From positions 1-45,858 of the forward strand of contig JAZNEM010000113.1 of assembly GCA_045588595.1 (NCBI GenBank): a stretch of DNA of 45,858 bases, given 5' to 3'. The notes beneath the pieces were generated by a model, which was not told where the DNA came from, searched no databases, and saw only the letters and a list, made by a program, of their open reading frames with translations. This document shows, in pieces, positions 1-45,858 of the stretch. The DNA is from Eubacteriales bacterium (GTDB taxonomy: Bacteria; Bacillota; Clostridia; Oscillospirales; CAG-272). Position numbers and translations under genes: made by a program. The first letter of the stretch is position 1. Every line of letters starts with the position of its first letter.

Positions 1-531
<531 letters not shown>

Positions 532-574
532 TTACTCCTTTTAATTGTTTTTTATGTTTTATTTTTTTAAATTT

Positions 575-1069
575 TTACTTTGACAAAAGCGTGGTAGTTC
601 CGCGCTCAAGCGCTACGATACCCGTACGGCACATTTCAAGAACTCCATAAGGGATCATAAGCTTTACAAAAGCGTCTATCTTCGAGGGGTCGCCCGTTAT
701 CTCGATGCACATCTCGTCCATCGAATAATCTATTACCTTCGCGCGATAAACTTCAACAGCCGAAAGCACGTCGCCGCGTGTTTCCGAGGTGTTGCGTACC
801 TTTATTAGCATAAGCTCGCGTTTTATGGAATCGTCCTCAAGGACTTCGACCTTTTTTACGTTGTAGAGCTTACGCAATTGATTGATAAGCTGTTCTCTTG
901 CGTATCCGTCTCCGGACATTGAGATTGTGATACGCGAGTATTCGGGAGATTCGGTCTCTCCAACCGTCAAGGCATCTATATTGAAGCCGCGGCGGGTAAA
1001 CATACTTGTAACACGGGTCAGAACGCCGAATTTGTTTTCAACGTAGACTGCGATAACGAATTTACTCAT
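575..1069 (-). CDS. ilvN: acetolactate synthase small (regulatory, ACT-domain) subunit
   Basis: 164 aa. N-terminus VENKFGVLTRVTSMFTRRGFNIDALTVGETE is the typical IlvN/IlvH ACT signature. Sits 13 nt downstream of ilvB. Confidence 0.92.
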   Translation of the reverse strand: MSKFVIAVYVENKFGVLTRVTSMFTRRGFNIDALTVGETESPEYSRITISMSGDGYAREQLINQLRKLYNVKKVEVLEDDSIKRELMLIKVRNTSETRGDVLSAVEVYRAKVIDYSMDEMCIEITGDPSKIDAFVKLMIPYGVLEMCRTGIVALERGTTTLLSK

Positions 1070-1082
1070 GACTCAAGTCTCC

Positions 1083-2765
1083 TTATTTCTGAACGTTGAC
1101 GATGATATCATCTATTGAGCCGCCGGGAGGAAGCATGGGAAGAACGAATTCGTCTTTGTCGATCCTCGTGTCTATTATAACGGGACCTCCCAAATTGACA
1201 GCCTTTTTAAAGCATTCTTCGAACTCCTCGGGAGTCGATGCTACGAATCCGTTAGCGCCAAATGCCTCTGCAAGCTTTACGAAATCGGTCTTTCTCTCAA
1301 GAACGGTGTTAGAGTAGCGTCCACCGAAGAAGAGGGTCTGCCACTGACGAACCATTCCGAGAACACCGTTGTTCATAAGAACTATGACGATGGGAAGGTC
1401 GTAGGTAACTGCAGTTGCAAGCTCATTTAAGTTCATACCGAAGCTTCCGTCACCCGTAATAAGAACGGTCGGGTCATTAGTTGCAACGCGCGCTCCGATA
1501 GCCGCACCAAGTCCGAATCCCATAGTTCCAAGACCGCCGCTTGAAACAAAACGTCTCGTGGCATCAAACTCTGCATATTGAGCAGTCCACATCTGGTGCT
1601 GACCAACATCGGTCGCTATTATTGTGTGCTTCTGCTTATTTGCATTTATGATATCAAATACTTTTCGGGGAGTAAGCTTATCTCCCGCAACTTTTGCCGC
1701 TTCTTTATCAAATTTAAGCTCGTCTGCTTTGTATGCGTTTACGATATCATGCCAATCGGGATTTTTCTTTGCCTCTGCTCCCGTAGCTATTCTAGAGAAC
1801 GCATCGCGAACGTCACCTATTATACCGAGGTCGACCTTAATGTTTTTATTTATCTCTGCAAAATCGGGGTCGAGCTGGATTATCTTTGAGTTCTTTGCAT
1901 ACTTTGCCACGTTACCCGTAGCTCTGTCGCTAAAGCGTACTCCGATACCGATAATGAGGTCAGCATCCTTTTGCGACATTGAGGACGCATAATGACCGTG
2001 CATGCCCTGCATGCCGAGGAATCTTTCGTGTCCGTCGGGAATAGCCGAAAGTCCCATAAAGGTACAACCGATGTATGCGTCTATCTTTTCTGCAAACGCG
2101 AGTATCTCATCACCCATGCCAAGACCTGCCGCGCCTCCGCCGATATATATGTAAGGACGCTTTGATTCGTTTACAAGCTTGATAGCTTCCTCAATATACT
2201 TATCCTTTACACAAGGGAGAGGTGTTTTTTCAACCACAGGCTTTGGTTCGTAGTCATAAAGTCCCATCTGAACGTCCTTTGGAACGTCGATAAGCACAGG
2301 TCCTGGTCTGCCCGATTTAGCTATCTGGAAAGCCTCGCGAATAGAATCCGCAAGGTCTTCTATATTGTTTACGAAATAGTTGTGCTTTGTAATGGGAAGT
2401 GTGATTCCCGTAATGTCTATTTCCTGAAAACTGTCCTTACCGATGAGAGAGCAGGGAACGTTTCCCGTGATAGCTACCATGGGGATAGAGTCGAGCATTG
2501 CGGTCGCGATACCCGTAACGAGATTCGTAGCACCGGGACCCGAGGTCGCGATACAAACTCCGACCTTTCCCGTGGCTCTTGAATAACCGTCAGCCGCGTG
2601 TGCCGCGCCTTGCTCGTGTGCCGTCAAAACGTGGTTTATTTTGTCTCTGTATTTATAAAGGGCATCGTAGACGTTTATTATCTGTCCGCCCGGATAACCG
2701 AAGACGTCGGTAACGCCCTGTTCGATGAGGGTGTTAACGATTATCTCCGCACCTGTCATTTTCAT
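1083..2765 (-). CDS. ilvB: acetolactate synthase large (catalytic) subunit
   Basis: 560 aa ThDP enzyme. N-terminal GYPGG, ThDP-binding GDGSFGMN...NNGVLGMV motif. GGAG SD upstream of the ATG. Confidence 0.93.
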   Translation of the reverse strand: MKMTGAEIIVNTLIEQGVTDVFGYPGGQIINVYDALYKYRDKINHVLTAHEQGAAHAADGYSRATGKVGVCIATSGPGATNLVTGIATAMLDSIPMVAITGNVPCSLIGKDSFQEIDITGITLPITKHNYFVNNIEDLADSIREAFQIAKSGRPGPVLIDVPKDVQMGLYDYEPKPVVEKTPLPCVKDKYIEEAIKLVNESKRPYIYIGGGAAGLGMGDEILAFAEKIDAYIGCTFMGLSAIPDGHERFLGMQGMHGHYASSMSQKDADLIIGIGVRFSDRATGNVAKYAKNSKIIQLDPDFAEINKNIKVDLGIIGDVRDAFSRIATGAEAKKNPDWHDIVNAYKADELKFDKEAAKVAGDKLTPRKVFDIINANKQKHTIIATDVGQHQMWTAQYAEFDATRRFVSSGGLGTMGFGLGAAIGARVATNDPTVLITGDGSFGMNLNELATAVTYDLPIVIVLMNNGVLGMVRQWQTLFFGGRYSNTVLERKTDFVKLAEAFGANGFVASTPEEFEECFKKAVNLGGPVIIDTRIDKDEFVLPMLPPGGSIDDIIVNVQK

Positions 2766-2781
2766 TTGAATATCTCCTTTG

Positions 2782-4458
2782 TTATTTTGTCGTTACGCCG
2801 GTTTTATCTATCATGATATTTACGGCACTGACGAGAGCCTTTACAGACGATACGATAATATCGCTGTCTATTCCGACTCCCCAATAGATATTGTCATCGT
2901 ATTCAATGCTTACGTAAGACGCTGCCTTGGAGGTAGATCTACCCTCAAGCGCGTGCTGAGTGTAGCTTTCAAGCGTGTATTCTATTCCAAGGAGCTCCTT
3001 TAGAGCGTTAGCTACCGAGTCGAGACGTCCGTTACCGAAGGAGGTAAGGGTCTTATCCTCACCGTGATAACGTATTACGCTGTATGCGCGGATACCGTTG
3101 TTTTCATCGGTATAGACTGCGCGTGAGACATCAACATACTTGTTTATGTTCACAAAATCGCGCATGAGAATGTCGTATATTTCAAAAGGCTGAAGCTCGC
3201 GGTGTTCGTGGTCGGAAATGTTCTTGATATGATATCCAAATACCTCGCGCATCTTGGGCGGGAGATTGTGATTGAACTGCGTTTCGAGAATATATCCGAT
3301 ACCGCCCTTACCAGACTGCGAGTTGATACGGATAACGTCTGCCTCGTACTCGCGTCCGATATCGGTGGGGTCAATGGGAAGATAAGGAACGTTCCAAATT
3401 CCGCCTTTTGCCTCTCTCCACTTCATGCCCTTTGCGATAGCGTCTTGATGCGAGCCGCTGAATGCCGCAAAGACGAGCTGTCCGCTATACGGCTGACGCT
3501 GATAAACTCGCATACGTGTTACCTTTTCGTAGACCTCGGTGATTGCGGGAAGATTTGAAAAGTCAAGCTTCGGGTCAATTCCTTGAGAATACATATTAAG
3601 AGCGAGAGTGATTATATCAACGTTACCCGTGCGTTCTCCGTTTCCAAAGAGTGTACCTTCGATTCTGTCACCGCCCGCAAGGAGACCCATCTCACTGTCG
3701 GCAACAGCACAGCCTCTGTCATTGTGGGGGTGCAGGGAAATGATAAGATTTTCGCGGTCGATAAGATTTTTGCACATAAATTCGACCTGTGCCGCGTAAA
3801 CGTGAGGCATCGAATGCGAAACTGTCGCGGGAAGATTTATGATGACTTTGTCATCGGGAGTAGGCTCCCAAATGGAGATGACCTCGTTACACACCTCTGC
3901 AGCGTATTCGGGCTCTGTTCCCGTAAAGCTTTCGGGAGAATACTCAAACGTGATCTTGCCTTCTGCCTCAGCCTTGTATTTTTTGCAAAGCTTTGCGCCG
4001 AAAACGGCTATGTCCTTTATTTCCTGTTTGTCTTTCTTAAAGACCTGCTCGCGCTGCGCGACCGAGGTCGAGTTATAAAGGTGAACTATTGCGTGCTTTG
4101 CGCCCTTTATTGCCTCAAAGGTCTTTGCGATTATATGCTCTCTCGACTGTGTAAGAACCTGAATGGTCACGTCGTCGGGGATAAGGTTTTGCTCTATGAT
4201 AGCGCGGCAAAATTCATATTCTGTTTCGGAAGCGGCGGGGAATCCGACCTCTATCTCCTTGAAACCTATCTTACAAAGGAGCTTGAAAAACTCAAGCTTT
4301 TCCTCAAGGCTCATAGGAACGATAAGCGCCTGATTTCCGTCACGAAGGTCAACACTGCACCATGTGGGAGGATTGTCGATATAATCCTTACGCATCCATT
4401 CCATAGTAATGCCTCTGGGGGCAAAAAATTGTTTTGAATACTTTTCACAGTTTTTCAT
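2782..4458 (-). CDS. leuA: 2-isopropylmalate synthase (long, about 560-aa form)
   Basis: 558 aa. SVDLRDGNQ and HPHNDRGCAVA (HMGL-like TIM barrel metal site) plus a C-terminal LeuA dimerisation/regulatory region. First gene after the T-box leader. Confidence 0.9.
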   Translation of the reverse strand: MKNCEKYSKQFFAPRGITMEWMRKDYIDNPPTWCSVDLRDGNQALIVPMSLEEKLEFFKLLCKIGFKEIEVGFPAASETEYEFCRAIIEQNLIPDDVTIQVLTQSREHIIAKTFEAIKGAKHAIVHLYNSTSVAQREQVFKKDKQEIKDIAVFGAKLCKKYKAEAEGKITFEYSPESFTGTEPEYAAEVCNEVISIWEPTPDDKVIINLPATVSHSMPHVYAAQVEFMCKNLIDRENLIISLHPHNDRGCAVADSEMGLLAGGDRIEGTLFGNGERTGNVDIITLALNMYSQGIDPKLDFSNLPAITEVYEKVTRMRVYQRQPYSGQLVFAAFSGSHQDAIAKGMKWREAKGGIWNVPYLPIDPTDIGREYEADVIRINSQSGKGGIGYILETQFNHNLPPKMREVFGYHIKNISDHEHRELQPFEIYDILMRDFVNINKYVDVSRAVYTDENNGIRAYSVIRYHGEDKTLTSFGNGRLDSVANALKELLGIEYTLESYTQHALEGRSTSKAASYVSIEYDDNIYWGVGIDSDIIVSSVKALVSAVNIMIDKTGVTTK

Positions 4459-4469
4459 TATAAGAAAAT

Positions 4470-4812
4470 CCCTTTCCTTTTTTCATTCGCTGTGTGCGCA
4501 AGAGTGAGGGGCAATTTGTATAAAAAAAGCTCCTTTACGCAACAGCAATAACTTTTGCATAAAAGAGACGAAGACAGTTATTCCCCGCGGTACCACTCTG
4601 CATTGATGATCCTTGATCACCCACTCATGTCCTGTCAGACAACAAGACTTCTCTTTAACGGGAGATGCCGTCCGAGTCTAATCACGATTTTTTGAAAAAC
4701 GCTTTCGGTCGGAAACTCGGGGAGGAGACATATTTTACTCTGCATACTGCCTTACACCAACCGACAGCTCTCTGCGATGCTTCTGCAAAAATGATTTCCC
4801 TTCACAGTCGAT
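4470..4812 (-). promoter_or_regulatory. T-box riboswitch leader controlling leuA-ilvB-ilvN-ilvC
   Basis: Minus-strand RNA carries AGAGAG (rc of 4768-4773) and GGUUGGUGUAAG (rc of 4751-4762), the Stem I AG-bulge/distal-loop signatures. It also carries the T-box core CAGAGUGGUACCGCGGGG (rc of 4583-4600) and a downstream terminator. Confidence 0.85.
4522..4567 (-). terminator. intrinsic terminator of the T-box leader
   Basis: Minus-strand RNA CUCUUUUAUGC-(16 nt loop)-GCGUAAAGGAG forms an 11-bp stem (two G-U pairs) followed by CUUUUUUU. Its 5' arm lies directly 3' of the T-box core, so it can compete with an antiterminator. Confidence 0.75.
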
Positions 4813-4818
4813 ATGAGT

Positions 4819-4847
4819 ATTTTATATTATTTTTCTTTATTTGTCAA
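4819..4847 (-). promoter_or_regulatory. sigma-A type promoter for the T-box/leuA operon
   Basis: Minus strand reads TTGACA (rc of 4842-4847), a 17-nt spacer, then TAAAAT (rc of 4819-4824). Confidence 0.6.
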
Positions 4848-4979
4848 GAGAAAATAATATTTTTTCACAAATTTTTTTAAAAATTTTCATTTAATATAAA
4901 TAATATAAAATATGCGGCTTTCTATATGTGCGTATTGCACAATAAAAAACCGCATGTTTTCATTAGATTATTATATATT

Positions 4980-6041
4980 TCAAAGCTTGAGTATCCAGTT
5001 ATAAGTATCCTCTAACTTGCCCCACTGGATTCCCGTGAGTGTATCGTAAAGCTTTTGCGTTACTTCGCCTATCTTTCCGCCGTTTACGTCGTACTCAACG
5101 TCCTGATAGCAAAGTCTGCCGATAGGAGAAACGACAGCCGCTGTTCCACAGCCCCAAGCTTCCTCAAGCTTGCCCGATTTCATAGCACCTACAAGCTCGT
5201 CGACAGAAAGGAGTCTCTCACTTACGGTGTATCCCATATTTTTGAGGACCTCGATGCAAGACATACGAGTAATACCGGGGAGGATAGAGCCTGTAAGTGC
5301 GGGAGTTACTATCTCTCCGTCTATCTTGAACATAACGTTCATTGCTCCGACTTCTTCGATATACTTTCTTTCAACGCCATCAAGCCAAAGGACCTGCGAG
5401 TAGCCCTTTCTTGCGGCTCTTTCACCCGCACGCGTTGAAGCCGCATAGTTACCGCCGCATTTTGCAAAGCCCGTACCGCCGCGAACCGCGCGTACATCCT
5501 CGGACTCTATCATTATCTTGACGGGGTTGATGCCTTCCGCGTAGTAGCTTCCGCTGGGAGAGGCGATTATCATAAAGGTCGCGTTGTGTACCGCGTGAAC
5601 TCCGAGAGCCTCGTCATTTCCGAACATAAAGGGACGGAGATAGAGTGATGTGCCGAATGAATTTGGGACCCACTTTTCCTCAAGCTTTACGAAAGTGGTG
5701 AGTATTTCGAGAGCATCGTTCTCATCTATCTCGGGCAGACACATACGCTCTGCCGAACGATTCATACGGCGAATGTTTTCCATGGGTCTGAAGAGCTGAA
5801 CGCCGCCGTCTGCGCGTCTGTACGCCTTGAGCCCCTCAAATATCTCCGCACCGTAATGAAGAACGGTAGATGCGGGGTGAATAGAGAAATTACCGAATGG
5901 AACGATGCGGGCATCATGCCAGCCGTTTTCGGTATCGTAATCCATTATGAACATATGGTCGGAAAAAAACTTTCCGAATCCGAGAGATTCCTCGGGAGGC
6001 ATAGTTTTTGGTGAATCTGTTAAAGATATCTTGATATCCAT
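4980..6041 (-). CDS. ilvE: branched-chain amino acid aminotransferase (class IV)
   Basis: Motifs EIFEGLKAYR and VRGGTGFAKCGGNYAAS. The track ORF extends to 6092. The ATG at 6039-6041 (MDIKISL...) has a GAAAGGAAGG SD, so the 17-aa extension is probably not translated. Confidence 0.9.
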   Translation of the reverse strand: MDIKISLTDSPKTMPPEESLGFGKFFSDHMFIMDYDTENGWHDARIVPFGNFSIHPASTVLHYGAEIFEGLKAYRRADGGVQLFRPMENIRRMNRSAERMCLPEIDENDALEILTTFVKLEEKWVPNSFGTSLYLRPFMFGNDEALGVHAVHNATFMIIASPSGSYYAEGINPVKIMIESEDVRAVRGGTGFAKCGGNYAASTRAGERAARKGYSQVLWLDGVERKYIEEVGAMNVMFKIDGEIVTPALTGSILPGITRMSCIEVLKNMGYTVSERLLSVDELVGAMKSGKLEEAWGCGTAAVVSPIGRLCYQDVEYDVNGGKIGEVTQKLYDTLTGIQWGKLEDTYNWILKL

Positions 6042-6111
6042 TATATAAAACCTTCCTTTCGCGCTGTGGTGACGTATTGCGTGCGCAGGCATTATTAAAA
6101 AATATAAAATA

Positions 6112-6140
6112 ATTTTACTACACGTAAAGCGTTAAGTCAA
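6112..6140 (-). promoter_or_regulatory. sigma-A type promoter for ilvE
   Basis: Minus strand reads TTGACT (rc of 6135-6140), a 17-nt spacer, then TAAAAT (rc of 6112-6117). Confidence 0.5.
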
Positions 6141-6214
6141 TAGATTTTTCGCAATTTTTTGTAAACTTATTGAAAATATCGAATTTTATTCATTTAAATA
6201 TGAATTTTATTCAT

Positions 6215-7684
6215 TCAAAAAACAGCTTCATTCAAGAGAGCATGATTGATAATTACAGTTTTTTCATGTGCCGTTGCCGCGCCTATAGGAGCAAAAATGT
6301 TCGTATGTATCGAGCGGTTACCGCTTTGGCTTTCAAGCTCTAAAATAATATCGTCTCGCTCAAGAGAGGGCTTTTGTATGCCATTTGACACCGTAAATAA
6401 AACGGTAGTAACGCTATCTGATATATTCGATATTGCCGAATCCAATATTTCTTTGCCGTTGCGCGTATCGAGAACTATAACGCGGTAATCAAAGCCATCA
6501 CCTAGGTTTATATCGACAACCGAAAGGCTATCATCTGTTTTTAGTGAAATTATCTCGTTTTTGCTTGACAAAATGAAAAGCCCGTTTTCAACGTAGGTAT
6601 ATTCGTTAAGATTCTTTTTATATGCCTCAAGCTCCATGGTGGTCGGAAGGTCAAAGCATACAAGCATAGGCAAATTTTGTTTTATTTCCTTGCACACGTT
6701 TACTATACTTGCAAGGTCGTTTTCGCTTTCTATTTTGTTTGCGAACACCGATTTAAAGTCTATTATAGGAGTTTTTGACTCGATCAACGTATTTTCCCGA
6801 AGCGTAACGCTTTGGGATTTCTCGAATTTTTTCAAGAGAGTATTTGCAGCTTGCGCCAATGCGTTTTGAGAAGACGCGAAAAGCTTTAAGCTATTGCCCT
6901 CGTAAGCTATCTGCGACTCTGTACGAGCCTCTCCGAAGCAGTTACCAACGCATATAAGTCTGCCCGTTTCGTCGGCTTCTTTGTCGGATAGAATCTTTGG
7001 GTATGCACCGCACGTGTCGGCAAGCTTTTCACGCAGAAGATAGGCAAGCTCCATTTCTTTCATTGTGTTTTCGGACGGATAAACAAATGTGTAGTCGGAA
7101 AGAGAATAACCGTTTATGGTCAGATCTTTATGCGGATATTCCGCAAAAAATTCAAATGAGCTTGCCGCAGAGATACCGCTTTCACCGTCAAAATATGGAA
7201 GTACGTCTCTTGTGAAACGCTCTATTGCGAGAATTGATGCCGAGCTGCTCTTGCCGCCTATGACAACGTCCTTTTCAATGGATAGGCAGACGTAATCATC
7301 TCTGTTTAAATGAGAGATAGCTTTGTGCGACGAGGAATACGCAGTATCTCCAATAAGGATAAAGCGAGGATATTGGTATATCGGCAATTGCTCGTCGTCA
7401 AAGTAAACTTGCGCCTTTACGCCGTTTTCTGCACGAAAATTCTCGCACAGTTCTTTTGAGCTTTTTATGAGTTCCGGAGAAGCGTCCTTTGGAATTATGA
7501 AAAAGAAAAAATCGGTCTTGTCCGAAGCCTCTCCGTTCATAGATTCCGAAAGATAGAGCGAATGCTCGTTTGTTTTCGTCGAGGAATCTGCACATGAGGA
7601 AAGGAGCAGACAAAAGCAAAGAAGCAGTATCGGTAACGATCCGATGCTGCTTCTTTCAGATGTTTTTGCTTTATGAAATTTCAT
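6215..7684 (-). CDS. hypothetical lipoprotein (489 aa), no domain recognised by eye
   Basis: N-terminal signal peptide with lipobox LLLSSC|ADSS. AAGGAT SD. Long uninterrupted ORF with its own TTGACA-type promoter upstream. Confidence 0.7.
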   Translation of the reverse strand: MKFHKAKTSERSSIGSLPILLLCFCLLLSSCADSSTKTNEHSLYLSESMNGEASDKTDFFFFIIPKDASPELIKSSKELCENFRAENGVKAQVYFDDEQLPIYQYPRFILIGDTAYSSSHKAISHLNRDDYVCLSIEKDVVIGGKSSSASILAIERFTRDVLPYFDGESGISAASSFEFFAEYPHKDLTINGYSLSDYTFVYPSENTMKEMELAYLLREKLADTCGAYPKILSDKEADETGRLICVGNCFGEARTESQIAYEGNSLKLFASSQNALAQAANTLLKKFEKSQSVTLRENTLIESKTPIIDFKSVFANKIESENDLASIVNVCKEIKQNLPMLVCFDLPTTMELEAYKKNLNEYTYVENGLFILSSKNEIISLKTDDSLSVVDINLGDGFDYRVIVLDTRNGKEILDSAISNISDSVTTVLFTVSNGIQKPSLERDDIILELESQSGNRSIHTNIFAPIGAATAHEKTVIINHALLNEAVF

Positions 7685-7865
7685 ATGAGCATAGTATCCT
7701 TGTTTGTATTTTTATTCAGCATCGTAATTACATAAATTTATTATATAATCAATATCACATGCTTGTCAAGAGCTTTAGCGCAATTTCTGACAAAATTCGA
7801 TAAAAATACAAACAAATTTACTTTTTGCAAACGTTTATTTATATAACTTCTTTATTTGCTTTCTT

Positions 7866-7906
7866 TTGCTTGTTTTTTTCGCGAAAGAAAAGTAAATGCG
7901 TCCCCA
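7866..7906 (+). repeat. partial copy (degenerate H4 hairpin plus terminus) of the mosaic repeat family
   Basis: TTGCTTGTTTTTTTCGCGAAAGAAAAGTAAATGCGTCCCC aligns with the right end of the 17857-18129 copy (TTGCTTACTTTTTCTTTCGCGAAAGAAAAAGTAAGCGCGTCCCC). Ends 6 nt from the stop codon of the Toprim gene. Confidence 0.65.
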
Positions 7907-7911
7907 AAGTA

Positions 7912-8499
7912 TTATCTTCCGACGAGTCGGCAATATTCTTCGTAGGAAATAAGAATTTTAAGGGCGGCGAGCAAAGCATTTGCGGTCATAGCAGGCGGGA
8001 GACCAAGCTTTTTAGCAAGTTCGTCACGGCGCATGGCACTATCGGGGCGTCCTGATAGCCCGTCGGCATAGAAATCGGCTTTCGATAGAGGATTTTGTGC
8101 GGCGGCAAAGACTCGTTCGGAGTCTTCGAAGGGAGAGAGCAGGTCGAAAAGAAGCTCTCGCTCCATTCCTTCAACACCGAGCGTTCCCTCGGCCGAGGGG
8201 GTATCCTTTCGCTTTTCAGTGCCTTTTATTCTCGGAATATAGAGCTGTATCAATCTGTCGTTTGGAATTGCCGAAGTAAGATGCGAGCGAATGACCTTTC
8301 CCGCGCCGTCGCTATCGGTAAGAACGATTATCGGGGTACGTGCGGAGAGCTGACGGATAAGCGAGAGCTTTTCGCTTTTTTTAAATATCCCAAAGCCGTC
8401 GGTCGTGAGGATATTCGCGTTGCAGACCGATAAAAGACGCAGGCGGTCGTATTTGCCTTCAACTATTATCGGATAAGGTATATTGAGCTTTTCTTTCAT
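7912..8499 (-). CDS. Toprim-domain protein, RNase M5 (RnmV)-like
   Basis: 195 aa. IIVEGKYD...IIVLTDSDGAGKVIR matches the Toprim E...DxD arrangement and the size of RNase M5-type proteins. Confidence 0.6.
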   Translation of the reverse strand: MKEKLNIPYPIIVEGKYDRLRLLSVCNANILTTDGFGIFKKSEKLSLIRQLSARTPIIVLTDSDGAGKVIRSHLTSAIPNDRLIQLYIPRIKGTEKRKDTPSAEGTLGVEGMERELLFDLLSPFEDSERVFAAAQNPLSKADFYADGLSGRPDSAMRRDELAKKLGLPPAMTANALLAALKILISYEEYCRLVGR

Positions 8500-8521
8500 A
8501 TATAGCTCCTTTTGTCATTAA

Positions 8522-9412
8522 TTATCTTATCAAGAACCAACCGATGACAAGCACACCGAGGATAATGCGGTAAACTCCGAAAGGAGCAAAGCTGTGCTTT
8601 TTCACAAAATCCATAAGGAATTTTATAGCTACCATAGAAACTATAAAAGCCACAACTGCCGCGCAAAGCAAAATGGCGTATGCCGAAAAGGGAACGGATA
8701 CGTTAGCTTCGCTTACGTAATCGAGAAATCCGTAGGTCTTTAAAAGACTTGCTCCCGCCATTGCGGGAATACCCATAAAAAATGAAAATTCAGCGGCAGC
8801 GGGACGTGAGATACCGATAAGGCGAGAGCCGAGTATCGTAGAGCCCGAGCGTGACGTTCCGGGGATTATCGCAAGAGCCTGAAAGCAGCCGATAATAGCC
8901 GCCTTTGAAAATGATATATCATCGACCGAGGCAACAGCGCTTTCCTTGTTCTTGTACGCGCGTTCGATGATTATAAAGAGTATACCGTAAACTATAAGCG
9001 CAATAGAAACGACCTGCCAGTTGTAGAGCCAACCGTCGATATCTTTTCCGCTTGCCTTTTCTATTATCTTGTCAATAACGATGCCGATAACGGCGGCGGG
9101 AACACTTCCAACGCAGACTTTTGCCCAAAGCACCCAAGTGCCTTTTTTTTCGGATCTGTTCTTTTTGTGTGAGAAAGGATTGAGTTTGCCGAAAAACATA
9201 ACGACAACGGCAAGTATCGCGCCAAGCTGAATGACGACTTCAAACATATCCCAGTATTCTTTCGCAAATTCCTCGCCCAGATGAGAGGCTACGTTAAGCG
9301 AAAGAAATTCGTCAAGGAGTATAAGATGCCCTGTAGAGCTTACGGGAAGCCACTCGGTTATCCCCTCGACTATTCCAAAAAGTATAGCTTTCAGAAATTC
9401 TATTATTAGCAT
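8522..9412 (-). CDS. uppP: undecaprenyl-diphosphate phosphatase
   Basis: 296 aa polytopic membrane protein with the BacA/UppP signature EGITEWLPVSSTGHL and PGTSRSGSTI. Confidence 0.92.
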   Translation of the reverse strand: MLIIEFLKAILFGIVEGITEWLPVSSTGHLILLDEFLSLNVASHLGEEFAKEYWDMFEVVIQLGAILAVVVMFFGKLNPFSHKKNRSEKKGTWVLWAKVCVGSVPAAVIGIVIDKIIEKASGKDIDGWLYNWQVVSIALIVYGILFIIIERAYKNKESAVASVDDISFSKAAIIGCFQALAIIPGTSRSGSTILGSRLIGISRPAAAEFSFFMGIPAMAGASLLKTYGFLDYVSEANVSVPFSAYAILLCAAVVAFIVSMVAIKFLMDFVKKHSFAPFGVYRIILGVLVIGWFLIR

Positions 9413-9422
9413 GATACCTCCG

Positions 9423-10679
9423 TTAAATATCGTCGTTGCCCGAACGCATTATGTCGCCTGCAGAGACTTCAAATGGAACTTTTACAAAAAATCTTTGTGC
9501 GGGGTGCGGAGCGGACTCAAGCGGATCACCATTTTCTGAGAAAAGCTCGGTGACCTCGAACGCACGTCCGAATTTATTAGGCGAGATAAGCTCGGATTTG
9601 TCACCGATACTTACCTTGTTTCTTTGGATAAAAGGGAAGAGGTCGCATCTGTCTGCAAGTGAGTCGGGAAGAGGAAGCTCATCTTTTGAGAGAGCTGTTG
9701 CAAAATACGCTTTTTCGCGAATATATCCGTTTATTGTTGAAAGCTGTGGGTTTTCCATGGGAGAATCGAGATAGAATCCCGTGCAGTATTCACGATGTGA
9801 AACGCTTTCAAGCTCGCGCATAAGACGGGGGTCGTAGGTATATCTTTCGGGGTCACGCATATACGAGTCGATAGCCATGCGATAGGCATTCGTTACGACG
9901 GCAGTATAGTACGCGCTTTTCATTCTGCCCTCTATCTTGAACGACGATATTCCGGCCTCAATAAGCTTTGGAATTATCTCAATAGTGCACATATCCTTTG
10001 AAGACATGATGAAAGTGCCAAGCTCGTTTTGCTCAACGGGATAGGGCATTTCGGGTCGCTTTTCCTCGGTAACGGTATACACCCAACGGCAAGGCTGGGT
10101 ACACGCGCCGCGGTTCGCGTCTCTACCCGTCAGATTGTGTGAGAGCATACATCTTCCGCTATAAGACACACACATAGAGCCGTGGATAAAGGCTTCAAGC
10201 TCAACGCTATCGGGGAGAGAGTCTCGTATCGCTTTTATTTCATCAAGCGTAAGCTCGCGCGCGAGAACAAGACGTGTAGCTCCTAGTGCCGCATAGGCGT
10301 TTGCCGCCTTGGGACTTACGATGCTCGCTTGTGTTGAGATATGTATATCTACGTCGGGTAAAAGTTCCTTCGCGAGAGCCATAACACCGAGATCAGCGAC
10401 TATAAGAGCATCTATTCCGGCACCCTTTATGCTCGTCAGAAATTCACGGAGTGCGGGATATTCGTAGCCGTGAGGCATGGTGTTTAGCGTGAGATATATT
10501 TTCTTGCCGTGCGAATGAACGTATTCTGCGGCTGAGAAAAGCTCCTCGTCGGTAAAGTTGTCAGCGGCGGAGCGCATGCCAAAGCGTTTTCCCGCAAGAT
10601 ATACCGCGTCTGCACCGTAAAGAACGGCGGCTTTAAGTTTTTCAAAATTTCCCGCGGGGGATAGAAGTTCGGGTCTCAT
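9423..10679 (-). CDS. peptidase U32 family protein
   Basis: 418 aa. MRPELLSPAGN..., EAFIHGSMCVSYSGRCMLS (U32 signature) and C-terminal U32 beta-barrel-like region. Confidence 0.85.
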   Translation of the reverse strand: MRPELLSPAGNFEKLKAAVLYGADAVYLAGKRFGMRSAADNFTDEELFSAAEYVHSHGKKIYLTLNTMPHGYEYPALREFLTSIKGAGIDALIVADLGVMALAKELLPDVDIHISTQASIVSPKAANAYAALGATRLVLARELTLDEIKAIRDSLPDSVELEAFIHGSMCVSYSGRCMLSHNLTGRDANRGACTQPCRWVYTVTEEKRPEMPYPVEQNELGTFIMSSKDMCTIEIIPKLIEAGISSFKIEGRMKSAYYTAVVTNAYRMAIDSYMRDPERYTYDPRLMRELESVSHREYCTGFYLDSPMENPQLSTINGYIREKAYFATALSKDELPLPDSLADRCDLFPFIQRNKVSIGDKSELISPNKFGRAFEVTELFSENGDPLESAPHPAQRFFVKVPFEVSAGDIMRSGNDDI

Positions 10680-10730
10680 TTTTTATCTTCCTTTACGTTA
10701 TATGCATTAAAATAAGTAAACATTATAATA

Positions 10731-10759
10731 ATTATACGATATTTTGAGAGTTCTGTCAA
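10731..10759 (-). promoter_or_regulatory. consensus sigma-A promoter for the U32/uppP transcription unit
   Basis: Minus strand reads TTGACA (rc of 10754-10759), a 17-nt spacer, then TATAAT (rc of 10731-10736). Confidence 0.6.
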
Positions 10760-10791
10760 GAGGTTGCTATTTGACGAGAATTTACAGTTTT

Positions 10792-11610
10792 TTATTCTTG
10801 TTTAAAACAGCTTTTTTTATATTCTGTTGGGGTCATACCCACAAGCTCCTTGAACTTTCTGCTGAAATAATTTATATCTCCAAATCCGACGAGCAGAGCT
10901 ATGCTTCCGATAGACGTATCATCCTTTTCAAGAAAGGACTTCGCGTGGGTGATACGAACCTCATTTATGTATTCTATCACGCTCTTTCCCGATTTTTTCT
11001 TGAACAGGTGAGCGAAATACGACGGGCTTATGAAAAAACGATTCGCAAGAGCCGTCACGTTGAGATCCTCACTGTAATGCTTGTTTATAAATTCTACTAT
11101 CGAGTTGAATGTGTCAAGCCTTTTGAATTGTTTTTTGTAATCCTCTTCGTTCAGAACAGAGCTGACGTGGCGTTCGGTTATCAAAGAGAAAAACTCGTAA
11201 AGCTCTTTTTTTAGTGAGACGGTGTCTTTGAAGCTTTCGCTCGAACGTTTGTTTATAATGTGCTCAAGCAGCGCGGAGCATTCTTCGTCACGGATAAGAT
11301 TTTCGAAGATAACGTATTCGTTTCCGATAAGATTGTGAAAGAAATCGGTGTTTACATGGATACAGTAATACGACGAGCCGTAGCCGCGTATCGTTCCCGA
11401 ATGAAGCTCTTTTCCGTTTACGAAAACGATGTCTCCTTTTCTGACATTCAATTCCTTAAGATCGCAGAAAACAGAGGATTCTCCTCTTGTAAAATACAGT
11501 ATTTCTATTTCCTCGTGCCAATTAACGTGATCGCGAGATACATGATCCTCAAAGCGCCTTATTAGGATCGGTAAGTCTGACATCGGGAGGGATTCATAGA
11601 TGCTTTTCAT
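10792..11610 (-). CDS. AraC family transcriptional regulator (cupin sensor plus HTH)
   Basis: 272 aa. C-terminal dual HTH SPSYFAHLFKKKSGKSVIEYINEVRITHAKSFL...INYFSRKFKELVGMTPTEY. Divergent from the oxidoreductase gene. Confidence 0.85.
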   Translation of the reverse strand: MKSIYESLPMSDLPILIRRFEDHVSRDHVNWHEEIEILYFTRGESSVFCDLKELNVRKGDIVFVNGKELHSGTIRGYGSSYYCIHVNTDFFHNLIGNEYVIFENLIRDEECSALLEHIINKRSSESFKDTVSLKKELYEFFSLITERHVSSVLNEEDYKKQFKRLDTFNSIVEFINKHYSEDLNVTALANRFFISPSYFAHLFKKKSGKSVIEYINEVRITHAKSFLEKDDTSIGSIALLVGFGDINYFSRKFKELVGMTPTEYKKSCFKQE

Positions 11611-11719
11611 ATATATTTCCTCAAATTTTAATAAATAAGAGCAGTTTTGTGCTATAAATCGCTCTTTATATATGATATAATAAAATCACTCAAATGTCAA
11701 TAAATAAAGGAGAAATAAT

Positions 11720-13009
11720 ATGGAAAAACAAATCACAGTCGTTCTTTTGGGCGCAGGAAACAGAGCAGATAAATACGCATCTCTCTGCTTTGAGTTTCCC
11801 GAGAAGTTAAAAGTAGTGGGAATAGTTGATCCCGACCCTGTTAGAACAAAGCTTATGAGAGAAAAGTACGAAGTACCGCTTGAGAATTGCTTTGCCGACG
11901 TTTCCGAGTTCGTAAAGAGAGAAAAATTTGCGGATGCGGTTATAAATGGAACGATGGATCAGCTCCACGTTGAGACTTCTATTCCCGTTCTTGAAATGGG
12001 CTACGATCTTTTACTTGAAAAGCCCTTTGCTGTAAACGAGGAGGAAATGAACGAGCTTTGCGAGGTCGCTAAAAAGTACGGAAGCCGAGTCGTTATCGGT
12101 CACGTTCTTCGATACACCGATTTTTATCGTGCCGTAAAGGAGCGCGTTTTGTCGGGTGAGATAGGAAAGATAATTTCCATTGAGATGTGCGAGCACGTAA
12201 GCTATCACCACATGGCAGTATCTTACGTTCGTGGAAAATGGCGTTCCGAGAAGCTCTGCTTTGCGCCTATGCTTTTAGCTAAATCTTGTCACGATATGGA
12301 TATCATGCTTTGGATGATGAACGATACACAGCCCGTATCCGTTGCAAGCTTCGGTGACGACTTCCAGTTCGGTCTTGAGAGAAAACCCGAGGGCGCAGGC
12401 TCTCGCTGTATGGCAGACTGTCCGTACGTTGACGAGTGCATATTCTCTGCAAAGTCAAATTATCTTGATGCGACAAGATGGGTACATTACGTATGGAGAA
12501 GCCTTGAGGGAGAGGGCGAGCTCAGTGCCGAGAGAAAGGCAGAATCGCTCAGTACCGATAATAACTACGGCAGATGCGTATGGGATTTCGAACGTGACGG
12601 AAACGTGGATCACCAGACTGTTATCGTTAATTTCGCAAACGGAGCTACGGGTAGCTTCAGCATGGTAGGCGGAAGCGCTAAACCCGAAAGAAATATACAT
12701 ATCGTCGGTACGAGAGGCGAGATAAAGGGAACGTTTGAGGATTCCAAGTTCGTTGTTCGAAAAATGACACCGAGTGTTAAGATCGGTTATGAGGAAAAGT
12801 TCTACGACCTCAAGGAAGGCGGAGATAAGATAGGTATGTCGGGAGGACACGGAGGCGGAGACAGAGGTCTTACGATCGACTTTGTTGATTATCTCAATAC
12901 GGGTAATATTTCGGTGTCCTGTGCAACGCTTGAGGATTCCAAGATAAGTCATCACGCGGTATTCTGTGCGGAGAAAGCAAGAAAGAGCGGAAATATCGTT
13001 AAGCTTTAA
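11720..13009 (+). CDS. Gfo/Idh/MocA family oxidoreductase
   Basis: 429 aa. N-terminal Rossmann VVLLGAGNRADKY and the LLEKPFAV (EKP) motif. AAGGAG SD. Confidence 0.8.
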   Translation: MEKQITVVLLGAGNRADKYASLCFEFPEKLKVVGIVDPDPVRTKLMREKYEVPLENCFADVSEFVKREKFADAVINGTMDQLHVETSIPVLEMGYDLLLEKPFAVNEEEMNELCEVAKKYGSRVVIGHVLRYTDFYRAVKERVLSGEIGKIISIEMCEHVSYHHMAVSYVRGKWRSEKLCFAPMLLAKSCHDMDIMLWMMNDTQPVSVASFGDDFQFGLERKPEGAGSRCMADCPYVDECIFSAKSNYLDATRWVHYVWRSLEGEGELSAERKAESLSTDNNYGRCVWDFERDGNVDHQTVIVNFANGATGSFSMVGGSAKPERNIHIVGTRGEIKGTFEDSKFVVRKMTPSVKIGYEEKFYDLKEGGDKIGMSGGHGGGDRGLTIDFVDYLNTGNISVSCATLEDSKISHHAVFCAEKARKSGNIVKL

Positions 13010-13017
13010 AAATATCA

Positions 13018-13058
13018 AGAGGTTAAGCTGTTAAAATCGGCTTAACCTCTGTTTTTTT
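13018..13058 (+). terminator. intrinsic terminator
   Basis: AGAGGTTAAGC-(11 nt)-GCTTAACCTCT forms an 11-bp perfect stem followed by GTTTTTTT, 9 nt after the oxidoreductase stop. Confidence 0.85.
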
Positions 13059-13065
13059 GTGTAGT

Positions 13066-13204
13066 AAAAGCTGATATTCAAACAAATTGCGGTTTGTCGG
13101 GGAGTTTTATAAACATGGTATAGCGCAACAAGTCGGGTTTTGCGTAGCAAATTCGCGGGACGCAACCGCGAACCGACTTGTTGACCGAGTTGTGAAACAA
13201 CTCG
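13066..13204. repeat. hairpin cluster, possibly a divergent member of the mosaic repeat family
   Basis: An 11-bp stem CAACAAGTCGG (13126-13136) / CCGACTTGTTG (13173-13183) encloses GCGGGACGCAACCGC. An 8-bp hairpin CGAGTTGTGAAACAACTCG lies at 13186-13204. The rc of 13078-13091 (CAATTTGTTTGAAT) resembles the CAATTTGTTTTGATTGAAT linker of the 33083-33381 copy. Confidence 0.4.
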
Positions 13205-13342
13205 CAAAATCAAAATTTGAAATTCTTAAATGTATTTTTCTTTCATAGATTTTTATAAATTTAGCTCTTGTAAATTTTTGAAAAGTATGTTAAAATATAA
13301 TATGTATAATTATATTTAGTAATATTTATAAAGGAGCATATA

Positions 13343-14188
13343 ATGGGTAAGATAAAAATCACTTGTGATTCGACCTGTGACCTTACTGCAGAGCTTTATG
13401 AGAAATACAACGTTGAGGTTATTCCTCTTGGTATAACGCTTGGCGAAGAGCTTTACCATGACGGTGTTGATATAACATCGGCAGACGTTTTCAAATACGT
13501 CAGCGAAACGGGTGAGTTGCCGATGACCTCTGCTATTTCGGTAGGAGAATACGAGGATATTTTCAAAAAGTACGTTGACGACGGATATTCGGTAATACAT
13601 ATCAACATTTCGGGCGAATTTTCGTCCTGCTACCGTAACGCGTGTATCGCGGCAGAGGATATAGGCGGAGTTTATCCGATCGATAGCCGAAACCTTTCAA
13701 GCGGCTCGGGTCACCTCGTTATAGAGGCGGCAAGGATGGCAGAAGCGGGAATGGATGCCGAAGAGATAGTTTCAAAGCTTCATGAGCTTATAGAAAAGCT
13801 TGACGTAAGCTTTGTACTTCAGACTCTTGAATATTTAAGAAAGGGCGGAAGATGCTCGGGAATAGTCGCTCTCGGTGCAAATCTGCTCCAATTAAAGCCC
13901 GAGATAGAGGTAGGAGAGGGCAAGATGCATGTCGGCAGAAAATACCGCGGAAAGATCGACAGATCGGTTTCCGATTACATTCGCGGCAGACTTGAGGGCA
14001 GAGATGATATCGTTTACGACCGCATCTTCGTAACTCACTCGCATGCGCCGCGTGAGATAGTTGACGAGGCGATAAAGCTCGTAGGAGAGCTTCACCCCTT
14101 TACAGAAGTAATAGAAACGGTCGCGGGCTGTACCATATCAAGCCATTGCGGACCTGCTTGCCTCGGGGTTCTGTTCTTTAAGAAGTAA
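13343..14188 (+). CDS. DegV family fatty-acid-binding protein
   Basis: 281 aa. The N-terminus KITCDSTCDL is the characteristic DegV start. AAGGAG SD. Confidence 0.88.
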   Translation: MGKIKITCDSTCDLTAELYEKYNVEVIPLGITLGEELYHDGVDITSADVFKYVSETGELPMTSAISVGEYEDIFKKYVDDGYSVIHINISGEFSSCYRNACIAAEDIGGVYPIDSRNLSSGSGHLVIEAARMAEAGMDAEEIVSKLHELIEKLDVSFVLQTLEYLRKGGRCSGIVALGANLLQLKPEIEVGEGKMHVGRKYRGKIDRSVSDYIRGRLEGRDDIVYDRIFVTHSHAPREIVDEAIKLVGELHPFTEVIETVAGCTISSHCGPACLGVLFFKK

Positions 14189-14205
14189 GCAAAAAGAGGG
14201 ATATC

Positions 14206-14679
14206 ATGTCTGTAGAAAAGGTAAGAGAATATTTGTCCGAATACGGACTTGCGGAACGTATCCGCGAATTTGACGTATCGAGCGCGACAGTAGAGCTTGC
14301 CGCCGAGGCTCTCGGCACGGAGGGGGCAAGAATAGCCAAAAGCATTACCTTGCACGACGGTGCGGACGGTTGTATAATGATAATCTGCGCGGGTGACTAT
14401 AAAATAGATAATTCGCTTTTTAAAGGGAGATTCGGCTTCAAGGCGCGTATGCTTACGCCCGATGAGGCATTGGCTCTCACGGGTCACGCGGTAGGCGGTA
14501 TATGTCCGTTTGCTCTTCCTGACGGAGTGCAGGTCTATCTTGATGAATCGCTCCGACGCTTTGATATAATTTATCCCGCGGCAGGTTCTTCGGCAAGCGC
14601 TGTTGAACTCAGTTGCGATGAGCTTTTAAAGGCTTCGCGAGCTATCTCGTGGGAGACTCTTTGCAAACCGAGGAGTTAA
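14206..14679 (+). CDS. YbaK/ProX-type aminoacyl-tRNA editing (deacylase) domain protein
   Basis: 157 aa. GHAVGGICPFAL motif and a size typical of free-standing YbaK/EbsC proteins. Confidence 0.75.
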   Translation: MSVEKVREYLSEYGLAERIREFDVSSATVELAAEALGTEGARIAKSITLHDGADGCIMIICAGDYKIDNSLFKGRFGFKARMLTPDEALALTGHAVGGICPFALPDGVQVYLDESLRRFDIIYPAAGSSASAVELSCDELLKASRAISWETLCKPRS

Positions 14680-14769
14680 GGACGCGCGTTACTTTTTCTT
14701 TTGAAAAAGAAAAAGTAACCAAAAAGAAAACATAACCCAAAAGAAAACATAACCGAAAAGAAAACTATT
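14680..14769 (-). repeat. partial mosaic-repeat copy (terminus plus H4, inverted orientation) followed by three tandem 17-nt repeats
   Basis: GGACGCG starts immediately after the ybaK-like TAA. Hairpin GTTACTTTTTCTTT-GAA-AAAGAAAAAGTAAC lies at 14688-14719. It is followed by CCAAAAAGAAAACATAA / CCCAAAAGAAAACATAA / CCGAAAAGAAAACTATT (14719-14769). Confidence 0.75.
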
Positions 14770-14821
14770 GAAAAAACGATCAGAGTATTTATCAAAATAA
14801 ATTTATTTTCAGAGGTAATTA

Positions 14822-16822
14822 ATGGCAAATAACAAAGAAACGCCAAAACAATATAACGATCAAAGTATAAAATCCTTAAAGGGTGCAGACCGAGTAAGAA
14901 AAAGACCTGCGGTCATTTTCGGTTCGGACGGTCTTGAGGGCTGTGAGCACTCATTTTTCGAGATACTCTCAAACTCCGTCGACGAAGCGAAAGAGGGACA
15001 CGGTTCTGTAATAAGAGTAACGGCATTTCTTGATAACTCTATTCAGGTCGATGACCACGGACGCGGAGTTCCGCTCGGATACAACGAGGCTGAGGGCAGA
15101 TGGAACTGGGATCTTATTTACTGTGAGCTTTACGCGGGCGGTAAGTACGATAACAATAATGGCGACTCTGCATATGAATATTCATTGGGACTCAACGGTC
15201 TTGGTGCTTGTGCTACACAGTACAGTTCGGAGTATATGGACGTATATTCCTACGACGGCATCAATGAATACAGTATAAAGTTCCGCAAGGGAGAACCCGT
15301 GAGCGAGCTTATGACTCGCCCTCTTGAGAAAAATGAAAGAAGAACGGGAACGGTTGTCCGTTGGAAGCCTGACCTTGACGTTTTTACAGACATAAGCATT
15401 CCGAGTGAATTCTTTATTGAGACTATGAAGCGTCAGTCGGTCGTGAATCCCAAGATATCTTTTGTGCTTGCAATAGAGACAGAGAAGGGAAAATTCAGTG
15501 AGCAGACCTTTGTTTACGAGAACGGAATTATCGATTACGTTTCGGAGACAGTTGGAGAAAACAGTCTTACTGCTCCTGTGCTCTGGCATATGGAGACTCG
15601 CGGACGCGACCGTGCGGACAAGGACGAGTATAAAGTAAAGGCGGATTTTTCTTTCTGCGTTTCAAACACGGTTCACGGTCTTGAATATTATCATAACTCA
15701 AGCTTCCTTGAGCATGGCGGCTCACCCGATAAGGCGGTCAAGGTCGCATTCGTTTACGCTCTTGATAAATACCTGAAGAATATGGGTAAATATAACAAGA
15801 GCGAATCAAAGATAACTTTCCCCGACGTTGCCGATTGTCTGATGCTTGTTATAAACAGTGTTTCTACGCTGACGTCTTATGAAAACCAGACGAAAAAGGC
15901 TATAAACAATACCTTTATATACGAAGCAATGGCAGAATTTCTCAAGAACAATCTGGAGATATACTTCGTTGAAAATCCCACTGCAGCCGAGATATTTGCA
16001 AATCAGGTGCTTATCAACAAGCGAAGCCGTGAGAATGCTGAGGCAACGCGACTCAATATCAAGAAAAAGCTGACACAGACCATCGACATGGCGAACAGTG
16101 TTGAAAAGTTCGTCAACTGCCGTTCAAAAGACCCCGACAAGCGCGAGCTTTATATCGTTGAGGGAGACTCTGCTCTTACGTCTTGTAAGCTCGGACGAGA
16201 TGCCGAGTTTCAGGCGATAATACCCGTTCGCGGAAAGACACTCAACTGTATGAAGAGCACTTACGAAAAGATATTCAAGAGCGACATCATTACCGACCTT
16301 CTTCGAGTTATAGGCTGTGGAGTTGAGATAACGGGCAAGGTCAAGACCGACCTTGCGGCTTTCAATATCAATTCGTTGCGTTGGTCAAAGATAATCATTT
16401 GTACCGATGCCGACGAGGACGGATTCCAGATACGTACGCTTTTGCTCACACTCTTCTACCGTCTGCTTCCCACTCTTCTTAAAGAGGGAAAGGTGTTTAT
16501 CGCGGAATCGCCCCTCTTTGAGATAAGCGTCAAGGACGATACCTATTTTGCCTACAACGAATTTGAAAAAGCCGATATTTTGAAGAAGCTTGAGGGGCAG
16601 AAATACAGTATCCAGCGTTCAAAGGGACTTGGTGAAAACCAGCCCGACATGATGTGGCAGACGACGATGAATCCCGCAACGCGACGTCTTATTTCGGTAA
16701 CGCCTACCGATGCGCAAAAGACAGAGGAGATGTTCGACACTCTGCTTGGTGACAACCTGCCTGCGCGTAAGGAATTTATCGCTCTTCACGGAAGCGAATA
16801 TATGAAGGACGCGGATATTTAA
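14822..16822 (+). CDS. type IIA DNA topoisomerase subunit B (divergent GyrB/ParE-like)
   Basis: 666 aa. GHKL N-box EILSNSVDEA, G1 DDHGRGVP, G2 GLNGLGACA, transducer ENQTKKA. Toprim ELYIVEGDSA, PVRGKTLN, ICTDADEDG. C-terminal RSKGLGEN and WQTTMNP. Confidence 0.85.
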   Translation: MANNKETPKQYNDQSIKSLKGADRVRKRPAVIFGSDGLEGCEHSFFEILSNSVDEAKEGHGSVIRVTAFLDNSIQVDDHGRGVPLGYNEAEGRWNWDLIYCELYAGGKYDNNNGDSAYEYSLGLNGLGACATQYSSEYMDVYSYDGINEYSIKFRKGEPVSELMTRPLEKNERRTGTVVRWKPDLDVFTDISIPSEFFIETMKRQSVVNPKISFVLAIETEKGKFSEQTFVYENGIIDYVSETVGENSLTAPVLWHMETRGRDRADKDEYKVKADFSFCVSNTVHGLEYYHNSSFLEHGGSPDKAVKVAFVYALDKYLKNMGKYNKSESKITFPDVADCLMLVINSVSTLTSYENQTKKAINNTFIYEAMAEFLKNNLEIYFVENPTAAEIFANQVLINKRSRENAEATRLNIKKKLTQTIDMANSVEKFVNCRSKDPDKRELYIVEGDSALTSCKLGRDAEFQAIIPVRGKTLNCMKSTYEKIFKSDIITDLLRVIGCGVEITGKVKTDLAAFNINSLRWSKIIICTDADEDGFQIRTLLLTLFYRLLPTLLKEGKVFIAESPLFEISVKDDTYFAYNEFEKADILKKLEGQKYSIQRSKGLGENQPDMMWQTTMNPATRRLISVTPTDAQKTEEMFDTLLGDNLPARKEFIALHGSEYMKDADI

Positions 16823-16863
16823 CGGTAATAGCTTTTAACATCCGTGAAAGGAGGATTTTTCTC

Positions 16864-17589
16864 ATGTTTAATAAAAATGAAAAGATAAGAGAAAGACTCG
16901 AGAAAATAGAAGAAGCGGTAAATGACGATACTGCCATGCACGAGCTTACAGAACGTTATCGTCCGCTTATTTTGAGAACGGCTTGTTCCGTATGCGGACG
17001 CTTTATAACCGTGCATGACGACGAGTACGCCATAGCTCTTGAAGCCTTTTGCGACGCTATGCGGCGGTATAACGGTCAAGCATCTCCCGAGACTTACGCA
17101 AAGGTCGTTATACGCAATCGCTTGATAGACCATATGAGAGCAAGCAAGCCATCGACCGTTTCGCTTGATGCCGAGATGGAGTCGGGATTTGAGCCGTCGG
17201 ACGAGATTGACTCGGAGAGACAGGCTCTCGCGGAGGCTACTCGCGCCGAGATAGCGGAGCTATCGGATATTTTGCAGGAATACGGTATATCCTTTACCGA
17301 ACTTCCGTCGGTGTCACCGAAACATGAAAAGACTCGTCACGAGTGCGGAAGAGTCGTTCGTTTTCTGTGTGATTCTCCAAAGCTATGCGCGGAAATGAGA
17401 AGAAAAAAGGCTCTTCCTATAAAAGAGATATGTCAAAATTGCATTATACCCCGAAAAACAGTTGAGAGACATCGTAAATATATTGTGACGGCTACGGAAG
17501 TGTGTATTGGTTGTTTTCCGATAATTTCGGAGTATTTAAAGAAATACCTTCCGCCTAAATCGGTATTATGTGCCGATGCGCCAATATAA
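16864..17589 (+). CDS. sigI: RNA polymerase sigma-I family factor
   Basis: 241 aa. Sigma-70 region-2-like N-terminus (ELTERYRPLILRTACSV...) and the C-terminal SigI-type domain. Immediately followed by a gene with an RsgI N-terminal domain. GGAGG SD. Confidence 0.7.
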   Translation: MFNKNEKIRERLEKIEEAVNDDTAMHELTERYRPLILRTACSVCGRFITVHDDEYAIALEAFCDAMRRYNGQASPETYAKVVIRNRLIDHMRASKPSTVSLDAEMESGFEPSDEIDSERQALAEATRAEIAELSDILQEYGISFTELPSVSPKHEKTRHECGRVVRFLCDSPKLCAEMRRKKALPIKEICQNCIIPRKTVERHRKYIVTATEVCIGCFPIISEYLKKYLPPKSVLCADAPI

Positions 17590-17610
17590 AGACGAAAGGA
17601 GACATTTGAC

Positions 17611-17856
17611 ATGATGAATGCAGTTGTTTTGGAGCTTCGTGACGATAAGCGTGCCGTGGCTCTTGATGCAAACGGCAGATTTAGACTTATCGCTAACGAT
17701 AATTATCGAATCGGTCAGACTGTTCAGGTCAGAAAAATATCTCGTTTCGTGCGCCCCAGCGATTATAAAAAAATGACCCTCGCCCTCCTCTGTGTTGGCG
17801 CGGTCACTATTTCCGCAAGCATAGCCGCTATTATCCGTTCCTCTGACAAACATTAA
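17611..17856 (+). CDS. rsgI: minimal anti-sigma-I factor (RsgI N-terminal domain plus one TM helix, no sensor domain)
   Basis: 81 aa. MMNAVVLELRDDKRAVALDANGRFRLIANDNYRIGQTVQV matches the RsgI_N pattern, followed by TM segment MTLALLCVGAVTISASIAAII and only 8 further residues. GGAG SD. Confidence 0.65.
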   Translation: MMNAVVLELRDDKRAVALDANGRFRLIANDNYRIGQTVQVRKISRFVRPSDYKKMTLALLCVGAVTISASIAAIIRSSDKH

Positions 17857-18129
17857 GGGGACGCGTTCGAGAACAATCTTTTCAAGAAAGTTCTCGAGCT
17901 CTCAAAGAACTTCACCCAAAAAGTCTTATACGTAGCCGATTTGTTTTGCTTTAATTTAATGAAACGGACAGTCGAGGTGATATGCACCCCAAAAGGGTCT
18001 AACTTTTGGGGTGCATATCACTTCGACTGTCCTAAAATTATTAAGTCCCTCAAACGGTTATTTATAATAACCACTGTTTTGCTTACTTTTTCTTTCGCGA
18101 AAGAAAAAGTAAGCGCGTCCCCCGCGTCC
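17857..18129 (+). repeat. full-length mosaic palindromic repeat element (copy A)
   Basis: Fills the gap between the rsgI TAA (17854-17856) and the TTA stop (18130-18132) of the convergent gene. Termini GGGGACGCG / CGCGTCCCC(CGCGTCC). Hairpins at 17867-17897, 17966-18032 (about 30-bp stem), 18056-18072 and 18081-18114 (17-bp perfect palindrome). Colinear with 33083-33381. Confidence 0.85.
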
Positions 18130-18537
18130 TTATCTACCTACACTAAATCGATTTTTACAGCGAGGGCAGATAACATTATGCTTGCCTTTAGCTTTAGGGA
18201 GTCGCAGGACTGCTTTACAATGGGGGCATTTTCTGTAAATGTGAGTTTTTCTGTCGCGGAACTTATTACGGCGGAGCTTAAAGAATCCGCAGAATTTCTC
18301 ATTTTCGCGTCTGCGTTTTTGTATGTTTCTTGATAGCATACGGAAGAAAATAATGTATATAAGCGTAACAGAGAAAGCAAAATAGAAAAAGCTGAACCAA
18401 ACGGAGTCTACAAACAGAGAAAGCACACTATAAACGACAACCGCGACGGTGTAGGTGATAATTAGCGTTTTATTTAGCGTATCCGAGCCGTATCGACCAT
18501 ACATAAAGCGATACAATTTATTTTTTAATTTACCCAT
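18130..18537 (-). CDS. zinc-ribbon membrane protein
   Basis: 135 aa. Two hydrophobic helices, then a basic linker and CPHC...(17 aa)...CPRC zinc-ribbon motif. Lies 52 nt downstream of the ABC gene on the same strand. Confidence 0.65.
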   Translation of the reverse strand: MGKLKNKLYRFMYGRYGSDTLNKTLIITYTVAVVVYSVLSLFVDSVWFSFFYFAFSVTLIYIIFFRMLSRNIQKRRRENEKFCGFFKLRRNKFRDRKTHIYRKCPHCKAVLRLPKAKGKHNVICPRCKNRFSVGR

Positions 18538-18589
18538 TTATACCTTTTTCTATGGGGCTATCGTATTTTGCACGACAGCCCCAATTTTT

Positions 18590-21500
18590 TTATTCTGTTC
18601 TGAGAGCTTCAACGGGGTCTTTCCTTGATGCCTTCTTTGAAGGAATGAGACCGGCGATGATCGTGAGTCCCATGCTTATGAGAACGAGGATCAAAGCCGC
18701 AACAGGAGGAAGGACAGCGTTGATATTTTCAAATCCCGTAAGTGCTTGGATTATAGCGTTGACGGGGAGGCAGAGCACAACGGTGGTGAGTATTCCCAGA
18801 ATACCCGCCGCAAGACCGATAATAAAGGTCTCTGCATTGAATACACGGGATATATCCTTCTTCGACGCACCGATAGCGCGGAGGATACCTATCTCCTTTG
18901 TACGCTCAAGCACCGAGATGTTTGTGATGATTCCTATCATTATAGATGAAACTACGAGGGAGATAGAAACGAATGCTATAAGAACGTAAGAGATAACGTC
19001 GATAATGATAGAAACAGAGGACATCATGATGCCGATAAGATCGGTGTATTCGATCTTGTCATCATCGGCAGCGGTGTCATTGTAGTCGGAAATGAACTGT
19101 TCTATATTTTCTTTGGAAGCGAAGTCCTTGGCATAGAAGTTTATCGATGCGGGAGAAGCTTCCTGTGCATCACCAAGCTTTTTGAGAGTGGATTTAAGTG
19201 TTGCATCGGTTTCGGGTGCCATCATGGTCAAAAGTTCGATTATTTCCTCTGTGGTCATATCGATTTCGGAAGCCTTGTCGTTAGCCTCCTCCTGACCTGC
19301 CAAGGATCTTATCCACATTACACAGAAATCTTTGGAAAGCGAGATGTTTCCGAGCGTAGCTTCAAGTGTGGGATAAAATTCGGATACGTTTGTCGAATAC
19401 TGTGCAAGAATACCTATCAGTGTACCGTATTGCTGCTGATCCTGAGCTATACTGGGCAGACAGAATTCAAAATCCTCTCTTGAATCTATTGCGAGAACCC
19501 CACCCTGTGAAAGCGTCTGATGAACTATCATTTTTGCGGTCATAGGGATCGGAACACCGGGGATCGTTATTGGGGTATCGCCTAATTTGTCATACATCGC
19601 AAGCGCAAGGGCTTTTTTATCTGTGTCGTTGAGCAGTGTAGCGTAGGTGATAAACTTTTCGAGCTTCTGGCTCATCTGCTTGCCTTCTTCAAGCTCATTG
19701 CTTGCTGTCTTAAAATCTTCTATAAGCATACCGCCCATCATGGACGATATTTGACTCATGGTATTTGCATCGAACGCCGCAAACAGCTCGTGTACGGTAT
19801 CAACGGTGTATTTCTTGTTTTCAAGCTCGTGGGGAAGACCCGTTGTGATGTTTATAGTGGGATTGGCCTTTTGCTGCTTGAGTATCTCGCTGTTGGCGTT
19901 CATTTCGAGTACAGTGTCCGTAAGCATTTTTGAATAAGCAATGGGGCTTGCTATGGATGTTGCCGTAGCGTCAACGCGAGGACGGATAATTCCCGATATC
20001 TTAAGCTTCATACCGTGTTTGGTTATAAATCCTTCTTCATCGTAATTAGCTTCCTCGCGTACGTCTTTCCAGACGTGGTACTTGTTTCCGTCATCACCCG
20101 TATACTGTTCTTGGTCGTAATCTTTTACAAAGAAATCAGAGGTGTTTACAAGATATAACTCGGAATTGAGGAAGTAATCGAAATCGAACGGATCGATAGG
20201 TTCGTCCTTGTATTCCTTATCGGTCATAAGGGTCTTCATTATATCCTCGAGCTCGCCTTGGTCGAGTATACCGAGCATATAAAGGGTCATACGGCTTATT
20301 TGGTTGTTCTTGTTTACAACGAGTACTATCTCATTTGCTTCCTTCGGCCAAGCACCCGCAACGACGTCGTACTGCTGGTCAAGAAGCTCCTGATTGTCTA
20401 TCATTTCGGTCATGACGTCCATCATTCCCGAAGTGCCTGCAAGCTCGCTGAGTCCTGCGAAGCTGTCGCCCATGTTGTCAAGCATCGTACCAAGACCGAG
20501 CTTTGTTACTCTGTTGTAATCCTTGCCGTCCTTGTCCTTGTCGGGAACGATATTATAGACCTGAAGATTTAAGTCATAGGTGTATTGAATATCATTTACG
20601 TAGGGCTTTAATTTATCAAAATTCGTATCCAGATGAGTTTTGAATTTTTCAAGATTGTTAGTGGTCGTAGAGAGCATGGCATTTACCATTTTGCCCATCG
20701 AATCGTCAACGTAGATCTTGTTAGGGTCTCTTTCCGCGTTTGCGTCTTCTTCGACCTCTGTCATGGCGCTCATCATTGCGTTAAGGTCGCTCGTTTCTTT
20801 CATGATAGAGAGCGGATAGGTCGAAAGCGTATCCTCCTGAACTTGATCGATAAAGAGCTGTATGCCGTTTGAAAGTGCGAGAATAAGCGCGATACCGATA
20901 ATACCTATGCTTCCCGCAAAGGAGGTCATTATAGTTCTTCCTTTTTTGGTCAGCAGGTTTTTGAAGGATAGAGAGACAGCGGTCTTAAAGGACATCGATG
21001 ACTTTTTAGCCTCAGCCTTTTTCGCTTTTTTGTCTTTCTTGTTTTGAATTATCGCTTGCGTATCCTTTTTTATGAGTTGTTCGTATTCCTCGTCGAGAAC
21101 AGGGTCGGAGTCACCTATTACCAAGCCGTCCTGAAGCTTTACTATTCGCGTGGAATACTGCTCGGCAAGCTCGGGGTTATGTGTTACCATGATGACGAGA
21201 CGGTCCTCTGCGACCTCTTTGAGAAGGTCCATTATCTGCACGCTCGTCTGCGTATCAAGTGCTCCCGTAGGCTCGTCGGCAAGAAGTATATCGGGGTCGT
21301 TAACGAGAGCTCTCGCGATAGCGACTCTCTGCATCTGACCGCCCGACATCTGATTTGGCTTTTTGTGAAGCTGGTCGCCAAGACCTACCTTTTCAAGTGC
21401 CTTTATCGCCTTTGCGCGTCTTTCTGCTTTTGAAACGCCCGAGAGAGTGAGCGCAAGCTCAACGTTTGAAAGAACGGTCTGGTGAGGAATCAAGTTGTAG

Positions 21501-21772
21501 CTTTGGAAAACGAAACCTATTGAGTGGTTTCTGTAGGTGTCCCAATCTCTGTCGCGGAAAAGCTTGGTAGATCTTCCGTTGATGATCAGATCTCCCTCGG
21601 AATATCTGTCAAGACCTCCTATGATGTTGAGCATCGTGGTCTTTCCGCAACCCGACGCGCCGAGGATAGACACGAACTCATTTTCCCTGAAGCGCAGGTC
21701 GACTCCGCCAAGAGCCTTGACTTCCATGTCGCCCGTGACATAGGTTTTTACGATGTTTTTTAATTCGAGCAT
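18590..21772 (-). CDS. fused ABC transporter ATP-binding protein / FtsX-family permease (MacB-like) with a very large extracytoplasmic domain
   Basis: Walker A GASGCGKTT, signature MSGGQMQRVAIARAL, Walker B ILLADEPTGALD. One TM near residue 290, roughly 600 residues of non-hydrophobic sequence, then three C-terminal FtsX-type TMs. The track start (21787) is a TTG. The ATG at 21770-21772 (MLELKNIV) follows a GAAAGGG SD. Confidence 0.85.
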   Translation of the reverse strand: MLELKNIVKTYVTGDMEVKALGGVDLRFRENEFVSILGASGCGKTTMLNIIGGLDRYSEGDLIINGRSTKLFRDRDWDTYRNHSIGFVFQSYNLIPHQTVLSNVELALTLSGVSKAERRAKAIKALEKVGLGDQLHKKPNQMSGGQMQRVAIARALVNDPDILLADEPTGALDTQTSVQIMDLLKEVAEDRLVIMVTHNPELAEQYSTRIVKLQDGLVIGDSDPVLDEEYEQLIKKDTQAIIQNKKDKKAKKAEAKKSSMSFKTAVSLSFKNLLTKKGRTIMTSFAGSIGIIGIALILALSNGIQLFIDQVQEDTLSTYPLSIMKETSDLNAMMSAMTEVEEDANAERDPNKIYVDDSMGKMVNAMLSTTTNNLEKFKTHLDTNFDKLKPYVNDIQYTYDLNLQVYNIVPDKDKDGKDYNRVTKLGLGTMLDNMGDSFAGLSELAGTSGMMDVMTEMIDNQELLDQQYDVVAGAWPKEANEIVLVVNKNNQISRMTLYMLGILDQGELEDIMKTLMTDKEYKDEPIDPFDFDYFLNSELYLVNTSDFFVKDYDQEQYTGDDGNKYHVWKDVREEANYDEEGFITKHGMKLKISGIIRPRVDATATSIASPIAYSKMLTDTVLEMNANSEILKQQKANPTINITTGLPHELENKKYTVDTVHELFAAFDANTMSQISSMMGGMLIEDFKTASNELEEGKQMSQKLEKFITYATLLNDTDKKALALAMYDKLGDTPITIPGVPIPMTAKMIVHQTLSQGGVLAIDSREDFEFCLPSIAQDQQQYGTLIGILAQYSTNVSEFYPTLEATLGNISLSKDFCVMWIRSLAGQEEANDKASEIDMTTEEIIELLTMMAPETDATLKSTLKKLGDAQEASPASINFYAKDFASKENIEQFISDYNDTAADDDKIEYTDLIGIMMSSVSIIIDVISYVLIAFVSISLVVSSIMIGIITNISVLERTKEIGILRAIGASKKDISRVFNAETFIIGLAAGILGILTTVVLCLPVNAIIQALTGFENINAVLPPVAALILVLISMGLTIIAGLIPSKKASRKDPVEALRTE

Positions 21773-21991
21773 TGTTATCCCTTTCAAAAAAAAATCAAAA
21801 ATTATGCAGTTTATATTATAAATTATAACATCGTTTTTTTAACATAAAATATATATAAAAGCAAAATTGTGTGAATTTTTGTGACGGCTTTATGAAAATA
21901 TTCACTTTTGGAAGAAAATACACGTAATAAAAAAACTTGACGTGTAAAAAATAATCTTGAACGGTACAAACGTTCAAGGAGGAAAGACACA

Positions 21992-22207
21992 ATGATCATG
22001 GATAGGATAGCCCTTATAATCACTATCATAGGCGCATTGAACTGGGGAAGCATAGGTCTTTTCAAGTTCGATATCGTCGCATGGTTGTGCGGTGGGCAGA
22101 CGGCACTTGTAAGCCGTATCATATACACGGTGGTCGCTTTGGCGGGCATTTGGTGCGTCTCTCTTCTTTTTCGTGCCCGTGAGCGTTTTGAGGCGCTTGA
22201 CGAGTAA
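21992..22207 (+). CDS. DUF378 family small membrane protein
   Basis: 71 aa. IIGALNWGSIGLFKFDIVAWL is the characteristic DUF378 motif. AAGGAGG SD. Confidence 0.8.
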   Translation: MIMDRIALIITIIGALNWGSIGLFKFDIVAWLCGGQTALVSRIIYTVVALAGIWCVSLLFRARERFEALDE

Positions 22208-22500
22208 GAAAAAGAGAAGATGCGCGGAGTAGCGCCTCGGCAACCCGAAGGCGTAGGACTCCTAATCGTTATTTTTGAGAACAAGAAGGGGCTGTCACAT
22301 TTGGCAAGACCGAAAAAAGTCCAAGAGATAAATAAAAAACTCATTATACGCTCAAAAAACGTAAATGAGAGAATAACATGTTGAATTTCTTCGAAATCCT
22401 TCATTTTTATGGACTTTTTTCTACCGTTGTTTTCGGGACTCGACGTACCTTTGTACGCATCACGCCCCGAAGAACGACGCTTCTTGCTCAAATCTGACTA
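22208..22500. other. hairpin-rich non-coding segment (no convincing gene)
   Basis: Hairpin at 22226-22262 (GGAGT..GCGCCTCGG-CAAC-CCGAAGGCG..ACTCC). An 11-bp long-range pairing joins GAAAAAAGTCC (22312-22322) and GGACTTTTTTC (22411-22421), enclosing CTCATTATACG/CGTAAATGAG (22340-22369). Further hairpin TTCGGG...CCCGAA at about 22432-22472. Both large ORFs drawn here are implausible. Confidence 0.5.
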
Positions 22501-22511
22501 TCCCCTAAATT

Positions 22512-22544
22512 AGGGCTGTCTCAAATCCAATTTGAGACAGCCCT
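22512..22544. terminator. bidirectional-looking stem-loop between DUF378 region and rsmA
   Basis: AGGGCTGTCTCAAA-TCCAA-TTTGAGACAGCCCT forms a 14-bp perfect stem. T-rich (TCGCTTTTATTTTT) on the plus strand, weak U-tract on the minus strand. Lies 7 nt from the rsmA stop. Confidence 0.6.
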
Positions 22545-22550
22545 TCGCTT

Positions 22551-23432
22551 TTATTTTTGAAGCTTTTGTATCTTTTCGTATAAAACGTCGGACAAAGCGG
22601 TAAATTCCTCCACCGAGAGCTTTTCTCCGCGTATATTCGGGTCGTGTCCGCAGTCTGTGATCGCAGAGGTTATCTCCTCCTTTGAGAGTTCGGAGAAAAC
22701 AGCGGAGAGGGCGTTCGGCAGAGTTTTTCTTCTTTGCTCAAAAGCGGCACGTACCGTTCTGAAAAAGGTCTTTTCGTCGGAGGGGTTGCAAGGCTTTTCC
22801 TTGAATAGCTTTATGCGTACGACCGAGGAATCGACCTTGGGCGCGGGAATGAAGTTGCCCGCAGATACCTTAAATAGCTTTTCGGGAGAGCCGTAGTAAT
22901 TGAGCACTGCCGTTATAGCTCCGCAGTCCTTTCCGCCGGGGGCAGAGCAGAGACGGTCGGCTACCTCGGATTGAATCATTATTGTGATATAGTCAAAGGG
23001 AAGTCCCGATTCAAGAAGCATCATGAGTATCGGCGTGGTGATATAATAGGGTAGATTTGCGCAGACCGATACCTTGCCCTTTTCAAAATAGGGCGAAAGG
23101 AGAGTCTTGAGGTCGGCTTTCATAACGTCCTCGTTGATAACAGTGACGTTGTTATATTCACCGAGAGTGTATTTGAGCACAGGAATAAGACCGCGGTCTA
23201 TCTCAACGGCAACGACATGGCGGTATCGTTGCGCAAGCTCGCTCGTCAAAGAGCCGATACCCGGACCTATCTCAAGGATAGTGCTGTTTTCGTCGTCACA
23301 GCAATTATCGGCTATATCCTCGACTACCATGTTGTTTGTCAGAAAGTTCTGTCCGAATTCCTTGCGGAAATTTATGCCGAACATAGCCATCGTTTGTTTT
23401 ATGTTGCGAATATCGCAAAGATTCATAGGCAT
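22551..23432 (-). CDS. rsmA: 16S rRNA (adenine1518/1519-N6)-dimethyltransferase
   Basis: FGQNFL, SAM motif EIGPGIGSLT and NLPYYITTPI. The track ORF starts at 23549, but the conserved region begins at MPMNLCDI (ATG at 23430-23432, AAAGGAA SD). Confidence 0.9.
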   Translation of the reverse strand: MPMNLCDIRNIKQTMAMFGINFRKEFGQNFLTNNMVVEDIADNCCDDENSTILEIGPGIGSLTSELAQRYRHVVAVEIDRGLIPVLKYTLGEYNNVTVINEDVMKADLKTLLSPYFEKGKVSVCANLPYYITTPILMMLLESGLPFDYITIMIQSEVADRLCSAPGGKDCGAITAVLNYYGSPEKLFKVSAGNFIPAPKVDSSVVRIKLFKEKPCNPSDEKTFFRTVRAAFEQRRKTLPNALSAVFSELSKEEITSAITDCGHDPNIRGEKLSVEEFTALSDVLYEKIQKLQK

Positions 23433-23542
23433 GTTTATAATTCCTTTTTTATACAGAGTTATATCAATACGATTAATTGTAACATAAAAAGCGTTTAAAA
23501 TCAATAGATAAAGAGGATTTTTGTGTTTTTTCGGAAAAAGTA

Positions 23543-23571
23543 TTGACAAAACCGAGATTTTAGATTATAAT
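23543..23571 (+). promoter_or_regulatory. consensus sigma-A promoter for tRNA-Thr
   Basis: TTGACA (23543-23548), a 17-nt spacer, then TATAAT (23566-23571), 11 nt before the mature tRNA 5' end. Confidence 0.7.
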
Positions 23572-23582
23572 ATCAATGTTGC

Positions 23583-23658
23583 GCTGGTGTAGCACAGTCG
23601 GTAGTGCAGCTGATTCGTAATCAGCAGGTCGTGTGTTCGAGTCACATCACCAGCTCCA
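23583..23658 (+). tRNA. tRNA-Thr (anticodon CGT)
   Basis: 76 nt cloverleaf folded by hand. Acceptor GCTGGTG/CACCAGC, D arm GCAC-AGTCGGTA-GTGC, anticodon arm GCTGA-TTCGTAA-TCAGC, variable AGGTC, T arm GTGTG-TTCGAGT-CACAT, discriminator T, encoded CCA. Confidence 0.9.
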
Positions 23659-23659
23659 G

Positions 23660-23690
23660 AAAAAGCACTTGCGAAAGCAAGTGCTTTTTC
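23660..23690 (+). terminator. intrinsic terminator after tRNA-Thr
   Basis: AAAAAGCACTTGC-GAAA-GCAAGTGCTTTTT forms a 13-bp stem with a T-run. Confidence 0.8.
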
Positions 23691-23716
23691 TTATAATCTA
23701 ACAGGAGAAGCTTGTA

Positions 23717-24898
23717 ATGACCGATAAATATTTCAGAATAAAGGCGGCGTGTTACGTGTCGAATATCGGCGGAGCGGTTATCGGAACGCTTCCACCTATA
23801 TTGTTTATCACGTTTCGCGAGCTTTACGGTATATCCTATACCTTGCTCGGAACGCTTGTGGTGATAAATTTCTTTACGCAGCTTATAATTGACCTTATCT
23901 TTTCCTTCTTTTCGCATAAATTCAATATACCCTTTGCGGTAAGATTAATGCCTGTGTTTTCGGTATTGGGAATGGTCCTATACGCACTCTCTCCAATAAT
24001 TTTTCGGGGTAACGTGTACTTGGGACTTGCACTGGGAACGGTTCTCTTTTCGATCTCTGGAGGCTTTGGCGAAGTGCTGATAAGCCCTATTATAGCGGCG
24101 ATACCCTCGGAAAATCCCGATAGGGAAATGAGCAAGCTTCATTCGATCTTCGCGTGGGGCTGTGTCGGAGTGGCAATATTCTGCACGGTGTTTTTGCTTC
24201 TTGTAGGCGGAAAATATTGGCAGATACTCACGGCTATTCTTACCCTTATGCCGTTTTTATCATTCATACTATATTCCCGCGCGGAATTTCCCGAGCTTGA
24301 AAAGCCCGAACGCGCTTCGGGTATTATTGGGCTTTTCAAGCAAAAGGCTCTTTGGCTATGTGTGCTTTCGATATTCCTCGGCGGTGCGGCGGAGTGTACT
24401 ATGTCACAGTGGTGCTCAAGCTATATTGAAAAGGCTCTCGGAATTCCCAAGATATTCGGAGATATTTTCGGTGTAGCTCTGTTTGCCTTTGCTCTCGGAC
24501 TTGGACGTTCTCTTTACGCTAAATACGGAAAAAATATCGAAAAGATGCTTTTCCTTGGCTCAATAGGAGCAACCTTGTGTTACGGAATAGCCGTGTTTTC
24601 AAACAGTGCCATTGTAGGACTTATTGCTTGCGCGTTTACGGGATTTTGTGTGTCTATGCTTTGGCCGGGAAGCCTTATTGCCGTTGCGGATAGGATACCT
24701 CACGGAAGTGTAGTTATGTATGCCATGATGGCGGCGGGCGGAGACCTTGGCGCATCTGTTGCTCCGCAGCTTGTAGGAATAGCATCTGATGCCGTTGGAA
24801 TAAGATTCGGACTTCTGGCAGGAATGTTTTTTCCGCTTTTCGGAATAGTCGTGAATTTTATTCTTTTAAGACAAAGGAAAAAGCAACTTGAAAAATAA
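23717..24898 (+). CDS. MFS transporter
   Basis: 393 aa, about 12 hydrophobic segments arranged 6+6. AGGAGA SD. Confidence 0.75.
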   Translation: MTDKYFRIKAACYVSNIGGAVIGTLPPILFITFRELYGISYTLLGTLVVINFFTQLIIDLIFSFFSHKFNIPFAVRLMPVFSVLGMVLYALSPIIFRGNVYLGLALGTVLFSISGGFGEVLISPIIAAIPSENPDREMSKLHSIFAWGCVGVAIFCTVFLLLVGGKYWQILTAILTLMPFLSFILYSRAEFPELEKPERASGIIGLFKQKALWLCVLSIFLGGAAECTMSQWCSSYIEKALGIPKIFGDIFGVALFAFALGLGRSLYAKYGKNIEKMLFLGSIGATLCYGIAVFSNSAIVGLIACAFTGFCVSMLWPGSLIAVADRIPHGSVVMYAMMAAGGDLGASVAPQLVGIASDAVGIRFGLLAGMFFPLFGIVVNFILLRQRKKQLEK

Positions 24899-24907
24899 AA
24901 GCGTCAC

Positions 24908-24934
24908 AAAAAAGGCGGAATTTTCCGCCTTTTT
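24908..24934 (+). terminator. intrinsic terminator after the MFS gene
   Basis: AAAAGGCGGAA-TT-TTCCGCCTTTT forms an 11-bp stem with a T-run. Confidence 0.8.
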
Positions 24935-25030
24935 GCGCGAATTAAAGAAATTAAAATTTGAAATTTTAACTATATTTTTTGAATAAAATTGTAAATATTA
25001 TAAATTTATCAAAAAACTTTGCAAATGCTA

Positions 25031-25059
25031 TTGACTTTAGCACTTTAATGTGCTAAAAT
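25031..25059 (+). promoter_or_regulatory. his operon promoter with a palindromic operator in the spacer
   Basis: TTGACT (25031-25036), a 17-nt spacer, then TAAAAT (25054-25059). The spacer holds the perfect inverted repeat TAGCAC-TTTAAT-GTGCTA (25038-25055). Confidence 0.6.
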
Positions 25060-25092
25060 ATAGTGCAAATAAAGTAAAGGAGTGCTTAATTT

Positions 25093-25389
25093 ATGGAAAA
25101 GCATTATTCCGAGGCAGAGATCAAACTTTTTGAGGCAGTAACTAGTTTAAATACGGTAGAAGAATGTGCCGCGTTTTTTGAGGATATATGTACTATAAAG
25201 GAGCTTCAAGATATCTCACAGAGACTTGAGGTAGCCGAAATGCTTAATAACGGCAAAAATTATCAGGAGATATCAAAGGAAACGGGTGCAAGCACGGCGA
25301 CCATCTGCCGAGTAAATAAATGTCTTGTATACGGAAGCGGGGGATATCGCTCGGTTCTTGGCAATACACAAAAGGAGGAAACAAAATGA
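25093..25389 (+). CDS. yerC: TrpR-like YerC/YecD family DNA-binding protein (candidate histidine regulator)
   Basis: 98 aa. FEDICTIKELQDISQRLEVAEMLNNGKNYQEISKETGASTATICRVNKCL is the YerC/YecD pattern. The stop overlaps the hisZ ATG (ATGA). Confidence 0.8.
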   Translation: MEKHYSEAEIKLFEAVTSLNTVEECAAFFEDICTIKELQDISQRLEVAEMLNNGKNYQEISKETGASTATICRVNKCLVYGSGGYRSVLGNTQKEETK

Positions 25390-26510
25390 AGATAGGGGAT
25401 TCCGTCCTTACTAATGACGAAAAAGCTGTGTTCCGTCTTCGTGACCTTTACGGTAAATACGGATATTCGCAATATAAGATGAGCAAGTTCGAGGAGTATG
25501 ACCTTTATGTCAGAAACAAAAACTTTCTCATTTCCGATCATATAATCACATTTAATGATCGAAGCGGAAAGCTTATGGCGCTAAAGCCCGATGTGACTTT
25601 GTCTATCGTTAAGAATACAAAGGACGTTTCGGGATACGTCAATAAGGTCTACTATAACGAGAACGTTTACAGAGTACAAAAGGGAAGCGATTCTTTTAAG
25701 GAAATAATGCAAGTCGGACTTGAGTGCGTAGGCGAGATAGACAGATATTGTTTATCCGAGGTGCTTTCTCTTGCGCTTGCGAGCTTGAGAGAAATATCCG
25801 ATGACTTCGTGCTTGACGTATCTCACCTTGGCGTATTATCGGCAGTTCTTGATACAATGAACGTATCCGAAGAAGCAAGAGGAAAGCTTTTGCATTGCGT
25901 AGGTGAAAAGAATACGCATGGGATAGATGCTATATGCGCATCGGAGGCAGTTCCCGCCGATGCTTGTGACGAGCTTAAAGCACTTGTTGCAACCTACGGA
26001 GAGCCCGTAAGCGTTATTGCAAAGCTCAAAGAGATAATTACGAATGAGAACGGCAAAAAGGCTCTCTCGGAGCTTGAAGAAGTACTTCTTTCGGTTGGTG
26101 CTGACACTAAAAAGGGAAGCGTACGCATAGATTTCTCTGTAATAAACGATATGAGCTATTATAACGGTATCGTTTTTCGCGGGTTTATAAACGGAGTACC
26201 AACAGGTATTCTTTCGGGGGGGCAGTACGACCTTTTGATGAAGAAGATGGGCAAAAAGGCAGGAGCTATCGGCTTTGCGGTATATCCCGATCTGCTTAAT
26301 GACAGAGAGACGAGTGAGGATTATGACGTTGACACTCTTATCCTTTATGATGAGGACGCGGATATCGGAGCTTTGAGAGCGTCGATCCGTATGCTTACCG
26401 ATAGTGGAAAGAGCGTTATGGCGCAGAGAAGTGTGCCCGAGAAATTGAGATACAGACAATTGCTCAGATTTAAAGAAAGAGGGGTGGAGATCCTTGAAAC
26501 AAATGCTTAA
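25386..26510 (+). CDS. hisZ: ATP phosphoribosyltransferase regulatory subunit
   Basis: HisRS-like paralog lacking the anticodon-binding domain, immediately upstream of a short-form hisG. The real start is the ATG at 25386 (MKIGDSVL, GGAGGA SD), not the track start at 25320. Confidence 0.88.
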   Translation: MKIGDSVLTNDEKAVFRLRDLYGKYGYSQYKMSKFEEYDLYVRNKNFLISDHIITFNDRSGKLMALKPDVTLSIVKNTKDVSGYVNKVYYNENVYRVQKGSDSFKEIMQVGLECVGEIDRYCLSEVLSLALASLREISDDFVLDVSHLGVLSAVLDTMNVSEEARGKLLHCVGEKNTHGIDAICASEAVPADACDELKALVATYGEPVSVIAKLKEIITNENGKKALSELEEVLLSVGADTKKGSVRIDFSVINDMSYYNGIVFRGFINGVPTGILSGGQYDLLMKKMGKKAGAIGFAVYPDLLNDRETSEDYDVDTLILYDEDADIGALRASIRMLTDSGKSVMAQRSVPEKLRYRQLLRFKERGVEILETNA

Positions 26511-27132
26511 CGTTGCGCTTCCCAAGGGAAGACTTGGCGAAAAGGTATATTCCATGTTCGAGAAAGCAGGATTTGAATGTCCCTCGATACGCGAGAATAA
26601 CAGAAAACTTATATTTGAAAACGAAGAATGCGGAGTAAGATACTTTTGGGTAAAGCCGTCCGACGTTGCGATATACGTTGAGCGCGGAGCGGCAGATATA
26701 GGTGTTGCGGGTAAGGATATCCTGCTCGAATACGAACCCGATGTCTACGAGCTTCTCGATTTGAATACGGGTAAGTGCCGTATGGCAGTCGCGGCTAAAA
26801 ATGGCTTTCGTGACAATGCGGCAAGAACTCTTCGCGTAGCTACGAAATTTTCCAATATCGCGGGAGATTATTATGCGTCTATCGGCAGAGATATCGATAT
26901 AATCCATCTGAACGGTTCTATCGAGATAGCACCGATACTCGACCTTTCGGACGTTATCGTCGATATCGTTGAAACGGGAACGACCTTAAAGGAAAACGAC
27001 CTTGAGGTCATAGAGACCATAGTTGATATAAGCGCGAGACTTATCGCGAACAAATCAAGCTTTAAATTTAAGAACGAGCCGATAGAGAGACTTGTAAAGA
27101 GCCTTGCTATGCAGGTAGAGGAGAAGAAATGA
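26503..27132 (+). CDS. hisG: ATP phosphoribosyltransferase, short form
   Basis: About 209 aa. LNVALPKGRLGEKV... and no C-terminal regulatory domain, consistent with HisZ dependence. The ATG at 26503 is preferred over the TTG at 26494. Confidence 0.9.
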   Translation: MLNVALPKGRLGEKVYSMFEKAGFECPSIRENNRKLIFENEECGVRYFWVKPSDVAIYVERGAADIGVAGKDILLEYEPDVYELLDLNTGKCRMAVAAKNGFRDNAARTLRVATKFSNIAGDYYASIGRDIDIIHLNGSIEIAPILDLSDVIVDIVETGTTLKENDLEVIETIVDISARLIANKSSFKFKNEPIERLVKSLAMQVEEKK

Positions 27133-28403
27133 TAAACATACTTAAATATGGAGAAGTATCTAACAGTGAGATATTTTCACGCGCCGTGCCTACTGTAAAC
27201 GTAGAAGCAACAGTTGCGGATATTATCGCAAACGTTCGAAAGAACGGTGATGAAGCATTGCTTTATTATTGCAAAAAGTTTGACGGTGCGGAGCTTTCCA
27301 CGCTCGTGGTAAGCGAGGAGGAGATAAACGAGGCTTTTTCATCGGTTGAGCCTAAATTTATTGAGATACTTGAAAAGGCGGCAAAAAATATCAGAGCTTT
27401 TCATGAAAAGCAGGTACGCAACAGCTTTATTATAAACAATGAAAACGGAATCGTCATAGGACAAAAGGTTATCCCCGTAGACAAGGCTGGACTTTATGTT
27501 CCGGGCGGTACGGCTGCATATCCGTCAACTGTTCTTATGGACGCTATCCCTGCAAAAATTGCCGGTTGTCGTGAGGTCGTAATGGTAACTCCTCCTAACA
27601 AAGAGGGAAAGGTGAATCCCGTAATTCTGGCGGCGGCAAAGATAGCTGGTATCGACCGCATCTTCAAGGTTGGCGGAGCACAGGCGGTAGCCGCTCTTGC
27701 GTACGGTACGGAAAGCGTACCGAAGGTCGATAAGATAGTAGGACCTGGTAACGCTTTCGTTGCCGAGGCTAAAAAACAGGTGTTTGGTGTTGTTTCTATC
27801 GATATGATAGCAGGACCGAGCGAAATACTTATAGTTGCCGACGGTAAAAGCAACCCTCGTCACGTGGCGGCAGACCTTCTTTCACAGGCAGAGCACGATA
27901 GAATGGCTAGTGCCGTCCTCGTTACCGATTCGTACGAGCTTGCGACAGACGTAAGCGCGGAGCTTGAGAGACAGATACCTTTGCTTGAACGTGCCGAGAT
28001 AGCAAGAGAATCCATAGATAAAAACGGAAAGATAATAGTTGCCGATACACTTTATGCGGCTATCGAGATCGCAAACGAGATCGCTCTTGAGCACCTTGAA
28101 CTTTGCGTTGATAATCCTTTCGATTATCTTGATGCTATCCGTCACGCAGGCTCGATATTTATGGGCAGAAATTGCCCCGAAGCACTTGGAGATTATTTCG
28201 CAGGTCCTAACCACACGCTTCCCACAAGCGGAACGGCAAAATTCTCAAGCCCTCTTTCAGTTGATGACTTCGTTAAGAAAACGCAGTATACTTATTATAC
28301 AAAAGACGCCCTTGAAAAAGTCGCGCGCGACGTTGCTTTCTTTGCTGAAAAGGAAGGTCTTACCGCCCACGCCAAGAGCGCGGTAGTCAGATTAGAGGAT
28401 TGA
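27129..28403 (+). CDS. hisD: histidinol dehydrogenase
   Basis: 424 aa. [19 protein letters not shown] and [11 protein letters not shown] motifs. ATGA overlap with hisG. Confidence 0.93.
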
Positions 28404-28405
28404 GA

Positions 28406-28636
28406 GGACGAGTTCGAGAACTTTCTTAAAAGAAAGTTCTCGAACTCTCAAAGAATTTTTTGCAAGTTGTTTTTTGTGTTTGTTTCGCTGTAATTGTTTG
28501 TAACGGACAGTCGAGGACGCCTGTCCCTACATGGTTAAGGAAAAAATTCGTTAAATTATCTCTCGCCGTAGGCGACGGTGTAACAACACAATTTTAATTT
28601 TTACATTGTAGGGACAGGCGTCCTCGACTGTCCGTT
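28406..28636 (+). repeat. mosaic palindromic repeat element, partial copy B, inside the his operon
   Basis: GGACGAG terminus 2 nt after the hisD TGA. H1 is a 16-bp perfect palindrome GTTCGAGAACTTTCTT-AA-AAGAAAGTTCTCGAAC (28412-28445). Linker CTCAAAGAATTTTTT. H2 has 29-bp perfect arms ACGGACAGTCGAGGACGCCTGTCCCTACA / TGTAGGGACAGGCGTCCTCGACTGTCCGT (28503-28635) with a 75-nt loop. Confidence 0.85.
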
Positions 28637-28663
28637 TACGAAAGAAAAAAGGAACTATAAACC

Positions 28664-29728
28664 ATGAGCAGATTTTTTAGCAACAAATACGCATCTTTAG
28701 TGCCGTACACACCTGGTGAGCAACCAAAAGAGATGCAATACATAAAGCTCAATACGAACGAGTCACCGTTTCCGCCGTCGAAAAAGGCGATGGAAAAAGC
28801 TGCAGAGGCGGCAGAGAGGCTTCAGCTTTATTCCGATCCCGAGTGCCGTGCGCTTAACGCGGCTATGGCGAATCGTTTCGGTGTGAACACGGACGAGATA
28901 CTTATGACAAACGGCTCGGACGAGATACTCAATTTTGCCTTTATGGCGTTCTGTGATGAGAAAACTCCCGCGGCATTCGCTGATATAACCTACGGCTTTT
29001 ACAGTGTATTTGCCGAGATAAATCGTTTGCCTTACCGTATAATTCCGCTCAACAAGGATTTTACCATTAACGTCGAGGATTATATGGGGATAGGCTGTAC
29101 CGTGTTTATCGCGAATCCGAATGCTCCGACGGGTATTGCGCTTCCCGTTTCGGAAATAGAAAAAATAGTCAAGAGCAACCCCGATAATATCGTTGTAATT
29201 GATGAAGCGTACGTTGATTTCGGAGCAGAGAGTTGTGTTCCGCTTATAAAGAAGTACGACAATCTTCTCGTTACGCAGACTTTTTCAAAATCGCGTTCGA
29301 TGGCAGGCGCGCGCCTTGGCTTCGGCATAGGAAATCGCGAAATCATTGCCGACCTCAATACCATAAAATATTCGACAAATCCCTACAACATAAACTCAAT
29401 GACTATGGCGGCAGGTATTGGTGCTATAAGCGATGATGATTATAACATGAATAACTGCAAGACTATCGTTGAAAACAGAGAATACACGGTAAAAGAGCTT
29501 AAAAAATTAGGCTTTACAATGACAGATTCTTCGACGAATTTCATATTTGCGCAGAGCGACAGGATAGAGGGCGGCGAGCTTTATCGCAAGCTTAAAGAGA
29601 GAGGAATACTCGTACGCCACTTTGACAAGGCGGCAATAAGCAATTACAACCGCATTACGATAGGAACGCGAGAGCAGATGCAGACCTTTATTAATACGGT
29701 AGTAAGTATTCTGGAGGAAAAACAATGA
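28664..29728 (+). CDS. hisC: histidinol-phosphate aminotransferase
   Basis: 354 aa. NPNAPTG and the PLP-lysine motif TFSKSRSMAGARLG. Confidence 0.92.
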   Translation: MSRFFSNKYASLVPYTPGEQPKEMQYIKLNTNESPFPPSKKAMEKAAEAAERLQLYSDPECRALNAAMANRFGVNTDEILMTNGSDEILNFAFMAFCDEKTPAAFADITYGFYSVFAEINRLPYRIIPLNKDFTINVEDYMGIGCTVFIANPNAPTGIALPVSEIEKIVKSNPDNIVVIDEAYVDFGAESCVPLIKKYDNLLVTQTFSKSRSMAGARLGFGIGNREIIADLNTIKYSTNPYNINSMTMAAGIGAISDDDYNMNNCKTIVENREYTVKELKKLGFTMTDSSTNFIFAQSDRIEGGELYRKLKERGILVRHFDKAAISNYNRITIGTREQMQTFINTVVSILEEKQ

Positions 29729-30312
29729 GACAGGCTGAAATAAAAAGAAATACTAATGAAACTAATATAGAGCTTACGCTTAATATTGACGGTGTTGGAA
29801 AGAGCACTGTAGCAACGGGCTGTGGATTCCTTGACCATATGCTTGTTCTTTTTGCGCGTCACGGCAGATTTGACCTTGACGTTAGTTGCAAGGGAGACGT
29901 TGAAGTCGATTATCATCACACCGCAGAGGACGTGGGGATCTGTCTTGGTAAAGCCTTTGCCGAGGCTCTCGGAGAAAAGAGAGGCATCGTTCGATATGGC
30001 TCTATGACACTTCCGATGGACGAAACGCTCGTAATCGCGGCGGCAGACCTCTCGGGTAGAGCATATCTCGGATACGCACTTGATATTCCCACAGAAAAGG
30101 TTGGGGATTTCGACACCGAGCTTGTAAAGGAATTCTTCTTTGCTTTTGTAAGAACTGCGGAATGTACGCTCCATATAAGACAACTTGCGGGTGAAAATTC
30201 GCACCACATAATAGAGGGAGCGTTCAAGGCGTTCGGAAGAGCGATGAAGCAAGCTGTAGCTATTGACGAAGCTTTTGCAGACGAGATCCCCTCGACTAAG
30301 GGGGCTCTTTGA
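29725..30312 (+). CDS. hisB: imidazoleglycerol-phosphate dehydratase
   Basis: 195 aa. RNTNETNIEL, DYHHTAEDVGI and HHIIEGAFKAFG motifs. Confidence 0.93.
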   Translation: MRQAEIKRNTNETNIELTLNIDGVGKSTVATGCGFLDHMLVLFARHGRFDLDVSCKGDVEVDYHHTAEDVGICLGKAFAEALGEKRGIVRYGSMTLPMDETLVIAAADLSGRAYLGYALDIPTEKVGDFDTELVKEFFFAFVRTAECTLHIRQLAGENSHHIIEGAFKAFGRAMKQAVAIDEAFADEIPSTKGAL

Positions 30313-30929
30313 TGATTGCGATAGTTGATTACGGAGTCGGAAATCTTTTTTCGCTCAAAAGCTCGCTTATATGCGTAGGTGCTGACACGGTAGTTACCGC
30401 GGACAAGCAGGTCTTGCGAGATGCGGATAAAATACTTCTCCCGGGTGTCGGCGCGTTTGGAGACGCGGCAAGAAAGCTTCGCGACTGCGGACTTGCGGAG
30501 GTAGTCATTGACGAAGCAAAAAAAGGGAAAAGAATACTCGGTATCTGTCTTGGTATGCAGATGCTTCTTGAAAAAAGCTTTGAGTATGGAGAGCATGATG
30601 GACTCGGACTTATAAAGGGCGAGATAAGACCTATTTCGGACGTTATACCAAAAGGTCTTAAAATTCCGCACATTGGTTGGAACGCTCTTAATTTCGGAGA
30701 GAAAAAGAACGAGCTTTTTAAATACGTAAATGAGGGAGAGCACGTTTATTTCGTACATTCCTATTACGGTGCGAAGTGTGATGAGGCGGTTATAGCTACG
30801 GCAGATTACGGAGCAGCTCTTACAGCGGCAGTCGCTATGGACAACGTATACGGCTGTCAGTTTCACCCCGAAAAGAGTGGCAGAGTAGGGCTTTCTATCC
30901 TACGCGCGTTTAACGAAATGAAAGATTGA
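30309..30929 (+). CDS. hisH: imidazole glycerol phosphate synthase, glutamine amidotransferase subunit
   Basis: 206 aa. Catalytic GICLGMQ cysteine and QFHPEKS. Confidence 0.93.
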   Translation: MMIAIVDYGVGNLFSLKSSLICVGADTVVTADKQVLRDADKILLPGVGAFGDAARKLRDCGLAEVVIDEAKKGKRILGICLGMQMLLEKSFEYGEHDGLGLIKGEIRPISDVIPKGLKIPHIGWNALNFGEKKNELFKYVNEGEHVYFVHSYYGAKCDEAVIATADYGAALTAAVAMDNVYGCQFHPEKSGRVGLSILRAFNEMKD

Positions 30930-30949
30930 AATAAAAGAGGCATTTACAC

Positions 30950-31663
30950 ATGAATATATTTCCTGCAATAGACCTTTTCGGAGGAAAGGCGGTACGTCTT
31001 TACAAAGGCGATTACGCACAGATGACGGTCTATAATGACCGTCCGCTTGAAGTTGCAAAGGATTTTGAGCGCGAGGGCGCAAAATTTTTACACCTCGTTG
31101 ACCTTGAGGGCGCAAAAAGCGGACTTACTCCGAATCTCGAAACGATAAAAGAGATAGTTGAAAATACCGACCTGTTTTGTGAGGTCGGTGGTGGTATAAG
31201 AAGTATGGAGACTGTCAAGACCTATCTTGATGCGGGTGTTGACCGCGTGATACTCGGTACAGCGGCGGTTACCGACCCCGATTTTGTCGCACGCGCGACA
31301 TCCGAATACGGAGAGCGTATAGCTGTCGGTGCTGACATCAAGGACGGAAAGGTTGCTATCAAGGGCTGGACCGAGACGAGTGACCTTACAGCAGAAGAAT
31401 TTTTTGCGAAAATGCAGAGTCTCCACGTGCGTACTGTAATTTGCACCGACGTATCAAAGGACGGTGCGATGATGGGTACAAATCACGAGCTTTATCGCGA
31501 GCTGTCCGAAAAATTTGACATGCAGATAGTCGCTTCGGGTGGTGTATCAACTATTGAGGACGTGAAGAAACTTGCTGAGCGAGGACTTTACGGTGCGATA
31601 ATAGGTAAGGCGTATTATACGGGAGCGATATCGCTTTGCGAGGCTATCGAGGTGGCAAAATGA
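30950..31663 (+). CDS. hisA: 1-(5-phosphoribosyl)-5-[(5-phosphoribosylamino)methylideneamino]imidazole-4-carboxamide isomerase
   Basis: 237 aa. IFPAIDLFGGKAVRLYKGDY and the (beta/alpha)8 HisA pattern. Confidence 0.92.
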   Translation: MNIFPAIDLFGGKAVRLYKGDYAQMTVYNDRPLEVAKDFEREGAKFLHLVDLEGAKSGLTPNLETIKEIVENTDLFCEVGGGIRSMETVKTYLDAGVDRVILGTAAVTDPDFVARATSEYGERIAVGADIKDGKVAIKGWTETSDLTAEEFFAKMQSLHVRTVICTDVSKDGAMMGTNHELYRELSEKFDMQIVASGGVSTIEDVKKLAERGLYGAIIGKAYYTGAISLCEAIEVAK

Positions 31664-32418
31664 TAACTAAACGTATTATTCCTTGTCTTGACGTTAAAAA
31701 CGGACGAGTTGTCAAGGGTGTGAATTTTCTTGGGCTCAACGACGTGTCCTCGCCTGTCGAACTTGCGAAATATTATAGCGACAACGGTGCGGACGAGCTT
31801 GTTTTTTACGACATCACAGCATCTGCCGAGGGGCGTGCTCTCTTTACCGACATTCTTTGCGAGGTGGCAAGTCAGATATTTATTCCGCTCACAGTAGGCG
31901 GAGGTATAAATACGCTTGACGATTTTGACAGAGTTCTCAAATGCGGTGCGGACAAGGTTAGTGTTAATTCCGGAGCTATCCGTAATCCTGAGCTTGTACG
32001 CGAGGCGGCAAAACGTTACGGAGATCAATGTGTCGTGCTTTCTGCCGACGTAAAACGTGTTGACGGTGTTTTTCGCGTGTTTGCCAAGGGCGGTCGCGAG
32101 AACACGGGCATGGAAGCTATTTCTTGGATAAAGCGTTGCGTCGATATGGGTGCGGGCGAGGTTGTTCTCAATTCAATTGACACTGATGGAGTAAAGCAGG
32201 GCTTTGATATAGAAATGCTTGATGCGGTCTGCAACGCTGTATCCGTTCCCGTTATCGCTTCGGGAGGGGCTGGTTGTATCGACCACTTTACAAAGCTTTT
32301 TAAAGCTTTGCCCAAGGTGGACGCGGGACTTGCCGCATCTATCTTCCATTTCCACGAGGTCGATATCGGAGACCTCAAACGTGAGCTTTCAGCTAACGGA
32401 ATTCCAATGAGAATATAA
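31660..32418 (+). CDS. hisF: imidazole glycerol phosphate synthase, cyclase subunit
   Basis: [20 protein letters not shown]... The start is the ATG at 31660 (ATGA overlap with the hisA stop), not the track start at 31636. Confidence 0.93.
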
Positions 32419-32431
32419 AAGGAGACTTATC

Positions 32432-33082
32432 ATGATAAACATAAATGAACTAAAATTTGACGAAAAGGGTCTTATTCCCGCGATCGTAGTCGATTCTATC
32501 ACAAAGCGTGTGTTGACCCTTGCATATATGAATCGCGAAAGCCTTGAGATTTCTATGGAAAAGGGTCTTACTTGTTTTTGGAGTCGTTCAAGACAGGAGC
32601 TTTGGCTCAAAGGTGAGACGAGCGGAAATTATCAGCATATCGTCAGCATTACCGCCGATTGCGATAAGGATGCGCTTGTAGTCGTGGTTGAACCCGATGG
32701 TCCAGCTTGCCACCTTGGTACAGAATCTTGCTTTGAAAATCCCGTCTGGCAGAGTGATGATAAGCACGAGTTTTCATTGCAGAGCCTTATGTCTCTTATC
32801 GAAGGCAGAAAAACAGAAAAAAAGGAAGGCTCTTACACGACCTACTTATTTGAAAAGGGAATCGATAAAATTCTTAAAAAGGTCGGTGAGGAGTCTACCG
32901 AGGTAATTATCGCGGGTAAAGCCGATGATAAAGCTGAAACTATCTATGAAATCGCAGACCTTACCTATCACCTCATGGTACTTATGATCGAAATGGGTAT
33001 CTCCCTTGAGGATATACACAAAGAACTGGCCTCTCGCCATGTTATCGATCACAAGGTCAAGCAGGAAAAGATGACTAAGTAA
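32432..33082 (+). CDS. hisI: bifunctional phosphoribosyl-AMP cyclohydrolase / phosphoribosyl-ATP pyrophosphatase
   Basis: 216 aa. N-terminal PRA-CH (LIPAIVVD..., [16 protein letters not shown]) and C-terminal PRA-PH (SYTTYLF...EESTEVIIA). Confidence 0.92.
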
Positions 33083-33381
33083 GGACGCGAGGGATGCGGG
33101 GATGCGTTCGACCCTTTCTTGAAATAAAGGGTCGAACCCCAAAGAACTTCACTAAAACGACTTTATATGTAGTCAATTTGTTTTGATTGAATGAAACGGA
33201 CAGTCGAGGATGATATGCCCCCAAAAAGTGTCTAACTTTTGGGGGGCATATCATCCTCGACTGTCCTAAAAACAAACAAATATAAATTTTACAAACGGTT
33301 ATTATAAATAACCTCTTGATTAGTTTTCTTTTTTGGTTACTTTTTTCTTTTTTAAAAGAAAAAAGTAACATAATCGCGTCC
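33083..33381 (+). repeat. full-length mosaic palindromic repeat element (copy C)
   Basis: Starts with GGACGCG directly after the hisI TAA. Ends CGCGTCC one nt before the TTA stop of the convergent PPIase gene. Hairpins at 33106-33137, 33198-33266 (about 30-bp stem), 33297-33313 and 33336-33369 (16-bp perfect palindrome). Confidence 0.85.
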
Positions 33382-33382
33382 T

Positions 33383-33889
33383 TTACTTACTAACTACCTC
33401 AATACTGTCGATAATAACGGGAGTTTTAGGAACGTCCTGCATATACCAGCCGAAGTTACCCGTTTTAACGGACGCGATAGCATCAAGGACATCGAGACCG
33501 TCGGTGACCTTACCGAAGCCTGCATACTGTGCATCAAGGTGAGGAGCGTCCATATGCATAACGAAGAACTGAGAAGAAGCTGAATCGGGGTCTTGTGTAC
33601 GAGCCATAGAGAGAACTCCGCGGGTATGCTTAAGGTCATTCTGCATAAAACCGTTAGCCTTAAACTCTCCCTTAATGGATTCAGCGTCCTTGTGGTCCAT
33701 ATTCTCGTCATATCCGCCGCCTTGGATCATAAATCCTTTAATGATACGGTGGAAGATAAGACCCGAGAAAAAGCCGCTTTCAGCGAGCTTAACGAAATTC
33801 GCAACTGTTTTAGGAGCTTTTTCGGGATAGAGCTCTGCGGTCATAGTACCGAAGTCGCGTACGTTGATCTTAATAATAGGATTGTTCAT
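33383..33889 (-). CDS. ppiB: peptidyl-prolyl cis-trans isomerase, cyclophilin type
   Basis: 168 aa. FHRIIKGFMIQGGG and SQFFVMH motifs. Confidence 0.88.
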   Translation of the reverse strand: MNNPIIKINVRDFGTMTAELYPEKAPKTVANFVKLAESGFFSGLIFHRIIKGFMIQGGGYDENMDHKDAESIKGEFKANGFMQNDLKHTRGVLSMARTQDPDSASSQFFVMHMDAPHLDAQYAGFGKVTDGLDVLDAIASVKTGNFGWYMQDVPKTPVIIDSIEVVSK

Positions 33890-33916
33890 TTTGTTATTCC
33901 TTTCAATGTATAAAAT

Positions 33917-34309
33917 TTAATTGATTTCTTTGTTGATTTGAGGATAAGCGAGAACAAAAAGCTCGTTTATTCTCTCTTGTTTTTTTGCCAGATAGAGATA
34001 TCCGAAAAGCGCTTCCATGCCCGTTGCGGCTCTATACTCTGCAACCGTTGCGGCTTTGGGAGTGTTCGAGTGTCCAAGATTTCTTCCGCGTTTAAATACT
34101 GATTCCTCTTCCTCTGTAAGATGCGGCAATATCCGCTTCATAGCCTCTGCTTGCATAGGAGCGCGAACAAAATCGAGAGCTGTTTTATTGAGCTTAGCGG
34201 ACGACGATATACCTGATTTTACAAGATGCTCGCGAACGCATATTTCTATTACGCTGTCTCCAAGATAGGCAAGCGCGTGCGTAGAGTAGGTGTTAAGTAA
34301 TTGCTCCAT
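33917..34309 (-). CDS. mrnC: Mini-ribonuclease 3
   Basis: 130 aa. LAYLGDSVIEICVREHL (RNase III catalytic motif) without a dsRBD. Confidence 0.85.
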   Translation of the reverse strand: MEQLLNTYSTHALAYLGDSVIEICVREHLVKSGISSSAKLNKTALDFVRAPMQAEAMKRILPHLTEEEESVFKRGRNLGHSNTPKAATVAEYRAATGMEALFGYLYLAKKQERINELFVLAYPQINKEIN

Positions 34310-34330
34310 AGTAAAATAAAGCCTTTCTTG

Positions 34331-35104
34331 TCAAAAAGTTACTCGTTCTACGTGTACGACCTTCATAGAGTCGGTGTCAATGGTAAAGATAGCGCCTTGA
34401 GCGCGCACTTCACCGCTCGCAACGGTGAATCTAACGGGCATTTTTGTGCGCATCTTTTCAATTACCGCGGATATATCCGTTCCGATCACGCTATCGATAG
34501 GTCCTGTCATACCGATATCGGTTATGTACCCGCTTCCTTGAGGAAGTATCTGTTCGTCGGCAGTGGGAACGTGCGTATGTGTGCCGAAAATAATGTGTAT
34601 GCGACCGTCAAAATATCTGCCGAGAGCAATCTTTTCGCTCGTCGCTTCGGCGTGAATATCAAGGAGGGCTATATCGTAGCTTCCTTTTTCGCGTTCAAGT
34701 ATGCGGTCAACGGTTGCAAAAGGACACGCCATAGACTCCATAAGAGCCGTTCCCAGAACATTTATTCCGAGTATGCGCCAACCGCATACATTGATAATAG
34801 TGTAACCGCTACCCGGTGAAAGAGGGGGATAGTTTGCAGGTCTTATAATGTTTTGCGAGTCGGAGAGTAAGGTACAGATATCACGTCTGCCGTAAGTATG
34901 GTTTCCGAGCGTTATGAGATCAACGCCCGCATCAAACAGATCTTGCGCATTTACTGCCGATATGCCGTGTATTTCAGTAGCGTTTTCTCCGTTTGCAACG
35001 ACGAGATCAGCTCCTATTGAGCTGCGGAATTTCCAAAGATTATTTTTTAAATATTCGACGGCACAAGAGCCGACGACATCGCCAAGGGTAAGAATTTTTA
35101 TCAT
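34331..35104 (-). CDS. ymdB: YmdB-type (TIGR00282-like) metallophosphoesterase
   Basis: 257 aa. MIKILTLGDVVG, VANGENA, GNHT and HAEATSEK motifs. Confidence 0.85.
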   Translation of the reverse strand: MIKILTLGDVVGSCAVEYLKNNLWKFRSSIGADLVVANGENATEIHGISAVNAQDLFDAGVDLITLGNHTYGRRDICTLLSDSQNIIRPANYPPLSPGSGYTIINVCGWRILGINVLGTALMESMACPFATVDRILEREKGSYDIALLDIHAEATSEKIALGRYFDGRIHIIFGTHTHVPTADEQILPQGSGYITDIGMTGPIDSVIGTDISAVIEKMRTKMPVRFTVASGEVRAQGAIFTIDTDSMKVVHVERVTF

Positions 35105-35146
35105 GGGTTAATTTCTTTCTATAAGATTGTTACATTTGATTTTTTA

Positions 35147-35905
35147 TTAAAGCGAGTATATTATCTCCGCGATAGCACCACCGACCTTTTCGGTCGTTAT
35201 GCGGTCGGCAACCTTCTTCAAAGGTTCACAGGCATTTGCGACCGCGTAGCCGATATCTGCTTCCTTTATCATAGAAATATCGTTTTCGTAATCTCCCACG
35301 CAAATAAGAGTTTTTCTTCCGAGCATATTTGCGACCTTTCGGGCGGACGAGCCTTTGGATGAGGTCGCTTGTTGTATCTCAACGCCCGTTTTCCAGCTGC
35401 GAGATATCGCAAATTTCTCGGGGGTAAGAGCACATATGCGTTCAAGAATATCGTCGCAACGGTCAGGATCGATATGAAAGACTACTTTATATATTCCGTG
35501 TTGTGTAAAGCTTTTTATCTTGTCTGTCTCATGAGGCAAACAATATCTGATATCACCGATATTATCATGAGTAGGCAAAAATATTTTTTCTATATCCTCG
35601 TGCTTTTCACATATTTTTAGAATGGTTTCGATAATGTCGGCACTCATAATTTCTTCAAACAGCTTTTTTTTACTTTCAGCATCGTATATGAGTGCTCCAT
35701 TCATAGATATTATAGGCGCGTTAAGGTTTATGTTAGTAACGTTTTTATCTTTTAAAACGGTGGGAAATCGCCCCGTGGAAAGAGTGAATGCTCCGCCATG
35801 CTCTTGAAAATAACGTATTGCCTTGGCATCCATGTCCGATACCACATTTCTGAAAAGCGTTCCATCAAAATCCGAACACATGAGAATATCTGAGAAATCC
35901 TTCAT
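35147..35905 (-). CDS. Cof-type HAD-IIB family hydrolase
   Basis: 252 aa. CSDFDGTL (motif I), TGR (motif II) and GDYENDISM (motif IV). Confidence 0.8.
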   Translation of the reverse strand: MKDFSDILMCSDFDGTLFRNVVSDMDAKAIRYFQEHGGAFTLSTGRFPTVLKDKNVTNINLNAPIISMNGALIYDAESKKKLFEEIMSADIIETILKICEKHEDIEKIFLPTHDNIGDIRYCLPHETDKIKSFTQHGIYKVVFHIDPDRCDDILERICALTPEKFAISRSWKTGVEIQQATSSKGSSARKVANMLGRKTLICVGDYENDISMIKEADIGYAVANACEPLKKVADRITTEKVGGAIAEIIYSL

Positions 35906-35925
35906 TGGTTGACAGTCCTTTCATT

Positions 35926-36711
35926 TTAACCGAAGCGGCGGCTCTTTTGCGCGAATTCGGTGGGGGTTATGCCAACTACCGCTTTGAATACCTTGCAGAA
36001 ATAAGATGCGTTGGCAAATCCCGTAGAAACGGCTATATCTTCAATAGAACCGCCCGAGGAAACGAGAAGCTCCTTTGCTTTGTCTATTCTGATCTTTTGT
36101 ATATAGCGCGCAGGCGGCATATGGAATACAGCAAGGAAGATGCTGCGGTAATATGTCTCGCCGATACCGGACATTTTTGCAAGTGCGGGAGTATAGAGGT
36201 CTATTTTGTGATAGTTCTTTTCTATGTATTTTACCGAGCGGTGAATAAGCGGATATTTTCCGACTAAAGAATCTGCGCTTGACATGATGTTTGAAAGCTG
36301 AGTTATAAGGTCATAAAGTTCTGAGAGACATTTTGAACGGTATGCAGGTCCTTGAAGCTTCCAATAGAGCAACAGATTCTTTGACGAAGTGGCAATATCT
36401 CCCTCGCTATCTGAGTAAAATTCGCAAGGATAAAGAGTTTCTTCGTCTATAACGTCAAATTCAATTACCGTGCATTCGCCCTCTTCTTCAATCTGCATTT
36501 CATATTCGCAATTCGCAGGGAGAAAAAGAACGTGCTCCGCATCAGCGGTAAATACCTTGTTTCCGACATTATATTGGGTAGCTCCGCGATGCTTTAGAAT
36601 AAGCACGCAGTGTTCGCAGACCGCCTTCATTACCGTTTCTTCCTCTAAAGTATAGCTATATGCATCGCAGATCTGTGTGATGATAAGATTGGATATGTCA
36701 AATTTTTTCAT
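35926..36711 (-). CDS. AraC family transcriptional regulator
   Basis: 261 aa. C-terminal HTH GETYYRSIFLAVFHMPPARYIQKIRIDKAKELL...ASYFCKVFKAVVGITPTEF. Confidence 0.85.
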   Translation of the reverse strand: MKKFDISNLIITQICDAYSYTLEEETVMKAVCEHCVLILKHRGATQYNVGNKVFTADAEHVLFLPANCEYEMQIEEEGECTVIEFDVIDEETLYPCEFYSDSEGDIATSSKNLLLYWKLQGPAYRSKCLSELYDLITQLSNIMSSADSLVGKYPLIHRSVKYIEKNYHKIDLYTPALAKMSGIGETYYRSIFLAVFHMPPARYIQKIRIDKAKELLVSSGGSIEDIAVSTGFANASYFCKVFKAVVGITPTEFAQKSRRFG

Positions 36712-36787
36712 GCTTTTAAAAGCCTCCGATATGTATTTTATTTTTCAACACATAGATATTTAGAAAAAATCCTTATTTAACAAGGAT

Positions 36788-36816
36788 ATTGTATCATATA
36801 TGTCGATATTTGTCAA
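36788..36816 (-). promoter_or_regulatory. sigma-A type promoter for the AraC/HAD unit
   Basis: Minus strand reads TTGACA (rc of 36811-36816), a 17-nt spacer, then TACAAT (rc of 36788-36793). The palindrome ATCCTT-ATTTAAC-AAGGAT (36769-36787) abuts the -10 element on its downstream side. Confidence 0.5.
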
Positions 36817-36879
36817 TCGGAAAAGCAAATTTTAGAGTGTTGATTTTTGTAGAGAAACTTATTCCTTCAAAATGTGAAA

Positions 36880-37036
36880 ATTGATTTACAATAACACAGA
36901 GGACAGTTCTGTGTGTAAAGCACACACAAAACCGTCCCGCTGCGGTGGTGAAGTTTTCAAAAGTCATATCGGTCTATAGCTAAAACCCTTTTTTTGTTTT
37001 CTTTTGCATACTTTTCTTTTTCAAAAGAAAAGTATG
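36880..37036 (+). repeat. partial mosaic-repeat copy (two short hairpins, linker-like segment, H4) abutting the PTS stop codon
   Basis: ACACAGA-GGACAGT-TCTGTGT and GTGTG-TAAAG-CACAC hairpins. GTGAAGTTTTCAAAAGTCATATCGGTCTATAGC resembles the AGAACTTCACCCAAAAAGTCTTATACGTAGCC linker of copy A. H4-type palindrome CATACTTTTCTTTT-TC-AAAAGAAAAGTATG ends 1 nt before the TTA stop at 37037. Confidence 0.6.
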
Positions 37037-38665
37037 TTAAATTCCCATATATTCCTCAAGCTCGCTCTTAATTACCGAGACTCTCGGACCGTAGATTACC
37101 TGAACGCCGCTTCCGCTCTTGATAACTCCCGCAGCACCGCTTGATTTTAGCGTTGCATCGGAGATTTTTTCGATATCCTTTACAGTCACACGCAATCGTG
37201 TTGCGCAGCAGTCAATGCTAACGACGTTTTCCTTGCCGCCTAAACCTTCGAGTATAAGCGCGCTCGTTTGTTCACCGCTTGATGCTTCCGAAGCTTTCTT
37301 TTCGTTATAGTCGGCGCGTGTATAGAGTTTCGTTTCCTCAAGGTCGTCCTCACGTCCAGGCGTGACGTAATCGAGCTTTCTTATCATAAATCTGAAAAGG
37401 AAGAAATAGATGATAAAGTAAGCTACACCTACAAGAGGTATCATTATCCAGTTGGTTTTTTCGTTGCCTTGAAGTACACCGAAGAGGAAGAAGTCTATAA
37501 GACCGCCCGAAAATGTCATTCCGACGCCAACGTTCAAGGCGTGCATGAGCATATAGGAAAGACCTGCAAGTATCGAGTGGATAACGTAAAGCACGGGCGC
37601 AACGAAAAGAAAAGTGAATTCGATAGGCTCGGTGATACCTGTGAGCATTGCGGTAAGAGCCGCGGAGAGAAGCAGACCCCCCGCTACTTTTTTCTTTGAA
37701 TCCTTTGCACAGCTATACATTGCAAGAGCCGCTGCGGGCAGACCAAATATCATAAACGGGAATTTTCCGCTCATAAATCTCGTTGCGGATACCGAGAACT
37801 GCGTTGTAGTGCTTGACGCAAGCTCGGCAAAGAAGATGTTTTGTGCTCCGAATATACGAACTCCCTCGATTATCGCAGAGCCTCCGACTCCCGTTTGCCA
37901 GAAAGGAAGATAGAACACGTGATGAAGTCCAAAGGGAATGAGAATACGCTCGATAAAACCGTAGATAAGAGTTCCCGCGTAGCCCGATCTCAAAACGAGG
38001 TCACCAAGCGCGTAGATACCATTTTGCACCAAGGGCCAGACAAAGAACATGAGAACACCGACGAGGATATATACGGTTGTAGAAATGATAGGGACAAAAC
38101 GCGTTCCACCGAAAAATGAGATGACGGTGGGAAGCTTTATCTTGTAAGTTCTGTTATGCAAGAACGCAACGCCGAGCCCGACTATGATACCGCCGAAAAC
38201 GCCCATCTGTAAGGATTCGATGCCTACGACGTTTGCGACAGTACCTTCCTGCATAACGCCCTCTTCAAGCTTGCCGCTTATTGAGAGAAGCGCGTTTATT
38301 GTTTTGTGCATAACGAAAAAGGCAATAGCGGCAGAAAGAGTTGCCGTACCCTTTTCCGCTTGCGCCATACCGAGCGCGACACCCAGTGCAAAAAGAAGGG
38401 GAAGATTGTCGAAAATAACGCTTCCGACAGAAGAAAGAACGGTAAAGATGGAATAAAGCAGAGTACCCTCGCCCATTATGCCCGTAAGCCCGTAGGCTTC
38501 AAGCATGGACGCATTGGTAAGCGACGCGCCTACCCCGAGTAAAAGTCCCGCTATGGGTAAGAGCGCGATAGGAAGCATAAAGGCACGTCCAACGCGTTGA
38601 AGTACGCCAAAGGAATTGCCTTTGCGTTCCTTTTTTTGTTTTTTGTTTTTAACAGCTTCTGACAT
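37037..38665 (-). CDS. PTS transporter subunit EIICB, glucose/GlcNAc/maltose family
   Basis: Polytopic EIIC followed by an EIIB domain with the phosphocysteine motif IDCCATRLRV. The likely start is the ATG at 38663-38665 (MSEAVKNKK, AAAGGAG SD) rather than the track start at 38746. Confidence 0.85.
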   Translation of the reverse strand: MSEAVKNKKQKKERKGNSFGVLQRVGRAFMLPIALLPIAGLLLGVGASLTNASMLEAYGLTGIMGEGTLLYSIFTVLSSVGSVIFDNLPLLFALGVALGMAQAEKGTATLSAAIAFFVMHKTINALLSISGKLEEGVMQEGTVANVVGIESLQMGVFGGIIVGLGVAFLHNRTYKIKLPTVISFFGGTRFVPIISTTVYILVGVLMFFVWPLVQNGIYALGDLVLRSGYAGTLIYGFIERILIPFGLHHVFYLPFWQTGVGGSAIIEGVRIFGAQNIFFAELASSTTTQFSVSATRFMSGKFPFMIFGLPAAALAMYSCAKDSKKKVAGGLLLSAALTAMLTGITEPIEFTFLFVAPVLYVIHSILAGLSYMLMHALNVGVGMTFSGGLIDFFLFGVLQGNEKTNWIMIPLVGVAYFIIYFFLFRFMIRKLDYVTPGREDDLEETKLYTRADYNEKKASEASSGEQTSALILEGLGGKENVVSIDCCATRLRVTVKDIEKISDATLKSSGAAGVIKSGSGVQVIYGPRVSVIKSELEEYMGI

Positions 38666-38764
38666 AAAGTTCTCCTTTTGAGGATATTTCTTCATACAAA
38701 TATTGTGGCGGATATAGGAAAACTTATTCAAAAATTTTATTGTCACGCAAAATTCATTTTTATA

Positions 38765-38793
38765 TTGACAAAATAAAAAATATGTTGTATAGT
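38765..38793 (+). promoter_or_regulatory. sigma-A type promoter for the SGNH-DUF2156-GNAT operon
   Basis: TTGACA (38765-38770), a 17-nt spacer, then TATAGT (38788-38793). Confidence 0.6.
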
Positions 38794-38825
38794 ATTTTTA
38801 ATAAAAATAGGGAGATTTTATAACT

Positions 38826-39497
38826 ATGAAAGATATAATGAATGAAAACAACGTATCAGCTGAAAATCAGCTTCCGCGCCATGAAAGCGCATTTTATATG
38901 GGAAAAGCCAACGCAAAAAAACATTTGCTTATAGTGGGTAATTCTATAACTCTTCACTTTCCAAAAGCAGATATCGGCTGGTATGGTAAATGGGGAATGG
39001 CGGCATCGGCACAGGACAAGGATTATGTACATCTCTTGCAGAAAAAGCTCGATGATAGCGGTAAAGACGTGCTTACAATGGTTCGTCAGATAGCTACGTG
39101 GGAGTGCGGATTTGCGGAGGACGGAGCACTTAACGATTACAGTATAGAGCATGAGTTCGGTGCGGACGTTGTAATATTCCGTGCGGGAGAGAACGTGCCA
39201 AAGGAATCGGATATGGCGTTATTTGAAGATAGGCTTCGTGATTTTATCTCACATATCGCGCCAAAAAAAGTTATCTTTACTTCGACCGTATGGGAATCCG
39301 AGCTAAAAAACACACCTATTAGAAATATAGCCGCCGAGAGAGGAGAGCCGTTTATCGATCTTACCGAGATAGGCAGACACGACGAGTATATGGCGATAGG
39401 ACTTTTTGAGCATAAAGGAGTGGCTATTCATCCCGGGGATAAGGGAATGGAATATATTGCTGATAGAATATTTGAAGTATTGAAGGATATTATATGA
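38826..39497 (+). CDS. SGNH/GDSL-type hydrolase family protein
   Basis: 223 aa. Block I LLIVGNSIT (catalytic Ser) and a C-terminal HPGDKGM block (Asp/His region). Confidence 0.7.
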   Translation: MKDIMNENNVSAENQLPRHESAFYMGKANAKKHLLIVGNSITLHFPKADIGWYGKWGMAASAQDKDYVHLLQKKLDDSGKDVLTMVRQIATWECGFAEDGALNDYSIEHEFGADVVIFRAGENVPKESDMALFEDRLRDFISHIAPKKVIFTSTVWESELKNTPIRNIAAERGEPFIDLTEIGRHDEYMAIGLFEHKGVAIHPGDKGMEYIADRIFEVLKDII

Positions 39498-40423
39498 TAC
39501 AGACGAAAACAATGATAGATTTCAAGAGAATAGAGCTTTCGGACAAGCCGCTTTACGATAGCTATCTTGAAAAAGAGACGGAGCGCGGCTGTGAGTTCTC
39601 TTTTGCTAATCTTTATTTATGGGGAAGACAGAGCTTTGCACAGGTACACGGACATATCGTGATATTCTCGCAGTTCAACAGAAGAAGCGTTTATCCGTAT
39701 CCTTTGGGAAGCGGAGACAAAAAAGCCGTTCTTGATGCTATTATAGAGGACTCAAGAGCGAGAGGGATACCGTGTCGCATAACGGGAGTTAACGCGGAGG
39801 GTAGACGTACAATAGAGGAACTGTATCCCGACAGATTCCGCTTTCACTGTGACGAGGGAAGCTTTGATTACGTCTATTCGATAGACGACCTTGCAGAGCT
39901 TGCGGGAAAGAAATATCACTCCAAAAGGAATCACCTTAACCGCTTTTATGAAAGCTTCCCGAACTATTCCGTTGAACCTCTTTGCGATAAAAATATTGAA
40001 AAAGTCAAAGAAATGGTTAATGAATGGTACGAGGACAAGCTTGCGCAAGACCCTAACGGAGACTATCACATGGAAAGAGCGGCAATAGAGAGGGCGTTCA
40101 GGGATCATAAGACACTCGAAATGGACGGACTTGTTTTGCTTGACGGAGAAAACGTTCTTGCGATAACGCTTGGCGGTAAGCTTTCATCGGATACCTTTGA
40201 CGTAAATTTTGAAAAGGCGCGTGCGGGTGTGAACGGCGCGTACGCCGCGATAAACAACGAGTTCGCAAAATATATAAGAGAAAAATATCCGAATATAAAA
40301 TACCTAGACCGCGAGGAAGATATGGGTCTTGAGGGGTTGCGCAAGGCAAAAAAGAGCTATTATCCTCACCACATGATAGAAAAATGCTGGGCGTGTCTTT
40401 TGGAGGACGGATATGATTATTGA
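39494..40423 (+). CDS. DUF2156 domain protein (free-standing homologue of the MprF aminoacyl-phosphatidylglycerol synthase C-terminal domain)
   Basis: 309 aa. CEFSFANLYLWG, GKKYHSKRNHLNRF and REEDMGLEGLRKAKKSYYPHHM are the characteristic DUF2156 blocks. ATGA overlap with the SGNH gene. Confidence 0.8.
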   Translation: MIQTKTMIDFKRIELSDKPLYDSYLEKETERGCEFSFANLYLWGRQSFAQVHGHIVIFSQFNRRSVYPYPLGSGDKKAVLDAIIEDSRARGIPCRITGVNAEGRRTIEELYPDRFRFHCDEGSFDYVYSIDDLAELAGKKYHSKRNHLNRFYESFPNYSVEPLCDKNIEKVKEMVNEWYEDKLAQDPNGDYHMERAAIERAFRDHKTLEMDGLVLLDGENVLAITLGGKLSSDTFDVNFEKARAGVNGAYAAINNEFAKYIREKYPNIKYLDREEDMGLEGLRKAKKSYYPHHMIEKCWACLLEDGYDY

Positions 40424-41180
40424 TGCGCCGAATCACGAGCAGATATCGGAATTGCGAGAACTTTGGAAAGAAAATTTCGGAGATACGGATGAATTTTTAG
40501 ATGGCTTTTTTGGTTTAGCGTTTTCCAAAAGCCGTTGCCGTTGCGCAAGCGTTGATGGCAAAGTCGTCGCATCACTTTATTGGTTTGATTGTGAGTATGA
40601 CGGCAAGCGTGTGGCGTATTTGTATGCTATCTCGACATCTGTTTCCCAAAGAGGAAAGGGAATATGCTCCGAACTTATGAGAGATACACACGCTCATCTT
40701 GAAAGTCAAGGATACGCCTTGTCGATTCTCGTTCCCGCAACGAAACCGCTGTTTTCATTTTATGAAAGGCTCGGATACGTTACTTTTTCATCGGTGTCGG
40801 AAGAGCTTGTTTGCGCTTCTTCTGAAAAGATAGACCTTGAGCGTATAGACTCAAAGGAATACGGAACATTAAGAAAAAAGATGCTTCCCGAGCACAGCGT
40901 TATTCAAGAGGGTGAAAATCTTGCATTTTTGAATATTTTAGCGGATCTTTATAAATGCAACGGAGCTATGTTTGCAGTTCAAAAGGGAAATGATACTGAG
41001 ACTTTACGTGTAGTCGAGCTTTTTGGAGATGTATCCCTTGTGCCGAGAATTGTTTCTACACTTGGTTATAAAAACGGAAGTATCAGAACGATTGGAAAAG
41101 AAAGAGATTTTGCTATGTGCTTAACATTTGGAGAGTACAAAGCGAATCTGCCTAAATATTTCGGAATAGCGTTTGACTGA
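40413..41180 (+). CDS. GNAT family N-acetyltransferase with C-terminal extension
   Basis: 255 aa. Acetyl-CoA motif A SQRGKGICSELM. The start overlaps the DUF2156 gene by 11 nt. GGAGGA SD. Confidence 0.75.
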   Translation: MIIDAPNHEQISELRELWKENFGDTDEFLDGFFGLAFSKSRCRCASVDGKVVASLYWFDCEYDGKRVAYLYAISTSVSQRGKGICSELMRDTHAHLESQGYALSILVPATKPLFSFYERLGYVTFSSVSEELVCASSEKIDLERIDSKEYGTLRKKMLPEHSVIQEGENLAFLNILADLYKCNGAMFAVQKGNDTETLRVVELFGDVSLVPRIVSTLGYKNGSIRTIGKERDFAMCLTFGEYKANLPKYFGIAFD

Positions 41181-41193
41181 TTTTTTATGAATC

Positions 41194-41226
41194 AAAAAGA
41201 CGAGTTGATTTTATCAACTCGTCTTT
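41194..41226. terminator. bidirectional intrinsic terminator between convergent genes
   Basis: AAAAAGACGAGTTGA-TTTTA-TCAACTCGTCTTT forms a 12-13-bp stem flanked by an A-run and a T-run. Confidence 0.8.
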
Positions 41227-41230
41227 GGTT

Positions 41231-42601
41231 TTAAAGCTCGTTTATTATATTTCTCGCGACGTGGACACCGCTTGCCGAAGCGTGCGAGAGCGAGTGTGTG
41301 ATACCGCTTCCGTCACCGATTATATAAAGTCCCTTATGGCAGGATTCAAGTTTATCGTTAACGTCTACTTCCATGTTATAGAACTTGACTTCAACGCCGT
41401 AAAGAAGCGTGTCGTCGTTTGCCGTACCCGGAGCGACTTTGTCAAGTGCATATATCATTTCGATTATGCCGTCGAGTATTCTTTTGGGAAGTACGAGGCT
41501 AAGATCTCCCGCAGTCGCCTTTAAGGTAGGCGTCATGAAAGCCTCGTCTATACGGCTCTGAGTTGAGCGTTGACCTCTGATGAGGTCGCCGAAGCGCTGA
41601 ACGATAACTCCACCGCCAAGCATATTGCTGAGTCGTGCGATAGATTCGCCGTAGCCGTTCGAATCCTTAAAGGGCTCGGAAAAATGCTTTGCAACGAGAA
41701 GCGCGAAGTTAGTATTTTCGGTCTGCTTTGAGGGGTCTTCGTAGCTATGACCGTTTACCGTAATGATACCATTGGTGTTTTCATTTACGACAGCACCCTT
41801 GGGGTTCATACAGAACGTACGCACTCTGTCACCGTATTTCTGTGTGCGATAAACTATCTTGCTCTCGTAGAGCTCATCGGTAATATGAGAAAATACCTCG
41901 TAAGGAAGCTCGACACGAACACCTATATCGACTCGATTTGAGCGAGTGGGGATAGAAAGTTCGTTGCATATCTTTTCCATCCACTTACTTCCTATTCTTC
42001 CAACCGAAATGACACATTTTTGGCAGGTGTAGGAATCATCCTTGCAGTTGATACGATAACCGCCGTCGATAATTTCCACAGAATCAACGGGAGTATCAAA
42101 GAAGAAATCAACTTTGTTTTTCAAGTCGTTGTAGAGGTTTTCAAGTACAATGTAGTTTATGTCCGTTCCAAGATGACGGACAGATGCATTCAAAAGGTGA
42201 AGGTCGTGAGTGATGCACTCTTTTTTAAAAGAAGAACCTGTCGTAGAGTATAGCTTTGTGCCCTCACCACCATATGCCATATTTATATCGTCAACGTACT
42301 TCATAAGCTCAATGGCTTGTGCCTTACCTATATATTCGTGTAACGTGCCGCCAAAGTCATTAGTGATGTTGTATTTACCATCGGAAAAAGCTCCCGCACC
42401 GCCAAAGCCGCTCATAATAGAACAGTTTTTGCAGGTTATACAGCTTTTTACCTTATTTCCGTCGATAGGACAGCGGCGCTTGTCAAGTGCGTGACCTGCT
42501 TCAAAAACGCCTACCTTTATATTTGAATTTACCTTTGTTAATTCATATGCCGAGAAAATACCGCCGGGACCAGCTCCGATAATTATAACGTCGTAGTTCA
42601 T
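41231..42601 (-). CDS. FAD-dependent oxidoreductase (uncharacterised COG2509-like dehydrogenase)
   Basis: 456 aa. N-terminal dinucleotide fold DVIIIGAGPGGIFSAYEL and a C-terminal GDGSGITHSLSHASASG block. Confidence 0.7.
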   Translation of the reverse strand: MNYDVIIIGAGPGGIFSAYELTKVNSNIKVGVFEAGHALDKRRCPIDGNKVKSCITCKNCSIMSGFGGAGAFSDGKYNITNDFGGTLHEYIGKAQAIELMKYVDDINMAYGGEGTKLYSTTGSSFKKECITHDLHLLNASVRHLGTDINYIVLENLYNDLKNKVDFFFDTPVDSVEIIDGGYRINCKDDSYTCQKCVISVGRIGSKWMEKICNELSIPTRSNRVDIGVRVELPYEVFSHITDELYESKIVYRTQKYGDRVRTFCMNPKGAVVNENTNGIITVNGHSYEDPSKQTENTNFALLVAKHFSEPFKDSNGYGESIARLSNMLGGGVIVQRFGDLIRGQRSTQSRIDEAFMTPTLKATAGDLSLVLPKRILDGIIEMIYALDKVAPGTANDDTLLYGVEVKFYNMEVDVNDKLESCHKGLYIIGDGSGITHSLSHASASGVHVARNIINEL

Positions 42602-42711
42602 ATTGATATCCTCCGAAAGAAAAGAATTTACTCCTTTATTATAACATAATTTTTTTGAGTTTACAATCGTTTGAAAAAAGAAATTTCAATTTTATTAAAA
42701 AATAAAGGTCA

Positions 42712-43392
42712 TCAGAAGTATTTTTTTAGAGGCAATTTGTCGTTAAACACCCATATTTTTTCGAGTATTTTTGCAAACATTCGAATGAGTGTGCCGTTTA
42801 ACAGAGCGCAAGCGACAGTGCCTACGTTGATACCCTCAAAATGCCACAATCCGAAAAACGCAAAGGAAAGAATAATTGCTATAAGACAGCTTGAGCAATC
42901 GTATATCGTTTTGAATTTATGTATGTTGATGTTGTATTTTGCTGAAATTTCCTTTACAAAAAGCTCGTATGCCTCGGGGGAAATATAGGTGTGGAAGAGC
43001 AGAGCAACACCGCAAGAGCATAAAAGCATACCAAAAATATAAAAAACTATCCTTACGATCATCGTATTAAAGGGAATAAACGAAATAAGAGTGATCGAGC
43101 CATCTAACATAAGACCGTATATTACAGCCGTTACAAGTGAGAAAAGATAAGATAGCTTCGCCTTGCGCAAGAATATCACCATGCACAGAAGAATGACCGC
43201 TTGAAGTGTGTATTCAGCCATACCGAAGCTGAAAAACGGCAGAAATTCAGATATTTTCAAATGAAGAATATAGGCAGGCGCAACTACCATGGAAACACCG
43301 AGATCCGCGCGCTCCATAAAAGCTGTTCCTATGGCCAAGATCAATATTCCAAAAACGTATGAAAGCTCGGTGTAAAATACTCTTTTTTTCAT
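42712..43392 (-). CDS. polytopic membrane protein (YczE/YitT-like, function unknown)
   Basis: 226 aa, about 6 hydrophobic helices. AAGGAGAG SD. Confidence 0.6.
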   Translation of the reverse strand: MKKRVFYTELSYVFGILILAIGTAFMERADLGVSMVVAPAYILHLKISEFLPFFSFGMAEYTLQAVILLCMVIFLRKAKLSYLFSLVTAVIYGLMLDGSITLISFIPFNTMIVRIVFYIFGMLLCSCGVALLFHTYISPEAYELFVKEISAKYNINIHKFKTIYDCSSCLIAIILSFAFFGLWHFEGINVGTVACALLNGTLIRMFAKILEKIWVFNDKLPLKKYF

Positions 43393-43574
43393 AGGCTCTC
43401 CTTAAAATGAAAACAACAACCTACCGTGTTTGATATAGAAACACGAAAAGTTGTACGAGAGTATTATATACTATATTGCAAAATTTGTCAAGATATATCT
43501 TGTTTTTATGTGCAAAATATGATATACTAACAATTGATATTTGCATACCGTTTTTCGAAAGGAGGAGCTATAAC

Positions 43575-45858
43575 ATGGTGTTTGCGAAGAAGCTGTGTGA
43601 GCGCAGCAGGATAATGCGGGGCTTTGACCGTGTTCAAAATTCCGTATTATATCCGATAGTTTTTGCTGTTCTTTGCATATTTGCGGGACTTAACGGTAAA
43701 ACGGTATATCTTCCTATTATGTGGACAATGTGCGCTTTGGTTATACTTGCGGCATTGTTTTCTACCGATAACAAGGTCTTTCTTGCTCCCATGCTTATGG
43801 CGTATTACTCCTTGGGATATGATACGGAGAAGCTTGAATTTGACGATGTCAACGGAATATATTTACAATCCTTTGATCCTGATGCGTTTAAAAAGATAAT
43901 ATTGTGCGGCGTTGTTATGTTGTTTGCCGTCATTATAAGACTGATTTTTGACGGCTCAATAGCAAGAGCTTTTAAGAAGAGAGGCGCGTTTACTCTCGGA
44001 ATTATTTTGCTTGATGCAGTGTTTCTTATAAACGGTATATTCAGCCCGAATTACGATATAAAGAATCTCGGTTACGGTGCTTTGTTTGCTTTGGCATTTA
44101 CCGTGGTTTATTTTATAGTTATCGCAATGCTTGACCGATCCGAAAACGCTGTGTCATATGCGTGCAAATGCCTTGTGTGTACATCATACGTGGCTCTTGT
44201 TCAGCTTTTTGTATCAGCGTTTAAGATGTACCGTGAAGGATCTTTGTTTTTGTATAATAACTCGCATGAGATAATAGGCATAAGCCGCCAAACTCTTGCG
44301 TGGGGTGTTGCAACTATCATCGGTGCGGTTATTGTTATTGGAATACCCGCGGCTATGTATCTGACAAAAAATTGCAAATTTTCATTTGTTTCTTATGTCT
44401 CTGCTGTACTGTTTTTGGTAGGAGCGGTGCTTGTTGATACGCGTTCCGCAATGATAGTCGGAGCTTTGTTTTTCGTCGTTTGCGTTGTGATCTGTTGCGT
44501 TAATGGAAAAAACAGATGGTTTAACCGTGCTTATACTCTTATTCTGGCAGCTACTATCTGCGGAGCTTTGATATACATAGATACAAAAGTGATACCGATA
44601 AATGAGTTTTTTGATAAGATAGGAAATATACTTCGGTTGGATGATATTGGAAGCGACTCGAGAATTTCGCTTTTTAAGAACGGAGTAGAAGATTTCAAAT
44701 CGTCAAAGCTGTTTGGAATAGGTTTTAGTGACGGAGCATATGCGGAGGACGTTATAAAGAACAACATTTACAGCCAAATGTATCACAATATCATTATACA
44801 GTTTCTCGGTTCTATAGGCATATTCGGAGTCGTGGCGCTGTTTGTTCATATAAAGCAATTGGGCGAGATCACGGCGCGCCGCTTTTCCCTTGATAAGCTT
44901 TTGCTTGTGTTTGTTCCCATTATGATACTTGCTATGTCTATGTTCGATAACTTCTTCTTTTACGCGAATTTTCAGATAATTTACAGCGTATTTTTGGCTA
45001 TCGCTGAAATCTCTCTTGAACAGTCGCGTACAAAAAAACTTTCGGAGCATAGAGTTGTGGAAGCGGGGAAAAAGCCAAGAGTTGCATTTACTTACGTTGA
45101 GGCGGGAAAGGGACATATCGTTCCCGAAGAAGCTGTTCATAAGTGCTTTGAGAAAAAATATGGAAACGAAGTCGAGATAATAGGATCGAGCTTTTATAAT
45201 GAGACTTGTGACCCTAAGCTGAAAAAAACAGAGACGCTTTTTATAAAGACGGTTAAAAACCAAAATAAGAGCTTTGTTGCTGGCATGATGTGCCGCATAG
45301 GCACTTGGTTTTGCGGAGATGCACTTTCTTTGAGCTGGGTAATGGCTTGTACTCCAAGCGGAATAAGTTCGTATAGGCGCGCAAAAAGGCATCTGCGTGA
45401 GCTTGACTGCGACGTTTTGTTTACGACGCATTGGTCGGTAGCCTACTATACGGCACATATGAAAAATGCGCCGTATAGCATTCTTCTTTGCCCCGACCCC
45501 TATTCAAACGGAATGTTTAACGTTGACGTTAATAATTTCTTGATAACGTCAGAGGCTGGAAAAAAGCAGGCAGACCGCAGAAGAATGTATGCGGGGGGTA
45601 ACGTAAACGCGGTTCCTCCTCCAATACGCAGTGAGGCAAAAAAAAACCTTGGAAAGCGTGACGAGCTTCGTATCAAGCATGGGATCTCAAAGGATTCGTT
45701 TACGGTCGTGCTTCTTGACGGTGGATACGGTATGGCAAGACTTGAAAGGACGATAAAATGTCTTTTGAAATCCAAATCTGATATAACGCTTATCGCTTTA
45801 TGCGGTACTAACGACAAGCTTAAGGAGGATCTGGATAGCCTTGAAACTACCGAGAATA
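43575..45858 (+). CDS. fusion protein: O-antigen-ligase-like (Wzy_C) membrane domain plus UgtP/MGDG-synthase-like (GT28) glycosyltransferase; 3' end beyond the window
   Basis: Absent from the ORF track because it has no stop. I translated all 761 codons in the frame of the ATG at 43575 (AGGAGGAG SD) without meeting a stop. The N-terminal ~480 aa hold about 10 TMs with DTRSAMIVGALFF and SRISLFKNGVEDF...LFGIGFS...MYHNIIIQFLGSIGIFG (ligase/Wzy_C signature). From about 45060, PRVAFTYVEAGKGHIVPEEAV...DVLFTTHW...NAVPPPIRSE parallels the UgtP N-terminal domain. Confidence 0.75.
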   Translation, partial: MVFAKKLCERSRIMRGFDRVQNSVLYPIVFAVLCIFAGLNGKTVYLPIMWTMCALVILAALFSTDNKVFLAPMLMAYYSLGYDTEKLEFDDVNGIYLQSFDPDAFKKIILCGVVMLFAVIIRLIFDGSIARAFKKRGAFTLGIILLDAVFLINGIFSPNYDIKNLGYGALFALAFTVVYFIVIAMLDRSENAVSYACKCLVCTSYVALVQLFVSAFKMYREGSLFLYNNSHEIIGISRQTLAWGVATIIGAVIVIGIPAAMYLTKNCKFSFVSYVSAVLFLVGAVLVDTRSAMIVGALFFVVCVVICCVNGKNRWFNRAYTLILAATICGALIYIDTKVIPINEFFDKIGNILRLDDIGSDSRISLFKNGVEDFKSSKLFGIGFSDGAYAEDVIKNNIYSQMYHNIIIQFLGSIGIFGVVALFVHIKQLGEITARRFSLDKLLLVFVPIMILAMSMFDNFFFYANFQIIYSVFLAIAEISLEQSRTKKLSEHRVVEAGKKPRVAFTYVEAGKGHIVPEEAVHKCFEKKYGNEVEIIGSSFYNETCDPKLKKTETLFIKTVKNQNKSFVAGMMCRIGTWFCGDALSLSWVMACTPSGISSYRRAKRHLRELDCDVLFTTHWSVAYYTAHMKNAPYSILLCPDPYSNGMFNVDVNNFLITSEAGKKQADRRRMYAGGNVNAVPPPIRSEAKKNLGKRDELRIKHGISKDSFTVVLLDGGYGMARLERTIKCLLKSKSDITLIALCGTNDKLKEDLDSLETTEN

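Follow-up and report, generated by a model that had tools for sequence, protein, structure and literature searches.

Mosaic Extragenic Elements with a Probable REPIN Core in an Uncultured Clostridial Genome

Introduction

What are the hairpin-rich repeats that recur between the genes of this clostridial contig, how did they spread, and why do most of them begin directly after a stop codon? A preliminary description of the window, the 45,858-nt stretch of DNA analysed here, had counted at least six copies, recognised no named family, and left the choice among REP-type mosaics, MITEs, and structured RNAs. REP/REPIN–RAYT systems are reportedly known from Proteobacteria (E. coli and Pseudomonas) through the work of Nunvar in 2010, Bertels and Rainey in 2011, and Ton-Hoang in 2012. 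They are discussed as long-lived, vertically inherited replicators within bacterial genomes and, to our knowledge, have been characterised almost only in Proteobacteria. Our analysis indicates that the six loci probably constitute one lineage-specific family of mosaic extragenic elements with a REPIN core, analogous to the BIMEs of E. coli.

Results and Discussion

The family was delimited using nhmmer profiles built only from copies in the sister MAG SIG709 and in L035 and then run on the window. The left-half profile matches copies B (E 1e-22), A (1e-20), and C (5e-12). The right-half profile affords strong matches to B (1e-19), A (4e-14), and positions 7804-7905 (9e-13), and weaker matches to 36951-37047 (7e-8) and, on the minus strand, 14669-14731 (3e-4). 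Because the profiles match nothing else in the window beyond these three left and five right halves, the loci number six in total, exactly those listed in the preliminary description; the modular, multi-copy, non-autonomous repeat family that it proposed is genuine. All copies in the window are extragenic, and a transposase or integrase domain is found in none of its approximately 40 ORFs, upholding the earlier statement that no mobilising enzyme is encoded there. Copies A and B are indeed colinear in the modules first assigned to them, and their single strands fold far better than shuffled sequences (z = -11.9 as DNA and -14.1 as RNA). Hairpins between convergent genes are common in intergenic DNA, and the similarity among loci might be ascribed to chance or to convergence of ordinary terminator hairpins. 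That explanation is refuted by profile E-values as low as 1e-22, by an identical 29-mer in dozens of contigs, and by the 14-mer ACGGACAGTCGAGG, which occurs seven times in the window when up to three mismatches are allowed, a count that 0 of 100 shuffles reached. The conservation of the linkers, which are not palindromic, also counts against it, and we consider it vanishingly improbable.

The conserved frame consists of T units, H1, a linker, the REPIN, H3, an occasional extra hairpin (Hx), H4, and inverted T units. The T unit is an 8-10-nt motif, RRGGAYGCG, found in one to six tandem copies and inverted between the two ends of an element; what had been described as a fixed terminal inverted repeat is instead a variable tandem array of one to four such units. 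H1 occurs in two versions with compensatory differences in their arms, GACCCTTTC/GAAAGGGTC versus GAGAACTTTC/GAAAGTTCTC. The core is best seen in copy C, which has the following features.

28404-28663, plus strand: copy C, a 260-nt insertion in the his operon (hisD stop TGA at 28401-28403; hisC start at 28664)
28404-28411, plus strand: T unit GAGGACGA
28412-28445, plus strand: H1
28446-28502, plus strand: linker
28503-28635, plus strand: intact REPIN, 29-bp arms and a 75-nt spacer
28503-28531, minus strand: left REP unit, reading TGTAG-GGACAG-GCGTCCTCGA-CTGTCC-GT
28532-28606: 75-nt spacer with a small central hairpin, TCGCCGTAGGCGA
28607-28635, plus strand: right REP unit, its GTAG head facing the spacer
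28636-28663, plus strand: tail carrying the hisC ribosome-binding site

The intact H2 module is a doublet of inverted, GTAG-tagged REP hairpins, i.e., a REPIN. Each 29-nt REP unit comprises a GTAG tag, a 6-bp stem, and a 10-nt loop. The 29-mer folds into its 6-bp stem at -8.7 kcal/mol, which 1 of 200 shuffles equals, and copy C as a whole folds at -48 kcal/mol (z = -12.5). In copy C and every intact SIG709 unit, the tag occupies the 5' foot of the hairpin (TGTAG-GGACAG...), and a second REP type, found in L133, likewise begins with GTAG. Inverted REP pairs with 67-77-nt spacers are present in copy C and in 13 SIG709 copies; the spacer lies in one orientation in seven copies and is flipped in about seven. 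The 29-mer is identical in many MAGs, and literature searches with the REP 17-mers and two peptides found no match. The preliminary description had treated 28406-28636 as a partial copy with H1, linker, and H2. All three are present, but this H2 matches those of A and B only in its outer 14 bp.

Copies A and B are full mosaics in which the core is altered.

17857-18129, plus strand: copy A, full mosaic, flanked by the stops of convergent genes (TAA 17854-17856 and TTA 18130-18132)
17857-17865, plus strand: T unit GGGGACGCG
17865-17899, plus strand: H1
17900-17963, plus strand: linker
17964-18034, plus strand: H2, a REPIN derivative
18056-18072, plus strand: H3
18081-18114, plus strand: H4
18114-18129, plus strand: two inverted T units
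33083-33381, plus strand: copy B, full mosaic, between the hisIE stop (33080-33082) and the stop of a convergent cyclophilin gene (33383-33385)
33083-33106, plus strand: three T units
33106-33137, plus strand: H1
33138-33195, plus strand: linker
33196-33268, plus strand: H2, a REPIN derivative as in copy A
33297-33313, plus strand: H3
33336-33369, plus strand: H4
33375-33381, plus strand: inverted T unit

The outer 14 bp of H2 in copy A (ACGGACAGTCGAGG / CTTCGACTGTCCT) represent the tail halves of a pair of inverted REP units, and the position of the GTAG tags is occupied instead by the palindrome TGATATGCACCCCAAAAG-GGTCTAA-CTTTTGGGGTGCATATCA. In both A and B, only the outer 14 nt of each unit are left, the GTAG heads and inner stems having been replaced; these copies are REPIN derivatives and not REPINs, and only one of the three H2 modules in the window keeps its GTAG heads. 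The SIG709 orthologue of copy A (L022, unit at 854) contains an intact REPIN, and the two orthologues differ in H1 version and in the right half. The replacement in A and B starts at the same base, after GTCGAGG in the REP loop, at which an element of about 78 nt is inserted in L007, L027, L013, and L021. A and B may thus be REPINs that were disabled when their interior was replaced at this hot spot. Insertion sequences of the IS1397 type target REPs (PMC2817692), and the present family likewise has an insertion hot spot in the REP loop; the inserts described here, however, are tiny and non-coding, and no cognate IS was seen. In BLAST searches of plasmids and phages, the inner palindrome of A and B is the sole part with matches: a site on a Monoglobus plasmid (E 6e-9 to 9e-8), phage contigs from human faeces (best E 1e-5), and, weakly, Lactococcus and Enterococcus. 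A metagenome scan gave 0 matches to the A/B-type H2 junction, and the HisIE sequence has no exact-match record.

Three further loci carry right-end modules.

14680-14765, minus strand: right-end cassette alone, inverted; T unit and H4, then a AAAAGAAAACATAACC-repeat tail
14680-14686, minus strand: T unit GGACGCG of this cassette, directly after the stop (14677-14679) of a tRNA-editing-domain gene
14688-14719, minus strand: H4 of this cassette
7804-7906, plus strand: right half without the REPIN; post-REP linker, degenerate H3 and H4, T unit
7899-7906, plus strand: T unit GCGTCCCC of this right half; the stop of the minus-strand gene 7912-8499 lies 6 nt further
36951-37036, plus strand: right-half tail and H4 (37007-37036), without a T unit
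37037-37039, minus strand: stop of a PTS EIIC/EIIB gene, abutted by the H4 of the preceding copy

The inverted terminus with H4 originally placed at 14680-14769 is borne out as a lone right-end cassette. The copy given as 7866-7906 does contain H4 and a terminus, but it starts at about 7804 and represents a whole right half in which H4 is degenerate. For the copy given as 36880-37036, the match to the family covers 36951-37047, whereas the "linker-like segment" at 36880-36950 is unsupported. The ends of the elements are positioned with respect to genes. Of 29 T-bearing ends, 23 have an ORF of 90 aa or longer whose stop precedes the hairpin by 8-35 nt, with T units filling the gap, and in most copies the T units begin directly after the stop codon of the adjacent gene. 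The T+H1 and T+H4 end cassettes, which also occur alone, always face a gene 3' end, their first T unit lying at the stop codon or a few bases from it.

Copies are scattered through the sister genome, and more distant relatives lack the family. In SIG709, which shares about 87% nucleotide identity with the window, 14 pattern matches were found on 12 contigs, all intergenic, along with further partial units; this is a minimum, since only elements with a linker fit the search pattern. The repeats are therefore not restricted to this region, a possibility raised in the preliminary description, since at least 12 SIG709 contigs carry them, and nearly all SIG709 copies have an H2 made of inverted 29-nt units. 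No module was detected in 487 kb from 80 related contigs. Of 25 related contigs, 16 (about 16 species) have a gap of -1 to 8 nt between hisD and hisC, as against 260 nt in both the window and SIG709; relative to many related species, copy C represents an insertion. An empty site for copy B was not found, the cyclophilin gene not adjoining hisIE in the 80 relatives. Target-site duplications are absent from the junctions of A, B, C, and the SIG709 copies, including the empty-site comparison for copy C, and a candidate "TA" duplication that fits copy A fails for copy B. Orthologous identity is 86-87% for the halves of B and 98.5% for C, as compared to 59.5% at 4-fold degenerate sites of the flanking genes. 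The value for copy C is weak as a sign of purifying selection because the copy lies inside a tract of 95-100% identity (28364-28783) that reaches into flanking coding sequence, and it may reflect recent recombination between lineages and not selection.

A candidate for the mobilising enzyme is provided by other Clostridia MAGs, in which the identical 29-mer occurs beside and inside a 176-aa RAYT-type gene. By tblastn, 176-179-aa ORFs containing the 29-mer were found in L034, L015, L017, L041, L038, L018, and L031, and the RAYT gene and the same REP unit occur together in MAGs L034, L015, L017, L038, L041, L043, and L051. The ORF matches NCBIfam NF047646 (REP-associated tyrosine transposase) with E 5e-19 and 68.6 bits, under the curated cut-off of 80, and PDB 4ER8 (E. 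coli TnpA-REP) with E 6e-10. Its HUH (PNHIHLL) and tyrosine (YIYENP) motifs are legible, a Pfam search with it returned no match, and some homologues are labelled "REP element-mobilizing transposase RayT" by JGI. By these similarities, the clostridial ORF is identified as a Y1 HUH transposase of the TnpA-REP type. RAYT is a single gene in ordinary chromosomal contexts. When seven RAYT genes are compared, the two REP stretches show no variation at any codon position, whereas the remainder varies at wobble sites, and some genomes carry the REP pair solely inside the RAYT reading frame. In SIG707, RAYT and an H4/6xT cassette lie within one 8-kb locus. Neither the window nor the SIG709 loci examined yielded a RAYT gene. 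All 14 SIG709 pattern matches are mosaic elements, though the pattern also catches some RAYT genes, and the lack of RAYT among these 14 is suggestive but not conclusive. A RAYT-type Y1 transposase, which the preliminary description had proposed to look for, is thus found with the exact 29-mer in other Clostridia, and the family left unrecognised there can be placed by its intact H2: this is a REPIN, and RAYT genes of related Clostridia are linked to exactly its 29-nt unit.

We propose that RAYT would mobilise the elements. The protein, encoded elsewhere in the genome now or formerly, would recognise the REP units in their single-stranded hairpin form and cleave them at the GTAG foot, which is how REPINs would spread. 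The larger frame could be copied along with the REPIN or via recombination between copies, and spacer flipping could result from recombination between the inverted arms or from re-insertion. Movement of the T, H1, H3, and H4 modules by RAYT is putative; described REP/BIME systems have no counterpart of them. Once in place, the hairpin cassettes next to stop codons may act on neighbouring mRNA 3' ends through stability, read-through attenuation, or ribosome release, as E. coli REPs do. Such action would explain both the gene-oriented placement of the cassettes and their retention at orthologous sites.

The elements might instead be MITEs, each 270-400-nt unit being an internally deleted DDE transposon with T-unit terminal inverted repeats that is moved in trans by a transposase encoded elsewhere, with the REP-like hairpin as a passenger. 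Their size and intergenic location are typical of MITEs, both ends bear T units in inverted orientation, and the non-palindromic linkers are colinear between copies at different loci, which indicates that units larger than the REPIN were copied. However, the junctions lack target-site duplications even where empty sites are known, the supposed inverted repeat is a tandem array of one to six units, and the end cassettes are found alone and in other combinations; for these reasons, the MITE among the options first offered fits poorly. The REP-type mosaic, another of those options, is the one supported. The ends are moreover oriented to genes at stop codons, no transposase lies beside any copy examined, and the core unit is demonstrably tied to RAYT genes. 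An autonomous partner sharing the element ends, whose inverted T units vary in number, was not found in the sequences examined. We regard a MITE origin as unlikely.

A host role is compatible with a RAYT origin. It is possible, although we hold this only tentatively, that the elements are 3'-UTR regulatory cassettes that stabilise, terminate, or insulate, and that they are spread and homogenised by recombination rather than transposition, the REP pair being one hairpin among several. In E. coli, REPs stabilise upstream mRNA, and REPs near stop codons reduce translation. The T+hairpin cassettes lie on the sense strand of the gene whose 3' end they face, and copy C, which supplies the hisC ribosome-binding site, sits inside an operon that requires read-through of the element. 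Orthologous sites keep their copies, which are far more conserved than the flanks, despite about 40% divergence at 4-fold sites, but this conservation is confounded by the possible recombination tract. H1 versions are swapped between orthologous copies, which points to gene conversion. Against such a role, the hairpins all lack a following U-tract, even though the genome uses canonical terminators, one of them at 22512-22544 in the window. No canonical terminator was found in the modules and no terminator-like site spans H1, H2, H3, or H4; the sole consensus match in copy B (33128-33140, minus strand) is a 5-bp stem within H1. Also unfavourable are the random orientation of the spacer and the 80 related contigs that lack the family and whose genes work regardless. 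There is no Rfam match either: at gathering thresholds, the whole window yields only a T-box and tRNA, nothing relevant to the elements, and permissive scans of A and C bring up nothing beyond weak matches to generic long hairpins (miRNA precursors). The structured-RNA option of the preliminary description accordingly finds no support in Rfam, and a spacer present in either orientation argues against a single strand-specific RNA.

The preferred reading, a mosaic family with a REPIN core, can be set against known small repeats. BOX and RUP of Streptococcus pneumoniae and the Correia elements of Neisseria are small modular repeats, namely hairpin-rich, non-autonomous intergenic elements of 100-400 bp that often lie within transcripts. 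They differ in having fixed inverted ends and, for RUP and Correia, target duplications that point to DDE transposases; we know of none with a GTAG-tagged unit linked to RAYT. With the proteobacterial REPIN–RAYT systems, the present family shares a short GTAG-tagged hairpin, inverted doublets with a short spacer, extragenic, dispersed copies retained at orthologous positions, and an HUH/tyrosine gene related to TnpA-REP that is physically tied to the same unit. It differs in its hosts (uncultured Oscillospiraceae and other Clostridia), in having a stem of just 6 bp, in the location of the REP pair within the reading frame of RAYT, in the larger conserved frame that surrounds the REPIN, and in known copy numbers, which are in the tens and not the hundreds. 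The literature consulted associates REPINs only with RAYT groups 2 and 3 and names Clostridia only for group 1 (PMC5581495), and our search of the repetitive extragenic palindrome literature for clostridial families found nothing useful. BIMEs combine REPs in alternating orientation with other conserved motifs (PMC6006769, PMC2817692). Like them, the present elements are inverted-REP mosaics with other motifs at gene 3' ends and between convergent genes. However, each element has one REP doublet, the extra motifs are long hairpins (H1, H3, and H4) and tandem 8-10-nt T units at the stop codon, and the two share no sequence relation, no similarity to E. coli PU/BIME motifs being apparent by eye. 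The relation is best described as analogy, not membership.

Conclusions

Our observations extend a REPIN system known mainly from Proteobacteria to uncultured gut Clostridia, with unusual twists, and describe a clear population of REPINs in gut or rumen Oscillospiraceae that have not been cultured. Very close lineages contrast sharply, with a burst in the clade of the window and SIG709 and none in 80 related contigs. With base-exact positioning at stop codons, an effect on translation termination or on the 3' ends of mRNAs can be tested directly. In genome annotation, the 29-mer and its relatives account for odd peptide segments that recur in Clostridia MAGs and for small ORFs there that are spurious. 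A transposase gene with its own recognition hairpins inside it also bears on how RAYTs and REPs stay matched. A more speculative reading, which we find doubtful when all of its parts are taken jointly, is that a large, mostly clostridial RAYT clade carries its own substrate, the inverted GTAG-REP pair, in-frame, where it would be translated as two loop segments ("VG..." and "...PT") that co-vary across the clade, each as the reverse complement of the other, and whose DNA sequence is frozen. One narrow Oscillospiraceae lineage would then have derived composites with ends made of tandem copies of the REP-loop motif set exactly at stop codons. If this is true, the gene-internal REP pair would serve as a master copy, keeping the repeats matched to the transposase, the same RAYT protein would bind or cleave at the T arrays, and REPINs and loop-derived arrays would have been co-opted as modules for gene 3' ends.

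Window Copies and Element Plan

The preliminary description had assigned one module order to copies A (17857-18129) and B (33083-33381), and this order holds. Their folding is much stronger than that of shuffled sequence (z-scores -11.9 and -14.1). With at most three mismatches allowed, the window contains seven occurrences of the 14-mer ACGGACAGTCGAGG, a count reached by none of 100 shuffles. Using nhmmer profiles built only from copies in other genomes, we recovered exactly the six loci that had been claimed. The left-half profile matches B, A, and copy C (28404-28663) with E-values of 1e-22 to 5e-12, and the right-half profile matches B, A, 7804-7905, 36951-37047, and 14669-14731 (minus strand) with E-values of 1e-19 to 3e-4. 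The partial copy placed at 7866-7906 is real, with limits that were too short, its start being near 7804; that placed at 36880-37036 keeps a right-half match (36951-37047), and its "linker-like" part is without support. What had been called a terminal inverted repeat is in fact a short tandem array. All window copies are intergenic, among housekeeping genes, and none of the ~40 window ORFs carries a transposase or integrase domain, in agreement with the initial reading.

Searching a single genome from each species for the linker together with the beginning of H2 gave 41 loci, 14 of which lie on 12 contigs of a single MAG, Oscillospiraceae bacterium SIG709. The remaining loci occur one each in many other Clostridia MAGs. 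The window organism and SIG709 are closely related (~87% nucleotide identity in coding regions), and the orthologous SIG709 sites hold counterparts of A, B, and C. Two SIG709 loci cover the relevant parts of the window:
L022: window 17108-23663
L003 (reversed): window 27310-35145

The full element plan was read from the SIG709 copies; solitary T+H1 or T+H4 cassettes are also present.

Element plan, in order
Part 1: "T" units RRGGAYGCG, 1-4 units with a period of 8-10 nt
Part 2: hairpin H1, in two versions whose arm differences are compensating
Part 3: linker, CAAAGAACTTC...TTTTGTTTT
Parts 4 and 5: H2, then H3
Part 6: hairpin AGGACTCACCGTAAGGTTAGTCC, optional
Parts 7 and 8: H4, then 1-3 inverted T units

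Other features of the window are as follows:
4561-4814, minus strand: T-box leader (Rfam RF00230, 99.8 bits), located upstream of genes for a LeuA-like isopropylmalate synthase (2782-4458) and for acetolactate synthase
14720-14765: 2.5 tandem copies of AAAAGAAAACATAACC downstream of the solitary H4; AAAAGAAAACATAACC is the reverse complement of GGTTATG-TTTTCTTTT, the stretch that precedes H4 in full copies
43393-44702: 1.3 kb without an ORF of at least 80 aa, with a low G+C of 0.38 and no Rfam match

H2 as a REPIN

H2 of copy C and of nearly all SIG709 copies consists of two inverted ACGGACAGTCGAGGACGCCTGTCCCTACA units with a spacer of 67-77 nt. On the opposite strand, the unit reads TGTAG-GGACAG-GCGTCCTCGA-CTGTCC-GT, with GTAG at the hairpin foot. 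Under published definitions (PMC6006769, PMC3337134, PMC3116915), a GTAG-footed hairpin has the architecture of a REP, and a REPIN is two such units, inverted, with a short spacer between them. Copy C and the SIG709 copies therefore belong to this class, and A and B do not. We consider it probable that the family as a whole is REPIN/BIME-like. Its closest kind is the REPIN-RAYT system, in which RAYT is the REP-associated transposase, and its closest architecture is the BIME, the mosaic element of E. coli. PMC5581495 ties REPINs to RAYT groups 2 and 3 of Proteobacteria and brings up Clostridia only for group 1. The REP sequence and its peptide translations were not found in the literature searched, and the family of elements has no match in Rfam.

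Where window 35105-35146 is compared with L003:1-120, SIG709 has extra sequence that includes a degenerate REP unit (ATGGACCGTCGAGGACGCCGGTCCCTACA). The window spacer is intergenic and only ~40 nt long; this is a presence/absence difference for which L003 stops short of the far junction.

RAYT Genes and Their Internal REP Pair

The 29-mer REP is identical across many unrelated MAGs, where it lies beside and inside an ORF of 176-179 aa. Several features mark this ORF as a RAYT gene. It matches NCBIfam NF047646 (REP-associated tyrosine transposase) with an E-value of 5e-19, at 68.6 bits, below the curated 80, and the structure of E. coli TnpA-REP (PDB 4ER8) with an E-value of 6e-10; a Pfam search gave no match. 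Its HUH motif is PNHIHLL and its tyrosine motif is YIYENP. The family comprises 3094 proteins at E <= 1e-10, some of them labeled "REP element-mobilizing transposase RayT" by JGI, and the two members looked up are single genes in ordinary but differing chromosomal contexts.

The RAYT reading frame holds an inverted pair of its own GTAG-tagged REP units, which appear in the protein as "VG......." and ".......PT" segments, as in the following genes, among others:
L034:5318-5857
L043:4001-4531
L051:4001-4513
L133:3192-3848

In seven RAYT genes from different MAGs, the stretches for VGTGV(L/P)DCP and NGQSRTPVPT show no change at any codon position, whereas the rest of the same genes shows wobble-site variation. 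For 44 distinct representatives of clusters at 50% identity, the two segments were compared at 22 positions; reverse-complement compatibility throughout is found in 12 cases when "VG..." and "...PT" come from one protein, as compared to 7 of 1864 cross pairs. Covariation of the two internal segments as reverse complements extends to distant members of the family. At the DNA level, a second REP type forms an exact inverted pair within a RAYT gene and has flanking copies. In some genomes, the internal pair provides the only REP copies within 4 kb. A limited literature search found no description of a self-contained REP pair in a RAYT gene.

Insertion and Lineage Restriction

A metagenome scan with HisIE yielded 80 contigs from related species (80-88% amino-acid identity). 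The hisD-hisC junction is included in 25 of these contigs, and in 16 of them the distance between the genes is -1 to 8 nt. In both the window and SIG709, the 260-nt copy C lies there, with a T unit at its start that directly follows the hisD stop codon. When this junction was compared with related contigs, no target duplication was detected at copy C. The MITE reading fails on target duplication. REP, H1, H4, and paired T units are absent from 487 kb of related contigs. Given this absence and the insertion in the window and SIG709, the family is a burst in a narrow clade comprising the window organism, SIG709, the MAG of locus L035, and, at least for H4+T, the MAG SIG707. RAYT genes with the same REP have a far wider distribution than the element family. 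One 8-kb SIG707 locus holds a RAYT gene and an H4 followed by perfect repeat units:
L041:3838-3888: six tandem CGCATCCT between H4 and the stop codon of a 490-aa ORF

As repeats, the T units act like a small array capable of expansion.

Gene-Oriented Ends

Of 29 T-bearing ends, 23 have an ORF of 90 aa or more that terminates 8-35 nt upstream of the hairpin, with T units occupying the gap; the T cassette therefore always sits at the 3' end of the neighboring gene, on that gene's sense strand. Typical junctions between stop codon and T unit are TAAGGACGCG, TGAGGGACGCG, and TAAAGGACGCG. Convergent genes have one cassette per side, whereas a gene followed by a co-directional gene has only one (copy C, 14680, 7804-7906, and 36951-37036). 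Reverse-complemented, the REP loop is similar to the T unit (GAGGACGC within TCGAGGACGC), and the second REP type, GTAG-GGGGCG-GCGTCCTCGA-CGCCCC, keeps the loop with a different stem. We read these sequences as suggesting, without proving, that one protein may recognize both T arrays and REP loops. A U-tract is absent from all element hairpins, whereas canonical terminators are used elsewhere in the genome.

Altered REPINs and Turnover

In A and B, each REP unit is reduced to its outer 14 bp, and the palindrome (A)TGATATGC(A/C)CCCCAAAAG-loop-CTTTTGGGG(T/G)GCATATCA(T) takes the place of everything between the two loop positions, both GTAG heads included. The break point lies directly after GTCGAGG, within the REP loop. 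Normal REPINs occupy the orthologous SIG709 sites. The loci relevant to this palindrome are:
Window 17978-18020 and 33210-33254
L042:3001-3047

A Monoglobus pectinilyticus plasmid has a site with 91-94% identity to the palindrome, and human-faecal phage contigs have weaker matches near their ends. With a response-regulator gene before it and TTTTT after it, the Monoglobus site looks like a terminator. The palindrome in A and B may be either a mobile mini-palindrome or a terminator, and the simplest idea for the same replacement at two loci is gene conversion between the two copies.

A noncoding element of ~78 nt, GTCT.C.CTGCGG.TCGGTCAC...CGCTTCGCTA, is inserted in the REP loop directly after GTCGAGG in different MAGs:
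L007:575-652
L027
L013, ~3510-3590
L021, ~2510-2590

Because these inserts use the A/B break base and REPs are known targets of insertion sequences (PMC2817692), the REP loop is an insertion hot spot in this family too.

Relative to the frame, the REPIN spacer lies either way round, with about 7 copies each. Orthologous A copies differ in H1 version and in the entire right half, so modules are exchanged between copies. Identity between the window and SIG709 is 87% for the left part of B, 86% for its right part, and 98.5% for C; the flanking genes are 59.5% identical at 464 four-fold degenerate sites, the orthologous copies being much more alike. The similarity around C also takes in ~40 nt of hisD and ~120 nt of hisC:
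Window 28364-28783 versus L003: 95-100% identity in a ~87% background, spanning copy C and the hisD and hisC ends

Because this tract runs into both genes, recent recombination is an alternative to selection for the conservation of C, and the tract suggests such an event between the window and SIG709 lineages.

Proposed Mechanism

By analogy with TnpA-REP and IS200/IS605 enzymes, the REP unit would be recognized as a single-stranded hairpin and cut at its GTAG foot, and REPINs would be copied in this manner. That RAYT is the actual mobilizer in this lineage is less certain because no RAYT gene was found in the window or in the SIG709 loci examined. The frame may move with the REPIN or spread through recombination, and the cassettes, once in place, would affect neighboring mRNAs.
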